Shown here in pieces: positions 1 to 64,000 of a DNA stretch of 64,000 nucleotides (the first letter of the stretch is position 1; each line of letters starts with the position of its first letter). The DNA is taken from the NCBI GenBank assembly GCA_016783745.1, contig JADHVZ010000003.1:7112-71111 (forward strand). The letters are read 5' to 3'. The translations under genes were made by a program, and so were the position numbers. The notes under the pieces are model-generated. The model did no database searches and had not been told where the DNA came from. It saw only the letters and a list, made by a program, of their open reading frames with translations. This DNA comes from Candidatus Omnitrophota bacterium (lineage in GTDB: Bacteria > Omnitrophota > Gorgyraeia > JAHIPI01).

Positions 1-20
1 AGCATTAGATTTTATTAGGA

Positions 21-991
21 ATGAGGAGGGAACGGAAAAATATGAAGATCGGAATCGCAAAAGAGAGCAGGGGGCAGGAAAAAAGAGTCATTATACAGCC
101 CCCCGAGATAAAAAGGATCGCTAAAAGGCATGAGGTGATTGTTGAAAAAGGCGCAGGGCTCGGTATTGATATTCCGGATGAGGCCTATATTAAGGCGGGG
201 TGCAAGATAGGTTCGCGAGAGAAGGTCTATAATTGTGACCTGGTAGTTCGCATAAAGGAGCCCAATTTTGAAGAAATCAAGATGATGCGGCCTGGCGCGA
301 TTATCATGTCCATGATGCATATCCGTTGCCAGCCGGAGCTGGATGAGGTACTGCACAAACAGAAATTAATAGTGATCCCGCTGGAAAACCTGAAGGATCC
401 GGTCGGGAGAAGAAAGGTAGAGGCGGTCGAAGACGCCGGCCGGATAGGGATGGAATACGGCTTTAAGCTATGGGGGGGGGATCCCGCGGCCGCAACCGTG
501 AAGATCATGGGATACGGCAATATAGCCATGGGCGCCATCCGCTGCGCAGCGCGTAAATTTGCCAAAGTCGAGATACTGAATAAAAAGAATTTTCTCGAAA
601 TGGAAAAACATATTCCATGTACCGATATCCTGGTGGACGCTATCAACCGCCTTACCGCCGGGAAGTCGAGCAAGAACCCTATTTTGTCACTCGTGAGATG
701 CTGAAGCTCTTCAAGCAGGGGTCGGTCATAGTCGACCTGGTTTCCAACCCCGAAAAACACGCCCCCGTGGAGACCATGCACCCGACATATATAGATAATC
801 TGCACTATGTGGTCGATAGCATCTATCACACTTCCTGCTGGGGATGGCCAGGCCTGGAACCGAAGAAAATTGCCAAAAGGTATAGTCTTCAGATCGCACC
901 GATCCTCAGGGACATAGCGAATAAAGGTCTTGATAAATGTTCCCCTCAGATCAGGGCTGTTGTTTTATACCCAGAAAATAAATGGGTGTAG
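21..991 (+). pseudogene. AlaDH/PNT-family NAD(P)-dependent dehydrogenase (alanine dehydrogenase-like), split into two overlapping frames (21..704 and 617..991)
   Basis: The N-terminal ORF has an AlaDH/PNT N-domain and the Rossmann motif GYGNIAMG. The second ORF, in another frame, continues with the typical C-terminal motif (PYFVTREMLKLFKQGSVIVDLVS). The frame switch lies near 655-680 (ccgccgggaag). A G9 homopolymer lies at 472-480 inside the N-terminal part. Confidence 0.5.
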
Positions 992-1130
992 AAATTACAC
1001 AGTTCCGCAACGGTTGGCAGGGTTTAGTGCCCAAACGGCGCCCATCTAAAGCAAAAATCTTGTAAAATCCTGCTTGAAGTCACCCGCCATATAAAGTCCT
1101 TGCCGCCAGCAAAATTTAATGATATTATAT

Positions 1131-1165
1131 TGACAGAATCATCTCATAAAATATAGTAAAAAACG
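1131..1165 (+). promoter_or_regulatory. sigma70-like promoter: TTGACA, 17 nt spacer, TATAGT
   Basis: Near-consensus -35 and -10 hexamers with a 17-nt spacer in a 650-bp non-coding gap. No convincing protein gene follows within 400 nt. Confidence 0.35.
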
Positions 1166-1482
1166 TGAACTAAAACGTGGAGTGGAGGCCATTTTATATA
1201 TAAAACAGGCCGAATCTCGGCACCTCCACCACTATATGCCCTATCTATGTTTAAAGATAAGGCTTCTAGGATGCAGCAGGTTGCAGATATATTGCAAGAC
1301 GCGAAACTCAGGATGTATAAGGAAGAATGCCAAAAAGCCGCAGAAAATGGCGATAGACCGACGATGTCCAGGACTAAAGGGGTGGACATTCCTATCTCTT
1401 GATTCCTCAAGGAGTTACGGAATTTACAGCCAAAAAATACTGAACAAATAAGACAAATTTCCGATTTTTGATAAAAATATTA

Positions 1483-1576
1483 GGGTCACAAGACACAGGA
1501 CACAAGGTCACAAGACCAAGGATTTTTCTTTTCTGGTGACCTGGTGACGTGTGACCTTGTGACCCACGATTTTTTA
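1483..1576 (+). terminator. Long imperfect hairpin (GGTCACA-type 7-mers, then GTGACC-type 7-mers) followed by a T-run; terminator-like
   Basis: Left arm gggtcacaagacacaggacacaaggtcacaagaccaagg and right arm ggtgacctggtgacgtgtgaccttgtgaccc are near reverse complements around a 13-nt loop. A T6 run follows at 1571-1576. Confidence 0.4.
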
Positions 1577-1605
1577 CTAGAAACCTGCGCCTGCCCCCTT
1601 TTCAT

Positions 1606-1640
1606 TGACTTTACTCTATATTTATGTTAGAATGTTATAG
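1606..1640 (+). promoter_or_regulatory. Promoter for the receiver gene: TTGACT, 17 nt spacer, TAGAAT
   Basis: Hexamers with a 17-nt spacer sit about 30 nt upstream of the RBS (aggagg) of the CheY-like gene. Confidence 0.35.
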
Positions 1641-1669
1641 GTAATTATGTTATGAAGCCAGGAGGCATT

Positions 1670-2062
1670 ATGCGTCTAAGGAAAGTTTTAATCATAGACG
1701 ATGAAAAAGAATTTTGCGAAGTCGTTAGAATGTATTTGGAAATGACCTTGAAAAGTAATTTTCAGGTAAGCATAGCTTACGACGGAAAAGAAGGCGTTAA
1801 ACTTGCCAAGGCGATAAGGCCTGACCTGATCCTATTGGATATAGTCATGCCTATTATGGACGGCTTTAAGGTGCTGGAACAGCTTAAGCGGGATCCTGCC
1901 ACAATGTCTATTCCCGTAGTGATGCTGAGCGCTAAGGTCGACGCCGAAGCCAAGCTTAGAGCGCTGCAACTATATAATGACGAATATATCACCAAGCCTG
2001 TCGCTATGTTGGCATTAAAGGCTAAGGTTGAGGAAATATTGAAGAGGAGAGGCATCGAGTGA
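1670..2062 (+). CDS. Stand-alone response regulator receiver (CheY-like REC domain)
   Basis: LIIDDE...DLILLDIVMPIMDGF...ITKP are the conserved REC acidic pocket and K motif. The start is placed at the ATG at 1670 (AGGAGG, then 5 nt) rather than the 1652 ORF start. Confidence 0.8.
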   Translation: MRLRKVLIIDDEKEFCEVVRMYLEMTLKSNFQVSIAYDGKEGVKLAKAIRPDLILLDIVMPIMDGFKVLEQLKRDPATMSIPVVMLSAKVDAEAKLRALQLYNDEYITKPVAMLALKAKVEEILKRRGIE

Positions 2063-3840
2063 GGGTTTTCAGAATTTTTTTAATCATATCTATTTTTTTA
2101 TTGACCGCGGCATCGCTATGCCTTGCCGGGATCTTACCGGCCGCAGAAACCGGTTTTTCTTTTAATCCGAATAAACCGGATCTGGTGATCTCGGAGATCC
2201 AGCATTTTCCCATTAATCCTCTCGTAGGAGAAACGCTTACATTTACTGTCGTTGTAAAAAACATAGGTACCGAACTTGCAAGTAACGTTAAGGTTGAGAT
2301 CGCGGGCCAGAAAGGGTGGGGGAAGAGCGGTTTAATCAGGTTTATCGCTCCCGGCGCTTCTCAAACCGTATTCCTGCGCGTCAACGCGGATGAGTCACAT
2401 GCAGTCCATGACCCCCATAGTTTTATCTTTACAGTAGACCCCGAGGACGGTATTTCCGAACAGGATGAAGGTAACAACATATTTTTTAAATACCTGCGCG
2501 TCAATTTTTCATCGCACAAGGATCTGATGATATCTGATGTGCGCCTTACGCCCACGAATCCGCAAGCCGGTGGGGACCTTGTTTTTACAGTAAATGTAAG
2601 TAATGTGGGAGGTTCGGTCGGCAAGGATGTGGAAGTGGAAGTTTACGATCAAAGGGGCTGGAGAAATAAAGATTCAATAGATTATATTCTTCCGGGTGGA
2701 AATAAAAGTATCGCGATATCCCTGAAGGCGGACGATGAACACTTTGCCTCAAATCCGCATAGTTTTACCGTAAAATTAGATCCTGCTAATGTCATTGCTG
2801 AATCAAACGAACTTAATAATTTATATTCGGTTCCGACGCTAGTCAATATAGCCAAAGTAGGCTTGCCGTCGGCAACGCCGCCTGCTGATACACCTGCTAT
2901 AGCTATATCCGCAGCAAATATGATCTCAGCTAAGCAAGCGGCTGAAGGGGAACACGAAATGGTCGCCGAAGCGTATATGGCGCCTGTTGAGCCGGTTTTA
3001 CCTATTGCCAAAGATCTCTACTATGATCTGCAGGATCAGATAGATGGCATAAAAGGGCACCCGGACCTTTTGCAAAAGGGAGAGTTTGATTCTTCGTTGC
3101 GGCAGCTGACCGACGAGGCGGAATCTCATAATGTATTCATAAAGACTGAACTCGGAAGTCATTTTAGTCAGTGGCACCAATATCCTTACAGCAAGTACCA
3201 CAAAGATAACACTTTTAAAGCGTTGGCCGGTCTAAAAAAGGATTTAAACATAACTGAAGCTAAGGGCGATACGGCGGAGACCGAAGAGCTTAAGGCCATA
3301 GCGAAATTAAGCGAAATGGGCGTTGTGCGCAGACCGGATAAAGGCATGAGGCCGGATTTTACCGAAGAACTTTCGGAAAAAAGGTCAGAGCTAAGCCAGG
3401 ATGAGAAGGAATTAAAGGGCTTGCTTGAGAGTTTTTTATCCATTCCTATTGTAAGTCCCATAGAAGTTATGCAGGATACTATAGCGGTGTTTAAAAAGAT
3501 GGGTATCCGTTACAGGATAAGCGAGCCGGACAAGATAGTAGCCAATGCGGAAACTATTATGGAGATAGGCTCTTTTTACGGTAAAAGTGCTTTTTCCAAA
3601 CGTCTTAAATTTAAGAGATTGATGTCAGAGATCGTGATGTGGGAACAGAATATCACTAAAAAGATATCTCTGCGCAGCCTTGACCATGAGAGGGAAGTGT
3701 CCGAGGGGCTGGTTGCCAAGTACGGAAATAAGGTAGCGGCCCTCAGCGAGGCTTTTGATGATAACATGCTTGATGTGGACCGGATACTTAGATCGCAACT
3801 TGAGGTTGTAAGGGAAGCGGAAAAAGCATTTCTGGATTAA
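2059..3840 (+). CDS. Secreted protein with two CARDB-like domains and a long E/K-rich C-terminal region
   Basis: A signal peptide, then two repeats of the DLxISxxxxxPxNPxxGxxLTFTVxVxNxG pattern typical of CARDB. The GTG start overlaps the upstream stop codon. Confidence 0.5.
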   Translation: MRVFRIFLIISIFLLTAASLCLAGILPAAETGFSFNPNKPDLVISEIQHFPINPLVGETLTFTVVVKNIGTELASNVKVEIAGQKGWGKSGLIRFIAPGASQTVFLRVNADESHAVHDPHSFIFTVDPEDGISEQDEGNNIFFKYLRVNFSSHKDLMISDVRLTPTNPQAGGDLVFTVNVSNVGGSVGKDVEVEVYDQRGWRNKDSIDYILPGGNKSIAISLKADDEHFASNPHSFTVKLDPANVIAESNELNNLYSVPTLVNIAKVGLPSATPPADTPAIAISAANMISAKQAAEGEHEMVAEAYMAPVEPVLPIAKDLYYDLQDQIDGIKGHPDLLQKGEFDSSLRQLTDEAESHNVFIKTELGSHFSQWHQYPYSKYHKDNTFKALAGLKKDLNITEAKGDTAETEELKAIAKLSEMGVVRRPDKGMRPDFTEELSEKRSELSQDEKELKGLLESFLSIPIVSPIEVMQDTIAVFKKMGIRYRISEPDKIVANAETIMEIGSFYGKSAFSKRLKFKRLMSEIVMWEQNITKKISLRSLDHEREVSEGLVAKYGNKVAALSEAFDDNMLDVDRILRSQLEVVREAEKAFLD

Positions 3841-3850
3841 AGGCCCGTGT

Positions 3851-4570
3851 CTATTTATTTGATAAGGCTTTCGTAAAACCAAGCAGTGTGTCTATAGCGT
3901 AATTTATACAATATATAAGCTCGGCCCTGATTTTAGGCAATAGCGGCGCGTAAAAGGGTTGCTCTTCCACGATATCCGTGACATAAAGCAGGGCGGCAGC
4001 TCTTCTCTTGATATAACGTGACGCCGCAAAGAGCGCAGAACATTCCATATCTACCACATCGATACCTTGCTTACCGAAAAAAGCCAATTTTTCCGCCTCC
4101 ATCTTCAGGGAGCCGAATGTTACGCACTGCGCCTTTTTTATCATTTTATCTTTATCGCAGGCGATAAGTTCTTCAATAAGCGGCTCGTCCGGATAAAAGA
4201 CATCGCAGTCTTTAACTTTATCATGGAGGACATTTGTAAAGCTTTCGCAGGCGTGGCTCTGGAGAGGGATTACAAGGCTGCCGATTTCAAGACCCCGTTT
4301 TTTTTCGATCAAACCACACGAACCGAATACAAGGATATTTTCGCAGGGCGTGTCCTCAAGATAAAGGACCGCATCGCCCAAAAGATGAGTACCTATCCCT
4401 GTCCTTATCAGCGTGAAATTCCCGGTATTTGACGCACTGTATAATTTCCCGCGGGATAGTTTTTGGATACCCAGCCTTCTGAGTGTATCTCTCGCCACTA
4501 ACGGCATCAGTATGCACGTTTTTTTTATATCCTTCTCGGTTAGCCCGAACAGTACATCAAATGTGCTCAT
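3851..4570 (-). CDS. PNP/UDP phosphorylase family protein (MTA/SAH nucleosidase or futalosine hydrolase-like)
   Basis: IRTGIGTHLLGDAV...VFGSCGLI...VVDMECSALF are motifs of the Pfs/MqnB nucleosidase fold. Confidence 0.55.
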   Translation of the reverse strand: MSTFDVLFGLTEKDIKKTCILMPLVARDTLRRLGIQKLSRGKLYSASNTGNFTLIRTGIGTHLLGDAVLYLEDTPCENILVFGSCGLIEKKRGLEIGSLVIPLQSHACESFTNVLHDKVKDCDVFYPDEPLIEELIACDKDKMIKKAQCVTFGSLKMEAEKLAFFGKQGIDVVDMECSALFAASRYIKRRAAALLYVTDIVEEQPFYAPLLPKIRAELIYCINYAIDTLLGFTKALSNK

Positions 4571-4766
4571 TCAGTATGAAGCCTCTCATAGCCCGCCCTT
4601 CGCAATAGGTGAACGGGTCAACAGGCTATAGTATACCCCATGCCTATTGAGTATATCCAGTATTTTTTTCGTGATCCCGTATCCGGGGCGTTATGTACGT
4701 ATATCTACATAGGTTCCCCTAATCCTATTCCCATACATCTATTATACCGAAACATCGTCCGTTTGA

Positions 4767-4800
4767 GAAACGTTTCCTGTTTGACTTAGAAAGCGTTTCT
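4767..4800. promoter_or_regulatory. Two palindromic boxes (GAAACGTTTC; AGAAA-gcg-TTTCT) in the divergent promoter; the second lies inside the spacer of TTGACT(4781)-17-TAGTAT(4804)
   Basis: A perfect 10-bp palindrome at 4767-4776. A second palindromic site at 4788-4800 overlaps the predicted promoter of the photoproduct-lyase-like gene. Confidence 0.35.
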
Positions 4801-4817
4801 AAGTAGTATATATAGGT

Positions 4818-6149
4818 ATGGACATAAAAGACATAGTCGGGAAAAGGTTTCCTCGATTTGGAGTAAATAAGCGGCAGGAGATAGCGCGACTTCTTTATGA
4901 AATATCTAAAAAAGAAGATGTTTCCTTCGAATGTATTATTGACGGTGTTTTGCGCGGACCAACAAAATTTGCCGATATTAAAGATTACCTTACCCGGCGG
5001 CGGTTCCCGCGTCGCACAGCTTCACCCGGGCGTTTTACCGCTTATTTGCCGGATCTTGATCTTGACCCGTCAAAAAAGGCAAGTATAAAAAAAAGAAAGA
5101 TAAATCCTAAAAACATTTACGCGGATAAAAAATCAGAAAAAAGCCCGCTTAGCATACGGCTCAAAAAAGCCTTCCCTCGTGCTGATTTTAAAACAATAAC
5201 CTCACTGAAGGGATATATTAAAGATAAGCGTTTTGATATAAAAGATCACAACCGCAGACGGGACAATTTCTTTGTAGTGCGCGAGGGATATGATTTTTTT
5301 AAGCACTGCCCCTGCACCTCCAAAGCTTTATCATGCGGCTATAATATATTCAACCTCGGGTTTGGTTGTGTTTTTGAGTGCGCATATTGCTACCTGCAGG
5401 AATACACGAATTCTCCGGGTATAATATTGCCTTCAAACATAGAAGATTTCTTTAAAGCCTTCAAGGGCACTGGGCGGAGCTTGAGAATAGGAACCGGAGA
5501 ATTTACAGATTCCCTGGCGCTGGATAGCATAACAGGATTTTCGACTATGATCATCGATTTTTTCAGAAGGCATCCTGACGCGGTATTTGAGTTTAAGACA
5601 AAGAGTGATAATATAAAAAACATTATCTCCGCGAAACCGGCCGATAATATCGTCATATCCTGGTCGCTCAATCCGCAATCCGTAATAGAAACCGAAGAGC
5701 ATCATACGGTATCTTTAGAGCGCCGTCTCGATGCCGCCATTAAATGCGTCAAGGCAGGGTTTACGGTCGGCTTCCATTTTGACCCGATCTTAGATTACGA
5801 GGGATGGGAGATCGATTACAAACGCGTGGTGGATCAGATTTTTAGCGCCCTGGATAGAAAGACGGTGAGATGGATCAGCCTGGGGACATTGCGTTTTGCG
5901 CCCGCGCTGAAGAAGACGATCGAAATGAGGTTTCCGCAAACTCGTATACTTGACGGCGAGCTCGCGCCGGATTTTGACAGAAAAATGCGTTACAGCGAAT
6001 CCATACGCATAGAGATATACAGGAAGATGCTGACGTGGATACGCGAAAGATCTGAGCGTGTCCCTGTCTATCTATGTATGGAAAATAAGAATGTCTGGAA
6101 AAGCGTTTCCGCTACTTCCCGTAAAGGACTTTCAACTGCTCTACTGTAG
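4818..6149 (+). CDS. Radical SAM DNA repair enzyme, spore photoproduct lyase (SplB) family, with an ~100 aa N-terminal extension
   Basis: Cx3Cx2C cluster GCVFECAYCY and SPL-family C-terminal region (WISLGTLRF...). Confidence 0.7.
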   Translation: MDIKDIVGKRFPRFGVNKRQEIARLLYEISKKEDVSFECIIDGVLRGPTKFADIKDYLTRRRFPRRTASPGRFTAYLPDLDLDPSKKASIKKRKINPKNIYADKKSEKSPLSIRLKKAFPRADFKTITSLKGYIKDKRFDIKDHNRRRDNFFVVREGYDFFKHCPCTSKALSCGYNIFNLGFGCVFECAYCYLQEYTNSPGIILPSNIEDFFKAFKGTGRSLRIGTGEFTDSLALDSITGFSTMIIDFFRRHPDAVFEFKTKSDNIKNIISAKPADNIVISWSLNPQSVIETEEHHTVSLERRLDAAIKCVKAGFTVGFHFDPILDYEGWEIDYKRVVDQIFSALDRKTVRWISLGTLRFAPALKKTIEMRFPQTRILDGELAPDFDRKMRYSESIRIEIYRKMLTWIRERSERVPVYLCMENKNVWKSVSATSRKGLSTALL

Positions 6150-6550
6150 GGTGCCCCGGGTAGAACTCGCCTTGAGGTCCTATGTAGCCATCCCACTGAT
6201 TTCTCTAAGGTAACAATTTTGTAGCTCTTGTTGGAATCAGGAATATAGATCGCTACCGTTTCACCTTTTGTATGCGCGGCCGCGGGTGCGACAACAACAG
6301 TGGCTCTACGCACGGTTTTTACAATAACATCCCTGGAGCACTTCTGGTTTAGAAGCGCCCAGCCGTATAGCGATGTCAATCCTCTTGCCACAGGCGATAA
6401 GAAATGCTGTTTGACGACCACTTTTTTATAGTGAGGCCTATGCCTCCGGTTGTGCCAGTTCCATGCAAGCGCGTCACCTGACTGAGCAAGGAATACAGTG
6501 CCTATGATGACCGGGACCAATGCCCTGCTGATGTTCCCCTTTTTGTACAT
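6068..6550 (-). CDS. Small secreted/basic hypothetical protein (start at internal Met MYKKG; strong AAGGAGG RBS)
   Basis: RBS and ATG are on the minus strand at 6550. The N-terminus looks like a signal peptide. The 3' end overlaps the end of the SPL-like gene by ~80 bp, which lowers confidence. Confidence 0.35.
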   Translation of the reverse strand: MYKKGNISRALVPVIIGTVFLAQSGDALAWNWHNRRHRPHYKKVVVKQHFLSPVARGLTSLYGWALLNQKCSRDVIVKTVRRATVVVAPAAAHTKGETVAIYIPDSNKSYKIVTLEKSVGWLHRTSRRVLPGAPYSRAVESPLREVAETLFQTFLFSIHR

Positions 6551-6653
6551 ATGCCGCCTCCTTTTATGCATTAGACGGATTGATTTGAAAAAGGTTTACA
6601 TGGATCTAAATTTACTTGGAAGTTTCGGAGTTTGGGGCTATAATATATAACCG

Positions 6654-7895
6654 ATGACCGCCAAACTATATAAACGATATCTAACTGTAATTATATCTAT
6701 AGGATTGCTTGCGGGATGCGGCAGGCAGGAGGCGCCCGGTGTTCTTAGCCCGCGTCAGAAGCTTACCATAGCTATTAACCTGACCGAAGAAGAGCGGCTC
6801 TTCTTCGGTCAGCATATATTTCCGGAATTCGAAAAGCAGCACAGAATAAGTGTCAGGGAGCTTCGAATCGATCCGGGGCATCTTGTTGAAAAGCTTGAAG
6901 CCTCCCGGGCCTCTGACAGCTCAGAGATAGATCTTTTTGCTCTTGATAGTATGGAGACGGCAATTATTACTGGCAAGGGCCTTGCCTTAGATCTCTCAGG
7001 ATACGAGGGGCAGATCCCGGAAGAAGTACCTCGCAATATGATCGAATTCTGTAAACTTGACGGGAAGCTCATGTTTATGCCGTTCAGGCCGGACGTACAG
7101 ATAATGTACTACAATTATGACGCATTCAGCAGTTACGGCCTCGCGGCACCACAAAGATGGGGCTATTTGCTTGAATTAGCTCAGAAATTTAAAGAATCTG
7201 AAGGGGAAGGAAGGGTCCTTTTAAAGGCCTCCGGAGGGGATCCTACGGCAATACAGATATATGAATTTATTCTGCAGGCTGACGGCGATCCGTACGCATT
7301 TGATGATATAGGATGTATTCAGACCTTTAGGTTTCTGCAAAAGCTCTGGCAATACACCTCGAAAGAGTCACTTGAGGCGGGGCGGGATGCTACAAACGAC
7401 ATATTCGCGAAACAGGAAGTATATCTTGCCCAAAACTGGTCGTCTAACATCATTGCCCTTAATTCTCGCGAACTCCCGTTCCGCTTTATGACTTTTAGCG
7501 GGTTGGAAGGCCCGGCAGGCGAACACCATGTTATCGGCGGCGAAGTCTTTGGCATACCGGGTGCGTCAAAAAATGCCGGATCAGCGCTGAGATTCATAGA
7601 ATATATTCAGTCAAAAAAAGTACAAGAGGTCCTTGTCTCTGAACTTGGCTGGCCGTCCATGAGAGAGGATGCTTATGAACAGACGGTAGCCGACTCTTAC
7701 ATGAGGGCGCACTACGTCTCGATCAAAAAAGCGTTAAAACGCGGCGTTTTCAGGAAAAGCGTTACATGGTGGCCGGCATATGCAAAATATATCAATGAGG
7801 CTTTCAGGGAGATAGTTGTGGGCGGCGCGCCTGCCGAAGAGACCCTTACCAAGTATAAAGAAAAACTGGAAGATGAAAAATCCGCGTATAGATAA
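6654..7895 (+). CDS. ABC transporter substrate-binding lipoprotein (extracellular solute-binding family 1-like)
   Basis: Lipobox LLAGCG, ~410 aa, overall SBP_bac_1-like composition. No permease or ATPase genes are adjacent. Confidence 0.5.
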   Translation: MTAKLYKRYLTVIISIGLLAGCGRQEAPGVLSPRQKLTIAINLTEEERLFFGQHIFPEFEKQHRISVRELRIDPGHLVEKLEASRASDSSEIDLFALDSMETAIITGKGLALDLSGYEGQIPEEVPRNMIEFCKLDGKLMFMPFRPDVQIMYYNYDAFSSYGLAAPQRWGYLLELAQKFKESEGEGRVLLKASGGDPTAIQIYEFILQADGDPYAFDDIGCIQTFRFLQKLWQYTSKESLEAGRDATNDIFAKQEVYLAQNWSSNIIALNSRELPFRFMTFSGLEGPAGEHHVIGGEVFGIPGASKNAGSALRFIEYIQSKKVQEVLVSELGWPSMREDAYEQTVADSYMRAHYVSIKKALKRGVFRKSVTWWPAYAKYINEAFREIVVGGAPAEETLTKYKEKLEDEKSAYR

Positions 7896-7907
7896 ACCGG
7901 GATCAAA

Positions 7908-8474
7908 GTGAAAAACATACTATCAGGGATTATCACTATCGCATTTCTTATATCTGCCGTACCATGCCGCGGTGCCGAGATCGAACTTACGATGAATTGC
8001 TACAAAGACTCCTTTGAGTTGAGCGATCAGGTGATACTTGAGGTCACATGGAAGAACACCGGCCCGGAAGGCATTCACGTGTTTGTTCCTGAGATACATG
8101 ACGGCTTGAACCTGAGGATAATTGATGAATCTGGAAGTGAGAGGCGTATCTTTCAGACAGTAGAATATAAATATGATAAGGTTAGCAAAGAGGCCTTCCG
8201 CGCTCTGGAGCCGGGCGGGAAATTCTCATCAGTGATCTCAGCTACTTTAGAGCTGCCTTATATTTATAATTATCCTTACAAAACTCAAGAGGATTCAGAG
8301 GACCTGTATTTGTTTGCTATGGATGATACCGCATGTTATGTTAAACCGGGAAAATATGAAATACAGTACCGCTATATTAATATTATCAATTCTTATTACG
8401 ATGAGAAGGGTGAACAGCGGGGCGTCTGGACAGGCAACGCCGAATCAGGAACCGTTACGATAGAGATCAAATAG
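7908..8474 (+). CDS. Hypothetical secreted protein
   Basis: N-terminal signal peptide. No recognisable motifs. Confidence 0.4.
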   Translation: MKNILSGIITIAFLISAVPCRGAEIELTMNCYKDSFELSDQVILEVTWKNTGPEGIHVFVPEIHDGLNLRIIDESGSERRIFQTVEYKYDKVSKEAFRALEPGGKFSSVISATLELPYIYNYPYKTQEDSEDLYLFAMDDTACYVKPGKYEIQYRYINIINSYYDEKGEQRGVWTGNAESGTVTIEIK

Positions 8475-8526
8475 CGGATTCTTTTTAAATAAGGTATCAT
8501 AATGTGATGCGAAAAAGGAGAAAAAA

Positions 8527-8976
8527 ATGAAAGACCTGGAAGCGATTTTGAAGGAGCATCCTTTTTTCAAAGGCCTGGATCAGAAGCATCTTGAGTTTAT
8601 CGCCGGTTGCGGTAATAATGTAGCGTTTAAAGATGGTGATATCATATTGAAAGAAGGGCAAGACGCGGATAAATTTTATATCATACGTCAGGGCAAGGTA
8701 GCAATATTCATAGCCCACCCGAGTTCTATCACGATCCAGACGATTAAAGAAGGTGATATTCTTGGGTGGTCATGGCTTATTCCGCCGCATAAGTATCGTT
8801 TTAGCGCGCGAGCCCTTGAAGATACGCGTGCCGTCGCGTTGGACGGGAAATGTCTCAAGGCTAAATGCGAAGAAAATCACGAGTTGGGGTATAATCTGCT
8901 AAAAAGTCTGGTTGATGTTTTAGCGGGCCGTCTCGAAGCTACAAGGATACAGCTTTTAGACATTTATAATAAGTAA
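8527..8976 (+). CDS. Cyclic nucleotide-binding domain protein (cNMP-binding, no output domain)
   Basis: FKDGDIILKEGQDADKFYIIRQGKV...GWSWLIPPHKYRFSARALEDTRAVAL fits the CAP/cNMP beta-barrel. Only 149 aa and no HTH. Confidence 0.7.
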   Translation: MKDLEAILKEHPFFKGLDQKHLEFIAGCGNNVAFKDGDIILKEGQDADKFYIIRQGKVAIFIAHPSSITIQTIKEGDILGWSWLIPPHKYRFSARALEDTRAVALDGKCLKAKCEENHELGYNLLKSLVDVLAGRLEATRIQLLDIYNK

Positions 8977-9027
8977 AGGAGTTTAAAGATGGCTAGGAGG
9001 TTAACCTTCATGGTGTGCCGGTGAGGC

Positions 9028-9444
9028 ATGATCAGAGGCAAGCATCCGTGGGGATTTAAAAAGACATTGAAACCGACGGATAAGAGGCTGAGGAACATCA
9101 GGGGTTTTACGTTTATGAATTCGAGCTTTTCAAGCAAGACAGCCAGGCTAAAAAAGCATATATTGGACAGAGGCTGCAAGGCTGTTCTGGTCGAAGAAGA
9201 ATATGCGGGAGTGCCGGCCTATTACCTTCACATTGACCATGATGACTCCGATGACCCGATCACGGACGAGGACGTCTGGTTCGAAAAGGAAACTTATCTG
9301 GGGAAAATTAGCCGTAGAGCCTACCGGCCCGATTTTATAGAGATCGTGGACGTTGATTACAAAAGGCCTGCGGAGACCGAGACAAGAAAAGCGGATCTTA
9401 TTATGTCGCGGCAGTTAGGTACTGTCAGGCATCAGGGGAAATAA
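9028..9444 (+). CDS. Hypothetical acidic protein
   Basis: ORF sits between the cNMP-binding gene and the beta-CASP nuclease gene with short gaps. No motifs recognised. Confidence 0.35.
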   Translation: MIRGKHPWGFKKTLKPTDKRLRNIRGFTFMNSSFSSKTARLKKHILDRGCKAVLVEEEYAGVPAYYLHIDHDDSDDPITDEDVWFEKETYLGKISRRAYRPDFIEIVDVDYKRPAETETRKADLIMSRQLGTVRHQGK

Positions 9445-9457
9445 ATAGGGAGAATAT

Positions 9458-10864
9458 ATGACTGTTGCGATCAATTTTTGCGGAGGGGCAAGAACCGTAA
9501 CCGGATCCATGCACCTTGTCTCGACAGACCATTCCAATGTAATCTTAGATTGCGGCTTGTTCCAGGGCCGCAGAGATGAATACTATGATATAAACAGTAA
9601 TTTTTCGTTTCATCCGGGAAGTCTGGATGCCTGTGTACTTTCACACGCGCATATAGATCATTGCGGAAACATTCCCAGCCTGATCAAGCAGGGTTTTCGT
9701 TCGCGGGTGCACTCTACGCCTGTTACGCGGGATCTTTGCCGCTATATGCTGCCGGATAGCGGTTACATCCAGGAAGCCGATATAAAATATGTCAATAAGG
9801 TTAACAGGAAAAGAGGCCTTCCTCCCAGAAAGCCGCTTTATACAAAAATCGAAGCGGTAAGATCCCTCAGACAATTCCGGCCCGTTGAGTATCATAAAAG
9901 TTTTCCCATATCTAAGGATGTCGTGCTTACTTTTTATGAGGCGGGGCATATACTGGGTTCGGCCATACCGGTTCTGGAGATAAAAACAGCGAAGAAGCAA
10001 ATACGCATAGCGTACGCGGTGGATCTGGGAAGAGAAGGCATGCCGCTTTTGCGGAATCCGGAATCACCTAAAGATATCGATTATCTCATCGTTGAAAGTA
10101 CCTACGGCGGAAGAGAACACGGAGATATTAAAGAGGCGGAACGCGTGCTGGCCGATATTATCAGAAGAACTGTGAAGCGCGGCGGTAAGATAATCATACC
10201 GTCATTTGCCCTCGAAAGGACCCAGTTAATAGTTTATTTTATAAATGAGCTTATAAAAAGAAATAAGATTCCCAGGCTTCCGATGTATGTGGATGGGCCT
10301 CTCGCGGTAAACCTTACAAGCGTATTCAGGAATAACTGGCAGTATTTCGATAAGATAACGCAGGAGGCTTTTCTGAAAAATGCCGATCCGCTCGGATATG
10401 ACCACATTACTTATGTCAAGCACGTACAGCAGTCTAAAAACCTGAACCACCAGAAGAAGCCTTGTATTATAATCTCCGGATCGGGCATGTGCGAAAACGG
10501 GCGTATTTTACACCATCTAAAAAATAATATCGAAAATCCCAAAAACGCGATCGTTATAATAGGCTACACTGCAAGAAATACGCTCGGCAGGCGCATAGTC
10601 GAGAAGAATGATATAGTGCGTATTTTTGGCAGGCCCCATGACCTGAAAGCCGAGGTTGTGGTTCTGGATGCGTTCAGTTCACATGCGGATGGGGATGATA
10701 TCGTGGAGTATGTCCGCGGCTTAAATGAGAAGTTGAAGCAGGTTTTCCTTGTGCACGGTGATATGGAACAGTCGGAAGCCTTACGCGTTAAATTGAGAGG
10801 AAAGCTTAAGTTAAAACCTCGCATACCTGCCAAAGGCGAGACCGTTTACCTCGCCGCGCGGTAA
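9458..10864 (+). CDS. MBL-fold beta-CASP ribonuclease (RNase J/CPSF-like)
   Basis: HxHxDH motif (LSHAHIDHCG), beta-CASP-style internal motifs and a C-terminal RMMBL-like region (SSHADGDDIVEY). Confidence 0.7.
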   Translation: MTVAINFCGGARTVTGSMHLVSTDHSNVILDCGLFQGRRDEYYDINSNFSFHPGSLDACVLSHAHIDHCGNIPSLIKQGFRSRVHSTPVTRDLCRYMLPDSGYIQEADIKYVNKVNRKRGLPPRKPLYTKIEAVRSLRQFRPVEYHKSFPISKDVVLTFYEAGHILGSAIPVLEIKTAKKQIRIAYAVDLGREGMPLLRNPESPKDIDYLIVESTYGGREHGDIKEAERVLADIIRRTVKRGGKIIIPSFALERTQLIVYFINELIKRNKIPRLPMYVDGPLAVNLTSVFRNNWQYFDKITQEAFLKNADPLGYDHITYVKHVQQSKNLNHQKKPCIIISGSGMCENGRILHHLKNNIENPKNAIVIIGYTARNTLGRRIVEKNDIVRIFGRPHDLKAEVVVLDAFSSHADGDDIVEYVRGLNEKLKQVFLVHGDMEQSEALRVKLRGKLKLKPRIPAKGETVYLAAR

Positions 10865-10885
10865 TCTTAGATTCTATAGGCCCAA

Positions 10886-12181
10886 GTGAAAAAGAGACCG
10901 ACCTTAGTCATCGCGGATAAAAAGGGAAAAATATACGATATCCCGCCTTTAGAGGCTTGCGGTATGAAAGGCGGGAATTTTTTCCGGCTTAGGAGCCGCG
11001 AACTCATCAAGTTGCCTTACGGCAGTGAGATCTTTATGTTGCCCGGCCGCGCTCCGGTCGGCTACAGCGCCGGGAGCGGAAAGTTTGTGACTCCGAGCGA
11101 CAATTACGCGGTTGCCGCGTTTGTGCCGCCCGGCCGCACCATAACTTACAACAGCGCATACCGTGAGGCCGGCTCGCCAAAAACTCTGCCGCTTTTTGCC
11201 TATGGCGCGGTTGCCTTTTATAAAGGGGATTTTTATGCCGCCGCCGTGCAGGTAGACCGCGAACTTAGGCAGGACCTGCGGCTCATGGATGCCGCTTTAG
11301 TCAGCAAAAATGTCAAACGCTACAGAAAATTATATCCTTCGAACAGGCTTATCAGGCATCTTGAAGGTTGCGCGCTGAAATATGGCTGCCCTGCCGCCAA
11401 AAATTTCTTTTTAGAAAGATATGAGGGCCCGCTGCCTACATCCCCTCACTGCAATGCGTATTGCATAGGCTGCATTTCTCATCAGCCGGCCGGAGGATGC
11501 AGTATCACGCAGCCAAGAATAAAGTTTGTTCCGTCCGCCGAAGAGATAGCGGAGACCGCGCTGCATCATATCGGAAAGGTGAAAGACCCTGTTGTGAGCT
11601 TCGGGCAGGGCTGTGAAGGAGAGCCGCTTTTGGTTGGCAAGATTATAGAAAAAGCCGTCACACTGATAAGGAAAAGCACAGGTAAAGGCATTATAAATAT
11701 AAATACAAACGCAAGCCGGCCTGATACAATTAAACGTTTATTTAAAGCCGGGATGGACAGCATGCGGGTAAGCCTTAATAGCGCGCAAGAGCCGCACTAT
11801 ATCAGATACTACAAGCCCAGAGGCTACAGATATAAAGATGTGATCAGATCTATCAGGGAGGCAAAGAAAGCGCGGGGCTTTGTATCGATCAATTATCTTA
11901 CAATGCCCGGATTTACTGACACAAAAGAGGAATTTGATTCCCTGAGAAAACTGATAAGAAACTGCAAAATAGATATGATCCAGTGGCGTAACTTAAATTT
12001 TGATCCGGCGCGATATTTCAAGGAGCTTAGAATACCTTTCTCTGATTCCAAGTTTCTTGGAATGAGACGGGTTATAAGTGCGATAAAAAAAGAATTTCCT
12101 CATGTCCTGACCGGCTATTTTAATCCTTCCCGGCAACGAATCCGAAGAAAAAGGGGACAGACACTTTTTGAGGCGTTGTAA
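10886..12181 (+). CDS. Radical SAM domain protein with an ~190 aa N-terminal domain of unknown function
   Basis: Cx3Cx2C (CNAYCIGCIS) and a glycine-rich SAM motif (GQGCEGEPLL). Confidence 0.6.
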   Translation: MKKRPTLVIADKKGKIYDIPPLEACGMKGGNFFRLRSRELIKLPYGSEIFMLPGRAPVGYSAGSGKFVTPSDNYAVAAFVPPGRTITYNSAYREAGSPKTLPLFAYGAVAFYKGDFYAAAVQVDRELRQDLRLMDAALVSKNVKRYRKLYPSNRLIRHLEGCALKYGCPAAKNFFLERYEGPLPTSPHCNAYCIGCISHQPAGGCSITQPRIKFVPSAEEIAETALHHIGKVKDPVVSFGQGCEGEPLLVGKIIEKAVTLIRKSTGKGIININTNASRPDTIKRLFKAGMDSMRVSLNSAQEPHYIRYYKPRGYRYKDVIRSIREAKKARGFVSINYLTMPGFTDTKEEFDSLRKLIRNCKIDMIQWRNLNFDPARYFKELRIPFSDSKFLGMRRVISAIKKEFPHVLTGYFNPSRQRIRRKRGQTLFEAL

Positions 12182-12242
12182 AGGGGACAGACACTTTTTT
12201 TGCGGCTACGTAGATAGCTTCAAAAAAAGTGTCTGTCCCCTT
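12180..12242 (+). terminator. Rho-independent terminator: an 18-bp perfect stem (aaaggggacagacacttttt) plus a T-run; the 5' arm is duplicated inside the upstream CDS
   Basis: Perfect inverted repeat at 12183-12200 and 12224-12241 with flanking T/A runs. A second copy of the arm lies at 12148-12169. Confidence 0.6.
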
Positions 12243-12563
12243 CAATCCTGGAAGGCGCCACCGGCGCATTGGCCCAAGGGGCAGGGATTATTCCTTGCCC
12301 CTTTTATATTTCCATTGTATAATAGCCTATAATAATAACCTATAAAGACTTTGATGTATAAAGGAAAAAGATTATTTTTGTTCCGAATTATGTTATGAGG
12401 CTTTTTTTAATGGCGGAGGCCTGGATATTGTTCCGGACATAGATGAGGCGGACATAACAGCCCCGGGGGATATAGCGAAGAGTCAGGTCATAGAGAAGGT
12501 GACAGCTGGGCCTCAGATTGAGAAATTTGTTGAAACAGTTAAATCCGGCGAAGCAAAGTAGGA

Positions 12564-15500
12564 ATGGTAAAATCAGCAGCTAAGGCTAAAACGGAGCCTA
12601 AAAAGTCAATACCTCTACAATTTCCTTCAGTGGATGTGGTGGAGGCCTCCGCGGGATCAGGAAAGACCTACGCGCTCGCGAAGCGCTATGTGCAGCTTAT
12701 CACCTACCCTCACAAAGGGCCCGAAGACACCCCTCTCAAAACAATACTCGCCGTCACATTTACCAATAAGGCCACGATCGAGATGAAGCAGAGAATACTT
12801 GAATTTTTGAAGAAAGTGGCCCTCGGTATTTTCTCGGATGAACGTGAAAGGAAGGACATATCTTCTTCCATTGCCGTTGACTTTGAGTCTGCGCAAGTGA
12901 TAGCCTGCAAAGTGATGGAAGATATCATCGGCCACTATAATTATTTCCAGGTGCAGACTATAGACAGTTTTATTAATACGCTTCTTTCGGGTTGCTCGTT
13001 TCACCTGGGGTTTGCGTCGAATTTCAGAATAAAGGAGGAATACCGTACATATCTGGAATATAGCCTGGACAGCCTTATAGATAAAGTCGAGGCAGATAGC
13101 GACGTCCTCCGCACATTTGAAAATTTTCTAAGATATTACCTTTTCATAGAGAATAAGGAAGGATGGTTTTTTAAACAGGATATTTTGGGGATCATAGAAA
13201 GCCTGTATAATTATGTAAATACCTATGGCGGGGCCTTTGTCAGCCCCGAGATAGACGCGAACGACCTGCTTAAGAAAAAAAGAGAAATAATAAAGCTTAT
13301 ATGTAAAATACATTCCGCCTCACCCGAGGGCACCCACGGACGCTTTATGAAAAGCCTGGATTCTTTTATCGAGAATAACGAAGGCACCTTCAATATCGAT
13401 AGGCTCTCTAAATACTTTGGCTATGAAGAGTTTCCGGTTAAGAAGGGGGTAAGAAGGCCCGCAAATATTGCAAGGATGTGGGATAAGCTGCGCAGGGATC
13501 TGGACCAGCTCTGTAAATGGGAGTCATTCGCGCTTTTCAAGCCATATATCGATATATTTGAGCTCACCCTCCGGGAATTCGGTAAGATCGCCGGAGGGGA
13601 GGACATAGTATTTTTGCAGGAGTTAAATACGCACGCGCGGGGGCTTGTGGGGGAGAAGGGCGTTACAGTCCCGGAGCTTTATTACAGGCTCGCCACGCGT
13701 TTTCACCATTATCTTATCGATGAGTTCCAGGATACAAACCGCCTTCAATGGAGTAATATATTCCCGATGGTCGAAGAGGCCCTTTCATCCGGCGGCTCGT
13801 TTTTTTACGTTGGGGATAAAAAGCAGGCGATATTCAGATTTAGGGGCGGGGACGTATCATTATTTGATTCCGTGCAGAAGGATTTCAAAAATTATAATCC
13901 GTCGCAAAGAATGCTGGCCAAGAATTTCCGCAGCCATAAAGAGATAGTTCGATTTAACAATGAGATCTTTAGCGCCGGTAACCTGAGGCGGTTTCTAAGG
14001 GCTCATGATGAGTCTCAGAAGGAGCCCCTGGGATTTTCTGAGGGCGATATTTTAACCGTACTCAATATTTTCAGCGGCTCAGAGCAGGAATGGAAAAAAG
14101 AGAATAATAGCGGCTATGTAAGCGTGGAATCCTTTAACGCGCCTAACGCGGATGAGAGAGATGTTTTTATGCGGTCGAGGCTTGTTTCGCTTATCAAAGA
14201 GCTCGGGGAGCGTTTTCCTTACGGTGAGATCGCTGTCCTGGTAAGAGAAAATAAAGACGTTAAACGGTTTTCATCCTGGTTTCTTGAGGAAAATATACCC
14301 GTTGAATCTGAGAAGACCCTCAATATTCGCGAGCAGCCTTTGATCAAAGAGCTTATATCGTTTCTTAAGTTCTTAAACTCGCCCATAGATAATCTTGCTT
14401 TCGCCTCATTCGTATCCGGTAAAATATTCCAGAAGGCATCGGGCGTGACCGCGGAAGAAGTACGCGACTTTCTCTTCAAATTCCGGGGCCGTAGAAAAAG
14501 GGAAAAGGGCGTATATCTGTATACTGAATTCAGGCGGTCTTTCCCGGAGGCCTGGCAGGGTCTTATAGGGGGGATTTTCAAAAATGTAGGATATGTGCCT
14601 CTCTATGAACTCCTGACAACGATCCTGGGAAAGCTGAAGGCGCTGGATAACTTTCCTGAGTATCAGGGATTTTTTATGCGGTTACTTGAACTGATCAAGG
14701 AAAAGGAGGAGGATTATCCCGGCATATCCAAATTTCTGGAACATTTTGACCAGATGGTGGAAAAAGACCTTTTTGTGAATGCCGCGCACGCGAATTCCTT
14801 GACTGTCATGACCATACACAAATCAAAAGGCCTTGAATTCCCCGTAGTCATCATACCGTACCTTGAGATGGAGGTATCCGTGGGCTCCGGAGGAGCCGGA
14901 CAGAAAAGGCCATATGTGGTCAGGCAGGCGGACGATAACGCCTTAAAGCTTGTGCAGCTGAAAAAGAGTTACGGGACATATTCACCGGAACTCGCGAGAG
15001 ATTACAAAGAAGAATACATAAGGTCATTAATAGATCAGCTGAACAGTTTATATGTTGCCCTGACAAGGGCTAAATATGAGATGTATCTTTTTATGCCGTC
15101 CAGGACCTCAGGCAGGAATAATATAGCCCTTGATCTTATCCCCGGTGAAAGTGATGAAAGAGGCAGGAAAATACCGTATGGCCGTACGGAAAAGAATAAG
15201 AAGCAGTTTATGCATCTGCCATGTTCAAAATATTCGGACTGGATAGGGGTCCTGAAGGATGAATTTATCACCCCATCTCAACTTATCAACAGGGATAAGA
15301 TGCTTAGGGGCGAGATCCTGCATTATATGCTTTCATTTATCGGAAATCTGAGCGTGGACGAGAGGAGTCTATCCCTGCGCGCCGCGCGCGAGAAGGCGCG
15401 CCTGAGATATCCTTATGTGAAAGAACTTGATGCGTATATGTCTATTGTCCGGGATCTTGTAAAAGAAGAGAGATTTAAACCCTTCTTTTACGTAAAAGAA

Positions 15501-15746
15501 GGAAGGGTGTTCCAGGAAAAAGAGATCGTCAATTCTTATGGTGACACAAAGAGGATAGACAGGCTCATCGTGACAGGAAGCCGCATTTCTATCATAGATT
15601 ACAAGAGTACGCGTGATGATTTTGAGGAATACAGGTCTCAGGTCCTTGAGTATGTCAGTATTATAGAACAGATATATCCGGGGTCCGCGGTAAAAGGGTA
15701 TTTGATTTTTCTCGATCCCCTGTCTTTAGAGGAAATACATGGGTAA
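12564..15746 (+). CDS. addA: AddA/RexA-like ATP-dependent helicase-nuclease (UvrD-family helicase with C-terminal RecB-type nuclease)
   Basis: N-terminal Walker A ASAGSGKTYAL, UvrD-like motifs, and a C-terminal nuclease motif (RIDRLIVTGSRISIIDYKST). Confidence 0.7.
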   Translation: MVKSAAKAKTEPKKSIPLQFPSVDVVEASAGSGKTYALAKRYVQLITYPHKGPEDTPLKTILAVTFTNKATIEMKQRILEFLKKVALGIFSDERERKDISSSIAVDFESAQVIACKVMEDIIGHYNYFQVQTIDSFINTLLSGCSFHLGFASNFRIKEEYRTYLEYSLDSLIDKVEADSDVLRTFENFLRYYLFIENKEGWFFKQDILGIIESLYNYVNTYGGAFVSPEIDANDLLKKKREIIKLICKIHSASPEGTHGRFMKSLDSFIENNEGTFNIDRLSKYFGYEEFPVKKGVRRPANIARMWDKLRRDLDQLCKWESFALFKPYIDIFELTLREFGKIAGGEDIVFLQELNTHARGLVGEKGVTVPELYYRLATRFHHYLIDEFQDTNRLQWSNIFPMVEEALSSGGSFFYVGDKKQAIFRFRGGDVSLFDSVQKDFKNYNPSQRMLAKNFRSHKEIVRFNNEIFSAGNLRRFLRAHDESQKEPLGFSEGDILTVLNIFSGSEQEWKKENNSGYVSVESFNAPNADERDVFMRSRLVSLIKELGERFPYGEIAVLVRENKDVKRFSSWFLEENIPVESEKTLNIREQPLIKELISFLKFLNSPIDNLAFASFVSGKIFQKASGVTAEEVRDFLFKFRGRRKREKGVYLYTEFRRSFPEAWQGLIGGIFKNVGYVPLYELLTTILGKLKALDNFPEYQGFFMRLLELIKEKEEDYPGISKFLEHFDQMVEKDLFVNAAHANSLTVMTIHKSKGLEFPVVIIPYLEMEVSVGSGGAGQKRPYVVRQADDNALKLVQLKKSYGTYSPELARDYKEEYIRSLIDQLNSLYVALTRAKYEMYLFMPSRTSGRNNIALDLIPGESDERGRKIPYGRTEKNKKQFMHLPCSKYSDWIGVLKDEFITPSQLINRDKMLRGEILHYMLSFIGNLSVDERSLSLRAAREKARLRYPYVKELDAYMSIVRDLVKEERFKPFFYVKEGRVFQEKEIVNSYGDTKRIDRLIVTGSRISIIDYKSTRDDFEEYRSQVLEYVSIIEQIYPGSAVKGYLIFLDPLSLEEIHG

Positions 15747-18582
15747 TGTAGTGACTTGCGGTCTTAATGAGAGTTTTCTAAAGTTTCTTTCAGGTTACAT
15801 TGACAGTAACTATCTGAAGAAGGGATCTGACCTGACGCGCGTAGCATTTGTCTTTGAAGGGAAAAGGCCTTCACTTTTTTTAAAGAGGATGCTTGCCGGA
15901 AAAAACAAGACAGGTTTTTTCCCGCCGCGCTTTTTTTCAATAGATGAGTTTGTCGAATACACACTATCAAAAAAAACCCCGTTTTCAAAGATGCCGGCCA
16001 TGGAATCATGTTATACGATATTTACTTTGGCAGGGGAAATAGCGCCCGAGATAGTGAAGGGGAGGGAGGAATTTTCTAAATTTCTGCCGTGGGCTCGTGA
16101 AATAGTGAGTTTTATAGATACACTTGATATCGAGGACATACCCTCACACGCCCTGAAGGATGTCCAGGCCAGCGCATCTATAGGATACGAGATCCCGGAT
16201 AATATAAACGCGTCTCTCGCGCACATAATCAAGCTGCGTGAGAGGTATCATGAAGTAATGGCCGGAACGAATTCATTCTCAAAGGGTTATATATATCTTT
16301 CAGCCTCACGCGCGGCTAAAGAGGTTGATCTCGAGGAGTTTGACGCAATATACTTCTGCGGTTTTTTCTATATGCAAAAGACACAGAGAAGCATAGCCAA
16401 ACATCTTTTTGAATCGGGAAAAGCGAATTTCTTTTTTCAGGGCCATGAGAAGGAATGGCCTGTTCTTAAGGAGACCGCACGGGATCTTTCATGCTCTATC
16501 AAGCCCTCAGGTAATAGCGCGGCGAGTTCAACCGGCCGCACGGGCTCATCGCTCAAGCTTTATTCGGCATTTGACAGACATTCTGAAGTTTGTACTGTAA
16601 GGGAGATCTTAAAAGGAGTAAAGAAGCTTAACTCGACCGTGATAGTGCTGCCGGATCCCAACAGCATGATACCCCTTGTATCCGAAATAGGCTCATTATC
16701 GAAAGATTTCAACGTTTCACTCGGATATCCGCTGAGAAGGAGCTCCCTGTACGCGCTCTTTGATTTTATAGTACAGGCGCAGAAGACAAGGAAGGGCGGT
16801 AAATATTACGCAAAGGATTATATCGCCTGCATGAGCCAGCCGCTTGTTAAAAATCTCAGGATCCTCGACAGTTACAGCGCAACGAGAATACTTGTGCATA
16901 AAGTGGAGGAAGCGCTTTTAGGCATAGAAGAGACGCCTCTTAATAACCGTCTCTTTGTAGGCCTTAAGGAGATAGAGAATGAACCGGCATTGCTTGAAGC
17001 AGCTTCAAGCACGCTGAAACATATGGATATAGACCTTAAGCCGTCAGAATTAAAGAAAGTATTAGAAGGGCTTCATTCGGCCTTATTTGTCCCATGGGAA
17101 GACCTTTCTGATTTTCAGGGTTTTGCGGGATCACTGGGTAGCCTGCTGGACGTGCTTGTTTATAAAAGCCTGATGAGAGAATACGGCCTTAATCTTAAGA
17201 TCGCGGAGAAGATGTACACGGTAAGGGACGAGCTGGAGAGTTCCCCGTTCGCGAAGGAGAAGTTCACTAAAGAAGATATGTTTAAGATATTCCAGAATAT
17301 GGTGGAAAATGAGGTGGCGCCATTCAGCGGATCTCCGCTCAAAGGACTGCAGGTATTGGGGCCCTTTGAGACGCGTTCTCTTAATTTCGAGAATGTCATT
17401 ATAATGGATGCCAATGAATCCGCGCTCCCCAGACTTCGCTTGAAAGAGCCGCTGATACCGCATGATGTCTCGCTTGGGCTTGGATTAAAGATCATTGAAA
17501 ATGAAGAGGAGATACAACGCTATCAATTTAAAAGGCTGATCGCCGGGGCGAAGAACGTGCATCTGGTTTACCAGGAAAATCCGGTAAAGCAGAAGAGCAG
17601 ATTTGTGGAGGAGATCATCTGGCAGCTGCAAAAGGAGAAGAAGTCGCTGGATGCCGTTTCCGCCCAACAGGTAAGTTTTTCAGTGAATGTATTATCTTCC
17701 GGCATAGAGATAAAAAAGACTCCTGAGATGCTGGATATGCTGAAAAATTTCAGGTATTCGGCTTCCAGCGTGGATACATATGTGAAGTGTCCGCTGCAAT
17801 TTTACTATAAACATGTGCTTGGGCTCGAGGAAAAGAAGGAATTCCCCGAAGACCCGGAAGGCAGGGAGATAGGGACTTTTCTTCATGGCCTTCTTCAGGA
17901 GACGTTCCGGGTATTTCTGAATAAGAAGCCTGTGATAGACGGAAGATTCCGCGAAGCGTTCTTTAAAAAATTCCGCGAGAGATTCAAAAACACTTTCGGC
18001 AGGAGAATGCGTTCAGACTCATTTTTGCTTGAGGATGTGATGAAGTTCAGGCTCGAGCGTTTTCTCGATGCCGAATCGGGCAGCGAAGAGAGAAGGGTGA
18101 AGGAAATACTCTCACTGGAGAATCCGCTGCAGAAGGTGATCGGACTTTCAGGGGATAAATTTGATTTTAAATATATAGTGGACAGGATAGACAGGCTTGA
18201 TGACGGTTCCATACTTATACTGGATTACAAATCAGGCGCTGATACGCTTAAGCCGCAGCGGACAGAAACACTTGAGAAAATGGAGTTTAGCAGAGAGTCT
18301 ATACGGGACAGAATAAGGTCTTTCCAACTGCCTATTTACTATCACCTGGAAAAAAGAACATATCAGGATGATACTTTAAACGCGGCTCTCTACAGCCTGC
18401 GGAATCTGAAGCTGACTTATTTAGACGATGATAATACGGATCTGGAGAGGACCATGGAGATATGCATGAAAGCGCTCGACTATATAATCCATGAATTGCT
18501 GGATCCAAAGGTGCCTTTCGCGGCGGATCGCGAGAAGGAAAGAAGCTGTACATATTGTCCATTCTTCTACTTATGCAGATAG
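15739..18582 (+). CDS. addB: AddB/RexB-like nuclease subunit (PD-(D/E)XK nuclease with C-terminal Fe-S cysteines)
   Basis: C-terminal ILDYKSG nuclease motif and terminal cysteines (CTYCPFFYLC). Overlaps the upstream gene by 8 bp, as in addAB operons. Confidence 0.6.
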   Translation: MGNVVTCGLNESFLKFLSGYIDSNYLKKGSDLTRVAFVFEGKRPSLFLKRMLAGKNKTGFFPPRFFSIDEFVEYTLSKKTPFSKMPAMESCYTIFTLAGEIAPEIVKGREEFSKFLPWAREIVSFIDTLDIEDIPSHALKDVQASASIGYEIPDNINASLAHIIKLRERYHEVMAGTNSFSKGYIYLSASRAAKEVDLEEFDAIYFCGFFYMQKTQRSIAKHLFESGKANFFFQGHEKEWPVLKETARDLSCSIKPSGNSAASSTGRTGSSLKLYSAFDRHSEVCTVREILKGVKKLNSTVIVLPDPNSMIPLVSEIGSLSKDFNVSLGYPLRRSSLYALFDFIVQAQKTRKGGKYYAKDYIACMSQPLVKNLRILDSYSATRILVHKVEEALLGIEETPLNNRLFVGLKEIENEPALLEAASSTLKHMDIDLKPSELKKVLEGLHSALFVPWEDLSDFQGFAGSLGSLLDVLVYKSLMREYGLNLKIAEKMYTVRDELESSPFAKEKFTKEDMFKIFQNMVENEVAPFSGSPLKGLQVLGPFETRSLNFENVIIMDANESALPRLRLKEPLIPHDVSLGLGLKIIENEEEIQRYQFKRLIAGAKNVHLVYQENPVKQKSRFVEEIIWQLQKEKKSLDAVSAQQVSFSVNVLSSGIEIKKTPEMLDMLKNFRYSASSVDTYVKCPLQFYYKHVLGLEEKKEFPEDPEGREIGTFLHGLLQETFRVFLNKKPVIDGRFREAFFKKFRERFKNTFGRRMRSDSFLLEDVMKFRLERFLDAESGSEERRVKEILSLENPLQKVIGLSGDKFDFKYIVDRIDRLDDGSILILDYKSGADTLKPQRTETLEKMEFSRESIRDRIRSFQLPIYYHLEKRTYQDDTLNAALYSLRNLKLTYLDDDNTDLERTMEICMKALDYIIHELLDPKVPFAADREKERSCTYCPFFYLCR

Positions 18583-18818
18583 GACTTGACATGAAAAAGA
18601 GATTACTGAAGGAGCTCAAAAAAATCAGGAAGGAACTGCGCATCCTCCGGCATCCGGCGTGGCTCTCGGGGTAGTGATGACAGGTTTTTCTATAAGCGTC
18701 GGCGTCGCCGTTGTAACCAGCGCGGTAATGTTGTCTTTAGTCCACCATTATTTTAAAGAGTATTTAATGGATCTGACTTGATCTAATATCTTAAAGAGGC
18801 CTGCCAAAAGGATAGGCC

Positions 18819-19736
18819 GTGATGAATGTATATCGGATCATTATAAAAAAGTGCCTCGGGTATAAAAAGGGCGAGAAGCTTCTCATCGTCTGCGATGGCC
18901 CGAAACTGAAGCTTGCTGACAGATTTTACAAAAACGCAAAAGCAGTGGGAGCGGATCCGGTTCTTATGAATATGCCCGCGCGAAGTGCGCACGGTGAAGA
19001 GCCTCCCAGGGCTATCGCGGACGCGTTAAAAGAATCTGATATAGTGCTTCTGGTGACTTCTAAGTCGCTTTCACATACGGCCTCGCGCAAAACAGCGTCT
19101 AAGAAATACGGGACAAGGATCGCCAGTTTACCCGGTGTAACCGAGGTCATGCTGAAAAGGGCTATACCTGTAAATTACAATTCACTCTATAGGAGCACGG
19201 CAAGACTTGCGCGTATCTTAACGAAGGGGAAAGTGGTCGAGGTCTTTACGGATAAGGGTACGCATCTAACGATGTCCATAAGGGGCCGGAACGGTTTTTC
19301 CGATAATGGATTATATACAAAAAGCGGGGCATTCGGTAATCTACCGGCGGGCGAGGTGTGTATCGGCCCTTGCGAAGGAACGGCAAGCGGACGGCTGATA
19401 GTGGACGGCAGTATGCCGTTAACCGGAAGACTGAAACGGCCTATAGAAATCATTATTAAAAACGGCTGCGCTCAAAACATTCCCGTCCCTCAGATGATCC
19501 CGATCGTAAAAGCGATAGGGAAGCGGGCGCTTAACGTAGCAGAATTAGGGATAGGTCTAAATCCAGAAGCAAAAGTGACCGGAGATGTGCTTGAAGACGA
19601 AAAAGCGCTAGGTACCGCGCATATTGCCTTAGGTAACAATAGATCATTCGGCGGCAAGATCTCCTGCCCGTCGCATCTGGATTTTGTGTTTTTGAAACCG
19701 ACTATACTCGTGGACGGCGTTAAATTAAAGCTGTAA
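18819..19736 (+). CDS. Putative aminopeptidase (M29 / AmpS-PepS-like, short form)
   Basis: GNLPAGEV and HIALGNN motifs resemble the M29 thermophilic aminopeptidase family. The assignment is tentative. Confidence 0.4.
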   Translation: MMNVYRIIIKKCLGYKKGEKLLIVCDGPKLKLADRFYKNAKAVGADPVLMNMPARSAHGEEPPRAIADALKESDIVLLVTSKSLSHTASRKTASKKYGTRIASLPGVTEVMLKRAIPVNYNSLYRSTARLARILTKGKVVEVFTDKGTHLTMSIRGRNGFSDNGLYTKSGAFGNLPAGEVCIGPCEGTASGRLIVDGSMPLTGRLKRPIEIIIKNGCAQNIPVPQMIPIVKAIGKRALNVAELGIGLNPEAKVTGDVLEDEKALGTAHIALGNNRSFGGKISCPSHLDFVFLKPTILVDGVKLKL

Positions 19737-19746
19737 AAGTGAAAAT

Positions 19747-21753
19747 ATGATTCAAGATACTATCGTGGATCTTAAGGAAAAGACCCTGGGGGCATTGGGG
19801 GATGGAGGTGTCATCTCTCAGAACCTTTCAAGTTATGAGTTCCGGCCCCAGCAGCTTGATATGGCAAGGGGCATCTGCGATGCCATTGAATCAAATAAGC
19901 ATTTGATAGTCGAGGCGGGTACAGGGATAGGCAAAAGCCTGTCATATCTAATACCTTGTATATATCACGCGGTAGATAAAGACCAGAAGATCGTTATCTC
20001 TACTTATACAAAAACACTTCAGAATCAGTTGTTCCTTAAGGATATACCTTTTTTAAAAGAAGCGCTAGGCCTGGATTTTGGTTACGCCCTATGCCTGGGC
20101 TCTGAAAATTATTTGTGCCCGCGCCGACTCAACAGGGATCATACGTATGACCTGTTCGATTCGGGCCCCCGCCTTGAGGAGCTAAGGCGCTTAGTCCGCT
20201 GGTCAACCGAATCCGAGAGCGGAATAAGGTCAGATCTGGATTTTATGCCCTCGGAAGGGCTGTGGGACGGCGTATGCAGGGATCCGGATCTATGCATGGG
20301 GAAGAAATGCTCATACAGAAAAGGGTGTTTTTATAAAAAGGCAAAGGAGAAGCAGAAAAGATCCCACATCTTAATAACAAATCATTCGCTTTTTTTTACA
20401 AATCTGGCTTCCGGCGGAAGGGTCCTGCCGGATTTTGACGCCGTGGTATTCGATGAAGCGCAGACACTGGAAGATGTGGCGACCGGGTATCTCGGGATCG
20501 AGATAAGTAACGCCAGAATAAAATATCTGCTTGATTCAATATATAATCCGAGAAAGAAAAAGGGGATACTTGTAAAACTTAGGACGACGGGCAGGCAGGA
20601 GGTCGATCATATTGAAGCGGACCTTGAGGATGCGAGAAAGGCATCCGATAGATTTTTCCTGGAAATAAGCGTTATATTCGGGCAGGAAAGTTCTTCCAAA
20701 AGGATAGTGACGAAAAATATAGTGTTCAACCACCTGGAGGAACCGCTGAAACGCCTGGCAAGCTCTTTATCAGAGGTACTGGATCATGTAAAAGAAGACG
20801 ATGACAGGGTGCTTGTCAAGGTATGTTGTAAACGCTGCCTTGCGCTTTCAAAAGCCGCCTCTTTTATATTAAAACAGACCCAGCGGGATTTTGTTTACTG
20901 GATAGACATATCCAGAAAGAGGAGAGGTACCAGATACGCCCTTTTTGCGGCTCCCATAGAGATAGCTGATGAGATGGAAAAACGCTTATTCAGTAAAATA
21001 AGCCCGATAATCATGACCTCAGCGACTCTATCTACGAACAGGAATTTCAATTTTATAAAGGAACGCCTCGGAATAAGAAATGCGAGCGAGGTAATGGTGG
21101 AATCGCCTTTTAACTACGAGGAAAACGTTTTATTATACATTCCTAAAGATATCGCTGATCCGAACGAGGCGTTCAGCGTGTTTCAGCGGGACGTAGCCGG
21201 ACACATAAGAAAGATAATCGATATTATGAAGGGCAGGATCTTCATATTGTTTACAAGCTACAGTATGCTTTATAATATATACGATGACCTGGTATTGAAT
21301 TATAAGAATATAAATTTCCTGCGGCAGGGGGATAAACCCCGGTACGCGCTACTTGAGGATTTTAAAAAAAATGAGAATTCGGTTCTATTAGGGACGTCCA
21401 CTTTCTGGCAAGGTGTGGATGTACCCGGTAAATCTCTGGAGTGTGTCATGATAACCAGGCTGCCGTTTTCCGTACCCGACGACCCCGTTACGGAAGCAAG
21501 GATGGAACTGATAGAGTCCAGAGGAGAAAACCCGTTTGTAAAATATCAGGTACCCCAGGCTACGATGATGTTTAAACAGGGATTCGGACGATTGATAAGG
21601 TCTAAGACGGACAGAGGCGTAGTGGCGATCCTGGATCCCAGGATAAGGACCAGGTACTACGGAAGGTCGTTTATCAATGCCCTGCCGAGATGCCGGCATA
21701 CTTTTGACATCGGCAAAGTAAGGGATTTTTTCAATTATTATCTAGACGAATAG
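19747..21753 (+). CDS. dinG: DinG/Rad3-family ATP-dependent DNA helicase (Fe-S type)
   Basis: Walker A AGTGIGKSLSYLIP, a cysteine cluster in the Fe-S insert, DEAQ box (FDEAQTL) and a helicase C_2 region. Confidence 0.75.
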   Translation: MIQDTIVDLKEKTLGALGDGGVISQNLSSYEFRPQQLDMARGICDAIESNKHLIVEAGTGIGKSLSYLIPCIYHAVDKDQKIVISTYTKTLQNQLFLKDIPFLKEALGLDFGYALCLGSENYLCPRRLNRDHTYDLFDSGPRLEELRRLVRWSTESESGIRSDLDFMPSEGLWDGVCRDPDLCMGKKCSYRKGCFYKKAKEKQKRSHILITNHSLFFTNLASGGRVLPDFDAVVFDEAQTLEDVATGYLGIEISNARIKYLLDSIYNPRKKKGILVKLRTTGRQEVDHIEADLEDARKASDRFFLEISVIFGQESSSKRIVTKNIVFNHLEEPLKRLASSLSEVLDHVKEDDDRVLVKVCCKRCLALSKAASFILKQTQRDFVYWIDISRKRRGTRYALFAAPIEIADEMEKRLFSKISPIIMTSATLSTNRNFNFIKERLGIRNASEVMVESPFNYEENVLLYIPKDIADPNEAFSVFQRDVAGHIRKIIDIMKGRIFILFTSYSMLYNIYDDLVLNYKNINFLRQGDKPRYALLEDFKKNENSVLLGTSTFWQGVDVPGKSLECVMITRLPFSVPDDPVTEARMELIESRGENPFVKYQVPQATMMFKQGFGRLIRSKTDRGVVAILDPRIRTRYYGRSFINALPRCRHTFDIGKVRDFFNYYLDE

Positions 21754-21767
21754 AGGAGGAGGGGAAG

Positions 21768-22310
21768 ATGGAGTTAAATTTAAAAAAATGGTATAGGATA
21801 CTTGCTCCGAGGCCGGTGGTCCTGGTTTCTACGGTAAGCAGCGAAGGTATCTCCAATGCTGCGCCATTCAGTTTTGTCACTCCCGTATCCTCGGATCCGC
21901 CTCTTATCGCGTTTGCTTCAAGCCCGAAACATGAGACAGCGAAGAATATTCTGGATACGGGAGATTTTGTAGTGAATTTGCCGTCGAAAGATATAGTGAG
22001 ACAATTATGGATCTGCGCAGACTCTATACCTGATAATGAAAGCGAGATCGATGCCGCAAAACTTACTGCGGAGAAGTCACTAAAAGTCAGGTCACCGGGC
22101 ATAAAAGAGTGTTTTGCCCGATATGAATGTGAGCTTGAGAGCCATCACGCGGCCGGAGATCATTTGCTTATCATCGGCCGCATCCTTCGCGTTGACGTTA
22201 AAGATGACCTGATGGAAGGTGAAAAATTCCTTGTAGAAAAGTCCGGTTTTCTGATGCACATAGAAGGGCCTGAATTTGGGTTGCTGGGTGAAGTCGTAAA
22301 AGTCAAATAA
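21768..22310 (+). CDS. Flavin reductase-like FMN-binding split-barrel protein
   Basis: LAPRPVVLVST...NAAPFSFVTPVSSDPPLIAF is typical of the flavin reductase-like domain. Confidence 0.65.
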   Translation: MELNLKKWYRILAPRPVVLVSTVSSEGISNAAPFSFVTPVSSDPPLIAFASSPKHETAKNILDTGDFVVNLPSKDIVRQLWICADSIPDNESEIDAAKLTAEKSLKVRSPGIKECFARYECELESHHAAGDHLLIIGRILRVDVKDDLMEGEKFLVEKSGFLMHIEGPEFGLLGEVVKVK

Positions 22311-22329
22311 GAAAGCTGCGTTTACGATC

Positions 22330-23847
22330 ATGAAACAAATATATATAAAATGGATCATTTTCGCCTGCCTGATGGCCTTGGTAGGATCGTTCTTCGCGCA
22401 GAAGATATATTTTGTGAATGCCGATATCGGCAGGCACATCAGGAACGGTGAATATTTCTTTAAACAGGGTCACCCGGCTGCCTCCAACTATTATTCCTAT
22501 ACCGAGCCGGATTTTCCCCTGGTAAACCATCACTGGGGTTCCGGAGTGATATATTACCTGACATGGAAGATCCTGGGCTTCGGCGGTATTACCGTCTTAA
22601 ACGCGGTTATCTACCTGCTGACATTCTTTCTCTTTTTTAAGGCCTCCGAACGGCTGTCCAGTTTTAACTTCGCGTTATTTTTCTCCGTACTTAGCCTTCC
22701 GCTTTTTACATCCCGTACGGAGATAAGGCCTGAGGCATTCAGCTTTTTGTTTATGGGATTATTTTTCTACACGCTTTTATTGTTCAGGGACGGCAGGATA
22801 TCTTTCGGCAGGCTTCTTATCCTGGTGCCGGCGCAGCTTTTATGGGCCAACCTGCACCTGTTTTTTATAATGGGCCCATTTCTGATAGGCGTCTTCTGGT
22901 TTGAGGGCGTGATCAACAATAAATACAGGAAGTCGCTTAAGCCGCTCATGATATTCGGGATATTGACAGTATTGGCCTGTTTTATTAATCCCTACGGCCT
23001 AAAGGGTTTTCTGGAACCTTTTATGATCATGCGGGAATACGGTTATATGCTTGCGGAGAATCAGTCTGTTATTTTTATGCATAAAAGATTCCCCGGAAAC
23101 CCTCTTTATTATCACTTCGAGGCGTTGTTTTTGCTTGCCGTGATAAGCTATATACCTATTTTTATGAAAAAGGGGCAGAGGGACGTTATCCCTTTTTTGT
23201 TTATGATGGTACTTTTCGGCGGCTTGAGCTGGGGAATGATAAGAAACATACCTTTTTTTGGTTTCTTCTTTATCCCGATAGTGTCCATGAATTTTTTCCT
23301 GGTCTTCAAGGATAAGCGTAATAAAGGCACGGCCGTAACTCTAATATCGGCATGTGTCTTGATAATATTTTATCTGACGGGCCTTCATCAATCTCCGTTC
23401 AAGAAGGTATCGGGCATAGGGCTTTATCCCAGCGTGAACAGATCCGCGCGTTTTTTTAAGACATTCGGCCTTTCCGGGCCGATTTTTAATAATTATGATA
23501 TAGGAGGTTATCTGATCTACCATCTATATCCCCGTCAGGAGGTATTTGTGGATAACAGGCCGGAGGCATACAGCGTGGGTTTCTTCAAGGATATATATGA
23601 GCCTATGCAGTCGGATGAGGACCGATGGTCAGCGGCCGATAAAGAATACGGCTTTAATTGCATCTACTTTTTCCGGCATGATATCACTCCGCATGCACAG
23701 CCTTTTTTGATAAAGAGGATAAAAGACCCTCTATGGGCGCCGGTATATGTGGATGCGTGGACGATAATTCTGCTTAAACGGAATAACCGGAACGCGGGAC
23801 TGATAAAAAGGTTTGAATTACCAAAATCAATATTTTCTGTTTCTTAA
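22330..23847 (+). CDS. Polytopic integral membrane protein (possibly GT-C-like glycosyltransferase); hypothetical
   Basis: More than 10 hydrophobic segments. No catalytic motif recognised. Confidence 0.35.
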   Translation: MKQIYIKWIIFACLMALVGSFFAQKIYFVNADIGRHIRNGEYFFKQGHPAASNYYSYTEPDFPLVNHHWGSGVIYYLTWKILGFGGITVLNAVIYLLTFFLFFKASERLSSFNFALFFSVLSLPLFTSRTEIRPEAFSFLFMGLFFYTLLLFRDGRISFGRLLILVPAQLLWANLHLFFIMGPFLIGVFWFEGVINNKYRKSLKPLMIFGILTVLACFINPYGLKGFLEPFMIMREYGYMLAENQSVIFMHKRFPGNPLYYHFEALFLLAVISYIPIFMKKGQRDVIPFLFMMVLFGGLSWGMIRNIPFFGFFFIPIVSMNFFLVFKDKRNKGTAVTLISACVLIIFYLTGLHQSPFKKVSGIGLYPSVNRSARFFKTFGLSGPIFNNYDIGGYLIYHLYPRQEVFVDNRPEAYSVGFFKDIYEPMQSDEDRWSAADKEYGFNCIYFFRHDITPHAQPFLIKRIKDPLWAPVYVDAWTIILLKRNNRNAGLIKRFELPKSIFSVS

Positions 23848-23882
23848 CATGATAACGCAACCTAAAAAAGGAAGGAGATCAT

Positions 23883-24248
23883 ATGATTGTTCTGGTTAAG
23901 TTGTTAGGGATAGTAATAGTCGTCATGGGAGTAGTCTATTTACTGAAGCCCGAAGTGCTGAAGCAATATATAGCGTTCTGGGCGAAAGACAAGAGACTTT
24001 TCGCAGGTGCCATAGTAAGCGCGATACTGGGTGCGATTCTGCTGTTTGCCGCGTCGCAGTGCAGGATACAATGGATCGTTACCGTTATCGGCTTATGGGC
24101 TATTTTGAAGGGTATACTTATCCTGTTGCTCGGAAAAGAGAAGATGGTATCAATGATAAAGGCCTGGCAGAAAAAACCGGCAAAGACAATTCGCGCCATG
24201 TCATTCGTAGCCATTATCATGGGAGCGCTGCTGATCTTCGCGGCATAA
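23883..24248 (+). CDS. Small membrane protein, hypothetical
   Basis: Four hydrophobic helices, 121 aa. Confidence 0.35.
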   Translation: MIVLVKLLGIVIVVMGVVYLLKPEVLKQYIAFWAKDKRLFAGAIVSAILGAILLFAASQCRIQWIVTVIGLWAILKGILILLLGKEKMVSMIKAWQKKPAKTIRAMSFVAIIMGALLIFAA

Positions 24249-24335
24249 CATACTTTTCGCAGGATGCATGCAATTTTTTGCTTGGCATTCTGCCGTACCA
24301 GGATATAATCTAAATTATAAAATAGGAGGTGTGTT

Positions 24336-24755
24336 ATGCGTATTATAAGGGACTTTAGTATCGCGATCTTCGCGCTTATTGTTTCAATTGCGTTAGTAAG
24401 TGACGGAAATTGCGAATCGTGGAAAAGTAAGAAGAAAGTAAAAAAAGTAAAACAGGAAGTCATAAAGCAGAAAAAGATTGAAAAAAAGATTGCAGGAAAG
24501 AAGTATATTCAGTCCCACGATGTCAATAATGACGGGAAGGTTGATTTGAAAGACCGCCTTATACATCTGAGAAGGAATAAGGGAAGTTACGCCGAGGTCC
24601 CGGTCTCTGCAGAAAACGAGGGCCTGTATGGAGTGATGGACGCAAACAGCGACTCCAATGTAGGGCCTGCAGAGATGGAACGGTTCTACGATAGATATGA
24701 TACCAATAATGACGGCCTTCTCGAGGATGAGGAGATAGGCGCCGCTGTGCAATAA
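24336..24755 (+). CDS. Secreted EF-hand calcium-binding protein
   Basis: Signal peptide and two canonical EF loops (DVNNDGKVDLKD; DTNNDGLLEDEE). Confidence 0.55.
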   Translation: MRIIRDFSIAIFALIVSIALVSDGNCESWKSKKKVKKVKQEVIKQKKIEKKIAGKKYIQSHDVNNDGKVDLKDRLIHLRRNKGSYAEVPVSAENEGLYGVMDANSDSNVGPAEMERFYDRYDTNNDGLLEDEEIGAAVQ

Positions 24756-24785
24756 CAGAAGGGGAAGAGTAGAAGACTTAATCGG

Positions 24786-26024
24786 ATGAATGCCTATCTA
24801 TACATCATATTATTTGTCTTAGTCGGCGAATATATCCTTGATTTTATCGTCGGTAAGTTGAATGTAAAGCATGCCTTGCCCGTGCTCCCCGGTGAGTTCA
24901 GAGGTTTTTTTGATTCCCAGAAATATGAGAAGGCGCAGGGTTACTTAAAAGACACTACAGGTTTCAACCTTGTAAAGGGCGCGCTCTTCACCTTTATCAC
25001 CGTTAGCTTTATTCTTGCCGGAGGCTTTGATCTTGTCGACAGGATAGCTCGGGGTTTGAATGCGAACTTTATACTTACCGGCCTTCTTTTCGGCGGCATG
25101 ATAATGTTCGCCTCTCAGATCATAGAAGTACCTTTTTCTATATACCGGACTTTTGTTCTTGAGGAGAAATTCGGATTTAATAAGACAAACGCCCGCACGT
25201 TCACTCTGGATATTATTAAGGGATGGGCCCTGGGGGCATTGATAGGCGGAGTTATTTTTTCCGGCGTAATATGGTTTTTTGATAAAGCGGGTGGCGCCGC
25301 ATGGTTATATTGCTGGTTCGCAGTAACGCTCTTTCAACTTTTTTTGATATTTATAGCGCCTGTGGCGATAATGCCGCTTTTTAATAAATTTATACCGCTT
25401 GAAGACGGTGAATTAAACGACACCATAAAAAAATATGCCGGCTCACAGAATTTTAAGATGAAAGGCATCTTTAAAATGGATGCCTCAAGGCGATCGACCA
25501 AGTCAAACGCTTTTTTTACCGGATTTGGCAGATACCGCCGGATAGTCCTATACGATACATTGATCAAAAAACATACCGTCGATGAACTTGTAAGCATCCT
25601 TGCGCATGAGATCGGACATTATAGAAAGAAGCATGTTATTAAGAATATAATCCTGTCCACGGTGAGTTCCGGCCTGATGTTCTTCATACTCTCCTTTTTC
25701 ATAAATAATCGGCCCTTATTTGACGCGTTCAGGATGGAGAGTGTTTCTATATACGCGAGCCTGGTTTTTTTTGGTTTTCTTTTTATCCCTATTAATTTCC
25801 TGCTGTCGGTCTTCGCGAATTTCCTTTCCAGAAAGTATGAGTATGAGGCTGACGCCTTTGCCGTTTCCACTTACGGGAAGCCGGAGGCGATGATAAACGG
25901 TTTAAAAAAACTTAGCGTCGATAATTTAGCGAATCTTACACCGCACCCTTTACATATTTTTTTAAATTACAGCCATCCGCCGGTCTTACAGCGCATTATG
26001 GCTATTAGGGAAAAACAAATATGA
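24786..26024 (+). CDS. M48 family zinc metallopeptidase (Ste24/HtpX-like)
   Basis: Multiple transmembrane segments and the HExxH motif LAHEIGHYRKKH. Confidence 0.7.
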   Translation: MNAYLYIILFVLVGEYILDFIVGKLNVKHALPVLPGEFRGFFDSQKYEKAQGYLKDTTGFNLVKGALFTFITVSFILAGGFDLVDRIARGLNANFILTGLLFGGMIMFASQIIEVPFSIYRTFVLEEKFGFNKTNARTFTLDIIKGWALGALIGGVIFSGVIWFFDKAGGAAWLYCWFAVTLFQLFLIFIAPVAIMPLFNKFIPLEDGELNDTIKKYAGSQNFKMKGIFKMDASRRSTKSNAFFTGFGRYRRIVLYDTLIKKHTVDELVSILAHEIGHYRKKHVIKNIILSTVSSGLMFFILSFFINNRPLFDAFRMESVSIYASLVFFGFLFIPINFLLSVFANFLSRKYEYEADAFAVSTYGKPEAMINGLKKLSVDNLANLTPHPLHIFLNYSHPPVLQRIMAIREKQI

Positions 26025-27127
26025 CTAAATGTATAAATTGCGCAAAAGAATCACGGCTTATTTCCCAGACATTGGGCGTCTGCCTGGACTGCATCCGGAA
26101 AGACTACGGGAAGGCCTCTGAACATATTCAAAAGACGCATAGTGCGATAAGAAAGACTTTCGGCCTGCCGGACAAACCGCCTAAAGGCTGGAGCGGGGCA
26201 AGTTGTGAAATATGCGTAAATAAATGCAATATCCCCCCGGGCGGAAAAGGCTACTGCGGCATTAGAGAGAATGAAAGAGGCAAGATATCAGGCCCTACAG
26301 AGGACATGGCCTATATCACCTATTACCATGATCAGCTTCCCACTAATTGCGTGGCGGGATGGGCGTGTCCGGGGGGTACCGGTTCAGGCTATCCCGAATT
26401 TTGTCATAAGAAAAGCGCGGAAATAGGGTATAAAAACCTGGCCGTATTTTATTTGGGGTGTTCCCTTAACTGCCTTTTCTGCCAGAACTTTCATTTCAGG
26501 GAGGAACTGCAAAACCCTCCTGCCGTAAGCTCTGATACATTGCTTAAAGCTGTCGATGAACTTACCTCGTGTATATGTTATTTCGGAGGAGACCCGTCGC
26601 CGCAATTGCCTCATTCTATAGCATTTTCCCGACGGGCGCTCGATTTAAAAAAGGGCGATATCTTACGGATCTGCTGGGAAACGAACGGGACAATGGATCC
26701 CAAGCTGTTAAGTGAAGTCATGGATATAGCCCTTACCTCCGGAGGATGCGTTAAATTTGACCTTAAGGCCTATAGTAAAGATCTCAATATAGCACTTTGC
26801 GGTATTACTAATAAAAGGACTCTGGATAATTTTAGCCTGGCATCCAAGTACGTCATGAAGAGAAAGGTGCCACCGGTCCTTACTGCCAGTACTCTGCTTG
26901 TGCCAGGTTATATCGATAGAGAGGAAGTTTATAATATATCGAGATTTATAGCCGGCCATGATCCGGATATACCTTATTCACTGCTGGGATTTGGGCCTGA
27001 CTTCTTTATGCGAGACCTGCCATTCACCTCAAAGAGGCACGCGGACGAATGCGCTGCCGCCGCGCGTGAAGCCGGACTGACCAATGTCAACATTGGTAAT
27101 TATAATCTGTTAGGCATAGAATATTAG
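26021..27127 (+). CDS. Radical SAM enzyme of the pyruvate formate-lyase activase type (AmmeMemoRadiSam-like) with an N-terminal Cys4 ribbon
   Basis: CINCAK...CLDCIR zinc ribbon, and the GCSLNCLFCQN Cx3Cx2C motif characteristic of the PFL-AE family. Confidence 0.6.
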   Translation: MTKCINCAKESRLISQTLGVCLDCIRKDYGKASEHIQKTHSAIRKTFGLPDKPPKGWSGASCEICVNKCNIPPGGKGYCGIRENERGKISGPTEDMAYITYYHDQLPTNCVAGWACPGGTGSGYPEFCHKKSAEIGYKNLAVFYLGCSLNCLFCQNFHFREELQNPPAVSSDTLLKAVDELTSCICYFGGDPSPQLPHSIAFSRRALDLKKGDILRICWETNGTMDPKLLSEVMDIALTSGGCVKFDLKAYSKDLNIALCGITNKRTLDNFSLASKYVMKRKVPPVLTASTLLVPGYIDREEVYNISRFIAGHDPDIPYSLLGFGPDFFMRDLPFTSKRHADECAAAAREAGLTNVNIGNYNLLGIEY

Positions 27128-27138
27128 TGAGATAAGAA

Positions 27139-27570
27139 GTGAAAATAGTTATTCAGCGCGTAAAGAGAGCAAAGATCAGTGTTGATAGCCGCCTGGTCAG
27201 TGAGATCAAACGCGGATTGCTTGTTCTTGTGGGTATAGGCAGGGATGATCAAGCCGGGCAGCTTGATAAGATGGCAAGGAAAGTAGTAAACCTGCGCATA
27301 TTCGAGGATGCGCAAGGCAAGATGAACCTGAATGTAAAACAGGCCGGGGGTGAGATCTTAAGCGTTCCTCAGTTCACTCTTTACGCGGACACAAGCAGAG
27401 GGAACAGGCCGGGTTTTGAATTATCCGCTGATCCGGGTATCGCTGAAGAATCCTGGATGCGTTTCAACGCGCTATTGAAAGAGAACGGCGTGGAAGTGAA
27501 ATATGGTGTATTCGGCGCTCATATGGAAGTAGAGCTTATAAATGACGGCCCTGTAACCATCATTATATGA
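27139..27570 (+). CDS. dtd: D-aminoacyl-tRNA deacylase
   Basis: Full-length similarity to Dtd (LLVLVGIG...SVPQFTLYAD...GPVTIII). GTG start. Confidence 0.8.
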   Translation: MKIVIQRVKRAKISVDSRLVSEIKRGLLVLVGIGRDDQAGQLDKMARKVVNLRIFEDAQGKMNLNVKQAGGEILSVPQFTLYADTSRGNRPGFELSADPGIAEESWMRFNALLKENGVEVKYGVFGAHMEVELINDGPVTIII

Positions 27571-27670
27571 GTATTTAGCTTAATATAACAATATAATAAC
27601 ATATATGGCTTGACAAATGAGGTTTTGCTGTTAAAATATCTGTACCTAACTTTATATCAAAAAGGCTGTT

Positions 27671-28207
27671 ATGGACGTTCAAGAAAAATGGGAAAAGGCG
27701 CTGGAGAAGACCGAGATCATAAGGCCTCGCATTCAGGAGCTTTACACGTTTTCTCACACTGATATTCCTTACATATTTCTTTCGGAATCATCTATAAATA
27801 TAGGGGATACTGTAGTGCGAAAAGGAACTGTGACTGTTGATAAACCGTCCCTGATACTTCCGCCGGGCATGCCTAAGTTCGAAGGATTTGACTTTGAGAA
27901 AGAAAGGGAGGTTACTGACGACATCGTAGCGAATTTTCTTCTTGTCAGAGGCCTGAAATTTCCTTCTTTGAATTATAGCAACAAAACTTATTCACTCGAT
28001 CTTTTTGAAGGCCGCCTTTCGAAAGCCATCGAACAGTTTCGCGATAAGATGCAGCGTGAGGAGGATGTGCTGACAGGCTTGATAGTCGGGCCCGAGGACT
28101 GCTGGCAGTTCTCCATCCTTGTTTTCATATGTACGCAGGTCATGAGATCCGCAGACGGCGATATAAGAAGGTTGATGGAGCAGTTCAGGAAAAAAAGCGA
28201 GAGCTGA
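27671..28207 (+). CDS. Hypothetical protein
   Basis: ORF with an upstream promoter-like TTGACA-17-TAAAAT (27613-27641). No motifs recognised. Confidence 0.35.
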   Translation: MDVQEKWEKALEKTEIIRPRIQELYTFSHTDIPYIFLSESSINIGDTVVRKGTVTVDKPSLILPPGMPKFEGFDFEKEREVTDDIVANFLLVRGLKFPSLNYSNKTYSLDLFEGRLSKAIEQFRDKMQREEDVLTGLIVGPEDCWQFSILVFICTQVMRSADGDIRRLMEQFRKKSES

Positions 28208-28230
28208 TCATTTTCCGGCGGACCCCCACT

Positions 28231-28803
28231 ATGATCAAAGAACTTGTTAAAAAAAATAGAAGCTATCGCCGCTTTTATCAAAATGAACAGGTCGATAGGG
28301 AGACTCTTAAAGAACTGGTCGAGCTGGCAGGGCTTTCTCCTTCTGCATCTAATCTTCAGCCGTTAAAATATATACTTTCATGCGATGCGGAAAAGAATTC
28401 CGTTATATTTCCTTTTCTTGCCTGGGCCGGATATTTAAAAGATTGGCCCGGTCCGGAAGAAGGGGAGAGGCCGTCAGCTTATATTGTGATCCTGGGCGAT
28501 ACGGATATAAGAAATCCCTTTGAGTGCGATCACGGGATAGCGGCGCAGAGCATGCTTCTTGGCGCGGTTGAAAAAGGCCTTGGTGGCTGCATGCTGGGAT
28601 CGATAAACCGTGACGGATTGAGGGATGCCCTGAAGATAACGGAACGTTTTGAGATACTTCTTGTTCTGGCTATCGGCAGGCCGAAAGAAGTGGTTGTGCT
28701 TGACGCGGTGGATCAGTCGGGAGGCATCAAGTACTGGCGTGACGCCGAGGGTAAGCATCATGTACCAAAACGTAAGCTCGAAGACATTATTGTAGATTTT
28801 TAG
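28231..28803 (+). CDS. Nitroreductase family protein
   Basis: RSYRRF...LAGLSPSASNLQP is the nitroreductase-fold N-terminal signature. The start is placed at the ATG at 28231. Confidence 0.7.
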   Translation: MIKELVKKNRSYRRFYQNEQVDRETLKELVELAGLSPSASNLQPLKYILSCDAEKNSVIFPFLAWAGYLKDWPGPEEGERPSAYIVILGDTDIRNPFECDHGIAAQSMLLGAVEKGLGGCMLGSINRDGLRDALKITERFEILLVLAIGRPKEVVVLDAVDQSGGIKYWRDAEGKHHVPKRKLEDIIVDF

Positions 28804-28812
28804 ACGCGCCTG

Positions 28813-28918
28813 CGACCGAGGACGACTGCCCGCCTCTGGCGGGCGAGTCCGAGGAAGTGCCGCGTCTAACGAGACGCGGCTCCCCCACTACGGGGGACCT
28901 GCGTGCGAAGAGTCTCAA
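28813..28918. repeat. GC-rich ~106-bp element of three tandem stem-loops, flanked by an 11-bp direct repeat (agacgcgcctg) that duplicates the 5' end of tRNA-Arg
   Basis: Hairpins at 28821-28848, 28859-28880 and 28883-28897. Local GC is far above the window average. The direct repeats are at 28802-28812 and 28919-28929. Confidence 0.35.
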
Positions 28919-28922
28919 AGAC

Positions 28923-28999
28923 GCGCCTGTAGCTCAGATGGATAGAGCGACTGGCTTCGAACCAGTAGGCCGCAGGTTCGACCCCTGCCAGGCGCGCCA
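28923..28999 (+). tRNA. tRNA-Arg (anticodon TCG)
   Basis: Cloverleaf: acceptor GCGCCTG/CAGGCGC, anticodon loop CTTCGAA, T-loop TTCGACC, CCA encoded. Confidence 0.8.
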
Positions 29000-29093
29000 C
29001 TATATCGTTCGGGCTTCGGGGCAAAAAGTTGGACATTTCACATATGTTACATGTGTTCTCGAATCGTTTGTTATTTCTCGAGAGGCGCTTATA

Positions 29094-29197
29094 ATTCGTT
29101 TATCGTATATCGTTGATCGTTTATCGTTTTTGTTGATGAGCATCACAGGATTTGTACGATTGACGATAAACGATAGACGATTAACGATATGCGAACA
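29094..29197. repeat. Heptad-periodic long imperfect hairpin: five TATCGTT-type units, a 20-nt spacer, then five to six ACGATNN (reverse-complement) units
   Basis: Lies in the tRNA-Arg to tRNA-Leu spacer. The units have a 7-nt period on both arms. A further GCGGGC/GCCCGC hairpin sits at 29270-29290. Confidence 0.4.
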
Positions 29198-29333
29198 ACC
29201 AAGGAGCTGTAACGTTACGTTTCATTTTTTTGATTTTTTACGGAATTGCTTTATAGCGAGGAAGCGGGCAGGCCAGGAAAGCGGGCCAGCCCGCCGAAGT
29301 TTGTTTCGTAAGAATAGCAGGAGTAAAACGAAG

Positions 29334-29418
29334 GCGGGCGTGGCGGAACTGGCAGACGCGCATGGCTTAGGACCATGTGGAGAAATCCTTGGGGGTTCAA
29401 GTCCCTCCGCCCGCACCA
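29334..29418 (+). tRNA. tRNA-Leu (anticodon TAG), class II with long variable arm
   Basis: Acceptor GCGGGCG/CGCCCGC, anticodon loop CTTAGGA, long variable arm, T-loop TTCAAGT, CCA encoded. Confidence 0.85.
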
Positions 29419-29490
29419 GCTTATGCTATTTTTCTTGAAATATTACGCTTGTATGATAAAATAAACATCTATCTTTGATAAGTTAAAAGT

Positions 29491-29566
29491 GCCCGCATAG
29501 CTCAATTGGTAGAGCAAGACACTCTTAATGTCGAGGTTCTAGGTTCGATTCCTAGTGCGGGTACCA
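29491..29566 (+). tRNA. tRNA-Lys (anticodon CTT)
   Basis: Acceptor GCCCGCA/TGCGGGT (G1-U72 wobble), D-arm GCTCAATTGGTAGAGC, anticodon loop CTCTTAA, T-loop TTCGATT, CCA encoded. Confidence 0.75.
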
Positions 29567-29575
29567 GATATTAGT

Positions 29576-29670
29576 AGGTTTTAGGTGATAGGTAGTAGGT
29601 TATAGGTTTTTAGGAAAGAAATTTAAACCTACAACCTATAACCTACTACCTAACATATGATTTTTTAAAG
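29576..29670 (+). terminator. Hairpin built of TAGGTNN heptads (20-bp perfect stem) followed by a T6 run; terminator after tRNA-Lys
   Basis: taggtagtaggttataggtt (29589-29608) pairs perfectly with aacctataacctactaccta (29634-29653). The T-run is at 29661-29666. Confidence 0.5.
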
Positions 29671-29677
29671 CTATAAT

Positions 29678-29753
29678 GCGGGAGTAGCTCAGTTGGTAGA
29701 GCATCACGTTGCCAACGTGAATGTCGCCGGTTCGAGCCCGGTCTCCCGCTCCA
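29678..29753 (+). tRNA. tRNA-Gly (anticodon GCC)
   Basis: Acceptor GCGGGAG/CTCCCGC, anticodon loop TTGCCAA, T-loop TTCGAGC, CCA encoded. Confidence 0.85.
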
Positions 29754-29912
29754 ATTTTTCGCGTGCGAAAAATTGTCCTGAAGGCGCGGCGTGCAGGAGC
29801 GCCTGAAGGGCCACAAATTCGCGAAGCGTAAATATGTCCCGAGGATCCACATTTTTATTTTTATTAACAGCAATTATAAATTTAAACAGGCGAAAGGAGA
29901 TAGTATACTAAC

Positions 29913-30380
29913 ATGAAAATAATGGATTTTCTTTCCAGGAAGGCCGTGATTGATAACCTTAAGTCAACGAACAAAGAAGGGGTAATACGGGAACTCATTG
30001 ATTCCCTTTCTAAGGCGGGCGCTATCAAGGCTAAAAAAGATGAAATAGTTAAGATCCTGATGGCAAGAGAGGCCTTAGGCTCAACCGGTATAGGCCAGGG
30101 CGTAGGAATACCTCACGGTAAATCCTCTGCGATAAAGAGCCTCGTAGCGGCTTTTGGCTTATCCAGGGATGGAATAGACTTCGAATCTCTGGACGGCGAA
30201 CCCGCTCACATCTTTTTCCTGATATTGGCGCCGGAGGATTCGGCAGGCCCGCATCTTAAAGCTTTAGCGCGTATATCCCGCCTTTTAAGAGATAAACACA
30301 TCAGGGAATTATTAAAGAAGGCCCACAGTGAGAAAGATATAGTAAAAATCATAACCGAAGAAGACAGTAAAAAACATTAA
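29913..30380 (+). CDS. ptsN: PTS EIIA type-2 protein (nitrogen-regulatory EIIA-Ntr-like)
   Basis: EIIA-2 fold motifs (LGSTGIGQGVGIPHGK with the active-site His). Confidence 0.7.
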   Translation: MKIMDFLSRKAVIDNLKSTNKEGVIRELIDSLSKAGAIKAKKDEIVKILMAREALGSTGIGQGVGIPHGKSSAIKSLVAAFGLSRDGIDFESLDGEPAHIFFLILAPEDSAGPHLKALARISRLLRDKHIRELLKKAHSEKDIVKIITEEDSKKH

Positions 30381-30455
30381 TTAGTGCTGAGTCGGGAGTT
30401 GGGAGTCAAGAAACTTCCACACTCAAGACTCAGAACTCAGGACTCATAACTAAAT

Positions 30456-31694
30456 ATGAAAAAACTCAAATGGCTTATTCCGGGAATGGGGGTTAAAAGA
30501 TGGATATTTCTTTTGATATTGAGCGTGATCCTCACATCCATGGGTTCGGTCTTTATCATTGTTGAAAAAAACCCGGACACAAGATTAGGCGCCAGCCTTG
30601 TGATCATTGCGGGCATCGTGGGCGTTATCACAAGCGTCAGGAAGATGGTAAAAACCATTGTCGGAGTTTTTTTGCCGGACCGTGAATCCGAGCTTGTTGA
30701 TATCATATATCAAAAGAGATATCTGGAGCGTGGTTCTAATGTAGTAGTGATCGGCGGAGGAACCGGCCTTTCGGTCCTCCTTCACGGGCTTAAAGATTAT
30801 ACCAGCAACATCACGGCCATAGTAACGGTCGCTGACGACGGCGGCTCATCCGGAAAACTGCGCGAGGAGTTCAATGTTCTCCCGCCCGGCGACATAAGGA
30901 GCTGCCTTGTGGCTTTAGCGGACGCGGAACCTCTGATGAGCAAGCTTTTTCAATTCCGTTTTACGGAAGGGGAGCATTTAAAAGGCCATAGTTTTGGAAA
31001 TCTTTTTATAACGGCCATGTCCAAAGTAACCGGAGATTTTGAACAGGCCGTGAGGGAATCCAGTAAGGTACTTGCTATACGCGGGAAGGTAATACCGTCA
31101 ACCCTATCAAAAATAATGCTTGTCGCCGAATACCAGAACGGTGAGGTGGCCAGAGGTGAAAGCAATATTCCGGGGAAAAAGACACCGATAAAAAAAGTTT
31201 TTCTTGAACCGAAAGAATGTGAAGCCACGGGAGCGGCGCTTGAGGCTATAAGAGAAGCTGATATTATCATCCTTGGCCCCGGCAGCTTATATACCAGCAT
31301 TATTCCTAATCTTTTGATAAATGGCATCTACCAGGAGGTATCAAGAAGCAAGGTACTCAAGATATATATTTGCAACGTAATGACTCAGGCCGGCGAGACA
31401 GACGGTTATAAGGCGAGTGACCATATCAAGGCAATAGTGCACCACACGACAACCGATATTATAAATACCTGTATCATAAATACAGCCGGTGTGCCCGGCG
31501 GCCTTTTAGAAAAATATAAAGAAGAAAGATCCGGGCCGGTCGAGCCCGACAGGGATAAAATACGTAAAATGGGTTACAAGGTCATAGGCGCTAACGTCAT
31601 AGACGCCAAGGATGTCGTCAGGCACGACCCGCATAAATTATCGCGGATAATAATGAATCTTATAGGGGAATATACCCGGCGAGGCAGTATTTAA
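30456..31694 (+). CDS. YvcK/CofD-family protein (gluconeogenesis factor, UPF0052) with an N-terminal membrane anchor
   Basis: VVVIGGGTGLSVLL and VTVADDGGSSGKLR are the hallmark motifs of the YvcK/2-phospho-L-lactate transferase family. Confidence 0.7.
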   Translation: MKKLKWLIPGMGVKRWIFLLILSVILTSMGSVFIIVEKNPDTRLGASLVIIAGIVGVITSVRKMVKTIVGVFLPDRESELVDIIYQKRYLERGSNVVVIGGGTGLSVLLHGLKDYTSNITAIVTVADDGGSSGKLREEFNVLPPGDIRSCLVALADAEPLMSKLFQFRFTEGEHLKGHSFGNLFITAMSKVTGDFEQAVRESSKVLAIRGKVIPSTLSKIMLVAEYQNGEVARGESNIPGKKTPIKKVFLEPKECEATGAALEAIREADIIILGPGSLYTSIIPNLLINGIYQEVSRSKVLKIYICNVMTQAGETDGYKASDHIKAIVHHTTTDIINTCIINTAGVPGGLLEKYKEERSGPVEPDRDKIRKMGYKVIGANVIDAKDVVRHDPHKLSRIIMNLIGEYTRRGSI

Positions 31695-31695
31695 T

Positions 31696-32064
31696 ATGAT
31701 CATAGAGAAAAAAGTCGTGATAAATAATAGGATGGGACTCCACGCGAGGCCTGCGGCTATGTTTGTGCAGATAGCTAATAAATTCGATTGCGATATCATG
31801 ATCAAGCGCGGCAATCAGAAAGTCAACGGCAAATCAATAATGGGCATTCTCACTCTGGCTGCGAACAAGGGAGCCAAGGTATTGCTAAGAGCGGAGGGTC
31901 CGGATTCTGAGGTTGCTATTGCTAAGCTGGAAAAGCTGCTTTCCGGAGAACTTGACGATGTTCTATTTAAAGAGATCATTCCCAGGACAAAAAAAGACGT
32001 ATCGCGTAAAGGCGGCCTGATATCCGCGGAAGAGAAGGAAAAAAAGGAAGAGGATAATGGGTGA
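31696..32064 (+). CDS. ptsH: Phosphocarrier protein HPr (with a short C-terminal K/E-rich tail)
   Basis: Active-site GLHARPA (His15), GKSIMG region and a conserved Ser46-equivalent context. Confidence 0.75.
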   Translation: MIIEKKVVINNRMGLHARPAAMFVQIANKFDCDIMIKRGNQKVNGKSIMGILTLAANKGAKVLLRAEGPDSEVAIAKLEKLLSGELDDVLFKEIIPRTKKDVSRKGGLISAEEKEKKEEDNG

Positions 32065-33814
32065 GACTATACTAAAGGGAATACCGGCAGCGCCGGGCAT
32101 AACAATAGGAAAGGCCTATCTCCTGGACAGTGAGGACTTTACCATCTCCAAAAGGCATATTACCGAAAAAGGCCTGCCCGATGAGATCAATAGATTTCAG
32201 GATGCCCTTATCAAAACAAGAAATGAGATCCTTAAGATAAAAGATAAGATCTCCAAAGATATGGGTGTAGAGCACGGAGAGATCTTTAGCGCCCACCTCC
32301 TTGTCCTGGAAGATAGTATGCTTATCGAGGAAGTCATCACCAAGATGAAGAAAGATAAGATAGGTGTAGAGTATGTTTTTCTGGAGGTGCTGAGAAAATA
32401 TATAAAGACTTTTTCGAAAATGGACGATGAATATCTGAGAGAGCGTATAAGCGATATCAACGATGTAGGCAAAAGGATACTGCGCAATCTTCTAGGGGCG
32501 AAGCAGATGTTATTAGCAGATCTAAAAGAGAAGGTGATAATAATCTCTTATGACCTGTCCCCGTCTGATACGGCCGTAATGCACAGGAAGAATGTAATAG
32601 GCTTCGCTACGGATATCGGAGGCCGGACCTCACATACCGCCATTATGGCAAAGGCCCTTGAGATAACCGCCGTTGTAGGCCTGGAGAAGATAACCAAGGT
32701 GGTAAAAAACGGCGATATTCTGGTGATCGACGGAAACCGAGGCCTGGTCATAGCGGAACCTCAAAAAAAGACTTTAGATAAATATCATGCTGAAAAAAAG
32801 AAATATGAAAAGCTCGAAAGAGAGCTGATGACCCTGAAAAATCTTCCGTGCGAGACTCTTGACGGCCACAGGATAGAATTGTCCGCAAATATCGAGATGC
32901 CGGAAGAGATCGCTTCAGTGCTAAGGCACGGCGCCGACGGGATAGGGCTTTATCGCAGCGAGTTCTTCTACATCAACAGAGGGGACCTGCCGGATGAAGA
33001 GGAGCAATTCAAGGCATATGCGGAAGTGGCTAAAAAAATGGCCCCGAAACCCGTCATCATAAGAACGCTTGATCTGGGAGGGGATAAATTTCTTTCGCAA
33101 CTGGAGATACCCAGAGAGATGAATCCTTTTATGGGTTGGCGCGCTATAAGGTTCTGCCTGGCCAGACCGAATATATTCAAGGTCCAGTTAAGAGCTATTC
33201 TGAGGGCTTCCGCTTTTGGGAATCTCAAGATCATGTATCCGATGATATCAGGCATAGAGGAGCTGAAACAGGCAAACGCTATTCTTGACGAGGTGAAAAG
33301 CGAGCTGAAAAAAAAGAAGATCCCTTTCTCCCAAGATGTAGAAGTAGGGGCGATGATAGAGATACCGTCAGCTGCTTTGACGAGTGACATAATGGCTAAA
33401 GAAGCGGATTTCTTTTCAATCGGAACAAACGACCTTATACAATATGCGCTTGCCGTTGACAGGGTCAATGAGAAGATAGCGTATTTATACGAGCCGGCCC
33501 ATCCGGCAGTTCTCCGCCTTATAAAATTTATAATCGACAGTGCCCATAAAGAGGGCATATGGGTCGGGATGTGCGGTGAAATGGCTGGAGATCCTGCCCT
33601 GACAGTGATATTGCTTGGCCTTGGTCTGGACGAATTCAGCACTTCCCCTATACTCCTGCCGGAAGTAAAGATGATAATCAGGGCGTTTAAGCTTTCGGAA
33701 GCAAAGAAACTGGCCAAAAAAGCGCTGACTTTTCAAACCGGAAAAGAAATAGAGGAATTCGCGCGTGAAAAATTAAAGGAAGTGCTGCCGGAATTAGTCA
33801 TAGGAAGGGCGTAA
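32057..33814 (+). CDS. ptsI: Phosphoenolpyruvate-protein phosphotransferase (PTS enzyme I)
   Basis: GGRTSHTAIMAKALEI (phospho-His region), a PEP-utilizing TIM barrel C-terminus (NDLIQY...MCGEMAG), 585 aa. Confidence 0.85.
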   Translation: MGETILKGIPAAPGITIGKAYLLDSEDFTISKRHITEKGLPDEINRFQDALIKTRNEILKIKDKISKDMGVEHGEIFSAHLLVLEDSMLIEEVITKMKKDKIGVEYVFLEVLRKYIKTFSKMDDEYLRERISDINDVGKRILRNLLGAKQMLLADLKEKVIIISYDLSPSDTAVMHRKNVIGFATDIGGRTSHTAIMAKALEITAVVGLEKITKVVKNGDILVIDGNRGLVIAEPQKKTLDKYHAEKKKYEKLERELMTLKNLPCETLDGHRIELSANIEMPEEIASVLRHGADGIGLYRSEFFYINRGDLPDEEEQFKAYAEVAKKMAPKPVIIRTLDLGGDKFLSQLEIPREMNPFMGWRAIRFCLARPNIFKVQLRAILRASAFGNLKIMYPMISGIEELKQANAILDEVKSELKKKKIPFSQDVEVGAMIEIPSAALTSDIMAKEADFFSIGTNDLIQYALAVDRVNEKIAYLYEPAHPAVLRLIKFIIDSAHKEGIWVGMCGEMAGDPALTVILLGLGLDEFSTSPILLPEVKMIIRAFKLSEAKKLAKKALTFQTGKEIEEFAREKLKEVLPELVIGRA

Positions 33815-33817
33815 AGG

Positions 33818-35628
<1,811 letters not shown>

Positions 35629-35667
35629 GTCTTAGGTCGCTAGGTTTAAAAAAAAGGAGGAAAGAGA

Positions 35668-36825
35668 ATGTCGAAGGCGAAAAGTAAGCATCTTTTTACA
35701 TCAGAGAGTGTGACAGAAGGCCATCCCGATAAAATTTGCGATCAGATATCAGATGGGATACTGGACGCTATTTATGAGAAGGATCCGAACGGCAGAGTGG
35801 CGTGTGAGACCATGGTGACAACAGGACTTGTTTTCGTCACCGGAGAGATCACTACCTCTACTTATGTAGAGATACCTAAGATAATCAGGCGAACGATAAA
35901 GGATATAGGTTATTCAGACCCGGCCTATGGTTTTGACTATATGACCTGCGGTGTGATCACCTCTATCCAGGAACAGTCGTCAAACATCGCCCAGGGCGTG
36001 GACACCGGCGGCGCCGGAGACCAGGGTATGATGTTCGGTTATGCTACGGATGAGACACCCGAGTATATGCCCATGCCGATAGTGCTTGCCCACAAACTGA
36101 CGCGCAGGCTTGCGGAGATACGAAAGAATAACCTTGTAGATTATCTCCGCCCGGACGGAAAATCTCAGGTGACTATCGGATATGACGGCGGCATGCCGAA
36201 GACGATAGAAACCATAGTATTGAGCGCCCACCATGATCCTGAAGCCAAGATGGACAGAATAAAGAGCGATCTGAAAAAGCTGGTAATAGACCATGTTATG
36301 CCGAAGAAGATGATGAGAAAGAGCACGAAAATATATATAAATCCGACCGGAAAGTTCGCAGTAGGCGGGCCGCAGGCTGATAGCGGTGTTACAGGGAGAA
36401 AGATCATAGTGGATACTTACGGCGGAGTAGGCTCCCATGGCGGCGGCTGCTTCTCCGGCAAGGATCCGACAAAAGTCGATAGATCGGCCTCATATATGGC
36501 CAGGTATGTCGCGAAGAACATTGTTGCCGCTAAACTGGCAAAGAAATGCGAGATACAGGTCGCGTATGCGATAGGGGTGGCTGAACCTGTAAGCGTAATG
36601 GTCAACTCCTACGGGACAGGTAGATTTTCCGATGAAAAACTTGCGAGACTTGTGGCGGATGTGTTTGATCTGAGGCCAAAGGCTATTATAGAGCAATTGA
36701 AGCTGAGAAGGCCCATATACAAAAGGACAGCCAGTTACGGCCATTTTGGAAGAATGGAAGAGGGTTTCACATGGGAGCAGCTTGACAGGGCGGCGGAATT
36801 AGAGAAGAAAGCGAGGAAGAGATAA
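35668..36825 (+). CDS. metK: S-adenosylmethionine synthetase
   Basis: [21 protein letters not shown]-type loop ([16 protein letters not shown]), full length. Confidence 0.9.
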
Positions 36826-36828
36826 TAA

Positions 36829-38085
36829 ATGAAATACGATATCAAAGATGCCAAACTGGCGAATAAGGGAAAGCTGAGAATGGAATGGGCAATGGAATAC
36901 ATGCCCGTTTTAAAAATGATCATGAATAGATTTAAAAAAGAGAAGCCTTTGAAGGGGACTAGAGTCGCGTGTTGCCTTCACGTTACAACGGAAACAGCAA
37001 ATCTTATGCTGGCGCTAAAGGCCGGCGGCGCGAATGTGACATTATGCGCTTCGAATCCATTGAGTACGCAGGATGATGTTGCCGCGTCATTGGTAAAGGA
37101 TTACAATATACCTGTCTACGCGATCAAAGGCGAGAACGAAAAGACATATTACCAGCATATCAATAAGCTTCTGGATTTAAAACCGCAGATAACAATGGAT
37201 GACGGAGCGGATCTGGTCTCAGCTATACATATGAAGAGAAGGGATCTTGCCGCGGGCGTTTTGGGAGGCAGCGAAGAGACGACGACAGGCGTGATCAGGC
37301 TCCGAAGCCTTGAGAAAAGCGGCAAGCTGCTTTTTCCTATGATAGCCGTAAATGATGCCGACACAAAACATCTGTTTGACAATAGATACGGTACGGGACA
37401 GTCTACGATAGACGGTATCTTGCGCGCGACTAATATTTTAATGGCAGGCTCAAAATTTGTTGTATGTGGATATGGATGGTGCGGAAGAGGTGTAGCTATG
37501 CGTGCCAGGGGTATGGGCGCGATAGTATACATTTGTGAAACAGATCCATTGCGGGGTTTGGAAGCGGTAATGGACGGCTATGAAGTCCTTCCTATTAAGG
37601 AAGCCGCCAAGATAGCTGACGTAATTGTCACATTGACAGGTGATACAGGTGTTATTAGAGGGGAACATTTCAAATTGATGAAAAACGGCGCGATTATAGC
37701 TAATTCCGGCCACTTTAATGTTGAGATAGATATCCCCGCGCTTGAGCAGCTTTCCAGCAAGAAAAGACGCATCAGGGAATTTGTGGATGAATATGCGTTA
37801 AAGAACGGAAAGAAAATATATCTTTTGGGTGAGGGAAGGCTGGTCAATCTGGCAGCCGCGGAAGGCCATCCGGCAAGCGTCATGGATATGAGCTTTGCCG
37901 ACCAGGCGCTGAGCGCTGAATTCGTAAAGAAAAATGCTTCCGACCTCAGAAAAAAGGTATATGATGTGCCCAAGGAAATAGATAAGGAAGTAGCGCGGCT
38001 TAAATTGAAGACAATGGGCATCAGGATAGATACATTGACGGAAGAACAGAAAAAGTATCTGGAAAGCTGGGAGATAGGTACATAG
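36829..38085 (+). CDS. ahcY: Adenosylhomocysteinase
   Basis: Full-length SAH hydrolase pattern including the NAD-binding GYGWCGRG motif. Confidence 0.9.
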
Positions 38086-39078
38086 ATGATCTTCGAAAAA
38101 AAGAACAAAAAAAGGATAGCGCTGTTGACAAGCGGCGGTGATGCCCCCGGCATGAATGCCTCTATCCGGAGCGTTGTGAGGGCCGCGGTATATAACGGAC
38201 TTGATGTTTTCGGGGTATATAGGGGTTTCGCGGGCCTTATCGACGGCGAGATGAAGCAGCTTAATGCCCGCAGCGTAAGTAACATCATCACCGAAGGCGG
38301 GACGATCCTGAAGACTTCAAGATGCCCGGGATTCATGACTCGTGAAGGCCAGAAAAAAGCGGTCGCCCAGCTAAAAAAACACAAAATAGATTGCCTTATC
38401 GTAATAGGAGGCAATGGCTCTTTTCACGGTGCCCAAGCGCTGGGGAGCGTTTGGGGCATTGATGTAATAGGTATTCCCGGAACAATTGATAACGATCTTA
38501 ACGGGACTGATTATACGTTGGGCGCGGACACGGCTGTTAATACAGCGCTTCAGGCCATAGATAAGATCAGAGATACCGTGCATAGTATGGAGCGGATCTT
38601 TATCGTAGAAGTCATGGGACGCCATGAAGGTTTCATCGCGATAAGATGCGGCCTTACGGGCGGAGCCGAGGATATAGTAGTTCCGGAGATAGAATATGAT
38701 ATCAACAGTATGTGTGATGATATCCGAAAAGGCCGCGAAAAGGGCAAGATGAACTGGATCATAGTAGTCGCGGAAGGCGTGACGACGGCTGAAGATTTCG
38801 CGGAAAAGATAAGAGGGAACACAGGCTTCGAGGTCAGGTCAATAACACTTGGCCACATCCAGAGAGGCGGTTCACCTACTGCCATGGACAGGTTGCTTGG
38901 CCTTCGTTTCGGCGCGGCGGCGGTTGATGCCTTTCTCAAGGGCGAGAAAGGAAAGATGGTCGGCGTAGAGGCGGATGAGATCGTACTCACAAGCTTTGAA
39001 TTGGCCTGCGAAAAATGCGAAAAAAAGATGAATCTGGACAGAGAACTGCTAAAATTGACCAGGATGCTGGCAATATAA
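38086..39078 (+). CDS. pfkA: ATP-dependent 6-phosphofructokinase
   Basis: RIALLTSGGDAPGMNA, GGNGS, PGTIDND motifs. Confidence 0.85.
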   Translation: MIFEKKNKKRIALLTSGGDAPGMNASIRSVVRAAVYNGLDVFGVYRGFAGLIDGEMKQLNARSVSNIITEGGTILKTSRCPGFMTREGQKKAVAQLKKHKIDCLIVIGGNGSFHGAQALGSVWGIDVIGIPGTIDNDLNGTDYTLGADTAVNTALQAIDKIRDTVHSMERIFIVEVMGRHEGFIAIRCGLTGGAEDIVVPEIEYDINSMCDDIRKGREKGKMNWIIVVAEGVTTAEDFAEKIRGNTGFEVRSITLGHIQRGGSPTAMDRLLGLRFGAAAVDAFLKGEKGKMVGVEADEIVLTSFELACEKCEKKMNLDRELLKLTRMLAI

Positions 39079-39096
39079 TAAAACCAGGAGGAGGAC

Positions 39097-40176
39097 ATGT
39101 CGTTAGAAAAGGTACTGAAAAAGAGAACGCAGAATACTATTGATAAGTTCGGCAAAGATAATAAGCTCGCCCTTATCTCAGGCCATGATATCTTTAGCGC
39201 GCTGAGGGACGATAAAGTGATAATCATGACCTGCAATATCAGGATCAAGCACGCGGTCCCCGGTATTATGCGCGCGGCTGATGAGCTTGATGCGATAGTC
39301 GGTTATGAGCTTGCAAGATCAGAAGGTAATCTGCAAGGCGGCTATACGGGCCAGACCCCTTATACGTTCGCAGAGATGGTAACGGATTACGCGAATAAGC
39401 TTAATTTCCAAAAACCGTTTTTCATACACGCCGATCACACTACGGTGCGCAATACAAAACCCGAGGAATATGCCGTAGCTGAGGCGATCATAAAAGCCGC
39501 TATAGAAGCCGGTTATACATCCGTATCGATAGACGCCTCACATAATGAGGTAAATGATAATATAGCTATATCGTCAAAGCTTGGAAAGATGGTCCAGGAT
39601 GCCCGTCTCGGCCTTGAAGTGGAGATAGGCGAGATAAAGTTATTAAAAGAAGGCGGAGCGCTCTCAACTGTGGAGGAGTCCATAGAGTTTATTGAAGGCC
39701 TAAAGAAGAATAATGTTACACCTGACCTGCTCGCGATAAACAACGGATCTAAGCACGGAAATTACGCGCCCGGAGAGGAAGTGACTATAGACCTCAAGAG
39801 AACGGGCGAGATATATGAAGCTATAAAGGAATACGGGGTATGCGTAGCTCAGCACGGAATAACCGGAACGCCGCTCGAGCTTGTAGGCCAATTTGCGGAC
39901 TACGGCATCAGAAAAGGTAATGTAGGGACCGAGTGGCAGAATGTTGTCCACAAACATCTGCCGCAGGAGCTTATGGACGATATGAAAAAGTGGTGCGCTG
40001 AGAACAACCAGGATATAAAGAAAGCCACAAAGCCGTTTAAAGAGAGGATAGACAATATCCCTGAAGAGAGCAAAAAGGCAATAGAGGAAGATGCCTATGG
40101 CAGGGCAAAAGCCTATATTCAGGCACTCAGAGCAGAAGGAACAGCAAGCAAGGTTGTGAAGGCGCTGGCAAAGTAG
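39097..40176 (+). CDS. Class II aldolase-family protein (fructose/tagatose-bisphosphate aldolase-like)
   Basis: Class II FBA-like TIM-barrel motifs (HADH, NNGSKHG). Position immediately after pfkA supports a glycolytic aldolase role. The exact subfamily is uncertain. Confidence 0.5.
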   Translation: MSLEKVLKKRTQNTIDKFGKDNKLALISGHDIFSALRDDKVIIMTCNIRIKHAVPGIMRAADELDAIVGYELARSEGNLQGGYTGQTPYTFAEMVTDYANKLNFQKPFFIHADHTTVRNTKPEEYAVAEAIIKAAIEAGYTSVSIDASHNEVNDNIAISSKLGKMVQDARLGLEVEIGEIKLLKEGGALSTVEESIEFIEGLKKNNVTPDLLAINNGSKHGNYAPGEEVTIDLKRTGEIYEAIKEYGVCVAQHGITGTPLELVGQFADYGIRKGNVGTEWQNVVHKHLPQELMDDMKKWCAENNQDIKKATKPFKERIDNIPEESKKAIEEDAYGRAKAYIQALRAEGTASKVVKALAK

Positions 40177-40368
40177 CATTTGTTAGATATTAAAATAGCC
40201 AGATGTTAGAATAAAAAAAGCTAGATATGTGATATTGACAGAGCGTCTCTTGTAGGGTATACTTATATTGTCCTTATAAGAGGCGCTTTTATTTTGTAGA
40301 GTTATTTAACGATTTAAAAAAGTTTTTTTGCAAGTGCTATGTATGTCGCTTGATTTCGGAGGTATTTG

Positions 40369-43300
40369 ATGAAGCGGATACGTAATAAGATATTGCTACT
40401 AATGGCGATAATAAGTATCGCAGTAGGAATTTCTCTGCCTGCTATGGCAGCAATATTGTCTCCCGCTGTTGCGCTGAGCTATAGCACAGGCCAGGATGAT
40501 CCGCTTGATTTGGAGATCTCCCATGACCGCGCCTATATTGCCGCTGGTGACTCAGGTATCCATATCGTAAATACTAATAATTTGCGTCTCATAAGTATTA
40601 TTAGCACTAAAGGATCTGCCGAAGCCGTGTTCGTCAATGGCGGATACGCCTATGTTGCGTGCGGCGAGGCCGGATTGGAGATAATAGATCTTCAAAGTCC
40701 GCACCTGGAGCATGTAATTAGCGATACGCCGGGTTACGCGAAGGATATCTCCGTTTATGGCGATTACGCATATGTCGCTGATGCCTACGCGGGTCTTCAG
40801 ATAATCGACGTCTCCGACAAAAAAAATCCTGTTCTCGTGAGGGAGTTTTTCTATGACGATAATGATCAAACAGTTGAGCGGGCTACAAGGCACATGAAAG
40901 ACACTGAAGTGTGCGGTGTATTTGTTTCGTGGCCTTATGTTTACCTGGTGGTCCAAAATACCGGAAATGAAGCAAAGTTCGGAGGCGGCCTGAGGGTGCT
41001 TGGAGTAACAGATCCTCTTGCTGTCGAATTGAGCGTTTTAAATCCGGATGAGGCCGTACCGGATGTTTATTCTGTGCGTGGCCGGGCTACAAGCGTATAT
41101 GTCATAAATAATACAGCCTACCTCACTTCCTATGATCCTTCGAACGGGACTTCTTTTCTTCGCCGGATAGACGTAAGCGATCCTTCTGCGCCTTCGCGAC
41201 CCTCATCGCAGCCCTATGAGTTTCCGGTAAACGGTAACGCTATGGATGTGTATGTTATAGATTCTACGGCATATGTGGCAGCCTATCACGGAGGCCTTCA
41301 CATAATCGGCACAAGTGCATCAGGCTTAATTGATATTATTAAAACCGAAGGATCGGCCATAAGCGTACGCATAGTCGATGATATGCCCTATGTTTGCCAG
41401 GGGGCAGCCGGCAGCTTTGCCGGGCTTATAGCGTACGGACAAGCCGGCACAGGAGACCTTAACGCGGATTCCGAAGTAGATCTCGAGGATTACGCTATCT
41501 TAGCCGATTCATGGCAAAAAAATGCGGTGGATATGTATTTTAACCCTGCCGCGGACATAGATAAAGACGGTGATGTGGATATAGCTGACTACAAAATATT
41601 TATCATCGCGCTCAGGGGATCCAATCCGAACGACCTCGGAGATTTTAACGGAGATGGACTGGTCAATCTGGCAGATGCGGAATATTTTTCAGTTTCGTTC
41701 GAGAAGGGTATAGGCATGCCGGACTTTAATCCTTACGCGGATCTTGACGAAGATCCTGACGGAATGGTGCTGGGCTCTGATTCCGCCATATTTATAGAAT
41801 ACTGGAGGCCAAAACAGCCGCAGGATTTCAGCATGGAAGCGTATTCTTCGAGTGAAGTGTTATATTCCTGGAGCGAGGTACCTAACGCGGATTATTATAC
41901 GCCTAAGGTCATGGATGAGGCCGGGCAATTTAAAGCGCTGCTGGACGAAAACGGTAAAAAAATTACAGTTCCTCACGGGCAGACGACCTATCTTCTGGAT
42001 GGGCTGGATCCTTCGACTGATGTACTTGGCGTAGTAACCGCGGAAAACGGCGGTGGTGAATCAGCGGATTCGTACCCTGCGGGTACGCGAACAGCTGCCC
42101 TGACAAATATGCCTCCTGTGATATCGGATGCCTTGCCTGCCCATAAAGCGATCGTGCAGGGAAAGGATTCATTTGAGCCTATCGACCTTAAGCAATATGT
42201 AGTTGACGATAATACCGAAGCCGCTGATATAATCTGGGAACCCAGGTCGGATTCATTTTCTTCGGTGCTTAATGTTTCCATAGATGACGATAACATCGCC
42301 ATAGTCAGCCTGAACAATACCGGTTTTACCGGTTCCGAGACTATAGAGCTTACCGCGATAGATGACGATCACCTGGAGTCAGAACCAAGGCAGATCACCT
42401 TCACTATCGGCACTTTAGATGCCGATTCAAGCGCGATTCAGGCCTTGATCGGTGAAGCTCAGATAAATGATGTTGTGGATGTGCCGGCCGGCATATATAC
42501 ATTTAGCTCAAACCTTCTTATAGAGCAAAATATACATTTGAGGGGCACGGGAGCCGATAGCACTATTTTTGAACTTGGCGACTATTGTATAGATATTATG
42601 ATGCCTCAAGGCTACGACGGTTTTTATACTTATAGAACCCCAGGAAGAATTAATCCTTTGACTAATGTGACCCTGGAAGGCATAACGATAAGAGGCGGGA
42701 GAAGGTGTCCTTCCGAATCCAGGAGATGGGTCCAGGAAGGTTATGGTATGACTGGTTACGGCGGAGGCCACTGGGAGACTATAAAATATCCGTACGGCAA
42801 GGCCCCTGTACACAACTATTCAAGAAAACTTACTGTTTATAATTGTAAGATCATAGACAACAGGGGGAAGAAGGCGTCAGCCATATACACAGGAGTGAAC
42901 ACACAGCTTGATATAATAAACAGCCTTATTTATGATAATGAACACCCGCCGTCTTCGATCACTGTGAGAGCAAGAAGAGGAAACGAAAGCCGGCCATTGA
43001 TGCAGAGGTTGGACGGAGCGATTTATGTAGATAGATATGCTAAACTTAGAGTAGTCAGCTCCACTATAGCGGGCAACGGCGATGGGCTGGGCTATAATAA
43101 CAGACTCTACGGGGCAATAGCTAAGGACATGTATGCGACCGTATCTATAGTGAACTCCATTCTGTGGGGCAACGGAACAAGGGGGCAGGAACTTTCCTGC
43201 GACAAGTGGAGCATGCCGGGAGTCCATATTGGTAAGACTGTTTTAGACCCTGATTTTGACATCAACGGAAGGCTGGATGATTTTTGCACAAAAGACAGGA

Positions 43301-43389
43301 TATACAGCGTAAATCCGCCGTTTATAGACGGCAGCATGAACACAAGAGATGACTGGTATAGTTCATACGGCGCCGGCTCAAGATTCTAA
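40369..43389 (+). CDS. Large secreted protein: LVIVD beta-propeller repeats, three dockerin-like Ca-binding repeats, and a C-terminal parallel beta-helix region
   Basis: Signal peptide. Repeated AY(I/V)AxgxxGLxIIDxS LVIVD motifs. DxDxDGxVDxxD dockerin-like loops at ~41.4-41.7 kb. NSLIYDNE/NSILWGNG PbH1-like turns. Confidence 0.6.
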   Translation: MKRIRNKILLLMAIISIAVGISLPAMAAILSPAVALSYSTGQDDPLDLEISHDRAYIAAGDSGIHIVNTNNLRLISIISTKGSAEAVFVNGGYAYVACGEAGLEIIDLQSPHLEHVISDTPGYAKDISVYGDYAYVADAYAGLQIIDVSDKKNPVLVREFFYDDNDQTVERATRHMKDTEVCGVFVSWPYVYLVVQNTGNEAKFGGGLRVLGVTDPLAVELSVLNPDEAVPDVYSVRGRATSVYVINNTAYLTSYDPSNGTSFLRRIDVSDPSAPSRPSSQPYEFPVNGNAMDVYVIDSTAYVAAYHGGLHIIGTSASGLIDIIKTEGSAISVRIVDDMPYVCQGAAGSFAGLIAYGQAGTGDLNADSEVDLEDYAILADSWQKNAVDMYFNPAADIDKDGDVDIADYKIFIIALRGSNPNDLGDFNGDGLVNLADAEYFSVSFEKGIGMPDFNPYADLDEDPDGMVLGSDSAIFIEYWRPKQPQDFSMEAYSSSEVLYSWSEVPNADYYTPKVMDEAGQFKALLDENGKKITVPHGQTTYLLDGLDPSTDVLGVVTAENGGGESADSYPAGTRTAALTNMPPVISDALPAHKAIVQGKDSFEPIDLKQYVVDDNTEAADIIWEPRSDSFSSVLNVSIDDDNIAIVSLNNTGFTGSETIELTAIDDDHLESEPRQITFTIGTLDADSSAIQALIGEAQINDVVDVPAGIYTFSSNLLIEQNIHLRGTGADSTIFELGDYCIDIMMPQGYDGFYTYRTPGRINPLTNVTLEGITIRGGRRCPSESRRWVQEGYGMTGYGGGHWETIKYPYGKAPVHNYSRKLTVYNCKIIDNRGKKASAIYTGVNTQLDIINSLIYDNEHPPSSITVRARRGNESRPLMQRLDGAIYVDRYAKLRVVSSTIAGNGDGLGYNNRLYGAIAKDMYATVSIVNSILWGNGTRGQELSCDKWSMPGVHIGKTVLDPDFDINGRLDDFCTKDRIYSVNPPFIDGSMNTRDDWYSSYGAGSRF

Positions 43390-43393
43390 TCAT

Positions 43394-44506
43394 TTATTTA
43401 TGCCGGACTATAAGAGCAAGCCCTATAAACGCGAAAATTATATTGGTCAGCCACGCGCATAAAAAGGGATGAAGAAAACCCGCCTTTCCCATAGCGAGTG
43501 AGACCGTCATGACAGTGTAGTAAGCAAGTACAAGCCCCACGCTAATAGCAATCCCGAATAAAACGCCGCCTTTTCTTGTGTGAACCAACGCGAAAGGCGA
43601 GGCGATCATTATCACTATCAGGCTTACAAAAGGAAACGCGATCTTCTGATTGAGCGCGACTTTTAAGCCGCGTATGGTGGGACCCTTCTCAAAAGATAGC
43701 CGCTTAATATATTCCTTTAATTCCGCATAGCTCATAAACTCAAAGCTCATAAAATTGGACTGATGCCGTCTCTTTTTGAAATCAATGGGAGCTTCTTCTA
43801 TATCAAGCACTGTTTCTTCAAAGAACATAGGCTCTCCGACAATGCGCCCATCAGGATTGAGATTGTAAAACATGACGTCTTCCCCGATCCATTTTTCCTT
43901 TTTCCACTCGGCAGCGCGAGCAGTCATCTTTGAGACCACATTTTGATTTGCGTCCTGATTGTGCACGATAAGCTCCATGATCCTGTTGTTATATGTATTG
44001 AACTTCCTTACATATATGATCTTATTGCCGTCGCCGTAAAAAGCTATGTTTTCATATATTTTTTCGATCTTTTTTTTATTTCGCTTTGCTGCCTCAAACT
44101 TTTCTTCCTTGATAGTGGACGCGTTAATAGTGGCTTGAGGCACAACCCTGTCGTTTATAAGAAAAATAGAGACGCTGATTATGAAGCCCGAGGCGATAAG
44201 CGGGGTAAGGATGCGCAGCAGGCTTATGCCGCTTGCCTGCATAGCGACTATCTCATTATACCTGTTAAGGGTTCCCATGGAAAACATTATCGATATCATG
44301 ACCGCTATGGGCGCCATTTGAACGATGATGAGCGGTATGAAATTCAGATAGTAGGGTAGTAAGAAACGCAGGTCTATTTTATTCTCTATCATCTCATTCA
44401 GATTATCAAGTAGATCTATCACCACGTATAGCATGACAAAGACAAGAAGGCAGAAGAGGAATGGGCGGATAAAGTGCCTTAGCAGATATCTGTCTATTAT
44501 CCTCAT
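43394..44506 (-). CDS. lptG: LPS export ABC permease, LptF/LptG family (second gene of the pair)
   Basis: YjgP/YjgQ family N-terminus MRIIDRYLLRHFIRPF, six transmembrane helices, periplasmic beta-jellyroll insert. Confidence 0.7.
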   Translation of the reverse strand: MRIIDRYLLRHFIRPFLFCLLVFVMLYVVIDLLDNLNEMIENKIDLRFLLPYYLNFIPLIIVQMAPIAVMISIMFSMGTLNRYNEIVAMQASGISLLRILTPLIASGFIISVSIFLINDRVVPQATINASTIKEEKFEAAKRNKKKIEKIYENIAFYGDGNKIIYVRKFNTYNNRIMELIVHNQDANQNVVSKMTARAAEWKKEKWIGEDVMFYNLNPDGRIVGEPMFFEETVLDIEEAPIDFKKRRHQSNFMSFEFMSYAELKEYIKRLSFEKGPTIRGLKVALNQKIAFPFVSLIVIMIASPFALVHTRKGGVLFGIAISVGLVLAYYTVMTVSLAMGKAGFLHPFLCAWLTNIIFAFIGLALIVRHK

Positions 44507-45610
44507 TTATTTTCTCACAGTGATATGCATCAGGATCACCCCGATGGATATTAGTATGATATTAGCGAACCACATAGCGAGCCAGATCGGGATAATATTT
44601 TTTGTGGCAAGTATTTGCCCGAAAGCGAGCAACAGCCAGTATGCTGTAGCCAGGACGAAAGCAAGCCCTATGCCTATGGATTTTTCGCTTCTGCGCGTGG
44701 TTATGGCCAGAGGTATCCCTATAAGGACAAACGCGAAGCTCGCAAAGGAACTCGCTATCCTTTTATGGAGCCTCCTGATAAGAGGCTGGGGATCGATGCC
44801 TTTCTTTTTAAGCTTCTCGGCGTTGGCAAGAAGCTCGTCAAAAGTCATCTCCTTGTTTTTCTTACCGTGTTCCCGCATAGTGGAATCATCCAGAGTGAGC
44901 GTGAGGTAATATGTCCTGAAATTTAATTTATAAAAATGGCTGGGGTTCATGGGATTAGGCTCATCGCTGGTCCCGTCCATCAGCTTCAGCTTAATGGTGT
45001 TCTTATCCGCGAGCGATACGAGCTCGCCTCTTTTAGCGATTATTGTCCTTGTAGGTCCATTCTTCTGCGGCTGGTATATCCTTACATTTTTAAAGAAGGT
45101 CTTATTCTTATCGAATTTAATATCGTAAATGAAAAGTATGTAATCTTTGAACCCCTTTATGAATGTCCCCGCTTCCAGATAAGCGGCCGGATGGCGTAGG
45201 CCGACTTCCTTTAGCAGGATCCTTGCTCTATAATGAGCGGCCGGGACTATTTTATCGTTTAAGGGGATAGACATCACACTCAAGAGGAGGCCTATTATTA
45301 TGGCGGGCATCGATATTTTGTAAAGATTGATCCCGTTTGCCCGCATGGCAATGATCTCATTATCACTTGACAGTCTGCCAAAAGCGAGTAATACCGAAGT
45401 CAGGGCGCTCATAGGTACCGCAAAACTCAAAAGGCGTGGGATAAGATAAACAAAAAGCCGGCCCACATAGATAAGCTCGACACCTTTATTGATGACAAAA
45501 TCGGCCAGTTTTACGATGTTGCCTATAACAAAGGCAAATGTGATCACCGCGAGGGATAGTATAAGCGGCCCGAGTATTTCTTTTAAAACATAATTTCTTA
45601 AGATTCTCAT
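44507..45610 (-). CDS. lptF: LPS export ABC permease, LptF/LptG family (first gene of the pair)
   Basis: MRILRNYVLKEILGPL N-terminus, same architecture. Adjacent with no gap to the paralog. Confidence 0.7.
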   Translation of the reverse strand: MRILRNYVLKEILGPLILSLAVITFAFVIGNIVKLADFVINKGVELIYVGRLFVYLIPRLLSFAVPMSALTSVLLAFGRLSSDNEIIAMRANGINLYKISMPAIIIGLLLSVMSIPLNDKIVPAAHYRARILLKEVGLRHPAAYLEAGTFIKGFKDYILFIYDIKFDKNKTFFKNVRIYQPQKNGPTRTIIAKRGELVSLADKNTIKLKLMDGTSDEPNPMNPSHFYKLNFRTYYLTLTLDDSTMREHGKKNKEMTFDELLANAEKLKKKGIDPQPLIRRLHKRIASSFASFAFVLIGIPLAITTRRSEKSIGIGLAFVLATAYWLLLAFGQILATKNIIPIWLAMWFANIILISIGVILMHITVRK

Positions 45611-45618
45611 AGCCCTGC

Positions 45619-46332
45619 CTATTGACTTATCGCAAGCGTAAATACATCTACGGAATTTGCTCCGGCCTTTTTAAGCACTCTGGAGCATTCACTGGCTGTC
45701 GCTCCGGTAGTGAAGACATCATCGACAAGCAATACCGAAGCGCCTTTCAGCTGAGACGGGTTTTTGACTTTAAATGCGCCCCTGATGTCATCGAATCTCT
45801 TTTTTTTATGTAGTTTTATTTGAGGTCTCCCGAAGCGTACGCGCTCGAGATTACCTTTTAGCGTCGGTATAGCGAATTTACGAGAAAGATAAGCCGATAA
45901 TATGGCGGACTGATTAAAGGTCCTTTCTCTATGTTTTACCTTATGAAGCGGAACAGGTACGATCCAGTTATAACGCCGCATGTCAATATTGCGCTCGGCA
46001 AATCCTGCCATCAGCTCTCCGAACAATCTTTCGAAAGCGAGCCTTGCCGAGTATTTAAACCTGTGTATACACTCACGTATGGATCCGTCATAAGTAGAGA
46101 CGAAATACGCGGTGTCAAAATAATACTGCTGGGCTCCGTAGCGTTTGCAGAATGGCGGATCATTTAACTTTATATTGCCCATGCAGCAAGGGCATAAAAT
46201 ACTATTGCTTGAGAGATCAAGGCCCTTTCCGCATAACTGGCAGCGCGGAGGATATATAAGACCCATTATACCTTTCGCGATCACGCTTGACGGCCTGGCT
46301 GTTGAAATTTTCATTAGGGAATATAATACCAT
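45619..46332 (-). CDS. comF: ComF-family protein (phosphoribosyltransferase domain with N-terminal zinc ribbon)
   Basis: CxxC...CxxC N-terminus and PRTase motif VLLVDDVFTTGAT. Confidence 0.65.
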   Translation of the reverse strand: MVLYSLMKISTARPSSVIAKGIMGLIYPPRCQLCGKGLDLSSNSILCPCCMGNIKLNDPPFCKRYGAQQYYFDTAYFVSTYDGSIRECIHRFKYSARLAFERLFGELMAGFAERNIDMRRYNWIVPVPLHKVKHRERTFNQSAILSAYLSRKFAIPTLKGNLERVRFGRPQIKLHKKKRFDDIRGAFKVKNPSQLKGASVLLVDDVFTTGATASECSRVLKKAGANSVDVFTLAISQ

Positions 46333-46445
46333 GTGAAGAGCGGTTTGTCAATGTGGCGAAAGGCCGGCCTCGCGATTTGCTTTTCCCCCCTCAGTATGAT
46401 ATAATTTCAATAGTATAATTAACAACAAATTATATTAATGCGCTG

Positions 46446-48488
46446 ATGGTAAATCCTCTAAAAAAAGTAAAGCGGCTTTTCCAGAAGACAAAGAGCGTAA
46501 AGCTTTCATCGCCGGCCAAAGACTCTATTCTGGCTCTTATTGTCGGGATAATAGTCGCTGCTGCCGCGGTACTCGGCATTATCCGTAAATTCGAGTTCAT
46601 ATACCTGGATAATATGTTCAGGTTAAGGGGCGAGGGTGCGGTTAATGAGAATATTATCATCGTTGGCATAGACGATAAGTCGCTTGAGATCCTTGGAAGG
46701 TGGCCGTGGCCCAGGGAATATCACGCGAGCTTTCTTCAGATCATAAACCAGTATGATCCCAGATTTGTGATATTTGATATACTTTTTCCGGAGACGGATC
46801 CGGGGGGTGACGCCGCTTTAGCTTCCGTAGCTCAAGAGGCAAAAAATCTGTATCTGGCATCTTATTTTGTTCTTCGGGAAGGCTCAGAAAGCCTTCCTCC
46901 GGAAGTCGATCGTAATGTCCCCAAGCTGCCTTACCTTAGTTATGACCCGGCTGACAAGGACGAGTTTGTAGAAGCCACTGAAATAACCCTGCCCGTAAAA
47001 CGCCTTGAGGAGGCGGCAAAAAGTTCAACCGTAATAAACGCGCCGCATGATATTGACGGCGCTATCCGGCACGTACTCCTTGTCATAGAGTTTAACGGCA
47101 AGGTCTATCCTACGGTAAGCCTTCAGCTGGCGTGTGATTATCTGGATGTCAATATAAGCGATGTAAGGCTTGAGTCCGGTTCTGTCATATTGCCTCTAAA
47201 AGAAGGTGATATACGTATTCCTATAGACTCACAAGGAAGGATGGTCCTGAATTTCAAAGGGCCTATTACGGTTTTTAAGCAGTATTCTTTTATCCAGATC
47301 TTACACGATTACAATAGGGCTTTAAAGGACGGGAGAGAAAGCATCCTTGAGAATTTCAGAGACAAGATAGTTTTTGTGGGGCAGACGGCCACGGGAAGCG
47401 TTGATCTGCGCATAATGCCGTTTTCTAATCTTTATCCGGCCGTTGGTGTTCATGCGACCGCGCTGGGCAATATTCTTGATAGAGACCTCATGCGCAAAAC
47501 CCCTCTTACCGGGAACATATTCATTATAATATTATCAAGCCTTGCGCTCGGATTGTCCCTGAAGAAGGGGAGAAAACTGCTTACTAATCTGGGATTGATG
47601 CTGGGGTTGTTTTTGTCTTTTGCCGCTTTCAGTTTTATTTTATTTTCGTTTTTCAGGATATGGATCTACACGTTTTCTCCGCTGCTGGCGATCCTGTTGA
47701 CCTATGTGGCTGTTTCCATAAGCCATTTTGAAGCCGTCCGGTACGAAAAAAAGATACTGGAAAACGAGCTTATGATAGCCATGACCATACAGCAAAGCTT
47801 TTTGCCGAAGACCTTTCCTGCGGTCCCGTTCTTAGAGTTTGCCGCAAGATGTGATTCAGCCAAACACGTAGGAGGAGACCTGTACGATTTTGTGAAACTC
47901 GAAGGCGATAAGATAGGAATAGCCATTGGCGATGTCTCCGGTAAGGGCGTGCCCGCGGCTTTATATATGGCGCGCGCGATAAGTGAACTGAGATCTGTCT
48001 CGCGCACGGTGAGCGACGCTGCCGAGACATTGAAGACTATAAACAATATCTTCTCGACGGAAGGCATGGAGAAGTCTTTCATAACCATGCAGTACCTTAC
48101 CTTCGACATGTCGAAAAAGAATAAGACCGTATTCTCTAACGGCGGACATAATACATTGCTGCATTTTATAAAGGAAAAGAATAAGGTGGAGGAGATCGAC
48201 ACCGAGGGCGGTATGCCTATAGGCGTTATGGACGGAATAGATTTTGATAATAAAGAGATAAGCTTCGCACGGGGGGATATTTTATTTTTATATTCGGACG
48301 GCATATCAGAGGCCATGGATAAGCGGCGCCGGCAGTTCGGCATTGAGAGGATGATAAAGATCATAATCGATAATTCGCATATGAACGCCGAGAAGATCAT
48401 GTCGAAGATGTATGATGAGGTAGCGGTATTTTCAAAAGGCGTTCCTCAGCACGATGACATGACCGTGGTCATAATAAAAGCTATTTAA
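46446..48488 (+). CDS. CHASE2 sensor domain - PP2C/SpoIIE-type serine phosphatase (RsbU-like)
   Basis: N-terminal CHASE2 (IVGIDDKSLEILGRWPWPR), transmembrane helices, C-terminal PP2C (GGDLYDF...IGDVSGKGVPAALYM...YSDGISEA). Confidence 0.7.
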   Translation: MVNPLKKVKRLFQKTKSVKLSSPAKDSILALIVGIIVAAAAVLGIIRKFEFIYLDNMFRLRGEGAVNENIIIVGIDDKSLEILGRWPWPREYHASFLQIINQYDPRFVIFDILFPETDPGGDAALASVAQEAKNLYLASYFVLREGSESLPPEVDRNVPKLPYLSYDPADKDEFVEATEITLPVKRLEEAAKSSTVINAPHDIDGAIRHVLLVIEFNGKVYPTVSLQLACDYLDVNISDVRLESGSVILPLKEGDIRIPIDSQGRMVLNFKGPITVFKQYSFIQILHDYNRALKDGRESILENFRDKIVFVGQTATGSVDLRIMPFSNLYPAVGVHATALGNILDRDLMRKTPLTGNIFIIILSSLALGLSLKKGRKLLTNLGLMLGLFLSFAAFSFILFSFFRIWIYTFSPLLAILLTYVAVSISHFEAVRYEKKILENELMIAMTIQQSFLPKTFPAVPFLEFAARCDSAKHVGGDLYDFVKLEGDKIGIAIGDVSGKGVPAALYMARAISELRSVSRTVSDAAETLKTINNIFSTEGMEKSFITMQYLTFDMSKKNKTVFSNGGHNTLLHFIKEKNKVEEIDTEGGMPIGVMDGIDFDNKEISFARGDILFLYSDGISEAMDKRRRQFGIERMIKIIIDNSHMNAEKIMSKMYDEVAVFSKGVPQHDDMTVVIIKAI

Positions 48489-48500
48489 CAGGAGGGTACC

Positions 48501-49064
48501 ATGAGAAGTTTCAGGCCGGGAATTTTAATAGTCGTATCTGTTATATTGTCGCTATCAGCCGGCTGCGCAAGGCAGCCGAGATCCGAAAAGGTGGTAGCGA
48601 CGGTAAATGACTACAGTATGAGTGTCGAGGATTTTAACTATGAGTCTAAGGAGATATTCCGGATGGGCAAGGTGATAGGCGACACGCCTAATACTAAAGA
48701 GGATATCCTGGACGCTCTTATAGTGAAGCAAATCCTGCTTCAGGAGGCCCAGAGGCAGGACCTGGACAAGGATAAGGAATTTATGAGGAGTATAGAGCTA
48801 TACTGGGAACAGACCTTGCTCAAAAATCTTTTGAGAGGGAAATATGCCGAGCTTCACAAAAAGACGACGGTTTTCGAAGAGGAGATAGTCGAACATTACA
48901 ATCTTCTGGCTCCTGAAGAACGCAGGCCGATGTCTGAGATGAGAGATAGCATAGTAAGGGAGATCAGGTCAGGAAAGGAAAAAAAGCTTCTGGATGAGTG
49001 GATAGGCCAAATGCGGTTAAAATCCCGCATCAGGATAAACAGGGGAGTCTTGAACGAATTGTGA
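48501..49064 (+). CDS. Lipoprotein with SurA N-terminal-like chaperone domain
   Basis: Lipobox LSAGCAR. Composition resembles the SurA_N domain. No PPIase domain. Confidence 0.4.
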   Translation: MRSFRPGILIVVSVILSLSAGCARQPRSEKVVATVNDYSMSVEDFNYESKEIFRMGKVIGDTPNTKEDILDALIVKQILLQEAQRQDLDKDKEFMRSIELYWEQTLLKNLLRGKYAELHKKTTVFEEEIVEHYNLLAPEERRPMSEMRDSIVREIRSGKEKKLLDEWIGQMRLKSRIRINRGVLNEL

Positions 49065-49082
49065 TAAAACAGGGGGTGTAGC

Positions 49083-49685
49083 ATGGCAGCGGCAGATCCG
49101 AAAAACAGGCGCAGAAAGTATTTTATCAAAAAGGAATTCCAGACGAAGTTTATAATATATTTCGTCGTGCCTATCATACTCACGGCATTGATCTCAGCGT
49201 TTATCGTATACCGTTTTTCCAGCCAGGGCACAACGACCGTTTTTGAAAACTCACGGCTTATGATAAAACCGACCTCAGAATATATTGTCCCAGGCTTGAT
49301 ATTGAGCGGACTCTTATCCGCGATCCTGGTCGGCATCGCCACGATGTTTGTGATGTTTTTTCAATCCCATAAAATAGCCGGCCCGTTGTATAAGATGGAG
49401 AGTTCTATTGAAAGGATGGGCTGCGGCGACTTGAGTTTTAATGTACGCCTCAGGAAGGGAGATGCCGTACAGAGGCTTGCTGATGTTTTTAATGTAACGG
49501 CAAAAAATTTAAACAGTATGATAACCGGTGTAAAAAATGAATCCGAGCAGCTTAACACGGCGCTGGCGAGGTTTAAAGAAAGATTGCCGAAGGATCAGGG
49601 CGTGAATATAGGCAATGAGATAAAAAAAATGGAAGACGCCGCCCGGCACCTCAATGAAAGAATAAACGGATTTAAGCTGAGGTAA
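49083..49685 (+). CDS. HAMP-domain membrane protein without an output domain (paralog of 55944..56540)
   Basis: Two transmembrane helices and a HAMP linker (SHKIAGPLYKM...DLSF...AVQRLADVFN), followed by a coiled coil. Confidence 0.5.
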   Translation: MAAADPKNRRRKYFIKKEFQTKFIIYFVVPIILTALISAFIVYRFSSQGTTTVFENSRLMIKPTSEYIVPGLILSGLLSAILVGIATMFVMFFQSHKIAGPLYKMESSIERMGCGDLSFNVRLRKGDAVQRLADVFNVTAKNLNSMITGVKNESEQLNTALARFKERLPKDQGVNIGNEIKKMEDAARHLNERINGFKLR

Positions 49686-49686
49686 G

Positions 49687-50289
49687 ATGGTAAGAGTCAG
49701 GGCACCTTTAATATATATTTTTGTTATATCACTTTCTCTGCTCCTATTGTCTCTCCCGGCATTTGCGCAGCCCTTTGGGGTATACGGCCCTGAGGGTAAC
49801 GTGGAAGACTGGGTGGTAATAGAGTCTTCATATGCGACTATATTTGTGGATAAGGATATCAGGATAAAAGATGTCACGGAAAGGATAGATGTGAGTTTCG
49901 CGAGGTATGATCCCATAGAAAAGCAGCTATTCCTTGACAAGGGTACATCCCCCGAAGAAAAACTGGCGACCAAGATAGATATAATAATAAGGAAGGCTAA
50001 GAAAATACTGGACATGCATCCTCACGATTTTCATGTCAAAATCAGGGTCTATGGGAGTGGGGATGAAATGTGGGATATTTACGAGTATATTTTTAAGGAG
50101 AGAAGGGAATACAAGGCTTTTTATATACATGGATTTGATACTGTATATATACCTGTGGAGTATGTGACTGAATCCATTCTTGCCCACGAACTCGCCCACT
50201 CTATTATAGATACCTACTTTAAAACACTGCCCCCCGAAAAGATCCGAGAGCTCCTTGCCTGCTATGTAGACGTCCATTTAAAAGATTAA
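49687..50289 (+). CDS. Hypothetical secreted protein with a C-terminal HExxH motif
   Basis: Signal peptide. ILAHELAHSIID near the C-terminus. Confidence 0.35.
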   Translation: MVRVRAPLIYIFVISLSLLLLSLPAFAQPFGVYGPEGNVEDWVVIESSYATIFVDKDIRIKDVTERIDVSFARYDPIEKQLFLDKGTSPEEKLATKIDIIIRKAKKILDMHPHDFHVKIRVYGSGDEMWDIYEYIFKERREYKAFYIHGFDTVYIPVEYVTESILAHELAHSIIDTYFKTLPPEKIRELLACYVDVHLKD

Positions 50290-50293
50290 AAGC

Positions 50294-50417
50294 CATAAGG
50301 GGACCATAAGGGGACCATAAGGGGACGTGTCACTTGTGGGACATACCTTTAGGTGTGTCCTCAAGTGACATGTCCCCTTACTATCCTAATGACCTGTCCC
50401 CTTCTCACACGTCCCCT
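50294..50417. repeat. Left direct-repeat element: 3x11-mer (cataaggggac), a 57-bp palindrome (50321-50377), and a GTCCCC micro-repeat tail
   Basis: The 62-bp block 50320-50381 is identical to 51469-51531. The tail at 50387-50417 matches 51570-51600. Confidence 0.6.
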
Positions 50418-50457
50418 AATGAATATGTTAGATATACAAAAGATAGTTTTTGCACTA

Positions 50458-50486
50458 TTGACAAATGCCACTTTGTCATATATACT
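50458..50486 (+). promoter_or_regulatory. Promoter: TTGACA, 17 nt spacer, TATACT
   Basis: Consensus hexamers with ideal spacing. Predicted transcription start ~50493, giving a ~225-nt leader before the PilZ gene. Confidence 0.45.
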
Positions 50487-50535
50487 TTAAATGGAAACAC
50501 AATATTAAGCGATAAGCAAACTGTTTTTTAACATA

Positions 50536-50640
50536 GTTTTTCGTCGAAAAAGGCAAACCATCTGAAAGGGTGGGGCTGCAAAGCCAAGTGCCTAACGCGC
50601 GAATCGCGCTAAGGTCGACTGGCCGCCGAAATGAAAAATT
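50536..50640 (+). ncRNA. Candidate class I c-di-GMP riboswitch (GEMM motif)
   Basis: aggcaaaccatctgaaagggtggggctgcaaagcc...gcctaa closely parallels the Vc2 aptamer core (GGCAAACCAUUCGAAAGAGUGGGACGCAAAGCC...GCCUAA). This includes the GAAA tetraloop hairpin (CCAUCU-GAAA-GGGUGG) and the CAAAGCC receptor region. Confidence 0.55.
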
Positions 50641-50655
50641 TTTTCATTTTTACAG

Positions 50656-50702
50656 CCCCGGATCTCAGATGGCAAAATGCCGTCGCAGATCCGGGGTTTT
50701 TT
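50656..50702 (+). terminator. Intrinsic terminator / expression platform: a 10-bp stem (ccccggatct / agatccgggg) plus T6
   Basis: Perfect GC-rich stem followed by tttttt. The RBS (gaaggag) and ATG of the PilZ gene lie ~15 nt downstream. Confidence 0.6.
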
Positions 50703-50720
50703 ATTTGAAGGAGCACAGCG

Positions 50721-51338
50721 ATGAACGGCAAAAAGAACAACGGTCGGAATAAAAAGATCAAGAAATGCAGAGTTATTGCCCTGCTAAAGAGGGATGAGGT
50801 GGAATTTCTTGATAAGCTGGCCATGGATTCTCTCTTTTCGACTGGCACAAAACTTTCAAGGGTTGAAATAATCAGCGCCCTTGTCAGTGTAGCGATGCTC
50901 TTAGAATTGTCAGCTAGCAATGTTAAGAGTAAAGAAGAGTTAGTTGATAGAGTGATGGATCTACTCAATCCTAATCCTGAGCGAAGACAGATTCCCCGCC
51001 TTAAGAAAAACCTGATGGTAAAATTCAGGAAAATAGAATCCCTACAGGGATATGAAAACGGCGCTACTATAGATGTAGGCATCGGAGGTTTTAAAGTGGA
51101 TGTCGCTTTTATGGGAAAGCCGCTAGCTGTTGATCAACCGATAGAGATCACGGTCAATGAACCACAAGACGAAAGCAAAACAGTAAAGGCGATAGGCCGT
51201 GTAGCCTGGATAAGGGAAAAGGGCGATGGCCATAGCCACGAAATAGGCATCATGCTTACATACATAAAAGCAAATGACAAAGACACCTTCCTTAAATATT
51301 TGACAGGCGATAGGGAAGCCAAAAGCGATGCACAGTAA
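50721..51338 (+). CDS. PilZ-domain protein (c-di-GMP receptor) with an N-terminal RHH-like/unknown domain
   Basis: RRQIPRLKKN (RxxxR) followed by DVGIGGFKV (D-x-S/G-x-x-G) and a beta-barrel-like C-terminus. Confidence 0.6.
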   Translation: MNGKKNNGRNKKIKKCRVIALLKRDEVEFLDKLAMDSLFSTGTKLSRVEIISALVSVAMLLELSASNVKSKEELVDRVMDLLNPNPERRQIPRLKKNLMVKFRKIESLQGYENGATIDVGIGGFKVDVAFMGKPLAVDQPIEITVNEPQDESKTVKAIGRVAWIREKGDGHSHEIGIMLTYIKANDKDTFLKYLTGDREAKSDAQ

Positions 51339-51425
51339 ATAAAGTTTTTTTTGCGGTAAGTTGACAACTGAATAGCCCAAAAGTGGGCACGCAGGCGAGG
51401 ATATAACGTCCTCTACCTCAGGCAT

Positions 51426-51459
51426 CGGCCCGGACTCACCATCCGGGCCGAATTTTTTT
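51426..51459 (+). terminator. Rho-independent terminator (cggcccgga / tccgggccg stem plus T7)
   Basis: 9-bp perfect stem, 7-nt loop, followed by ttttttt. Confidence 0.6.
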
Positions 51460-51468
51460 AAGTCACGC

Positions 51469-51600
51469 AGGGGACGTGTCACTTGTGGGACATACCTTTA
51501 GGTGTGTCCTCAAGTGACATGTCCCCTTACTACACCCCCTTTAAGGAGTGTCCCCTTTTGACACGTCCCCTAATGACACGTCCCCTTCTCACACGTCCCC
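51469..51600. repeat. Right direct-repeat element: the same 57-bp palindrome plus four GTCCCCT micro-repeats (contains a 38-bp insertion relative to the left copy)
   Basis: Identical 62-bp block to 50320-50381. gacacgtcccct-type units recur four times at ~13-bp spacing. Confidence 0.6.
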
Positions 51601-51676
51601 TCAGATCTAATATATTGACATAAATATTGACATAATATATAATATAAACTTAATTCGATAAACGGAGGGCAATAAT

Positions 51677-53089
51677 ATGTCTGATATACTCGAAACAAGG
51701 CACGAAAAACTTGATCTTTTGCGCGAAAAGGGGGTGGACCCATTCGGCGGACGCTTCTCTATCTCAAGCGGAGTCAAAGAGTTAGTGGATGATTTTAAAG
51801 AGGGGGCTAAGGCTGTGGTAGCCGGACGGATAATGGCCAAACGTAAGCACGGCAAGAGCATATTCTGCGACCTGAGAGACGAAAACGCGAAAATACAGCT
51901 CTATTTTAAGGCTGATCCGCTGGGTGCCGACAGCTTTGAGCTTTTCGATTCAGCGCTTGATATCGGTGACATAATAGGCGCGGAAGGAGAGACATTTAAG
52001 ACGAGGACAGGTGAGCCGACTCTTGCAGTGAAGAAATATACTGTTCTTGCAAAAAGCCTCAAGCCTCTTCCGGAAAAATGGCACGGGCTCAAAGACGTTG
52101 AGACGAGGTACAGGCAGAGATACCTGGACCTTATAGCCAACCCGGAGGTCAGGGAAGTATTCAAGATCCGCTGCGATATCATAAAGAATATACGCTCTAT
52201 CCTGGACTCCAAAGGTTATCTTGAAGTCGAGACACCGATGATGCACCCCATTCCGGGCGGCGCGGCAGGGAAGCCGTTTAAGACACATCACGAAGCTTTG
52301 GATATGGATCTATATCTCAGGGTCGCCCCTGAGCTTTATCTGAAAAAGCTTCTTGTGGGCGGTTTTGAAAAGGTTTATGAGATAAACAAGAGTTTTCGTA
52401 ATGAGGGCATTTCCACACGTCACAACCCTGAATTTACCATGCTCGAGGTCTATACCGCTTACGGTGATTGCGGGACTACAATGGAGCTTGTCAGGGAATT
52501 GATCACCGAAGCCGCGAAAAAGGTCATGGGAAAAGAGAAGCTTGAATATCAGGGAAAGACAATAGACCTTACAAAGTGGGAGACGGTATCATTCGCTAAA
52601 ATAATGAAAGAGGCTTATGATATAAATCCGGATGACGATGAGAAGGTATGGATAAGTAAGCTGAAGAAAAGTGGCGCAGAGATAGAAGGTAAGGAAATAG
52701 GAAGGACCGCTATACTCAACCTAATCGCCGACCTTATTGAGCCAAAGTCAAGCCATCCCATATTTGTTGTGGATATATTCAAGGAACTCTGTCCGTTAGC
52801 GAAAGCGAAGAAAGACGAGCCTCTTCTGACCGACAGGTTTGAACTTTTTATGGGCGGAATCGAAGTGGCCAACGCCTATTCGGAGCTCAATGACCCCATC
52901 GAACAGCGCGCGAGATTCGAGGAGCAGGCTGAGGGCGAGATCGACGAAGATTTTATAAGGGCTCTGGAGCACGGTATGCCTCCGGCCGGCGGCCTGGGTA
53001 TCGGCATCGACAGGCTAATAATGCTTTTTACGGATTCACCTTCCATTCGGGACGTGATCCTGTTCCCGCAGTTAAGAAAAGAGACATAA
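51677..53089 (+). CDS. lysS: Lysine--tRNA ligase (class II)
   Basis: N-terminal anticodon-binding OB fold, class II motifs (FRNEGIS...; GGLGIGIDRLIM). A tandem TTGACA promoter region lies at 51615-51650. Confidence 0.85.
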   Translation: MSDILETRHEKLDLLREKGVDPFGGRFSISSGVKELVDDFKEGAKAVVAGRIMAKRKHGKSIFCDLRDENAKIQLYFKADPLGADSFELFDSALDIGDIIGAEGETFKTRTGEPTLAVKKYTVLAKSLKPLPEKWHGLKDVETRYRQRYLDLIANPEVREVFKIRCDIIKNIRSILDSKGYLEVETPMMHPIPGGAAGKPFKTHHEALDMDLYLRVAPELYLKKLLVGGFEKVYEINKSFRNEGISTRHNPEFTMLEVYTAYGDCGTTMELVRELITEAAKKVMGKEKLEYQGKTIDLTKWETVSFAKIMKEAYDINPDDDEKVWISKLKKSGAEIEGKEIGRTAILNLIADLIEPKSSHPIFVVDIFKELCPLAKAKKDEPLLTDRFELFMGGIEVANAYSELNDPIEQRARFEEQAEGEIDEDFIRALEHGMPPAGGLGIGIDRLIMLFTDSPSIRDVILFPQLRKET

Positions 53090-54274
53090 ATGAACTGGCG
53101 GTTATTTGTTGCGTCACGATATCTCAAAACAAGAAGAGAGAAATTTATTTCTATAATAAGCCTTATATCGATCTTAGGCGTCGCGGTCGGTGTCGCCGCT
53201 CTAATAGTAGTCATAGCTGTTATGAGCGGCTTTGACAACGAGCTTAAGACAAGGATCATAGGGACCACGGCTCACATCTTCATAGAGCGTGATGACGGGG
53301 TGCTTTATCCGGATCCGCTTATCGATAAAGTCTTATCAGCGAATCAAGATGTAGTAAGCGAATCTCCCTTTATCGCGGGACAGGTCATATTAAAAAACGA
53401 TCTGATCTTCAGCGGCGCAATATTGACCGGGATCGATGAGGATACCGAAAAGTACGTAACCGACGTCAAGCAATATCTTGTTGAAGGCGGCTCTCCGCGT
53501 CTGGGCGATAACGGGATCTTAGTGGGAAGCGAGCTTGCGGACAAACTTGGCCTTGAGGTCGGAGATGAGGTGTCAGTTGTTTCCGCATCGACGAATAGGC
53601 CTTTTGATTTTATGGTCACGGGAACATTGCGGACCGGGTTATATACATTTGACGCGAGCAATATTTTTATAAGCCTGAAACCTGCCCAGGAATTGTTCGG
53701 CATAGAGCGCTTAGTGACCGGCGTATCAGTGAACATCAAGGACGCGCTGAAAGCGGACAAGGTAAAACGCGATATAGCCGTTGAGCTGGGGTTTCCTTAT
53801 TTCGTCAGAAGCTGGGTGGATCTGAATGCCAACCTGTTCAGCGCTCTGAAACTTGAGAAGATAGCCATGTTCATAATACTTACGCTCATCGTCATCGTGG
53901 CATGTTTCAATATCGCGAGCACACTGATAGTACGCGTTGTGCAGAAGACCAAGGATATCGGAATACTGAAGGCCATAGGCGCCACTAACAGGGATATCCG
54001 CGGGTTATTCAGGCTGGAAGGTTTATTTATTGGTTTAATTGGAACCGCGATAGGCACGGGAGTGGGTATATTTCTAGGCTGGCTTCAGAAGACATACAAG
54101 ATCATCAGGCTTTCTCCGGATGTATATTATATCGACGCGCTTCCGGTCTATATAAGCTGGCATGATCCTCTGGTAATAGCTTTTTCCGCTATTATTTTGA
54201 GCCTGATCGCCACATTATATCCGTCACACAAAGCATCCAGGCTTAATGTAGTCGACGCGCTAAGGTATGAGTGA
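53090..54274 (+). CDS. lolE: Lipoprotein-releasing system permease (LolC/LolE, FtsX family)
   Basis: MNWRLFVASRYLKTRR...LISILGVAVGVAALIVV is the canonical LolC/E N-terminus. Four transmembrane helices and a periplasmic domain. Confidence 0.75.
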   Translation: MNWRLFVASRYLKTRREKFISIISLISILGVAVGVAALIVVIAVMSGFDNELKTRIIGTTAHIFIERDDGVLYPDPLIDKVLSANQDVVSESPFIAGQVILKNDLIFSGAILTGIDEDTEKYVTDVKQYLVEGGSPRLGDNGILVGSELADKLGLEVGDEVSVVSASTNRPFDFMVTGTLRTGLYTFDASNIFISLKPAQELFGIERLVTGVSVNIKDALKADKVKRDIAVELGFPYFVRSWVDLNANLFSALKLEKIAMFIILTLIVIVACFNIASTLIVRVVQKTKDIGILKAIGATNRDIRGLFRLEGLFIGLIGTAIGTGVGIFLGWLQKTYKIIRLSPDVYYIDALPVYISWHDPLVIAFSAIILSLIATLYPSHKASRLNVVDALRYE

Positions 54275-54959
54275 TATGGATCAGATAGTCGCGAGAGATC
54301 TACATAAAAGTTATTATAACGGCGGGAAACGGCTGCACGTAATAAGGGGGATAGATTTCGCGGTAAAAAAAGGGGCCGCGGTTTTCATCGTCGGGCCTTC
54401 CGGCGCCGGGAAATCCACCCTGCTTCACCTCCTGGCAGGGCTGGACAGGCCGGATAGCGGCGGTGTTGATTTCGACGGAACGGATATCTATAAGCTTTCT
54501 GACAGAAAGCGCTCGGAGCTTCGCAACCGGAAGATAGGTTTTGTGTTTCAGTTTTATCATCTGCTTCAGGAGTTTTCAGCGCTTGAGAATGTTATGCTTC
54601 CGGGCCTCATCAGGCGTGATCGTGACGTTGCGGGATTAAAAAAAAGGGCAAGGGATACCCTTGGCAGGGTGGGGCTTTCGTCAAAATGCGATAACAGGCC
54701 GTCAGAGCTTTCAGGCGGCGAACAGCAGCGGGTGGCTATAGCGCGCGCCTTGATAAATTCACCAGAAGTACTGTTTTGTGATGAGCCAACGGGCAATCTT
54801 GATTCTGAGAATGGACGCATGATATACGAATTGATCTTCGATCTGGTCAAAAAAAACGGCATTACTGTTATAGTAGTCACCCATCATGAAGGGTTTGCGG
54901 ACAGACACGCGCAGATTTTAGGCATAAAAGATGGGATTCTAACAAAAATTATGGTATAA
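54267..54959 (+). CDS. lolD: Lipoprotein-releasing system ATP-binding protein
   Basis: Walker A GPSGAGKST, signature LSGGEQQRVAIARAL, Walker B LFCDEPTGNLD. Overlaps lolE by 8 bp. Confidence 0.8.
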   Translation: MSDMDQIVARDLHKSYYNGGKRLHVIRGIDFAVKKGAAVFIVGPSGAGKSTLLHLLAGLDRPDSGGVDFDGTDIYKLSDRKRSELRNRKIGFVFQFYHLLQEFSALENVMLPGLIRRDRDVAGLKKRARDTLGRVGLSSKCDNRPSELSGGEQQRVAIARALINSPEVLFCDEPTGNLDSENGRMIYELIFDLVKKNGITVIVVTHHEGFADRHAQILGIKDGILTKIMV

Positions 54960-54988
54960 TTATGAAATAAAACAATAGGAGTGTATAT

Positions 54989-55876
54989 ATGGGCATTAAA
55001 ATTAATATAAATGGTAAGTATTATGACAAAAAAGACGCGAAGATCTCTGTCTTTGACCACGGCCTTCTTTACGGTGACGGTGTTTTTGAGGGTATCAGGT
55101 CATACAGCAGACTTGTGTTTAAACTGAAAGAGCATGTGGATAGGCTTTATGAGTCCGCGAAGTCGATCATGCTTGAAATACCCATGAGTAAGCAGCAGAT
55201 GGCGAAGGCCGTTATCTCAACTCTAAAGGCCAATAAGCTCAAGGATGCATATATCAGGCTTGTGGTCACAAGAGGAGAAGGTGACCTGGGGCTTGACCCG
55301 CGAAAATGCAAAGGAAACGCGACAGTTATTATCATAGCTGATAAGATAGCCCTTTATCCTGAACAGCATCCTGAACAGCTTTGCAAGAAGGGACTTGAGA
55401 TCATAACCGTACCCACGATCAGGAATCTCCCGGAGGCGCTTAACCCGCAAATAAAATCGCTTAATTACTTGAATAACATCCTGGCCAAAATAGAAGCTGT
55501 GAATTGCGGTTTCCAGGAAGCGATCATGCTGGATTCACTCGGTTATGTCGCCGAGTGTACAGGCGATAATATCTTTATCGTAAAACGCGGAGAGCTCTAT
55601 ACTCCACCGCAGTGTATGGGGACATTGAGAGGCATCACCCGGGATACTATACTGGATATCGCCAGAAAGAAACGCTTGGGAGCCCATGAGCATGTGCTCA
55701 CCCGCCATGAGGTATATATTTCCGATGAGGTGTTTTTGACCGGGACCGCAGCCGAGGTCATTCCCGTTGTAAAAGTCGACGGCCGTAAGATAGGGGACGG
55801 TAAGCCCGGCAAAACGACTCTCATGCTGATGAAGGAATATAAGAAACTGACGAAGAAAGAGGGGGTTAGGTATTAG
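54989..55876 (+). CDS. ilvE: Class IV aminotransferase (branched-chain amino acid aminotransferase type)
   Basis: FDHGLLYGDGVFEGIRSY and a PLP-fold type IV C-terminal region. ~295 aa. Confidence 0.7.
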   Translation: MGIKININGKYYDKKDAKISVFDHGLLYGDGVFEGIRSYSRLVFKLKEHVDRLYESAKSIMLEIPMSKQQMAKAVISTLKANKLKDAYIRLVVTRGEGDLGLDPRKCKGNATVIIIADKIALYPEQHPEQLCKKGLEIITVPTIRNLPEALNPQIKSLNYLNNILAKIEAVNCGFQEAIMLDSLGYVAECTGDNIFIVKRGELYTPPQCMGTLRGITRDTILDIARKKRLGAHEHVLTRHEVYISDEVFLTGTAAEVIPVVKVDGRKIGDGKPGKTTLMLMKEYKKLTKKEGVRY

Positions 55877-55898
55877 GTTTAAGGAATTTCTCCACACC

Positions 55899-55922
55899 CT
55901 GACACCTTGACACTTTGACACT
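55899..55922 (+). repeat. Three tandem 8-bp units (cTGACACc TTGACACT TTGACACT) upstream of the HAMP paralog gene
   Basis: Direct reading. The units are -35-hexamer-like (TTGACA) and lie ~20 nt upstream of the RBS. Confidence 0.4.
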
Positions 55923-55943
55923 TTATAACAAGGAGGTGGCTTT

Positions 55944-56540
55944 ATGAAGCCTAAGGTACATTCCCGCAGGCAGTATTTAATAAACAGGCAGTTGCAGCTA
56001 TCATACGCCTGGCTTCTTATTTTGTGCGTAGGATTGGTGATCATCATCTTTGGTTTGTCTCTGTGGTATGTGAATAAGATGCATCTGAGCCTTTTTTACA
56101 GCATTGTAGGCGAAGAAGCCCTCCCTAAGCACTATATAAACACCGTGCAAAATCAGTTTTTGGTGGGAACGATTATAGCCGTAGCCGTGGTATCCGGCCT
56201 GCTTCTTATCCTCGGAATATATGCCTCGCACAGGATAGCGGGGCCCGCTTACCGGATCACGAAAAATCTCAATCGTGTAGGCGTGGAGAACGAAATGGAT
56301 ACTATCCAGGTCCGCAAAAAGGACCAGCTTAAGGAGATGGCTGATGCCTTTAACCACATGGTGCATGCTTTAAAGGATAAGATGTATCAAGATATGCGGC
56401 TCATAGATCAGGTAAAGACAAGGATCGTGCAGCTTCACGAGAGCCTGCGCGGTGAAAGCCTGGACATAAAGAAGCTCTCCGAGCAAGTCAAAGAGATAGA
56501 AAAAATAGCAACAGAACTGCGTAATAGAAAATATATTTAA
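55944..56540 (+). CDS. HAMP-domain membrane protein without an output domain (paralog of 49083..49685)
   Basis: Shares the SH(K/R)IAGP(L/A)Y(K/R) motif and architecture with the 49083 gene. Confidence 0.5.
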   Translation: MKPKVHSRRQYLINRQLQLSYAWLLILCVGLVIIIFGLSLWYVNKMHLSLFYSIVGEEALPKHYINTVQNQFLVGTIIAVAVVSGLLLILGIYASHRIAGPAYRITKNLNRVGVENEMDTIQVRKKDQLKEMADAFNHMVHALKDKMYQDMRLIDQVKTRIVQLHESLRGESLDIKKLSEQVKEIEKIATELRNRKYI

Positions 56541-56555
56541 ACGGGGGAGAAACAC

Positions 56556-57047
56556 ATGGTATGCGATATTTGTGGCAATATGGATGCCACGGTACATCTT
56601 ACGGAGATCGTAAACGATCAGATGACAAAACTCCATCTCTGCGAGGAATGCGCAAAGAAAAAAGGCGCTGAGATGGAAGAGCATTTCGGACTGGCGGATC
56701 TTCTTGCGGGGCTGGCGGATGTCGGTACGCCTTTACAAGTGTCCGATGAAAAAAAGCTCAAATGTGATTCATGCGGCCTTACTTATTCCGATTTTAAAAA
56801 GATAGGCAGGCTTGGGTGCGGCCAGTGCTATGATAAATTTCGCTCGTATCTGGTGCCTCTGTTCAAGCGCATACACGGCTCCGATGTCCATCTCGGAAAG
56901 GTGCCTCATCAGAAGACAAAAACGCCTAAACAGAATAAAGTGAATACCGAAGACCTTAAAAGGCGGCTTAAGAGGGCTGTGGAGCTGGAAGAGTTTGAAG
57001 AGGCGGTGAAATTGAGGGACGAGATCAAAAAGTATGAGCGGAAGTAA
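56556..57047 (+). CDS. mcsA: McsA-like protein (double CxxC zinc fingers plus a C-terminal UVR motif)
   Basis: CDICG...CEEC and CDSCG...CGQC zinc fingers. A UVR-like EEFEEAVKLRDEIKKYE motif. Confidence 0.7.
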   Translation: MVCDICGNMDATVHLTEIVNDQMTKLHLCEECAKKKGAEMEEHFGLADLLAGLADVGTPLQVSDEKKLKCDSCGLTYSDFKKIGRLGCGQCYDKFRSYLVPLFKRIHGSDVHLGKVPHQKTKTPKQNKVNTEDLKRRLKRAVELEEFEEAVKLRDEIKKYERK

Positions 57048-57066
57048 TTAAAAACGGGGGAAGCGG

Positions 57067-58116
57067 ATGAAGATAAACGACCTTATAACACAAACGGGCG
57101 AATGGCTTAAGGGTGACGGCCCTAACGCGGATATCGTCATATCAAGCAGGGTGCGCCTGGCGCGTAATATAAAAGGATTTCCATTTTATCACTGGGCGGG
57201 TAAAAAGGAAAAAGAAGAGATATTATCTATTGTAAAAAACGCCATCTCTAAATCCAAATATATGAAAGGCTCACTTTTCGTAAAGATAGCGGCTATAGAT
57301 GAAATAGACAGGCAATTTCTTGTGGAACGGCACCTTATGAGCCGTGAGCACGCCGTAAATGATGAATTTAAAGCCCTTTCGGTCGATGATCGGGAGGTCA
57401 TGTCAGTGATGATCAATGAGGAAGACCATATAAGGGCTCAAGCCATTCAATCCAGTTTTAACCTTATGGATACATGGCGGGTACTGTCAGAACTTGATAA
57501 TGAACTTGAGGACAAGATGGATTTCGCGTACTCGGATAGATGGGGTTATCTTACCGCGTGCCCGACGAATATCGGTACGGGCCTGAGGGCATCGGTGATG
57601 CTGCATCTTCCGGCGCTTGTGATAACCAACCATATCAGCAGAGTGCTTCAGGCTATATCAAAGCTCGGCGTCATGGCGAGAGGGCTTTTCGGCGAAGGCA
57701 CTGAGGCAAGCGGAAATTTTTTCCAGATCTCAAACCAGGTCACTCTGGGGCATACGGAAGAGGATATCATAGATAATATGGAGAAGCTGGTCAACCAGGT
57801 GGTAGGAAGAGAGAAAAGCGCCAGGGAGTATCTTTTGACGCAGAACAAGCCAGCGCTTTTTGACAAGATATGGAGGGCGTTTGGGACTTTAAAGAGCGCC
57901 AGGATCATAACAAGTGATGAGACTATAAGGCTTCTTTCTCTTATCAGGCTCGGCGTAGATCTGGAAGTCATAAAAGATATCGACAGAAGGACCATGAACG
58001 AACTTTTTATATATATGCAGCCGGCGCATCTTCAAAAACTTGAAGGCAAAAAACTTTCTTCCATGGAAAGGGACATGAGAAGAGCGGATTTAATAAGGTC
58101 GAAGTTGAAGGTGTAG
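57067..58116 (+). CDS. mcsB: Protein arginine kinase (ATP:guanido phosphotransferase)
   Basis: CPTNIGTGLRASVMLHLPAL phosphagen-kinase active-site signature. Confidence 0.85.
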   Translation: MKINDLITQTGEWLKGDGPNADIVISSRVRLARNIKGFPFYHWAGKKEKEEILSIVKNAISKSKYMKGSLFVKIAAIDEIDRQFLVERHLMSREHAVNDEFKALSVDDREVMSVMINEEDHIRAQAIQSSFNLMDTWRVLSELDNELEDKMDFAYSDRWGYLTACPTNIGTGLRASVMLHLPALVITNHISRVLQAISKLGVMARGLFGEGTEASGNFFQISNQVTLGHTEEDIIDNMEKLVNQVVGREKSAREYLLTQNKPALFDKIWRAFGTLKSARIITSDETIRLLSLIRLGVDLEVIKDIDRRTMNELFIYMQPAHLQKLEGKKLSSMERDMRRADLIRSKLKV

Positions 58117-58118
58117 TA

Positions 58119-58230
58119 AAACGGTTTACGGTGAACGGTTCACGGTTTACGGTTAACAGAACAACCGTAGGATTTTTAAAACCGTTAACCGTACACCGAA
58201 AACCGATAACCGAAATATATATTCAGGAGG
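58119..58230. repeat. Heptad-periodic hairpin: five tandem ACGGTNN units, a short spacer, then six AACCGNN (reverse-complement) units, immediately upstream of clpC
   Basis: acggttt acggtga acggttc acggttt acggtta ... aaccgta(gg) ... aaccgtt aaccgta caccgaa aaccgat aaccgaa. Confidence 0.45.
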
Positions 58231-58238
58231 CATAATCA

Positions 58239-60677
58239 ATGGCGATGTTCAATAGATTTACAGAAAGGGCGAGAAAGGTTATTTTACTGGCTAAAGAGGA
58301 AGCCAAAAGATTTAACCATGACTATATCGGCACAGAACACGTACTACTGGGCCTGGTCAGAGAAGGTGAAGGGGTGGCGGCTGCCGTACTTGAAAGCCTG
58401 GGGCTAAGTTCTGATAATGTACGCATGGAGATCGAAAAGCTTGTGAAGGCCGGACCCAGTACTCTTATTTCCGGCGATTTACCGTTTACGCCAAAGGCTA
58501 AAAAAGTCATGGAGCTTTCTATGGATGAGGCAGTTTCTCTGGGCCATAATTATATCGGTACGGAACACCTGCTCTTAGGGCTTTTGCGTGAAGGAGAAGG
58601 TGTTGCCGCGCAGGTTTTGATAGCCTTAGGATTGGATATGAGTAAGGCCAGGACTGAGGTCATGAGGCTTCTGGGCTCCACTACTCCAGGCTTTGGAGCA
58701 CAGCAAAAATCTCAGGCAGCCCGGGGCCAGAAAAAGGCGCCGGCCCTTCAGGCTTTCGCCCGTGACCTGACTGAACTAGCGAAGCAGAATAAGCTGGATC
58801 CCGTAATAGGGCGCAGTAATGAGATAGAGAGAGTCATTCAGATATTGAGCAGGCGTACCAAGAATAATCCTGTTTTACTTGGCGAGGCCGGAGTCGGCAA
58901 GACCGCCATAGTTGAAGGACTTGCGCAGAAGATAATCAATGGTGACATACCGGAGACACTTAAGGGCAAACGGATCCTCATATTGGATCTTGCGCTTATG
59001 GTAGCCGGCACCAAGTATAGGGGGCAATTTGAAGAGAGAATAAAGGCCGTTATGGAGGAGATAAAGCGCTCCGACGAACTTATTATTTTCATAGATGAAC
59101 TTCATACACTTGTCGGCGCGGGCGCGGCAGAAGGCGCTATAGACGCGTCGAACATCTTAAAACCTTCGCTTTCCAGGGGGGAGATACAATGTATCGGCGC
59201 GACAACACTTGATGAGTATCGAAAACATATAGAGAAGGACGCCGCGTTAGAGAGAAGATTTCAGACTATCATGGTGGATCCGCCGACAGTGGAGGAGACA
59301 ATAGAGATACTCAAGGGTTTAAGGGATAAATATGAAGCGCACCATAGGGTGAAATTCACAGATGAGGCGGTTGAAGCCGCGGCCAGGTTATCGGATAGAT
59401 ATATCAGCGGAAGGTTTCTTCCGGATAAAGCAATAGACGTGATAGACGAAGCCGGTTCGCGCGCAAGGCTTGCCACTATGACCGTCCCTCCGGATGTGAA
59501 AAAACTGGAAGAGGAAATAGACAATTTTAAAAAAGAAAAAGACGCGGCTGTAGAGGCGCAGAATTTTGAAAAAGCGGCCGAATACAGAGACATGGAGAGA
59601 AAGTCAAGGGACACGCTTGTTGTTACCAAGAAAGAGTGGAGCCAGAAGAAGGGCACAGATGAACCCGAAGTAGGCGTCGAGGACATCGAAGTCATAGTGT
59701 CGAAATGGACAGGCATACCTCTTTCGAGATTGGAGGAAAAAGAAGGGGAAAAATTCCTTAAGATGGAAAATGGCCTTAAAAAGAAGGTAGTGGGCCAGAA
59801 TGAGGCGATCTCAGCTATCGCGCGCGCTGTCAGACGCTCGAGAGCGGGCATCAAAGACCCTAACAGACCCATAGGCTCATTCGTATTCCTGGGGCCGACA
59901 GGAGTCGGTAAGACACTTCTCGGCAGGGCCCTTGCGGAATACATGTTTGGTGATGAGAACGCCATAATCCAGATAGACATGTCAGAGTACATGGAGAAGT
60001 TTAACATCTCAAGGCTGGTCGGCGCGCCTCCGGGGTATGTGGGATACGAAGAAGGAGGCCAGCTTACTGAAAGGGTAAGGAGAAAACCTTATTCTGTCGT
60101 GCTTCTGGATGAGATTGAAAAAGCGCATCCCGACGTGTTCAATATTTTACTGCAGGTCATGGAGGAAGGGCGCATGACAGACTCTTTCGGCAGGCGCGTT
60201 GATTTCAAGAATACGATCATCATCATGACCTCGAATATCGGCGCGGAGATGCTGAGAAAACAGGGGGCTATAGGTTTCAAGACGCAAAATCAGGAACAAG
60301 AAAATTACAAGACTATGAAGTCAAGGCTGATGGATGAGGTAAAGAAGACATTTAAGCCGGAATTCCTTAACAGGGTCGACGATATAATAGTCTTCCACCA
60401 GTTGACAAGGGAAGACCTCAGCGAAATAGTAGACATAGAGATAATGGATGTAAAGGAGCGCCTTGAAAATCAGAATATTAAGATAACACTCGATAAAGAC
60501 GCGAGGGAATTTTTGGTGGAAAAAGGCTTTGACCCTGTTTTTGGAGCGAGGCCGCTTAAGAGGACCATTCAGAGGTACATCGAAGACCCTCTGGCGGAAG
60601 AGATAATCTCCGGAAAATTTAAATCCGGTTCCATGGTCAAGGTCACAAAGAAGGGGAATGAACTTGCTTTTAAATAA
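58239..60677 (+). CDS. clpC: ATP-dependent Clp protease ATP-binding subunit ClpC (double Clp_N, two AAA+ modules, UVR)
   Basis: Two Clp_N repeats, Walker A GEAGVGKT and GPTGVGKT, 812 aa. Confidence 0.9.
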
Positions 60678-61524
60678 AAATAACTCTGCGAATAACGGCG
60701 AAGAAGATCTTAGATTATTCGGGGAGACCTTTCGGGAAGTAAGAGGCTGGCCTAAAGCTATAGGCGGGAAATTTATCAGCGGCGTCGGTTATATAGGCGG
60801 CTCCTGCATACTTTTGGCCCAGACCGTCTTCTGGTCCTTCGCGGGCCCCCTTAAAAGAAGACATACCCTGGATCAGATGAGCAAAATAGGCGTAAACAGC
60901 CTGCCTATAGTGTTGATGATCAGTCTTTTTACGGGGATGGTGCTTGCTCTGCAGAGCGCTTATCAGATGCAGAAGATGTCCGCGGAGATGTATATCGCTT
61001 CGCTTGTGTCTCTTTCTATTACAAGGGAGCTCGGGCCTGTGCTTACCGCCCTGATAATAGCCGGCAGGGTCGGGGCCTCGATCACCGCAGAGCTTGGCAC
61101 TATGAAAGTGACCGAGCAGATAGACGCCCTCGAAGCCCTGGCGACTAATCCGGTCAGATACCTCGTGGTCCCGAGATTTCTGGCCCTTACGTTTATGCTC
61201 CCGCTTTTAACTATTTACGCCGACATAACAGGAATATTCGGAGGGTACGTAGTAGGCGTTTTCAAACTGGGGATAAGTTCGAATATGTATTGGAGGATGG
61301 CGTATGACCCCTTGATCTTTAAGGATATATTCACGGGCCTCATAAAAAGTTTCGCTTTCGGCATGATAATAGCGGTTGTAGCGTGTTTCCAGGGGCTTAA
61401 TACCGAAGGCGGAGCCGAAGGAGTGGGCAGAGCTACGACACTGGCAGTCGTCGTAAGCTTCATAATGATAATAGCCGCGGACTGTTTCTTTACGGCATTA
61501 TTTTATTTTGTTTACACCGTATAG
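60658..61524 (+). CDS. mlaE: Phospholipid ABC transporter permease MlaE
   Basis: ITRELGPVLTALIIAGRVGASITAELGTMKVTEQIDALEAL is the highly conserved MlaE/YrbE core. Confidence 0.8.
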   Translation: MNLLLNKNNSANNGEEDLRLFGETFREVRGWPKAIGGKFISGVGYIGGSCILLAQTVFWSFAGPLKRRHTLDQMSKIGVNSLPIVLMISLFTGMVLALQSAYQMQKMSAEMYIASLVSLSITRELGPVLTALIIAGRVGASITAELGTMKVTEQIDALEALATNPVRYLVVPRFLALTFMLPLLTIYADITGIFGGYVVGVFKLGISSNMYWRMAYDPLIFKDIFTGLIKSFAFGMIIAVVACFQGLNTEGGAEGVGRATTLAVVVSFIMIIAADCFFTALFYFVYTV

Positions 61525-61538
61525 ACCAAAGGTAAACC

Positions 61539-62300
61539 ATGATAGAAATTATAAATTTATGCAAATCCTTTGAAGACCACCTTGTTCTGGATAATTTAAA
61601 CCTGAATATCCAGAAAGGCGAGACAATGGTAATAATAGGCCGTTCCGGATGCGGGAAAAGCGTGATGCTTAAACACATAATCGGTATCATGAAGCCTGAC
61701 TCGGGGCAGGTCTTTGTCGATGGTTTGGATATGACGAGACTTAATTATAAGGAACTTAACGATTCACGGATGAAATTTGGGATGCTTTTTCAGGGAGCAG
61801 CGCTTTTTGATTCTTTGAGCATAGGTGAAAATGTTGGTTTTGCTTTGTATGAGCATACCAATCTTAGCAGATCGCAGATAGGGAAAAGGATCAAGGAGTG
61901 CCTGGAGCATGTAGGCCTGTCCGGGATAGAGAATCTGAAGCCCGCTGAACTTTCCGGCGGCATGAGAAAACGGGTAGGACTCGCGCGCGCTATCGCGGTC
62001 AACCCTGAGATCATAATGTACGATGAACCCACTACGGGCGTGGATCCCATAATGGGAGACGCCGTAAACGAACTTATAGTGGAATTGCACGATAAACTTA
62101 ACATCACTTCTATCGCGGTCACCCATGATATGATAAGCGCCTATAAGATCGCCGATAGGATAGCAATGTTATATGAAGGCAAGATAATCGAGGTAGGGAC
62201 TCCGGATGAGATCAAGAACACGAAGAACCCGATAGTAAAACAGTTCACAACAGGAGCCGCCACGGGCCCTATTACCGATAAAAAGAATTTATTAGATTAG
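61539..62300 (+). CDS. mlaF: Phospholipid ABC transporter ATP-binding protein MlaF
   Basis: Walker A GRSGCGKS, signature LSGGMRKRVGLARA, Walker B IMYDEPTTGVD. Confidence 0.8.
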   Translation: MIEIINLCKSFEDHLVLDNLNLNIQKGETMVIIGRSGCGKSVMLKHIIGIMKPDSGQVFVDGLDMTRLNYKELNDSRMKFGMLFQGAALFDSLSIGENVGFALYEHTNLSRSQIGKRIKECLEHVGLSGIENLKPAELSGGMRKRVGLARAIAVNPEIIMYDEPTTGVDPIMGDAVNELIVELHDKLNITSIAVTHDMISAYKIADRIAMLYEGKIIEVGTPDEIKNTKNPIVKQFTTGAATGPITDKKNLLD

Positions 62301-62312
62301 AGAGGAGAGCAA

Positions 62313-62933
62313 ATGAAAGTGATATCATTTGAGGTAAAGGTAGGGATTTTTATTCTTATAGGATTTATCCTTCTTTTTATAATGATATTTTCCATCGGTG
62401 AGGTCTACCTGTTCAAGCCAGGATATCATGTCAAGGTAACGTTCAATTTCGCCAACGGCATAGCGATGAACGCGCCTGTGCGGCTTGCCGGAATAGAGGT
62501 GGGTGAGGTGGAAGACATAAGGATATATTACGACACGAACGAAGAGCGCACAAAGGTGGAGCTCTCGGCCTGGATAAAGAGAGATATCTCCATCGAAGAG
62601 GACGCTAACGCGGTAATAAATACGCTGGGGCTTTTGGGTGAGAAATATCTGGAGATCTTCCCCGGAAAAAGCAAAAGGTTTCTGACAAGCGACAGCGTAC
62701 TTGTGGGAATAGACCCTGTATCGACAGAGAATATGACTATGGAGCTCAAAAAGCTTCTGGATACGCTTATTGATGTGGCCGAAGGCATTAAAAGAGGCGA
62801 GGGTACAGTAGGCAGGCTCTTTACGGATGACAGTTTATATCAGAATCTTGAGGAATTCACAGCCGACATAAAGAAAAACCCCTGGAAGTTGATGCACAGG
62901 TCTAAGGACAAGATTCAACGGGAAGAGGACTAA
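62313..62933 (+). CDS. mlaD: MCE-domain protein MlaD
   Basis: N-terminal transmembrane helix and MCE domain (VRLAGIEVGEVEDI). Confidence 0.7.
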   Translation: MKVISFEVKVGIFILIGFILLFIMIFSIGEVYLFKPGYHVKVTFNFANGIAMNAPVRLAGIEVGEVEDIRIYYDTNEERTKVELSAWIKRDISIEEDANAVINTLGLLGEKYLEIFPGKSKRFLTSDSVLVGIDPVSTENMTMELKKLLDTLIDVAEGIKRGEGTVGRLFTDDSLYQNLEEFTADIKKNPWKLMHRSKDKIQREED

Positions 62934-62954
62934 GAAGCTGTGATACGACCAATC

Positions 62955-64000
62955 ATGAAGACCAAGCAAAAGACCGTATTCACATGCCAGAGCTGCGGCT
63001 ATCAGTCGCCTAGGTGGCTTGGGAGATGCCCGGATTGTAATACATGGAATTCACTGGTCGAGGAATTTTCATCCGCTCCGTCTGTATCTAAGGCCGGGCC
63101 GGATAGCTTCAGGGTGGAGTATTCAAAAGAAAAGCCGCAGCCGCTGAATGCTATTAAGACCATAAATGAGGAGCGTTTTTCGACCGGCATAAGTGAACTT
63201 GACAGGGTGCTGGGAGGAGGGGTGGTCACAGGGTCGGTCATACTGACCGGCGGTGACCCCGGAATAGGAAAATCGACTCTGCTGCTGCAGGCTTCGGACT
63301 CACTGGCCAGAGACAAGAAAGTACTTTACGTAAGCGGTGAGGAGTCGATAAAGCAGACCAAGCTGCGGGCTGACAGGTTAGGGAGCGCCTCAAAAAACCT
63401 TTTCATCGTAAGCGAAACGAATCTCGATTCGATCTTTGATCATATCAATACGCTTAAGCCGGACTTCGTCATAATAGATTCGATACAGGTGATATATAAA
63501 GAAGACCTTTCGTCAAGCCCCGGCAGCGTCAGCCAGGTCAGGCTATGCGGCCAGGAGCTGACATTCATGGCGAAAAAATCCGGCATATCCGTGTTTTTAA
63601 TCGGCCACGTGACAAAAGAGGGAAACATCGCCGGGCCGCGTGTGCTTGAGCATATGGTGGATACGGTACTTTATTTTGAAGGCGAAAGCCAGAGAAGCTT
63701 CCGCCTTTTGCGGGCCGTGAAAAACAGGTTTGGCTCCACAAACGAGATCGGCATCTTCGAGATGACCGGAAAGGGCTTAAAAGAAGTCTCAAATCCTTCA
63801 GGTATCTTTATCGAAGAGAGGCCTAAGGATGTTTCCGGTTTCGCTATTGTGCCCACTATTGAAGGCACAAGGCCTCTTCTTGTGGAGATACAGGCGCTTG
63901 TGAAGGCTGCCAATCTCGCCGTTCCTAAAAGGGAAGCGAGAGGAATAGATTATAACAGAATATCTCTTATAACGGCTGTACTTGAGCGCCGCGTCGGCCT
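62955..64000 (+). CDS. radA: DNA repair protein RadA/Sms (5' part; continues beyond the window end)
   Basis: N-terminal zinc ribbon CQSCGYQSPRWLGRCPDCNTW, Walker A GGDPGIGKSTLLLQ, KNRFG motif. No stop codon before 64000. Confidence 0.85.
   Translation, partial: MKTKQKTVFTCQSCGYQSPRWLGRCPDCNTWNSLVEEFSSAPSVSKAGPDSFRVEYSKEKPQPLNAIKTINEERFSTGISELDRVLGGGVVTGSVILTGGDPGIGKSTLLLQASDSLARDKKVLYVSGEESIKQTKLRADRLGSASKNLFIVSETNLDSIFDHINTLKPDFVIIDSIQVIYKEDLSSSPGSVSQVRLCGQELTFMAKKSGISVFLIGHVTKEGNIAGPRVLEHMVDTVLYFEGESQRSFRLLRAVKNRFGSTNEIGIFEMTGKGLKEVSNPSGIFIEERPKDVSGFAIVPTIEGTRPLLVEIQALVKAANLAVPKREARGIDYNRISLITAVLERRVG

Follow-up and report, generated by a model that had tools for sequence, protein, structure and literature searches.

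Long intergenic hairpins built of tandem heptamers in Candidatus Omnitrophota resemble palindromic heptanucleotide microsatellites

Introduction

For decades, tandem heptamer repeats have been on record from cyanobacteria and a few other bacteria, and both their origin and their function are unexplained. The closest known kind to the elements described here is the cyanobacterial STRR, which are intergenic repeats of 7 bp that form hairpins between hupS and hupL, and which have been proposed to act in transcript stability, in translational coupling or in termination (PMC2670836). In the part of PMC4679880 that cites Mrazek et al. 2007, heptanucleotides are described as the commonest long simple-sequence repeats of prokaryotes, and polymerase slippage is proposed as their source.

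Other described systems share some of the same features. The closest experimentally characterised analogue among those found is the 5′-UTR hairpin of hmw1A in Haemophilus influenzae, in which an (ATCTTTC)n repeat forms one arm of a long hairpin beside the gene start; copy number shifts in steps of 7 nt at this phase-variable adhesin gene, and cleavage of the hairpin by RNase III has been shown experimentally (PMC12721329). The TAACTGA repeats of Beggiatoaceae occur in two to six copies, are mostly intergenic and often end at a start codon (PMC4679880). Template switching can make and maintain hairpins, and accounts of it (PMC8794818; quasipalindrome correction) include de novo birth of hairpins, arm complementarity gained in one event, and loop inversions. 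Finally, REP/BIME elements and terminators are imperfect palindromes that lie in the spacers of co-directional operons or past gene ends.

We analysed a 64,000-nt stretch of DNA, hereafter the window, from an uncultured Candidatus Omnitrophota bacterium; it belongs to a metagenome contig, and the genomes nearest to it are MAGs of Candidatus Omnitrophota. It carries five hairpins that, like STRR, consist of tandem 7-bp units in intergenic DNA whose arrays can pair with one another. STRR are described as few heptamer families that are dispersed genome-wide in heterocystous cyanobacteria, whereas nearly every Omnitrophota locus analysed here has a unit of its own; in addition, only a short loop (6-46 nt) separates the two Omnitrophota arms, and of the arrays with four or more copies about half are palindromic. 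On the Nostoc plasmid pCC7120alpha we found one inverted pair of heptamer arrays, CAATTCG/AATTGCG (L166 45681-45856; 150 kb scanned).

Comparison with the remaining systems is similarly mixed. As at hmw1A, a heptamer repeat is the arm of a UTR-type hairpin directly upstream of clpC and yvcK (sites 4 and 5 below), but at hmw1A the left arm alone is a repeat and the right arm is G-rich and non-repetitive, whereas both Omnitrophota arms are repeats, known from sequence alone, and their neighbours are housekeeping genes (clpC, yvcK and tRNAs) rather than an adhesin gene. The array at 30421-30451 and the one-armed arrays at 35626-35648 and in a sister genome, L004, resemble those of Beggiatoaceae, where, however, a single heptamer is used genome-wide and is nearly always in direct orientation, with one inverted case; Omnitrophota units are many and often inverted. 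The template-switch hairpins of PMC8794818 are ordinary stems in structured RNAs, whereas the Omnitrophota arms are tandem repeats to which template switching would apply by analogy; among loop inversions, the flip between L029 and L119 (see below) is an Omnitrophota example. REPs are sequence families moved by a dedicated transposase, and the Omnitrophota hairpins share no sequence; Rho-independent terminators combine a short GC-rich stem with a U-tract, which is missing at 35 of 36 Omnitrophota hairpins. A literature search returned no paper on heptamer-type repeats in Omnitrophota. The novelty lies in the phylum concerned, in how often the palindromic form occurs, and in genome pairs that catch its dynamics.

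Results

Five heptad hairpins in the window

An earlier note on this DNA had described four sites at which tandem 7-mers are followed by the same number of reverse-complement copies, after a spacer of 13-25 nt. All four are present with the positions and units that it gave, and a fifth was found (all coordinates refer to the plus strand). Copy numbers in the two arms are similar rather than equal, n facing n ± 1-2; the loops measure 11-38 nt instead of 13-25 nt; and the 7-nt period holds at sites 2-5, while site 1 has a period of 7-8 nt.

The 5′ arm of site 1 (1483-1521) consists of the units GGGTCACA, AGACACA, GGACACA, AGGTCACA and AGACCAAGG, with a period of 7-8 nt, and its 3′ arm (1533-1565) of GGTGACCT, GGTGACGT, GTGACCTT and GTGACCC, with a period of 8 nt, such that GGTCACA/GACACA pairs with GTGACC. 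An A-run at 1473-1477 lies upstream of the 5′ arm and a T-run at 1570-1575 lies 4 nt beyond the 3′ arm, an arrangement that looks like a bidirectional terminator. The hairpin is located upstream of a response-regulator gene, with a promoter-like site downstream of it at 1605-1633, and its position is compatible with the end of a transcription unit. We rejected the idea that its GGTCA-like heptads form a CtsR operator: they are spaced at 7-8 nt rather than at the 10 nt of CtsR operators, and they are far from ctsR.

Two hairpins lie within a tRNA cluster with the order Arg, site 2, Leu, Lys, site 3, Gly. Site 2 occupies part of a 334-nt spacer between tRNA-Arg and tRNA-Leu, and a promoter-like TTGTTA-16-TATAAT sequence whose last base is 29095 stands at its start. 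Its 5′ arm (29095-29137) reads TTCGTTT, ATCGTAT, ATCGTTG, ATCGTTT, ATCGTTT, TTGTTGATG, and its 3′ arm (29156-29202) reads ACGATTG, ACGATAA, ACGATAG, ACGATTA, ACGATAT, GCGAACAACC; ATCGTNN pairs with ACGATNN, and the 3′ arm is not followed by a T-run. Besides its period of 7, this 3′ arm has a period of 14 at 90% matches in Tandem Repeats Finder. Site 3 begins 6 nt past tRNA-Lys with a 5′ arm (29572-29614) of TAGGTTT, TAGGTGA, TAGGTAG, TAGGTTA, TAGGTTT and TTAGG, followed by a 3′ arm (29626-29655) of AACCTAC, AACCTAT, AACCTAC, TACCTAA and CA. Here TAGGTNN pairs with NNACCTA, a run of six T residues (29661-29666) lies 5 nt past the arm, and tRNA-Gly starts at 29678. The T-runs that had been noted after two of the sites (given there as 1483 and 29576) are both present, and none of the other three hairpins has one.

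Sites 4 and 5 are placed inside co-directional gene pairs, mcsB-clpC and EIIA-yvcK, with the next start 4-33 nt downstream, within apparent operons and not at the end of a transcription unit. The 5′ arm of site 4 (58119-58157) begins about 3-5 nt beyond the stop codon of mcsB (58116) and comprises AAACGGTTT, ACGGTGA, ACGGTTC, ACGGTTT, ACGGTTA and AC; the 3′ arm (58178-58215), AAAACCGTT, AACCGTAC, ACCGAAA, ACCGATA and ACCGAAA, ends about 10 nt upstream of AGGAGG, the clpC ribosome-binding site (ATG at 58239). ACGGTNN pairs with AACCGNN, and single mismatches recur every 7 nt. The newly found site 5 takes up the whole of the spacer that separates a PTS EIIA gene from a CofD/YvcK-like gene. Its 5′ arm (30386-30409; GCTGAGTC, GGGAGTT, GGGAGTC, AA) begins 5 nt after the EIIA stop (gene end 30380), and its 3′ arm (30421-30451; ACTCAAG, ACTCAGA, ACTCAGG, ACTCATA, AC) stops 4 nt short of the yvcK-like ATG (30456). 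Pairing of GAGTYNN with RACTCNN yields 5-bp helices that alternate with purine-purine 2x2 mismatches, and in the middle unit GAGTT faces AACTC as a compensatory pair.

Arrays without a partner are also present. TAGGTCT, TAGGTCGC, TAGGTTT (35626-35648) stands just 5′ of the metK ribosome-binding site; it uses the unit of site 3 and has no complementary arm (inverted scores 8/8). Two further unpaired arrays are adjacent to one another within 55866-55924, namely TTAGGTA, TTAGGTT, TAAGG (55866-55886) and TGACACCT, TGACACTT, TGACACTT (55894-55924). We considered the region 55855-55930 as a sixth, G.U-rich hairpin and ruled it out, since its fold does not differ from shuffles (z -0.1); these are unrelated neighbouring arrays. 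The TAGGTNN unit therefore occurs at three loci, and no whole hairpin is repeated elsewhere within the 64-kb window.

Site 4 is identical across seven independent assemblies and site 5 across three, which rules out an assembly artefact, although one assembly carries a 100-N scaffold gap within site 4. The hairpins are thus stable inside this organism's population and give no sign of hypermutability on short timescales. No copy-number (phase) variation was seen within the population at site 4 (seven assemblies) or site 5 (three assemblies); a 7-nt indel was encountered only between two relatives, L142 and L143.

Folding, periodicity and anatomy of the arms

When the RNA of each site was folded and compared with 200 dinucleotide shuffles, the five hairpins gave -28 to -46 kcal/mol with z values of -5.4 to -8.0, and none of the 200 shuffles folded as well. 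The individual values are -45.5 kcal/mol (z -7.1) for site 1, folded as 1473-1575, -36.7 kcal/mol (z -6.5) for site 3, -39.7 kcal/mol (z -6.7) for site 4, and -28.2 kcal/mol (z -5.4) for site 5. Site 2 reaches -46.0 kcal/mol (z -8.0) on the plus strand and -30.5 kcal/mol on the minus strand; because of this difference of about 15 kcal/mol, we conclude that its folding on the tRNA sense strand depends on G.U pairs. In Tandem Repeats Finder, the two arms of each of sites 2-5 have a period of 7 and site 1 one of 7 or 8; the program also shows the fifth pair, at 30389-30451. An inverted-repeat search places sites 2, 4 and 3 among the longest inverted repeats of the window.

The periodicity holds against shuffled controls. 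Chains of 5-mers spaced at 6-9 nt with at least three copies number 16 in the window versus 1.0 in shuffles, and for chains of at least four copies the values are 7 versus 0.005. Ten chains have an exact period of 7, compared with 0-5 at other periods (none at periods 4-6, 9, 10, 12 and 13). A significant inverted partner within 130 nt was found for 6 of 12 short-period arrays and never in 200 shuffles. Searching the window with Rfam 15 at gathering score returned tRNAs and a c-di-GMP-I riboswitch alone, with no hairpin family, and E-value mode added only sub-threshold look-alikes of microRNA precursors (e.g. let-7 at 37.5 bits versus a gathering score of 53.5). A terminator scan of the window called none of the hairpins.

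The arms carry traces of how they were built. Stem mismatches recur at a lag of 7 (41 observed versus 19.5 expected) and of 14 (25 versus 13.7), and from this we conclude that each arm amplifies its own unit, mismatch included. Three window arms contain a 14-nt super-repeat, which would point to stepwise duplication. Some hairpins are nearly perfect even at the variable linker positions, as at site 3, where 26 of 28 pairs are Watson-Crick with linkers included; such pairing implies that the arms are inverted copies of one another.

If selection acted on the transcript, the sense strand might be expected to carry its mark. The energy asymmetry test and the test of G.U against A.C mismatches were both negative overall: in co-directional contexts the sense strand is the more stable in 13 cases and the antisense strand in 14 (Wilcoxon p 0.46), and the sense strand has 22 G.U pairs to the 15 of the antisense strand (p 0.32). 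Non-wobble mismatches make up 93 of 130. This strand symmetry, to which site 2 is an exception, is a DNA-level feature.

The class in related loci

We extended the analysis to 160 related loci, amounting to 2.05 Mb once duplicates were removed. An RNALfold screen for clean long hairpins missed the known sites 2 and 4, and hairpins were detected instead by a Smith-Waterman search, seeded on arrays, for an inverted partner, with the threshold set at the 99.5th percentile of a shuffled-flank null. Period 7 dominates by either of two measures: Tandem Repeats Finder yields 131 arrays of period 7 against 35, 25 and 19 of periods 8, 9 and 6, and the k-mer chain method yields 65 against at most 12 at any other period. 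The more copies an array has, the more often it has a significant inverted partner: 20 of 105 arrays at three copies, 18 of 33 at four and 5 of 6 at five.

This search produced 36 hairpins spread over many Omnitrophota lineages, GC-rich ones included, and one more in Sporomusa ovata. The distribution is patchy, in that period-7 arrays are absent from 34 of the 59 longer Omnitrophota loci. Period-7 arrays occur at 70 per Mb, versus 21 per Mb in a Bacillota outgroup of just 189 kb, which is too small for a claim at the level of the phylum. When tabulated relative to gene ends, 34 of the 36 hairpins are intergenic although only 11% of the sequence is (p ~1e-30), and 27 lie between co-directional features. 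We make no claim of enrichment next to tRNA genes (11/34 versus 19%, p 0.04); the cases are non-independent and all loci are centred on a tRNA cluster. At least four T residues within 12 nt of the 3′ arm were found at one of the 36.

The arms of a hairpin are matched in length. Across 35 hairpins, arm copy numbers co-vary (Spearman rho 0.45, p 0.007), and the mean difference between arms is 0.89 copies versus 1.35 when permuted. The earlier observation that each locus has a different unit largely stands, with 100 distinct units among 126 arrays, which indicates that units are local and that there is no shared sequence element; TAGGTNN, at its three loci in the window, departs from it. Sharing of units within a genome is weak (odds ratio 2, p 0.018, with 64 kb of the source genome covered), and recurrent units include GTCGTT at three loci in L059 and TAGCGT at two in L019. 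Most unit variation is held by about two of the seven columns (0.85 versus 0.74 expected, p < 0.0005), a concentration for which duplication of 14-nt double units accounts only in part.

Turnover between relatives

Comparison of orthologous spacers in relatives reveals that the hairpins change quickly. The sister genome L004, with 89% YvcK identity, differs at sites 2, 3 and 5. Its site-5 position holds the 3′-arm array alone (GACTCCG, GACTCAG, GACTCGT), directly against the ATG; the spacer of site 3 is 41 nt long and contains one TAGGT...AACCT; and in place of site 2 there is a perfect 26-bp hairpin that is not heptad-periodic. Some more distant relatives have no heptads in the site-5 spacer, and L005 and L085 have heptad arrays of the GGTT/AACC type in the Lys-Gly spacer. 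A comparison of the spacer downstream of an aldolase gene was uninformative across loci, synteny being limited to the nearest relatives.

The most telling cases come from nearly identical genomes. L142, L143 and L141, which share 95-98% nucleotide identity, carry three different heptad hairpins in the same spacer between a stop codon and a tRNA gene, and in a second spacer L142 and L143 again have different heptad hairpins. At a third locus the 5′ arms of L143 and L142 differ by an indel of exactly 7 nt, and the 3′ arm of L142 has an extra palindromic insertion of 20 nt. Elsewhere, an inversion separates L029 from L119. Their flanks are 96-97% identical, and the 47 nt in between (L029 2485-2531, L119 1551-1597) are exact reverse complements of each other; this block corresponds to the loop plus the inner arms, which argues for exchange between arms. 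Comparison of L040 with L117 at a spacer between convergent genes suggests that heptad arms (ACTTAGA x3) grew out of an ordinary hairpin stem.

A hairpin can also be present in one relative and missing in another, as with L106 versus L034 and with S. ovata versus two congeners. The S. ovata hairpin resides inside a 143-nt insertion flanked by a TTTAAT direct repeat and is missing from two genomes of 93-94% identity. Across these comparisons hairpins remain at the same spacers while their sequence turns over, and one-armed arrays coexist with two-armed hairpins.

Discussion

Each hairpin appears, from its sequence, to be of local origin and not a copy of a common element. We consider it probable that these hairpins are palindromic heptanucleotide microsatellites, like the STRR hairpins of cyanobacteria, and that they are fast-changing by-products of DNA copying errors. 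A unit of about 7 nt would be amplified in tandem before a short loop and its reverse complement after it, to give an imperfect stem of 25-40 bp. Slipped-strand mispairing at replication, which in prokaryotes favours units of this length, could add or remove 7-nt units, while fold-back template switching or inter-arm recombination would keep the arms complementary and similar in length; exchange of this kind could create, copy, correct or flip arm sequence. The suggestion of a repeat-expansion mechanism in the earlier note is supported by the dominance of period 7, the one-armed arrays, the exact 7-nt indel, and the heptad arms that arose from an ordinary stem. Such arrays may then survive at places where a stem-loop can be tolerated or is of slight use, namely the transcribed spacers that separate co-directional genes or tRNA genes.

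Some observations sit poorly with this reading. Near-total replacement of units at 95-98% identity outpaces simple concerted evolution at a neutral rate, and plain slippage followed by random decay does not predict that variation should be concentrated in about two of seven columns. Persistence of hairpins despite sequence turnover hints at selection for structure, or at a driver that our account does not capture. A further reading is an active process that couples both arms, rather than passive slippage, in which a dedicated hairpin-specific recombinase, nuclease or polymerase activity might seed or remodel palindromic heptad arrays. Whole-hairpin replacement at 95-98% identity, loop flips and the co-variation of arm copy number are compatible with this version, as are the weak preference of individual genomes for certain heptamers and the division of units into about five fixed and two free positions; nonetheless, we regard it as doubtful.

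A more serious competitor is that the hairpins are selected RNA elements, serving in polycistronic or multi-tRNA transcripts as RNase III processing sites, 3′-end stabilisers or translational-coupling devices. In the coupling variant, a terminating ribosome would open the base of the stem and free the next start, and the heptad would be a mere evolutionary route to a long stem. The placement of many hairpins is in keeping with such a function: the stop-to-start spacer is filled at site 5 (leaving 5 nt and 4 nt) and at L042 1499 (6 and 4 nt), with similar filling at site 4, L059 6098, L103 and L143 14426, and the spacer between tRNA genes is wholly filled at L019 1621 and L142 8135. At site 2 and several other hairpins next to tRNA genes the sense strand folds more stably, by 7-16 kcal/mol, site 5 contains its compensatory GAGTT/AACTC pair, and orthologous spacers keep a hairpin while its sequence changes. 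There is precedent as well in the RNase III cleavage of the hmw1A hairpin (PMC12721329) and in the transcript stability or translational coupling suggested for the hupS-hupL repeats (PMC2670836). Against this, the sense strand has no overall advantage, G.U pairs are not in excess, 93 of 130 mismatches are not of the wobble type, and the closest relatives are one-armed or lack a hairpin at the same spacers. Selection on RNA as the reason for the class is accordingly a possibility that we hold only tentatively. In contrast, a secondary RNA role for some sites is plausible within the microsatellite reading, and it would fit the stop-to-start placement of several hairpins and the sense-strand stability of site 2. 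A hairpin in the transcript could protect 3′ ends, provide a double-stranded processing site or occlude a downstream start, and at sites 1 and 3, with their U-runs, it could terminate transcription.

That last function was the leading idea of the earlier note, which proposed a distinctive class of Rho-independent terminators. The A-run, stem and T-run of site 1 upstream of a promoter-like site, the T6 of site 3 and the location of L040, L050 20045 and L075 between convergent genes all conform to it. As a general role it is unlikely, given that a T-run of the required length and distance is present at 1 of 36 hairpins, that the terminator scan calls none, that sites 4 and 5 fill the stretch from stop codon to next start within apparent operons, and that 27 of 36 hairpins are co-directionally placed. 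Insertion of miniature mobile palindromic elements of the MITE or REP type would explain the S. ovata insertion with its TTTAAT repeat, the different inserts between identical flanks in three close relatives, and the exact 20-nt palindrome CCTGCCTGCCGGCAGGCAGG that we found in four distant Omnitrophota genomes. Even so, each window hairpin has its own unit, no whole element recurs, and the Omnitrophota cases lack terminal inverted repeats and target duplications; moreover, orthologous states with one arm or a single unit, and growth from an existing stem (L040 versus L117), point to an origin in situ, so that mobility seems very unlikely as a source of the class. The earlier note had also raised the prospect of a ligand for a protein that reads 7-nt registers, whether on single-stranded RNA or DNA (Csp-like, with one OB fold per heptamer) or on duplex DNA. 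The hints in its favour are limited to the split of units into about five conserved and two variable positions and to the weak recurrence of units within a genome (TAGGTNN at three loci, GTCGTT at three and TAGCGT at two), to which may be added the binding of CspB to heptamer direct repeats mentioned among the studies reviewed in PMC4679880. With 100 distinct units among 126 arrays there is no common motif for one protein to recognise, 7 bp is out of phase with the DNA helix, and double-unit duplication explains part of the column pattern; of all these proposals, we find this one the most improbable. Restriction-site cores, integron attC sites and telomere-like repeats were also considered and set aside, there being no consistent motif or context for any of them.

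Concluding remarks

For annotation, it is inadvisable to label these hairpins as terminators by default. They can break assemblies, as the 100-N gap in site 4 illustrates, and they mimic microRNA-precursor models in searches for RNA families. Should an active process prove to be at work after all, the arrays might be tunable, contingency-like controls of operon polarity and of tRNA-precursor processing, and the same process might also account for cyanobacterial STRRs and for the heptamer repeats of Beggiatoa. More generally, the near-identical genome pairs catch an indel of a single unit, an inverted loop, complete exchange of one hairpin for another, and the formation of heptad arms from an ordinary stem, and such pairs make the origin of bacterial heptamer repeats testable by population metagenomics.

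Heptad hairpins in assemblies and RNA annotation

The heptad hairpins, which are intergenic inverted arrays of tandem units of about 7 nucleotides, can break or mis-join assemblies. In contig NODE_239 of assembly ERZ24794672, which matches the window around the hairpin between mcsB and clpC (site 4, 58117-58238), a scaffold gap of 100 N residues lies within the hairpin and the flanks are duplicated (locus L168, ~2551-2827). Seven other assemblies carry site 4 with the sequence found in the window. Automated RNA annotation is also likely to be misled at site 3, in the tRNA cluster, where either strand of the hairpin (29583-29658) reaches 37.5 bits with the let-7 microRNA precursor model, whose gathering score is 53.5. 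The likeness of TGATAGGTAGTAGGTTATAGGTT at this site to the mature let-7 sequence is due to chance, and thus site 3 is a likely false positive.

The sole heptad hairpin outside Omnitrophota, with the unit CGCAGAG, resides in Sporomusa ovata (locus L075, ~5550-5690). It is contained in a 143-nucleotide insertion that is bordered by a TTTAAT direct repeat and directly follows a canonical terminator. Two genomes of 93-94% identity, Sporomusa sp. KB1 and S. silvacetica, lack this insertion.

Other repeats in the window and in related genomes

An exact 20-nucleotide palindrome, CCTGCCTGCCGGCAGGCAGG, is found in four distantly related Omnitrophota genomes (L142 14656-14675, L010 16322-16341, L011 230-249 and L087 13480-13499) and is absent from the 64-kb window. 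Comparison of L142 with L143, whose genomes are 95-98% identical in nucleotide sequence, reveals that the palindrome is an insertion in L142. Its internal structure is (CCTG)2CC/GG(CAGG)2, its usual place is the apex of a longer hairpin, and partial copies occur in the related loci L033 and L042. This tiny palindrome could be mobile or functionally conserved.

Within the window, a c-di-GMP-I riboswitch (50542-50630) and the gene of a PilZ-domain protein that comes after it (50721-51338) sit together on a segment of ~1.1 kb (50293-51601 including the flanking repeats). Direct copies of a hairpin of ~55-60 nucleotides lie on either side of this segment (50318-50380 and 51469-51527), which is also flanked by tandem arrays, one composed of three copies of CCATAAGGGGA (50293-50326) and the other of 3.5 copies of a 15-nucleotide unit (51550-51601). 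The two arrays share a GTCCCC/GGGGAC...GACAC motif. The GGGGAC...GACAC motif recurs in AAGGGGACAGACACTTTTT, three copies of which (two direct and one inverted, 12151-12242) span the stop codon of a radical-SAM gene that ends at 12181 and form a near-perfect 28-bp hairpin.

Downstream of the fructose-bisphosphate aldolase gene, the 22-nucleotide unit TGTTAGATATAAAAAAAGCCAGA occurs twice in tandem (40181-40226), followed by a conserved GC-rich terminator-like hairpin; the sister genome (L004) carries a recognizable equivalent of the repeat in the same position. Elsewhere, an alanine dehydrogenase/PNT-like gene (21-991) is apparently split into two overlapping frames, encoding the N-terminal (21-704) and C-terminal (617-991) domains. 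The split could be due to a frameshift or a sequencing error, or the gene could be a pseudogene.

Promoter-like sequences in the tRNA cluster

In the tRNA-Leu/tRNA-Lys spacer of the sister genome (L004 3253-3430), the last ~20 nucleotides of tRNA-Leu (aagtccctccgcccgcacca) are repeated ~170 nucleotides downstream, and a GC-rich stretch separates the two copies. This arrangement looks like the scar left by integration of an element into the 3′ end of the tRNA.

Two pairs of promoter-like hexamers lie inside the tRNA cluster of the window, namely TTGAAA-16-TAAAAT with an upstream TG (29435-29462) and TTGTTA-16-TATAAT (29068-29095). The site-2 hairpin starts exactly at the end of the latter pair. 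If TTGTTA-16-TATAAT is a real promoter, a tRNA-Leu precursor would begin with this hairpin at its 5′ end.

Follow-up and report, generated by a model that had tools for sequence, protein, structure and literature searches.

In the 64 kb window (the whole stretch of Omnitrophota DNA that was analysed), a gene for a PilZ-domain protein, preceded by a c-di-GMP-I riboswitch, lies between a gene for an HExxH protein and lysS, and is enclosed by two copies of a long direct repeat. The initial annotation proposed that these repeats could be the borders of a cassette-type mobile unit or of a recombination-bounded regulatory island, and the question raised by the locus is whether the PilZ unit moves together with the repeats or whether the repeats are elements in their own right. 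We consider it likely that each repeat is a REPIN-like (REP-doublet, "TIRtron") non-autonomous element, linked to a RAYT-class transposase and situated in the spacers flanking a resident PilZ unit, because the repeat arms match dispersed doublets and bracket a RAYT-class transposase in relatives.

Structure of the PilZ locus

The features of the locus, in map order, are as follows.

50293..50326, + strand: tandem 11-mers, (C)CATAAGGGGAC x3, a reiterated head at the outer left end of the left element; the last copy enters the hairpin arm
50320..50383, + strand: left core, probably REPIN-like, with inverted REP/TIR arms AGGGGACGTGTCACTTGTGGGACA / TGTCCTCAAGTGACATGTCCCCT and a hairpin (exact repeat, fold, arm matches)
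50385..50417, + strand: tail of the left element, with two minus-orientation head units (GTCCCCT at 50396 and 50411); 94% identity to 51569-51601
50458..50486, + strand: sigma-70-type promoter of the riboswitch-PilZ unit, TTGACA-17-TATACT (11/12 consensus positions), resident and outside the repeat
50542..50630, + strand: c-di-GMP-I riboswitch aptamer (Rfam RF01051, 67.5 bits against a gathering score of 35)
50643..50709, + strand: expression platform of the terminator type, an inverted repeat forming a GC-rich hairpin and then a T-run, CCCCGGATCT...AGATCCGGGGTTTTTTATTT
50721..51338, + strand: gene (ORF) for the PilZ-domain protein, 205 aa (Pfam PF07238, E = 2.2e-8)
51425..51461, + strand: intrinsic terminator of the PilZ unit (stem 51425-51451), a ten-pair stem with 8 GC pairs, then T-run ATTTTTTT
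51469..51532, + strand: right core, probably REPIN-like and identical to the left, between the PilZ terminator and the lysS promoter
51533..51601, + strand: tail of the right element, with four minus-orientation head units (GTCCCCT at 51550, 51565, 51580 and 51595) at a 15-nt period (TRF)
51615..51643, + strand: lysS promoter, TTGACA-17-TATAAT (12/12 consensus positions), resident, the right border of the presumed insertion site

The self-contained expression unit that had been described between the repeats was thus located in all its parts (promoter, riboswitch, PilZ gene and terminator). The direct repeat is real and exact, but is 64 nt long and not 62–63 nt as first read, with 50320-50383 identical to 51469-51532 and the copies 1149 nt apart. 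Its first 24 nt match twice in the window, compared with no match in all 100 shuffles of the same sequence. The palindrome reported within each copy has 22-nt arms that are 91% complementary and separated by 19 nt, and the single-stranded DNA fold of 50318-50381 is a strong hairpin (-26.0 kcal/mol, z = -9.1). The two inverted arms of the doublet form one longer hairpin, as is characteristic of REPINs, and the shortened 30-nt single arm of the window folds poorly alone (-2.9 kcal/mol, z = -0.6). At a permissive threshold, Rfam gave only sub-threshold matches of the palindromes to generic miRNA hairpin models.

The GTCCCCT-containing tails that follow the cores are near-identical, as claimed (94% over 33 nt, 50385-50417 versus 51569-51601), but the extra sequence in the right copy comes to about 36 nt (51533-51568) instead of 38. 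The right tail is a 15-nt tandem array (TRF 51550-51601, period 15, 3.5 copies), and the alignment is equally readable as two extra units at its end. On the left, the three tandem 11-mers were recovered by TRF at 50293-50326 (period 11, 3.1 copies, 100% matches); they place AGGGGAC at 50298, 50309 and 50320 as outer head units, which the full fold pairs with units of the right-hand tail. Altogether the two copies share about 100 nt, tail organisation included. This arrangement is not an assembly artefact, since two independent ENA assemblies are 100% identical over 50201-51700 and each repeat junction is crossed by short contigs from other samples.

The riboswitch-PilZ unit in relatives

In six relatives a unit homologous to that of the window precedes lysS or follows the HExxH gene, in each case without one or both repeats or with unrelated elements in their place. 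It lies upstream of lysS in L007, L009, L118 and L122, and follows the HExxH gene in L007, L009, L011 and L118 (lysS of L011 is outside the fetched stretch). The PilZ homologues of the relatives are 57–65% identical, are encoded upstream of lysS and follow the HExxH gene wherever the contig reaches, their riboswitch orthologues score 66–79 bits, and the promoter block of the unit is conserved in L007, L009, L011, L118, L122 and L125, as is the lysS promoter in L007, L118, L120 and L122. The 3' UTR is also conserved after PilZ, with no covariation across the three sequences compared. It is the borders that vary; there the relatives have no element, or one that is different or larger. In L007 the right site is empty, with the PilZ terminator followed directly by the lysS promoter; L009 and L118 have an empty left site, with no element after the HExxH gene; and L011 and L122 carry different elements at the borders, including an unrelated palindrome in the right spacer of L122. 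The left site is occupied by members of the repeat family in the window, L007, L011 and L122.

A search for empty sites, as the initial annotation had suggested, was also productive. In three more distant relatives (L120, L123 and L124) the HExxH gene is followed directly by lysS, and riboswitch and PilZ gene are both missing; because of these, the PilZ unit is accessory at the HExxH-lysS junction on an evolutionary scale. The GGGGAC hairpins are nevertheless retained in the HExxH-lysS spacer of the PilZ-less L124. L125 carries a homologous promoter-riboswitch-PilZ unit in another context, and no such repeats are present on either side of it.

These data bear directly on the cassette reading, according to which the direct repeats are the ends of a 1.05–1.3 kb composite mobile element that transports the riboswitch-PilZ unit whole. 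The identical 64-nt repeats around a self-contained expression unit, the absence of that unit from three relatives and its different context in L125 are all consistent with such an element, but we regard it as very improbable. The unit is kept at the orthologous loci of L007, L009, L011, L118 and L122 without such boundaries, the L125 copy lacks repeats on both sides, the hairpins persist in L124 where the PilZ gene is missing, and the repeat is a common dispersed element that adjoins many unrelated genes (104 stretches, mostly Omnitrophota MAGs; see below) and is linked to a RAYT-class transposase, not to PilZ. The first and last of these observations are the two that the initial annotation had named as refuting its reading. 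Integron-type attC core sites (GTTRRRY) are absent from both repeats as well. In addition, the PilZ protein has diverged to the same degree as the proteins encoded on either side (about 57–69% identity), which indicates long vertical residence. The promoter-riboswitch-PilZ unit is an old resident that is not defined by the two repeats, and the claim that these form the borders of a mobile cassette does not survive the comparison.

A related possibility is that recombination between the direct repeats, each about 100 nt long, deletes or amplifies the PilZ unit, giving rise to presence/absence variation of a c-di-GMP effector. The repeats have a suitable layout, with 64 nt of perfect identity 1149 nt apart, and the PilZ unit is missing from L120, a genome that groups with the PilZ-bearing genomes and not with L123 and L124 (74% bootstrap for this split) in a neighbour-joining tree of concatenated HExxH, LysS and FtsX-permease (LolC-like) proteins. 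However, L120 is placed inside the PilZ clade at 30% bootstrap support, and because of this a single ancient gain of the unit would be equally possible on this tree as a loss. The L120 spacer contains an ordinary terminator and no repeat scar, and no deletion allele was seen, as 7/7 contigs from different samples that encode this PilZ protein keep the normal flanks. We judge a recombination-bounded island to be decidedly unlikely. The preferred reading, that the repeats are individual REPIN-like elements beside a resident unit, is followed below through their distribution and the transposase associated with them.

A repeat family dispersed in Omnitrophota

Using the pattern GGGACRTGYCACTTN{1,2}GGGACA, 130 matches were found in 104 stretches of GTDB genomes, nearly all of them from Omnitrophota or mislabelled relatives. 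Strict matches number at least 37 in JAHJHP01 and at least 31 in CAZYBX01, and matches are often at contig ends. In Omnitrophota MAGs the repeat usually occurs as inverted doublets beside unrelated genes; 23 plus/minus pairs were found in other MAGs, 19 of which are 58–162 nt apart. Matches are depleted in long ORFs (stop-to-stop, at least 200 aa), with 38% of them overlapping such an ORF compared with 80% of random positions, although some do lie inside ORFs. The family consensus arm (37 nt, L017) forms an imperfect hairpin (-7.3 kcal/mol, z = -5.2), and the conserved end of the repeat is (W)AGGGGACGTG, with no GTAG. Flanking sequences are AT-rich and often contain TA, but no consistent pattern of target-site duplication was evident at the flanks of 14 copies inspected.

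The arms of the window belong to the RAYT-linked GGGAC family, which is built of 15-nt units that vary in number (2 to 5 or more per arm) together with 11-nt head arrays. They agree at 24/25 positions with the RAYT-flanking repeats of L050, L058 and L089 (arm sequence of this type, GGGGACGTGTCAC), and differ from them by one extra base (CACTT-GT-GGGACA versus CACTT-T-GGGACA). The whole window doublet aligns with compact, 58–61-nt doublets at five loci in four other MAGs, and arrays of 15-nt heads flank REP copies in other MAGs too (e.g. L051, L075, L083, L084 and L108). The exact, 16-nt-spaced variant of the window was not found in any GTDB genome, and the exact window arm pattern GGGGACGTGTCACTTGTGGGACA gave 0 matches in JGI metagenomes. 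Within the window itself there are the two copies described above and one related element.

12151..12242, + strand: 'B-type' element, related to the two copies, with a solo unit AAGGGGACAGACACTTTTT and a hairpin built from that unit; head GGGGACAG

The arms of this B-type element are 28 nt long with 93% complementarity, its predicted fold is stable (-30.1 kcal/mol, z = -8.1), and its alignment with the A-type arms covers GGGGAC..CACTT.

Separately, indels of about 155 nt in L126, L127 and L128 were considered as candidate insertion polymorphisms. They lie at other hairpins and are scaffolding artefacts, in which the sequence on either side of a run of N is duplicated.

A predicted transposase gene flanked by the repeat

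In L050, L058 and L089, an ORF of 196 aa lies between inverted copies of the repeat, which flank the gene as terminal inverted repeats (TIRs) of about 30 nt with their heads directed outward. Two further stretches hold a single repeat match near the gene. In L090 it lies about 70 nt upstream of the gene; in L036, a record that ends within the gene, it lies 9 nt past the 3' end. The inferred protein matches Pfam Y1_Tnp (60.7 bits, cutoff 23) and, over its full length, NCBIfam REP_Tyr_transpos (77.7 bits, just below the curated cutoff of 80). The residues H60 and H62 (HFH) and the motif beginning at Y120 (YIERNP) are invariant in 24 homologues. A single-sequence phmmer search of the PDB gave no match, and in a profile search the best solved relative was E. 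coli TnpA_REP (4ER8, E = 1.1e-5), ahead of the TnpA proteins of IS200/IS605. Judged by its sequence, the 196-aa protein is a predicted HUH/Y1 transposase of the RAYT class. No gene for it was detected in the 64 kb window by tblastn, and none of the eight RAYT homologues tested (among the best 120 of 1076 listed) fell within the accession range of the window proteins MBL7070779 and MBL7070780.

The nature of this enzyme also bears on whether the repeats could be ordinary MITEs derived from an insertion sequence with a DDE transposase, such as an IS630/Tc1-like element with TA duplication. Terminal inverted repeats of about 30 nt around variable interiors of 25–300 nt, and AT-rich flanks in which TA is often present, would suit such an origin. 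Yet the sole gene found between full inverted arms specifies a Y1/HUH transposase and not a DDE enzyme, the arms fold as hairpins, as HUH enzymes require, and the copies inspected lack a consistent target-site duplication, so that a DDE-derived MITE is extremely improbable.

Proposed origin of the repeats

Each copy at the PilZ locus, a probable REPIN-like element, consists of two inverted arms that face each other with their GGGGAC heads outward. The arms are made of 15–16-nt units starting with GGGAC and together form a hairpin of about 60 nt, and extra partial head units (11- or 15-nt period) lengthen the outer sides. The arms belong to the family dispersed in Omnitrophota, whose genomes hold tens of copies each. 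If the RAYT acts as E. coli TnpA_REP and the IS200/IS605 transposases do, it would bind the arm folded as single-stranded DNA, then cut and rejoin beside it, so copying or moving doublets in trans into non-coding spacers. Cleavage and joining in single-stranded DNA have a precedent in TnpA_REP and IS200/IS605 (PMC3479197), and it is from these that we infer mobilisation by the RAYT and its single-stranded mechanism. The two window copies occupy the spacers on either side of the old promoter, c-di-GMP-I riboswitch, PilZ and terminator unit, and local copying explains the approximately 100 nt that they share as well as two transpositions do.

Alternatively, the hairpins and GTCCCCT arrays may be protein-binding or RNA elements that the host keeps for a local function, as operator arrays lying upstream of the PilZ and lysS promoters, as 3'-end stabilisers or as terminators. 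Their positions are suggestive. A strong -35 box lies 14–41 nt downstream of the end of each copy, the left copy begins 5 nt past the stop codon of the HExxH gene, which has no other terminator after it, and the left site holds family members in three relatives as well as in the window. In other bacteria, roles in termination, in mRNA stability and in the binding of proteins have been reported for REPs (PMC3733652 and PMC3479197). Against this, the promoters are conserved at the orthologous sites whereas the elements there vary in type and size or are missing, the hairpins are not followed by a T-run, Rfam gives no match beyond generic hairpin noise, and members of the family lie scattered beside unrelated genes and in some cases within ORFs. 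Retention for such a host function is unlikely, and we continue to favour REPIN-like elements linked to a RAYT.

In the 64 kb window there are also at least five unrelated hairpins between genes, each with arms made of inverted arrays of 7–8-nt units, of the types ACGGTTN, TCGTTTA, TAGGTTA, GAGTC-type and CACAAG/GGTGAC-type. It is conceivable, if rather doubtful, that hairpins in this lineage grow by the addition of short tandem units to both arms, and that an undescribed general process or protein family builds or maintains such 'tandem-array palindromes', of which the RAYT elements would be one instance. If so, tandem-array palindromes could repeatedly reshape promoter-adjacent spacers, including those of the c-di-GMP-controlled PilZ gene and of lysS.

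Significance of the repeat family

The present analysis removes the tempting but wrong reading of a novel riboswitch-PilZ gene cassette and documents a probable REPIN/TIRtron-type repeat family, together with a predicted RAYT-class transposase, in the uncultured phylum Omnitrophota, for which no published description of such repeats was found in a literature search. The family has practical consequences, as it breaks metagenome assemblies at its copies, can pass for cassette borders, and sits by promoters and gene ends and occasionally within ORFs. Outside the Proteobacteria, it also provides a system in which to ask whether RAYTs and REPINs stay together as partners inherited vertically over the long term, and its countable 15-nt arm units, an unusual trait, could help to define what the transposase recognises.

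Comparison with known systems

Like an integron cassette, the PilZ unit has one gene with an imperfect palindrome of about 60 nt after it. It differs from attC cassettes in having its own promoter (11/12 consensus positions), in the stable gene order at the locus across relatives, and in a palindrome that is dispersed independently of cassettes; attC core sites (RYYYAAC / GTTRRRY) were not found in 50285-50430 or 51455-51615.

Bacterial MITEs, such as Correia in Neisseria and Nezha in cyanobacteria, are small, non-autonomous elements with terminal inverted repeats that are found in intergenic regions near promoters and terminators; they derive from DDE transposons and make target duplications. 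The Omnitrophota repeats are likewise small elements with terminal inverted repeats in spacers near promoters and terminators, but the enzyme linked to them is of the HUH/Y1 type and no regular duplication accompanies them.

A parallel is seen in the REP/REPIN-RAYT systems of Proteobacteria, e.g. E. coli TnpA_REP with its REP/BIME sequences and the REPINs of Pseudomonas fluorescens, which are also short, mostly extragenic hairpin repeats (PMC3116915, PMC5581495). Shared features are the tens of copies per genome seen in the Omnitrophota relatives, the typical arrangement as inverted doublets that give a longer hairpin, and the inverted repeats flanking a HUH/Y1 transposase gene in those relatives, for which TnpA_REP is the closest solved relative. 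Differences are evident in the host phylum, in the conserved end GGGGAC(G/A) with no GTAG tag, in arms made of two or more tandem 15-nt units with head arrays of variable number, in copy numbers that look moderate and do not reach hundreds, and in a protein that is only distantly related to Group 2 RAYTs (no phmmer PDB match; profile E 1e-5).

TIRtrons are RAYT-like genes flanked by TIRs, several of which share GGGGWSAS; the TIRs form moderately abundant families that occur as dimers or clusters, and TIRtrons were described from Acidobacteria, Stenotrophomonas and others but not from Omnitrophota (Di Nocera et al. 2013, PMC3733652). The tandem, 15-nt unit structure of the Omnitrophota arms does not appear in the passages of that paper drawn on here. 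The A-type heads GGGGACGT/GGGGACAT fit GGGGWSAS, as given there, at 6–7 of 8 positions and deviate at the last one or two, and the B-type head GGGGACAG of the window fits it exactly. As described there, TIRtrons resemble the Omnitrophota elements in having TIR-type arms that belong to moderately abundant families of dimers and clusters.

Repeats flanking the riboswitch-PilZ unit

The two repeats that flank the riboswitch-PilZ unit are hairpin-forming doublets, pairs of inverted arms, and belong to a dispersed family in which a RAYT-class gene is found between such arms; they are very likely a new representative, from Omnitrophota, of the known REPIN/TIRtron-RAYT kind. The direct repeat with a palindrome described in the initial annotation is present, as an exact match of 64 nt. 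The relevant features of the window, which is part of a Candidatus Omnitrophota MAG, are:

50320-50383, left copy of the 64-nt block
51469-51532, right copy of the 64-nt block
50458-50486, near-consensus promoter of the PilZ unit
12151-12242, third, related GGGGAC hairpin (B-type)

The first 24 nt of the block have no further site in the window, with 3 mismatches tolerated, and two matches of this start were seen in 0 of 100 shuffles of the window. Both copies are palindromic (22-nt arms, 91% complementarity), and each folds as single-stranded DNA at -26 kcal/mol (z = -9.1). As annotated, the hairpin is preceded on the left by three perfect 11-mers (CATAAGGGGAC) and followed by GTCCCCT-bearing tails, with two units in the left copy and four, of 15-nt period, in the right; the tails at 50385-50417 and 51569-51601 are 94% alike. 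The extra stretch claimed for the right copy also exists, but its size is about 36 bases and it can equally be read as two additional 15-nt units. Both junctions are crossed, with identical sequence, in independent assemblies from several samples.

The unit between the copies is self-contained, as had been proposed, with a promoter, a c-di-GMP-I aptamer (67.5 bits), a hairpin with a T-run, a gene for a 205-aa PilZ protein and a closing terminator. A conserved inverted repeat, TGACAAA..TTTGTCA, lies across the -35 box and spacer of the promoter, with orthologues in stretches from other MAGs (L007, about 7010-7040; L009, about 6680-6710; L125, about 4752-4782), and looks like an operator. The promoter spacer of several relatives and the REP arm (GTGTCACTTTGGGAC) have the 10-mer TGTCACTTTG in common, a likeness spotted post hoc that may be due to chance. 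The 3' untranslated stretch from the PilZ stop to the terminator (51362-51424) is kept in three genomes (counterparts at L007 7900-7960 and L122 980-1040) and contains two small hairpins; covariation is absent among the three sequences, and Rfam gave no match.

The PilZ unit and its borders in relatives

The c-di-GMP-I riboswitch and PilZ unit is present in this neighbourhood in six relatives, where identity to the window is 57-69% for the flanking proteins or for PilZ. The HExxH gene precedes it in L007, L009, L011 and L118, while the L122 contig begins within the spacer; lysS follows in L007, L009 (with additional genes intervening), L118 and L122. In L011 the genes after PilZ are large ones, with lysS beyond the stretch examined. 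The promoters are conserved across relatives while the borders of the unit differ.

Sites corresponding to the left and right copies in relatives

Left site, L007: 377-bp TIR element
Left site, L011: B-type hairpin
Left site, L122: repeat end at contig break
Left site, L009 and L118: nothing
Right site, L007: empty
Right site, L118: B-like hairpin
Right site, L122 1095-1215: unrelated palindrome, inverted arrays of AGGTCACC-type 8-9-nt tandem units, in the PilZ terminator/lysS promoter interval

In three more distant relatives (L120 5600-5769, L123 5570-5684 and L124 5588-6058) the HExxH gene is followed directly by lysS, without riboswitch or PilZ. Acquisition of the unit, or possibly its loss in the case of L120, therefore lies far back in time, and the tree does not separate gain from loss (L120). 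The 470-nt spacer of the PilZ-less L124 is full of a third GGGGAC variant, with several copies of GGGGACTGGTCTA...TAGACCTGTCCCC hairpins. Conversely, L125 (4760-5621), from another organism of the same study, has a homologous unit among different neighbouring genes; its promoter block is the conserved one, its aptamer is of the c-di-GMP-I class (74.6 bits), its PilZ protein shows 52% identity, and inspection of the surroundings revealed no GGGGAC repeats. The presence of the repeats and that of PilZ are thus independent.

The initial annotation suggested that the repeats could be the borders of a cassette-type mobile unit. This is not supported, since the family is dispersed, the borders vary and repeat and PilZ occur independently; relatives keep the same unit without these repeat boundaries (e.g., at the right site of L007 and the left site of L009 and L118). 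What survives of the cassette reading is the accessory nature of the PilZ unit over long periods. The unit is a resident of this locus.

A dispersed repeat family

The B-type element at 12151-12242 consists of a solo unit, AAGGGGACAGACACTTTTT, and then a hairpin of AAGGGGACAGACACTTTTT with 28-nt arms; it overlaps the stop of a radical-SAM gene, and a separate canonical terminator lies 3' of it. GGGGAC-headed hairpins are therefore not peculiar to PilZ. At the left site of L007, the 377-bp segment has 37-bp inverted repeats (CCCTTTTAGGGACGTGCCACTTTGGGACACTCCACTT) at its ends that are clearly the same as the window arm in sequence.

A search pattern derived from the window and L007 versions, scanned against one genome per species, gave 130 matches in 104 stretches, nearly all in Omnitrophota MAGs or in Planctomycetia-labelled MAGs with the same synteny, many at contig ends. 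Strict matches numbered at least 37 in one MAG and at least 31 in another. Several 'uncultured Planctomycetia' MAGs (e.g., CAZYBX01), which have the PilZ-lysS synteny of the window in common, are probably Omnitrophota. Single strict matches in L060, L072, L096 and L115, labelled Gammaproteobacteria, Nitrospirota, Dehalococcoidales and Acidimicrobiales, could reflect binning contamination or genuine occurrence outside Omnitrophota.

Among the matches were 23 plus/minus pairs, 19 of them spaced 58-162 nt with heads outward; five of these are compact doublets (58-61 nt) and align with the window palindrome end to end. The arms are composed of tandem 15-nt units, GGGACGTG(Y)CACTT(N), two to five of which stand in a row on the outer side of the arm in other MAGs; the GTCCCCT tails of the window are the same as these outer units, which makes them characteristic of the family rather than of a cassette. 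Matches are depleted under long ORFs (38% versus 80% for random positions), and some lie in frame within genes. Copies inside intact long ORFs were seen in L074 (1709-2462), L015 (near 2801) and L029 (near 749), the two in L074 reading as ...GTCHLGT... in the conceptual translation of a 1024-aa UvrD/AddA-like helicase ORF; intragenic REPs in repair genes are reported by Di Nocera et al. (PMC3733652).

RAYT-class transposase

Four pairs of matches are about 700-750 nt apart, and three (L050, L058 and L089) each enclose a single 196-aa ORF; the fourth (L074) lies within the long helicase ORF. L090 has the 196-aa ORF as well, and there a single repeat match stands about 70 nt upstream of it; in L036 the 3' end of the transposase ORF is followed, 9 nt past it, by one match. 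Its product is predicted to be a Y1/HUH transposase (Pfam Y1_Tnp, 60.7 bits), and along its whole length it matches the NCBIfam model 'REP-associated tyrosine transposase' at 77.7 bits, just below the cutoff of 80. The HFH and Y-I-E-R-N-P motifs do not vary among 24 homologues, and the best solved relative of their profile is E. coli TnpA_REP (4ER8), followed by IS200/IS605 transposases. The transposase-flanking repeats are identical to the left arm of the window at 24/25 positions, the window arm having one additional base between its two units, and the consensus arm alone folds as an imperfect hairpin (z = -5.2). No RAYT gene of the window's own genome was found in the 64-kb window or by an accession check of eight RAYT homologues. 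One Omnitrophota MAG carries two different RAYT-class paralogues, two genes apart on a 10,964-nt contig (P0170 and P0185; MDD5680358.1 and MDD5680356.1), each 51-53% identical to the L058 protein.

By the precedent of TnpA_REP and IS200/IS605, the transposase would recognise the folded arm in single-stranded DNA and cut and join beside it, and doublets would spread in trans into spacers, where they would be tolerated. Separate insertions of the commonest sequence of the family may account for the two copies in the window, or one may be a local copy of the other; the tail organisation is common to both, and so either origin is possible.

Other tandem-unit hairpins in the window

In at least five more hairpins between genes, tandem units of 7-8 nt form the inverted arrays that make up the arms:

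1483-1566, tandem-unit hairpin
29096-29189, tandem-unit hairpin
29575-29652, tandem-unit hairpin
30389-30451, tandem-unit hairpin
58120-58215, tandem-unit hairpin

No two share a unit sequence (CACAAG/GGTGAC-type, TCGTTTA, TAGGTTA, GAGTC-type and AACGGTT), and folding energies range from -15 to -29 kcal/mol. The McsB and ClpC genes flank one of these hairpins, two others are in spacers between tRNA genes, and no dispersal of any of the units was found within the window. The abundance of such hairpins in this genome is a more unusual thread than the REPIN-like repeats. Apparent 155-nt insertion polymorphisms in ENA scaffolds of the same organism were rejected as scaffolding artefacts, being runs of N with duplicated flanks at tandem-array hairpins:

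L126 5722-5821 and 13810-13908, scaffolding artefacts
L127 13810-13908, scaffolding artefact

Comparison with known systems

A literature search combining Omnitrophica with REP sequences returned nothing. The defining arrangement of REP/REPIN-RAYT systems, in which the same repeats bracket the RAYT gene (as described in PMC3116915 and PMC5581495), is also seen here. A more specific match is provided by the TIRtrons of Di Nocera et al. (PMC3733652), described there as RAYT-like genes between TIRs with GGGGWSAS in common, the TIRs making up families of moderate abundance that occur as dimers or clusters. The head of the B-type element in the window, GGGGACAG, fits this motif exactly. The tandem 15-nt units in each arm are a feature particular to the family described here.

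Follow-up and report, generated by a model that had tools for sequence, protein, structure and literature searches.

A probable c-di-GMP-I riboswitch upstream of a PilZ-fusion gene in an Omnitrophota bacterium, and the protein family to which it is linked

The stretch of DNA analyzed here (64,000 nucleotides, the window) contains a monocistronic gene for a 205-aa PilZ-fusion protein with a long leader. On the forward strand, the promoter is followed by an aptamer, an intrinsic terminator, a ribosome-binding site and the start codon. Aptamer identity, the terminator, the exclusive pairing with its covariation, the PilZ domain and the conserved arrangement were computed for this leader and gene. 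The features of the unit are as follows.

50458–50486, forward strand: sigma-70-type promoter, TTGACA-17-TATACT, 11/12 matches
50542–50630, forward strand: c-di-GMP-I (GEMM-I) aptamer, RF01051, 67.5 bits, model positions 1–87 of 87
50558–50573, within the aptamer: tetraloop hairpin CCAUCU-GAAA-GGGUGG, GAAA tetraloop at 50564–50567
50558–50578, forward strand: tetraloop hairpin plus junction GGCUG, the putative switching sequence and 5' partner of the antiterminator
50631–50647, forward strand: perfect A/U palindrome AUGAAAAAUUUUUUCAU, then UUUUU; a hairpin directly 3' of the aptamer
50653–50672, forward strand: 5' half of the terminator, CAGCCCCGGAUCUCAGAUGG, pairing with 50572–50578 (7 bp) and 50558–50565 (8 bp) in the predicted antiterminator
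50654–50702, forward strand: intrinsic terminator, stem CCCCGGATCT (50656–50665) with AGATCCGGGG (50687–50696), an inner hairpin, T6 at 50697–50702
50707–50713, forward strand: ribosome-binding site GAAGGAG, 7 nt before the ATG at 50721
50721–51338, forward strand: PilZ-fusion gene, 205 aa, stop at 51338
51425–51460, forward strand: second intrinsic terminator, 10-bp stem with 8 G-C pairs and T7, which closes the monocistronic unit

The gene order CHASE2-SpoIIE, SurA_N-like, HAMP-like, 200-aa protein, PilZ fusion, lysS and lolC is shared by the loci L007, L094, L095, L096 and L098. Since this order is kept in the five loci, the unit is ancestral here and not a recent insertion. A motif scan of the window detected no GGDEF genes.

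The initial annotation of this region, made from the letters alone, agrees largely with the computed features. The consensus promoter lies exactly where it was placed, the tetraloop hairpin and the conserved motifs can be read off the sequence, and the ribosome-binding site, the ATG and the PilZ gene (PF07238) follow directly, with both the ribosome-binding site and the ATG within 20 nt 3' of the terminator. The leader, given as 225 nt, is long and structured as described, but its length is about 228–234 nt. The aptamer was correctly recognized as Vc2-like, while its extent is 50542–50630 and not 50551–50600. The stem of the terminator (50656–50702) was described as 10 bp of GC with T6; the 10 bp are uninterrupted and the T6 is present, but seven of the pairs are G-C. 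The view that the arrangement is beyond chance is upheld by the covariance-model E-value, the z-score of the leader fold (−5.3) and the conservation upstream of orthologues.

The covariance-model search suggested in the initial annotation returned a strong match to RF01051, with 67.5 bits (gathering score, 35) and an E-value of 4.5 × 10−11 for the whole 64-kb window. It is the sole non-tRNA Rfam match at the gathering threshold in the 64 kb. The alignment to the model comprises AAAAAG-GC-AAA, the tetraloop hairpin, GC-AAAGCC, the CCUAA...UAAGG receptor hairpin and the GCCGAA 3' end, and the aptamer motifs GGCAAACC and GCAAAGCC are located at 50552–50559 and 50578–50585, respectively. [quoted passage not shown] Among 19 GNRA-type relatives, compensatory double changes are observed in 10 of the 21 predicted aptamer pairs. 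G50552, A50580 and C50626/27, which we take to be the equivalents of G20, A47 and C92 in the crystal structures of Vc2, align to conserved model positions, and the contact columns are invariant in the 19 relatives. The G20 and C92 equivalents, singled out beforehand as the ligand contacts to look for, are canonical. Cyclic GAMP-selective GEMM-Ib RNAs have A20, and the position-20 equivalent here (50552) is G, not A. In all computable respects the riboswitch agrees with RF01051; it belongs to a known class and would be found by standard Rfam annotation.

In the RNAfold prediction, the 10-bp stem of the terminator grows to 12 bp and encloses an inner hairpin of 7 bp, and the terminator region (50630–50710) has a folding energy of −36.2 kcal/mol with a z-score of −7.35. 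The terminator was missed by a simple scan because its loop is 21 nt long and is itself a hairpin. Its 5' half is complementary to the tetraloop hairpin and junction of the aptamer in two helices: CCAUCUGA (50558–50565) pairs with UCAGAUGG (50665–50672), and GGGGCUG (50572–50578) pairs with CAGCCCC (50653–50659). Compared with dinucleotide shuffles, the duplex of the hairpin and the terminator 5' half (−28.4 kcal/mol) has a z-score of −4.5 (0 of 300); for a control segment of the same length from the aptamer, the z-score is about 0.

The initial annotation had also proposed folding the leader with and without the terminator, and mutually exclusive structures were indeed obtained. When the 3' arm of the terminator is omitted, the minimum free energy (MFE) structure is the antiterminator, with −54.9 kcal/mol versus −43.3 kcal/mol for the aptamer-enforced fold. 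In folds of the growing transcript, the hairpin is intact up to the 3' end 50660, ends at 50673–50690 give the antiterminator as the MFE structure, and the terminator together with the aptamer prevails from 50696. At full length, the aptamer plus terminator (−70.5 kcal/mol) is more stable than the antiterminator (−57.8 kcal/mol), and therefore read-through would depend on kinetics, which lie outside these computed energies.

The conservation of the antiterminator was judged by shuffle z-scores and a permutation test. The two-helix design has a z-score below −1.5 in 19 of the 22 leaders of the GNRA-type subgroup, and complementarity at this level was not seen in L010, L013 and L089. The antiterminator partners covary, with U-A/C-G at hairpin column 4, C-G/U-A at column 5 and U-A/C-G at column 6, and of 5000 permutations in which aptamers and terminators were re-paired at random, 12 reached the mean energy of the cognate pairs. 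The usual switching sequence is the 3' strand of P1, and a stable GNRA hairpin in that role is less common, which is a point against the proposed switch. The covarying, conserved antiterminator makes the mechanism directly testable by defined mutations. Intrinsic terminators are present in nearly all related leaders, and two in tandem are found in many GYRA-type leaders. For the small paralogues, no clear switch could be derived from their GYRA-type leaders. The A/U palindrome hairpin is conserved in L007 and L008, and similar hairpins are observed in L016 and L011. This hairpin and the U-run (50631–50652) possibly constitute a pause element.

These features are consistent with transcription attenuation. 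Ligand binding, switch direction, pausing and protein function are the parts that we infer for this leader and gene. Transcription would start about 6–8 nt past the −10 element, which ends at 50486, and the aptamer (50542–50630) would fold before the rest of the leader. The polymerase may then pause at the A/U hairpin and U-run. If no ligand is bound, the emerging 50653–50672 segment would invade the tetraloop hairpin, starting at the junction GGGGCUG, and the resulting two-helix antiterminator (7 + 8 bp) would allow the polymerase to read through into the gene. If c-di-GMP is bound, the hairpin and the junction would be locked in the ligand pocket, the terminator (50654–50702) would form, and transcription would stop. 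High c-di-GMP would then lead to less of the N-domain–PilZ protein. Since the ligand would fix exactly the nucleotides that the antiterminator needs, we infer an OFF switch, and probably a kinetic one, in which the gene is shut off at high c-di-GMP. It is likely, on balance of all the evidence, that the leader of the monocistronic PilZ-fusion gene is a functional GEMM-I riboswitch of the GNRA-tetraloop/receptor type that acts by transcription attenuation as an OFF switch. Translational control by the leader was also considered and rejected: the predicted folds leave the ribosome-binding site unpaired, and a weak pairing between the leader and the start-codon region is not conserved in L007.

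The opposite direction, an ON switch in which c-di-GMP favors read-through and the PilZ protein is made at high c-di-GMP, has precedents, as both ON and OFF GEMM-I switches have been described (review, PMC12564702; Bc1 study, PMC11218506). The terminator forms at equilibrium without ligand, and termination could accordingly be a default that is relieved by the ligand. Such a switch, however, needs an overlap between aptamer and terminator, and here the aptamer ends at 50630 and the terminator starts at 50654. The sole strong, conserved and covarying alternative pairing uses aptamer nucleotides that the ligand-bound fold requires. As this pairing consumes aptamer nucleotides, the ligand should disfavor the antiterminator, not the terminator, and we regard an ON switch as unlikely. 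It is somewhat more improbable still that the short terminated leader RNA is the main product, a c-di-GMP sponge or small RNA, with gene control being secondary. The strong promoter (11/12), the very stable terminator and the tandem terminators in many related leaders would suit such a role, and in Bdellovibrio an abundant GEMM-I transcript has reportedly been proposed as a c-di-GMP reservoir. Against it, a single protein family accompanies the aptamer at about 75 of 80 loci, with the aptamer in every case immediately upstream and on the gene's own strand, the gene begins within 20 nt of the terminator with a ribosome-binding site and an ATG, and a conserved antiterminator only makes sense if read-through matters.

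The ligand of the aptamer could in principle be another cyclic dinucleotide, such as 3'3'-cGAMP in a GEMM-Ib-like manner, or another molecule, since GEMM-I variants of altered specificity exist and RF03167 (c-di-GMP-I-GGC) is the best model for many paralogous leaders. The window aptamer, however, scores best with RF01051 and keeps the G20, A47 and C92 equivalents, and the regulated protein has a PilZ domain, which is a c-di-GMP receptor domain. A different ligand is thus very improbable. That the match arose by chance, or is a decayed remnant without regulatory function, can be practically dismissed in view of the E-value of 4.5 × 10−11 and because the aptamer is maintained, with compensatory changes, in orthologues with protein identities of only 44–65%. 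The OFF riboswitch for c-di-GMP is therefore the preferred reading.

The protein encoded downstream is, as predicted from its sequence, a fusion of an N-terminal domain (N-domain) and a PilZ c-di-GMP receptor domain. PilZ (PF07238) was detected at residues 87–194 with 34.8 bits against a cutoff of 22.5, covering profile positions 1–100 of 102. The RxxxR motif is R89-Q-I-P-R93, and neither arginine varies among 21 family members. At the position of the D/NxSxxG motif, D118-V-G-I-G-G123 is observed, in which G replaces S; other family members have N-I-S-M-G-G or D-I-S-I-G-G, and G122 and G123 are invariant. The predicted structure contains the six- to eight-stranded beta-barrel characteristic of PilZ, in a model of modest confidence (pLDDT 66.8). 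The N-terminal ~85 residues match an uncharacterized Omnitrophota family, and residues ~17–82 are designated as the N-domain. No Pfam ribbon-helix-helix (RHH) match was found for the N-domain, and the only Pfam signal was a weak one to DUF7833 in 7 of 45 members. Its profile had no match among PDB sequences at E ≤ 10, and searches against NCBIfam and PHROGs returned nothing solid.

The N-domain profile matches at least 2121 protein clusters at E ≤ 1 × 10−5, almost all of them from Omnitrophota. All are annotated as "hypothetical", none has a Pfam domain, and most are stand-alone proteins of 80–100 aa. The window contains a single member of the family. A scan of one genome per species yielded 80 loci. 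Full-length orthologues account for five of them and stand-alone proteins of 67–127 aa, which match residues ~14–93 only, for about 74; L012 matches the PilZ half only, the N-domain being absent. Rfam scans placed an RF01051 or RF03167 aptamer directly upstream on the same strand at 70 of the 80 loci. Among the remaining 10, three have less than 130 nt of upstream sequence, one is L012, four have a match of 29–34 bits in the expected place, and two have nothing. The leaders of the family represent the two known GEMM-I types, one with a GNRA tetraloop and a receptor, and the other with a GYRA tetraloop and no receptor. When 13 further loci of the PilZ branch were examined, GA-level aptamers were found in nine, including L089, where the aptamer precedes a 131-aa PilZ-only protein. 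GA-level aptamers are located upstream of 15 PilZ-branch loci in total: the window, 13 N-domain–PilZ orthologues and L089. The riboswitch association is a property of the N-domain family as a whole and not of PilZ specifically. Given the aptamers upstream of 70 of 80 family loci, the riboswitch–PilZ pair is one branch of a near-universal pairing of GEMM-I with the N-domain.

To our knowledge, cultured model organisms are lacking for Omnitrophota, and little is known of the c-di-GMP receptors in this phylum. The riboswitch association flags the N-domain family, with its at least 2121 clusters, as a principal target of c-di-GMP signaling, and the PilZ fusion is an independent link between the N-domain and c-di-GMP. 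As the window protein combines the N-domain with a PilZ receptor domain, a single messenger would set how much of it is made, through the RNA, and how active it is, through PilZ. With an RNA that senses c-di-GMP gating a protein that binds c-di-GMP, one messenger would exert control at two layers. Under an OFF switch, the receptor would be made at low signal and its synthesis would stop at high signal, which would result in buffering or pulse-like behavior. We tentatively propose, with rather low confidence, that the members of the N-domain family are small, riboswitch-gated regulators of c-di-GMP output, possibly RHH-like and DNA-binding, and that the branch seen in the window captured PilZ, so that one messenger acts through both RNA attenuation and protein allostery. 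Under this proposal, the protein may also regulate its own gene via the TGACA-nn-TGTCA promoter and the ACGTCCC(C) arrays. If the N-domain proteins are such regulators, they would constitute a new family of c-di-GMP effectors and provide the main output pathway for this signal in a phylum that is poorly understood.

The window riboswitch resembles Vc2, found upstream of tfoY in Vibrio cholerae, in its Rfam family, the docking of the GAAA tetraloop into its receptor, the G20/A47/C92 contacts, and its position within the 5' leader of a gene of the regulator type. We know of no downstream intrinsic terminator of such kind for Vc2. The window differs from it in the expression platform, which consists of a strong terminator and a tetraloop-hairpin antiterminator, and in the host, which belongs to Omnitrophota and not to Gammaproteobacteria. 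Terminator-coupled GEMM-I riboswitches are known from Firmicutes, such as Cd1 upstream of flgB in Clostridioides difficile (for the C. difficile set, see PMC6200980) and Bc1 of Bacillus thuringiensis, which has two terminators (PMC11218506). They share with the window the c-di-GMP-I aptamer followed by one or more rho-independent terminators and the attenuation logic, and tandem terminators like those of Bc1 are seen in many paralogous Omnitrophota leaders. The targets are different: flagella, chemotaxis proteins and adhesins in Firmicutes, and, judging from its domains, a c-di-GMP receptor with an N-domain in the window. The switching sequence in the window is also the tetraloop hairpin and not P1. 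RF03167 and GEMM-Ib belong to the same clan (CL00126) as the window aptamer, which is a canonical RF01051 with G20.

Di-domain proteins combining DNA binding with PilZ, such as MrkH, are a recognized category (bioRxiv 10.1101/2020.02.11.943704). Compared with MrkH, the partner domain in the window protein is without a sequence match in Pfam, NCBIfam or PDB, and its DNA binding is putative. Neither the Omnitrophota N-domain family nor GEMM-I upstream of PilZ was found in a full-text literature search, whose coverage was incomplete, so that a prior description is possible. As for MrkH, we know of no report of riboswitch control. What is new here is the antiterminator formed from the tetraloop hairpin, the riboswitch-linked, uncharacterized N-domain family, and the syntenic PilZ-fusion sub-branch located before lysS-lolCD.

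The PilZ-fusion gene is flanked on both sides by repeats, and a conserved block precedes its promoter.

50293–50325, no strand assigned: three tandem 11-nt units CCATAAGGGGA, read from the sequence, which run into the palindrome
50320–50383, no strand assigned: 64-nt imperfect palindrome AGGGGACGTGTCACTTGTGGGACA...TGTCCTCAAGTGACATGTCCCCT, copy 1, with internal arms of 22 nt that are 91% complementary
50385–50417, forward strand: two 15-nt-spaced units (GACCTGTCCCCT, CACACGTCCCCT)
50426–50457, forward strand: UP-element-like conserved block ahead of the promoter (GTTAGATATACAAAAGATAGTTTTTGCACTA), with A-tract/T-tract, from the alignment of nine orthologous leaders
51469–51601, no strand assigned: second repeat block, palindrome copy 2 (51469–51532) and 15-nt-spaced (T/C)GACACGTCCCCT units (51539–51601)

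Palindrome copy 1 is a perfect 64-nt direct repeat of 51469–51532, and the second repeat block lies just upstream of the lysS promoter (51615–51643). The bracketing perfect repeat suggested a mobile cassette, which was ruled out by the same syntenic position in five loci. The 23-mer core of the 64-nt repeat had no match in JGI metagenome contigs. The window contains nine copies of GACAYGTCCCCT, where 0.28 are expected, and each of them flanks the PilZ-fusion gene. The last ACGTCCCC unit is located 133 nt upstream of the aptamer. ACGTCCC(C) is present on the same strand about 110–145 nt upstream of the aptamer in the window, L007, L008, L011 and L094, and the upstream copy is absent from the more distant orthologues L095–L098. 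In the promoter, the −35 element and the spacer constitute a palindrome, TGACA-AA-TG(C/T)CA (TGACA-nn-TGTCA), followed by CTTTGTCA. The spacer is conserved, and between about −60 and −10 the promoter hardly varies among nine orthologous loci whose proteins are 50–65% identical, with the pattern AAAAAG-TAGTTTTT-cacTATTGACAnnTGTCACTTTGTCA..TATAcT. The small paralogues have a conserved promoter that differs from that of the PilZ-fusion branch. A related palindrome element, with TAGGGACGTGCCACTTTGGGACAC as 49-nt inverted arms, is located upstream of the L094 orthologue.

The riboswitch-PilZ unit, in which a c-di-GMP-I (GEMM-I) aptamer and terminator precede a gene fusing the Omnitrophota N-terminal family domain (N-domain) to PilZ, is flanked on both sides by repeats in the window:

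50320-50383 and 51469-51532, the two copies of a 64-nt perfect direct repeat, each copy an imperfect palindrome
50385-50417 and 51539-51601, (T/C)GACACGTCCCCT units at 15-nt spacing, accompanying the repeat copies

The (T/C)GACACGTCCCCT motif has 9 matches against 0.28 expected in 64 kb, and none lies away from these two blocks. The second block (51469-51601) is immediately upstream of the promoter of lysS, the gene downstream of the PilZ-fusion gene. Operator arrays and REP-like elements are both possibilities for these blocks.

In L007, the closest relative, the equivalent intergenic position (the PilZ-lysS spacer) contains an array that differs in sequence from that of the window. The presence of repeat arrays in this spacer is conserved, but their sequence is not. 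At an orthologous locus, L094, the arms of the GGGACGTGCCAC palindrome lie 286 nt apart rather than 19 nt, and an ORF of 145 aa spanning the interval was predicted by gene callers. Either something may have inserted into the palindrome, or the ORF may be miscalled.

L007, 1097-1220, about six copies of GGTCACCA with an 8-nt period, followed by about six copies of the inverted TGGTGACT; arms of 52 nt, 83% complementary
L094, 2333-2716, GGGACGTGCCAC palindrome region

Two promoter regions were recognized around the unit:

50426-50486, conserved block of the PilZ-fusion gene promoter, from the alignment of nine orthologous leaders
51588-51643, lysS promoter region, with TTGACA-17-TATAAT at 51615-51643

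Among the nine loci, whose orthologous proteins are 50-65% identical, conservation of the PilZ-fusion promoter extends over roughly -60 to -10 and takes in the spacer (TTGACAnnTGTCACTTTGTCA). The -35 element and the spacer form a palindrome, and this sequence feature suggests that a protein-binding site overlaps the promoter. The lysS promoter matches the consensus perfectly (12/12) and is overlapped by a second TTGACA (51627-51632), 12 nt downstream of the first. Elsewhere in the window, four tRNA genes are clustered on the plus strand (28923-29750).

PilZ-only proteins lacking the N-domain are encoded at three loci. The riboswitch is retained at L089, and was not detected at L012 and L087.

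L012, 3938-4366
L087, 1410-1817
L089, 327-722

Among the small paralogues, which are stand-alone N-domain proteins, the GYRA-type leaders (GYRA tetraloop, no receptor) often score as RF03167 (c-di-GMP-I-GGC). Many of them contain two tandem intrinsic terminators (e.g., L018, L015, L024, L026, and L036), the first of which is nearly always ACCCUAAAG...CUUUAGGGUUUUUU. One orthologous group of small riboswitch-controlled N-domain genes (about 20 loci) has a conserved neighbourhood: a protein of ~1,100 aa upstream, and downstream adjoining small signal-peptide/transmembrane proteins on the same strand, followed by a convergent TPR protein. Examples are:

L014, 4310-4636 and 4646-7549 (-)
L016, 4725-5051

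Extra GEMM-I aptamers were found a few kb or less from the family gene at four loci, and Omnitrophota genomes appear to be rich in c-di-GMP-I riboswitches.

L009, 4771-4877
L016, 5519-5655
L063, 4069-4164, minus strand
L089, 1011-1073

Follow-up and report, generated by a model that had tools for sequence, protein, structure and literature searches.

CtsR binds a tandem heptad repeat, and heptads are also the unit of short tandemly repeated repetitive (STRR) sequences, whose named families STRR1-3 belong to Calothrix and Anabaena. Cyanobacterial STRRs between hupS and hupL are "usually made up of 7 bp repeats" and form hairpins, for which effects on transcript stability, translational coupling or termination have been proposed (PMC2670836). 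Heptameric simple sequence repeats (SSRs) are over-represented in bacterial intergenic DNA, and polymerase slippage has been proposed as their source (Mrazek et al. 2007, to the extent cited in PMC4692102). Described examples are the GGGAATC or (GGGANTN)n repeats of Xanthomonas, which sometimes occur as inverted pairs, and the GGGGAYT repeats of Nostoc (PMC4692102). In marine Beggiatoaceae, TAACTGA repeats are present at about 170 loci, almost all of them direct and one indirect (MacGregor 2015, PMC4679880).

The window, that is, the whole 64-kb stretch of Candidatus Omnitrophota DNA that was analysed, contains an mcsA-mcsB-clpC operon in which the 122-nt spacer between mcsB and clpC (58117-58238) is filled by tandem heptads and their inverted copies. 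The gene order is the one claimed in the original prediction, with Pfam identifying McsA-like, McsB and ClpC proteins; upstream of mcsB lie genes for an aminotransferase and a 198-aa membrane protein, followed by the mcsA-like gene. The 198-aa product had been called a HAMP-only membrane protein. It has apparent N-terminal membrane segments, and its HAMP match is sub-threshold only (E = 0.0038, under the gathering score). The features of the operon and its spacer are:

55944..56540, + strand: gene for the 198-aa protein, 5' of mcsA, with apparent N-terminal hydrophobic (membrane) segments and a sub-threshold HAMP match; not CtsR
56556..57047, + strand: mcsA-like gene (UVR motif; Pfam)
57067..58116, + strand: mcsB, protein arginine kinase (ATP-gua_Ptrans; Pfam), with its stop codon 4 nt ahead of the first heptad
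58121..58155, + strand: left arm, five heptads (ACGGTTT, ACGGTGA, ACGGTTC, ACGGTTT, ACGGTTA), core ACGGT invariant and last two positions variable
58146..58171, + strand: apical hairpin at the element tip, UUUACGGUU-aacagaac-AACCGUAGG, including the innermost inverted copy AACCGTA (58164-58170)
58172..58181, + strand: AUUUUUAAAA tract 3' of the apical hairpin, bulged out in the full-length fold
58181..58215, + strand: right arm, five inverted heptads (ACCGTTA, ACCGTAC, ACCGAAA, ACCGATA, ACCGAAA), core ACCG invariant and three positions variable
58226..58231, + strand: Shine-Dalgarno sequence AGGAGG of clpC, outside the hairpin
58239..60677, + strand: clpC (Clp_N, two AAA+ modules, UVR motif; Pfam)

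From its first nucleotide the spacer reads taaa, the five left-arm heptads in the order listed, acagaac, AACCGTA and ggatttttaa; the inverted heptads AACCGTT, AACCGTA, CACCGAA, AACCGAT and AACCGAA follow, and the spacer ends with atatatattcAGGAGGcataatcaATG. Measured from the mcsB stop codon (58116) to the clpC ATG (58239), the last stretch after AACCGAA is atatatattcAGGAGGcataatca. Exact ACGGT cores occur five times at period 7 (58121-58155), and inverted ACCG(T/A) copies occur six times (58164-58215). Tandem Repeats Finder reported two period-7 arrays in the spacer, 58120-58157 and 58178-58215, at 5.4 copies per arm, and the arms form inverted repeats of 27-33 nt with a complementarity of 76-89%. 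Allowing at most one mismatch, ACGGTnnACGGT matches the 64-kb window 12 times against 1.24 expected, a count that none of 100 shuffles reached, and every exact match falls within the mcsB-clpC element. The RNA fold of the element has an energy of -42.1 kcal/mol (z = -4.5), which was equalled by none of 200 shuffles. The same 140 nt spanning the element are identical across five independent assemblies, with no copy-number polymorphism of the heptads among them; in a sixth assembly a scaffolding N-gap interrupts the repeat. The element is real and non-random and is no assembly artefact, and the five tandem heptads and six inverted copies originally predicted upstream of clpC were confirmed by sequence, by Tandem Repeats Finder and by shuffling.

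The operon had also been said to lack ctsR. A CtsR probe, validated with Pfam (two CtsR domains, at 9e-37 (PF05848) and 1e-25), was searched against the 64-kb window and 86 Omnitrophota loci, each with up to 10 kb upstream of mcsB. Across this set there was no phmmer match at E<=10 and no significant tblastn match (best E = 0.38), confirming the absence of ctsR from the operon neighbourhood throughout the Omnitrophota sample. Pfam identified no other clp or hsp gene in the 64-kb window and no transposase domain, Y1 included, among the 56 window proteins scanned. At gathering thresholds, Rfam matched only four tRNAs and one c-di-GMP-I riboswitch in the window, and no known RNA family at the element.

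Tandem Repeats Finder identified paired period-7 arrays at four further sites in the window (E1-E4):

1487..1564, + strand: E1, CACAAGA-type heptads, a loop and inverted (C)TGGTGAC units (GTGAC-type arm), core CACAAG; a small ORF (1182-1451) lies on one side and a promoter-like site (1605-1633) on the other
29096..29190, + strand: E2, five TCGTnnA units, a loop and five ACGAnnn units, flanked by tRNA-Arg and tRNA-Leu
29575..29653, + strand: E3, five TAGGTnn units, a loop and four AACCTAn units, flanked by tRNA-Lys and tRNA-Gly
30389..30448, + strand: E4, three GAGTnnn units, a loop and four ACTCAnn units, filling the gap from the PTS EIIA-2 gene to a CofD/YvcK-like gene

All five window elements share one build, in which 3-5 heptads are followed by a short loop and inverted heptads. 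Their 4-5-nt cores (ACGGT, CACAAG, TCGT, TAGGT and GAGT) differ throughout and have no sequence in common, and a second copy of any of the five was not found in the 64-kb window. When the window was scanned for periodic self-similarity at periods 4-12, six segments were detected at period 7 and a single one at each of periods 8 and 11; the remaining periods gave nothing.

Variation within the arrays is limited to two or three adjacent columns of the heptad. The 28 arms examined have 112 invariant columns in total, a number not attained in any of 5000 permutations (expectation 99.3 +/- 3.1). In the mcsB-clpC element ACGGT and ACCG are invariant and the linkers look random. This split between core and linker argues for a constraint on pairing cores; the cores would be conserved because they must pair whatever the register, leaving the linkers free. 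In the stems of 26 elements, Watson-Crick pairs make up 78% of positions, and mismatches of other types outnumber transition types about 2:1, as expected for unconstrained positions. The same 26 elements showed no excess of G.U over A.C mismatches on the sense strand (29 vs 18, p = 0.14). The sense and antisense strands fold with similar energies except at E2, where the + strand folds better by 15 kcal/mol (-44.9 vs -29.7). These strand tests give no general support for selection at the RNA level, and pairing may matter in RNA or in DNA.

Elements of this class are common between genes in Candidatus Omnitrophota, and the mcsB-clpC element is one of them. In a data set of 1.24 Mb from 81 sources (80 loci and the window), an exact 5-mer recurred at least three times at period 7 at 42 loci, compared with about one in shuffled sequence. 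The corresponding counts at periods 6, 8, 9, 10, 11 and 12 were 4, 9, 11, 7, 1 and 8 loci, with none at period 13 and 13 at period 14, the double of 7. Autocorrelation of the same 1.24 Mb gave 130 period-7 arrays against 24 after shuffling, and 14 inverted pairs against none. Non-coding DNA, about 6% of the sequence by crude ORF calls, holds 68 of the 130 arrays. Among long hairpins with internally periodic arms, period 7 was the commonest (12 of 21), followed by period 10 (five) and period 8 (three). Hairpin-type elements typically begin 0-11 nt past a stop codon and finish 5-27 nt ahead of the next start codon, between co-directional genes. Sister elements with the same build and other cores are found, both here and in related genomes, between tRNA genes and in gaps that run from a stop codon to the next RBS. 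Multi-copy homologous families were also present: within 19 kb, one locus (L049) has two AAGCTTA arrays alongside its four TAGCGnn elements, and another (L035) carries three related copies. In the literature, no description of such heptad elements in Omnitrophota was found.

Matches to the window element itself extend to metagenomes. In the spoVG-to-tRNA spacer of metagenome contig L157, 26 nt are identical to the window left arm and are accompanied by a matching inverted arm. At least 120 metagenome contigs, with GC contents of 0.34-0.78, contain arrays of four ACGGTnn units; most of these arrays are simple repeats, and about one in seven is paired with an inverted array across a central hairpin. 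This count cannot be read as a period-7 effect, because a control on viral contigs showed no heptad preference, with four ACGGT copies at periods 7, 8 and 10 in 55, 30 and 58 contigs. Given this control, the period bias belongs to the Omnitrophota data and not to the ACGGT motif everywhere.

The mcsB-clpC junction was then compared among McsB relatives (56-76% identity) from 80 genomes, all of them Candidatus Omnitrophota MAGs or SAGs, some mislabelled Planctomycetia. Gene calls in these loci were crude longest-ORF calls, which hide some elements in spurious ORFs and blur distances. The spacer could be delimited in 76 relatives, and its length is bimodal: 54 of the 76 spacers are at most 40 nt (median 20, essentially the RBS alone) and 22 are longer than 60 nt, while lengths of 41-60 nt do not occur. 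An apparent spacer of 277 nt at one locus (L081) was discarded as the product of an N-gap. The closest relative (L001) has a 19-nt spacer without a repeat. The window element is an addition of about 95 nt, specific to its lineage, to an otherwise minimal junction of about 20 nt. In seven lineages the long spacers contain tandem-armed hairpins built of unrelated units: TAGTCSA/CTATGGA (L039), AGCGGTT/AACCGCT (L041), TAGCGnA/CGCTAnn (L049), GTAAAAA/TTTTGAC (L035), and those of L079, L062 and L023 (period about 10); another locus, L038, has partial heptads only. Because most relatives have short spacers and the units are unrelated where present, the unit sequences indicate that such junction elements were gained independently in several lineages. 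The absence of the element from the closest and from most relatives also means that clpC expression does not need it. Elements were found at 3 of 77 mcsB-clpC junctions and in 12 of 987 other spacers (odds ratio 3.3, p = 0.09), a comparison in which the window itself was ascertained, and long spacers account for 29% at mcsB-clpC and 24% among the remaining co-directional spacers. In neither respect does the junction stand out.

Among the described systems, STRRs come close in build. They share with the element the 7-bp tandem units, the intergenic and often intercistronic position (hupS-hupL in Nostoc, Anabaena and Lyngbya), the hairpin and the many loci per genome; however, they belong to Cyanobacteria and not to Omnitrophota, and their unit sequences are unrelated. 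STRRs are near-perfect repeats, whereas the window elements have nearly one core per locus, each an invariant 4-5 nt joined to a variable linker. The window units ACGGTnn, TCGTnnn, TAGGTnn, GAGTnnn and CACAAGn match no named STRR family on comparison with STRR1-3. To judge by these units, the resemblance is one of architecture and not of homology. The features that define STRR-type repeats were found at the element, namely at least three tandem 7-nt units, an intergenic position, many arrays with an excess at period 7, and direct and inverted arrays that can pair. In architecture the element is thus of the heptamer-repeat kind, and it shares sequence with no named family.

Heptameric SSRs resemble it in their period-7 excess among longer SSRs, their intergenic position, their heterogeneous units with conserved positions and their occasional stem-loop pairs. 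In Xanthomonas and Nostoc, however, there is one G-rich family per genome, studied as a G-quadruplex former, and the window element is not G4-prone; moreover, the direct-plus-inverted layout that is the rule in the Omnitrophota elements is the exception there. TAACTGA repeats are likewise heptamers; their two to six copies lie within a few nucleotides 5' of the start codon, at housekeeping genes among others, and a post-transcriptional role is suspected (PMC4679880). They consist of a single shared heptamer, whereas the Omnitrophota cores differ per locus and each array has an inverted partner. REP/BIME (REPIN) sequences are also imperfect palindromes between co-directional genes and plausibly act as 3'-exonuclease barriers or partial terminators, and L049 and L035 are REP-like in having several homologous copies per genome. 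In contrast to REPs, the window has no high-copy identical family and no Y1 transposase in its 64 kb, and REPs lack the heptad periodicity. The CtsR operator of Firmicutes (A/GGTCAAAnAnA/GGTCAAA) is a heptad tandem repeat tied to the same operon. It differs in sequence and in lying at a promoter rather than between cistrons; the element, for its part, has no ctsR beside it, is not conserved and has siblings of the same build at unrelated genes.

The original suggestion that the heptads form a CtsR-type operator, or that of another repressor, did not hold. In such a scheme a DNA-binding repressor replacing CtsR would bind the tandem and inverted ACGGT heptads and regulate clpC, for which the absence of ctsR from the window and from the operon neighbourhood in 86 of 86 Omnitrophota loci, the CtsR-type binding to tandem heptads and the nearly palindromic ACGGT/ACCGT core can be cited. 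We regard it as extremely improbable. The CtsR box RGTCAAAnAnRGTCAAA, at up to 3 mismatches, has 9 matches in the window where 6.0 are expected (16 of 100 shuffles reach 9), none of them in the spacer; with the CtsR box at chance and no CIRCE element (the HrcA heat-shock operator) found, a heat-shock operator was rejected. A consensus scan of the + strand from 57900 to 58238 predicted no sigma-70-like promoter, so a clpC promoter inside the spacer was likewise discarded, and the element has no promoter-like site to overlap. The ACGGT motif is confined to the mcsB-clpC element in a window that has no other clp or hsp gene for comparison. The four siblings carry four other cores and lie by tRNAs or housekeeping genes, and five dedicated regulators in 64 kb are implausible; a single repressor is excluded because five different cores are unreadable by one protein and tRNA spacers are not heat-shock promoters. 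Finally, the element is absent in the closest relative and at 54 of 76 junctions, and unrelated units occupy the same place elsewhere. The element is thus very probably no binding site for a sequence-specific regulator, and the operator reading is rejected.

A protein could instead read the repeats in RNA. TRAP (trp RNA-binding attenuation protein) and HutP sites consist of a short conserved core and non-conserved spacers at fixed spacing beside the RBS. An oligomeric RNA-binding protein of this sort (TRAP, HutP, CsrA or the regulator proposed for the Beggiatoaceae TAACTGA repeats) might control clpC translation from a position just 5' of the RBS, where the element likewise presents cores with free spacers at fixed spacing and where the partition into core and linker is significant. 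TAACTGA heptamers a few nucleotides upstream of start codons have been proposed to act in this way (PMC4679880). Nevertheless, each of the five window elements has a different core, so that no single protein would read them all, pairing with the complementary arm would bury the sites in a stem, and the RBS itself lies outside the structure; we judge an RNA-binding array very unlikely. An RNA thermometer or sequestration of the RBS was rejected, since AGGAGG lies outside the hairpin and is unpaired with it in the minimum-energy fold, and readings as an integron attC site, a restriction site or a telomerase-like repeat were dropped because the cores have no common motif.

We therefore identify the element, with high confidence, as a generic heptameric simple-sequence-repeat hairpin of STRR-like build and not as an operator. 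Under a slippage and template-switch model, which we consider the most likely for its origin, the element would have arisen locally by 7-nt replication slippage around a small hairpin, and intrastrand template switching and/or selection for core pairing would have maintained the complementarity of its arms.

What such a hairpin would do in the operon is a more tentative matter. With all genes of the operon pointing the same way and no promoter predicted between mcsB and clpC, the element is most probably carried on one transcript with mcsA-mcsB-clpC. The transcript would form an imperfect stem-loop of about 35 bp and about -40 kcal/mol once the right arm has been made, with a weak terminator-like hairpin followed by U5 at its tip. 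A terminator-like scan placed this apical hairpin at 58146-58171, with 9 pairs (3 G-C), a loop of 8 and then AUUUUUAAAA; hairpin and tail together reach -8.5 kcal/mol with a U tract of five U only, and the tip is weaker than canonical terminators of the same window, such as that at 50654-50698. A generic cis effect at the RNA level might follow: transcription might pause or partly terminate at the element, and/or the stem might block 3'-exonucleases and so stabilise the mcsA-mcsB message upstream of it, which would lower clpC relative to mcsB. This effect is drawn by analogy with intercistronic stem-loops, REP elements and the STRR proposals, and we put it forward as somewhat less probable than its absence. 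The element may act as an internal attenuator setting the clpC:mcsB ratio, the second of the original suggestions, but this would be a by-product of a generic class of elements and not a clpC-specific device. The identity of the element and its RNA-level effect, blended into one claim, come out as somewhat probable.

The element may also be neutral or selfish DNA with no role in expression, produced by heptamer slippage and quasi-palindrome template switching or by a tiny copy-and-paste element, and surviving only where it is harmless, between a stop codon and the next RBS. Its patchy presence among relatives, the unrelated units, the lack of enrichment at the mcsB-clpC junction and the lack of a G.U strand bias are consistent with this, as are the several homologous copies in some genomes (four TAGCGnn elements in 19 kb at L049, three copies at L035), the 26-nt identity in the different context of the L157 spoVG-to-tRNA spacer and the ACGGTnn arrays in at least 120 metagenome contigs of widely differing GC content. 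However, invariant cores beside randomised-looking linkers are hard to obtain from neutral decay alone. Omnitrophota genomes are compact, and where the median spacer between co-directional genes is about 8-20 nt, it is not obvious that an insert of 60-100 nt costs nothing. The five window elements share no sequence, and the scan of 56 window proteins detected no transposase domain. On balance we hold the neutral or selfish reading, including its confinement to harmless sites, to be unlikely, though it deserves serious weight. A bolder proposal, which we consider distinctly unlikely, is that the elements form a phylum-wide Omnitrophota class defined by architecture and not by sequence. Such elements would form anew at many junctions and persist because, as modular stem-loops in RNA or DNA, they adjust how strongly the genes of an operon or tRNA cluster are expressed relative to one another. 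If this were true, the mcsB-clpC element would be a genuine tuner of the ClpC:McsB ratio, of recent origin, and the class would make the role of heptamer STRR hairpins, a question 35 years old, tractable.

For clpC regulation, the identification of the element as a generic heptamer hairpin is mainly a negative result, in that there is no hidden CtsR-like operator. The sampled Omnitrophota mcsA-mcsB-clpC operons are without ctsR, so their stress control must work differently. For an uncultured phylum with small, compact genomes, there is a strong and specific excess of 7-nt hairpin repeats in stop-to-RBS gaps and between tRNA genes, in agreement with the STRR hairpins of cyanobacteria and with other heptamer repeats. 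This suggests that heptamer hairpins are a general phenomenon, in which the polymerase perhaps sets the slippage length, and that they are possibly under selection. What remains is a set of clean, quantifiable heptad hairpins with constrained cores, which could help to settle the role of such repeats.

Across 86 related Omnitrophota mcsA-mcsB-clpC loci (L001-L086), no CtsR homologue was detected adjoining the genes, the stretch inspected in each reaching as far as 10 kb 5' of mcsB. The Omnitrophota appear to run this operon, at least locally, without its Firmicutes repressor. The first gene of the string encodes a predicted membrane protein of 198 amino acids, and directly 5' of its ribosome-binding site lies an 8-nt direct repeat, (C/T)TTGACAC, present in three to four copies (window 55897-55924) and having no inverted partner. 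TTGACA hexamers are present in the repeat, but at the wrong spacing to a -10-like TATAAC for a promoter. In another assembly of the same organism (L081), a run of N (4123-4222) falls within the heptad element between mcsB and clpC and inflates the spacer to 277 nt, showing that the repeat breaks short-read scaffolding.

Heptad hairpins in the window also accompany tRNA genes and a start codon. The spacers of a tRNA cluster (Arg, Leu, Lys, Gly; window 28923-29753) hold two of them, E2 and E3. The start of E2 coincides with the end (29095) of a promoter-like TTGTTA-16-TATAAT, and this element alone folds far better on the + strand (-44.9 vs -29.7 kcal/mol), via G.U pairs. Another hairpin, E4, precedes a CofD/YvcK-like gene (ATG at window 30456). 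Because the sole Shine-Dalgarno-like site before this gene, AGGA (30441-30444), sits inside the last heptads of E4, the hairpin could occlude the ribosome-binding site.

Elsewhere in the window, the following features were found in succession:

50542-50630, + strand, c-di-GMP-I riboswitch (Rfam, 67.5 bits)
50654-50698, canonical terminator hairpin with U tract, after the riboswitch
50721-51338, PilZ-domain gene, after the terminator hairpin

This unit looks like a c-di-GMP-sensing leader ahead of a c-di-GMP receptor gene. Flanking it are two copies of a hairpin module of ~60 nt (GGGGACGTGTCACTTGTGGGACATACC...GTGACATGTCCCC; window 50293-50420 and 51465-51640), each adjoined by 11-15-nt tandem repeats (CCATAAGGGGA in three copies, GTCCCCTTnnGACAC in 3.5), while a related inverted repeat, AAGGGGACAGACAC, is located at 12151-12248. 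Together these modules are a second repeat family, distinct from the heptads.

Heptad arrays were also found in other genomic settings. On a metagenome contig (L157, 2681-2770; GC 0.40), the array ACGGTTT ACGGTGA ACGGTTC... shares 26 identical nt with the window element and has an inverted arm, AAACCGA TAACCGA; its context differs, with a SpoVG-like gene on one side and a tRNA on the other. A 19-kb span of one Omnitrophota genome, CG1_02_40_15 (L049), contains four hairpins built of TAGCGnn heptads and homologous to one another, plus two arrays of AAGCTTA:

5284-5337, repeat element
8975-9041, repeat element
14700-14779, repeat element
15825-15901, repeat element
17541-17584, repeat element
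18641-18696, repeat element

All six are housed in stop-to-start gaps; several elements of this genome also adjoin start codons lacking a clear Shine-Dalgarno sequence. Heptad number and loops vary between copies. The copies in this genome suggest that heptad elements have spread, or been homogenised, as families in some genomes.
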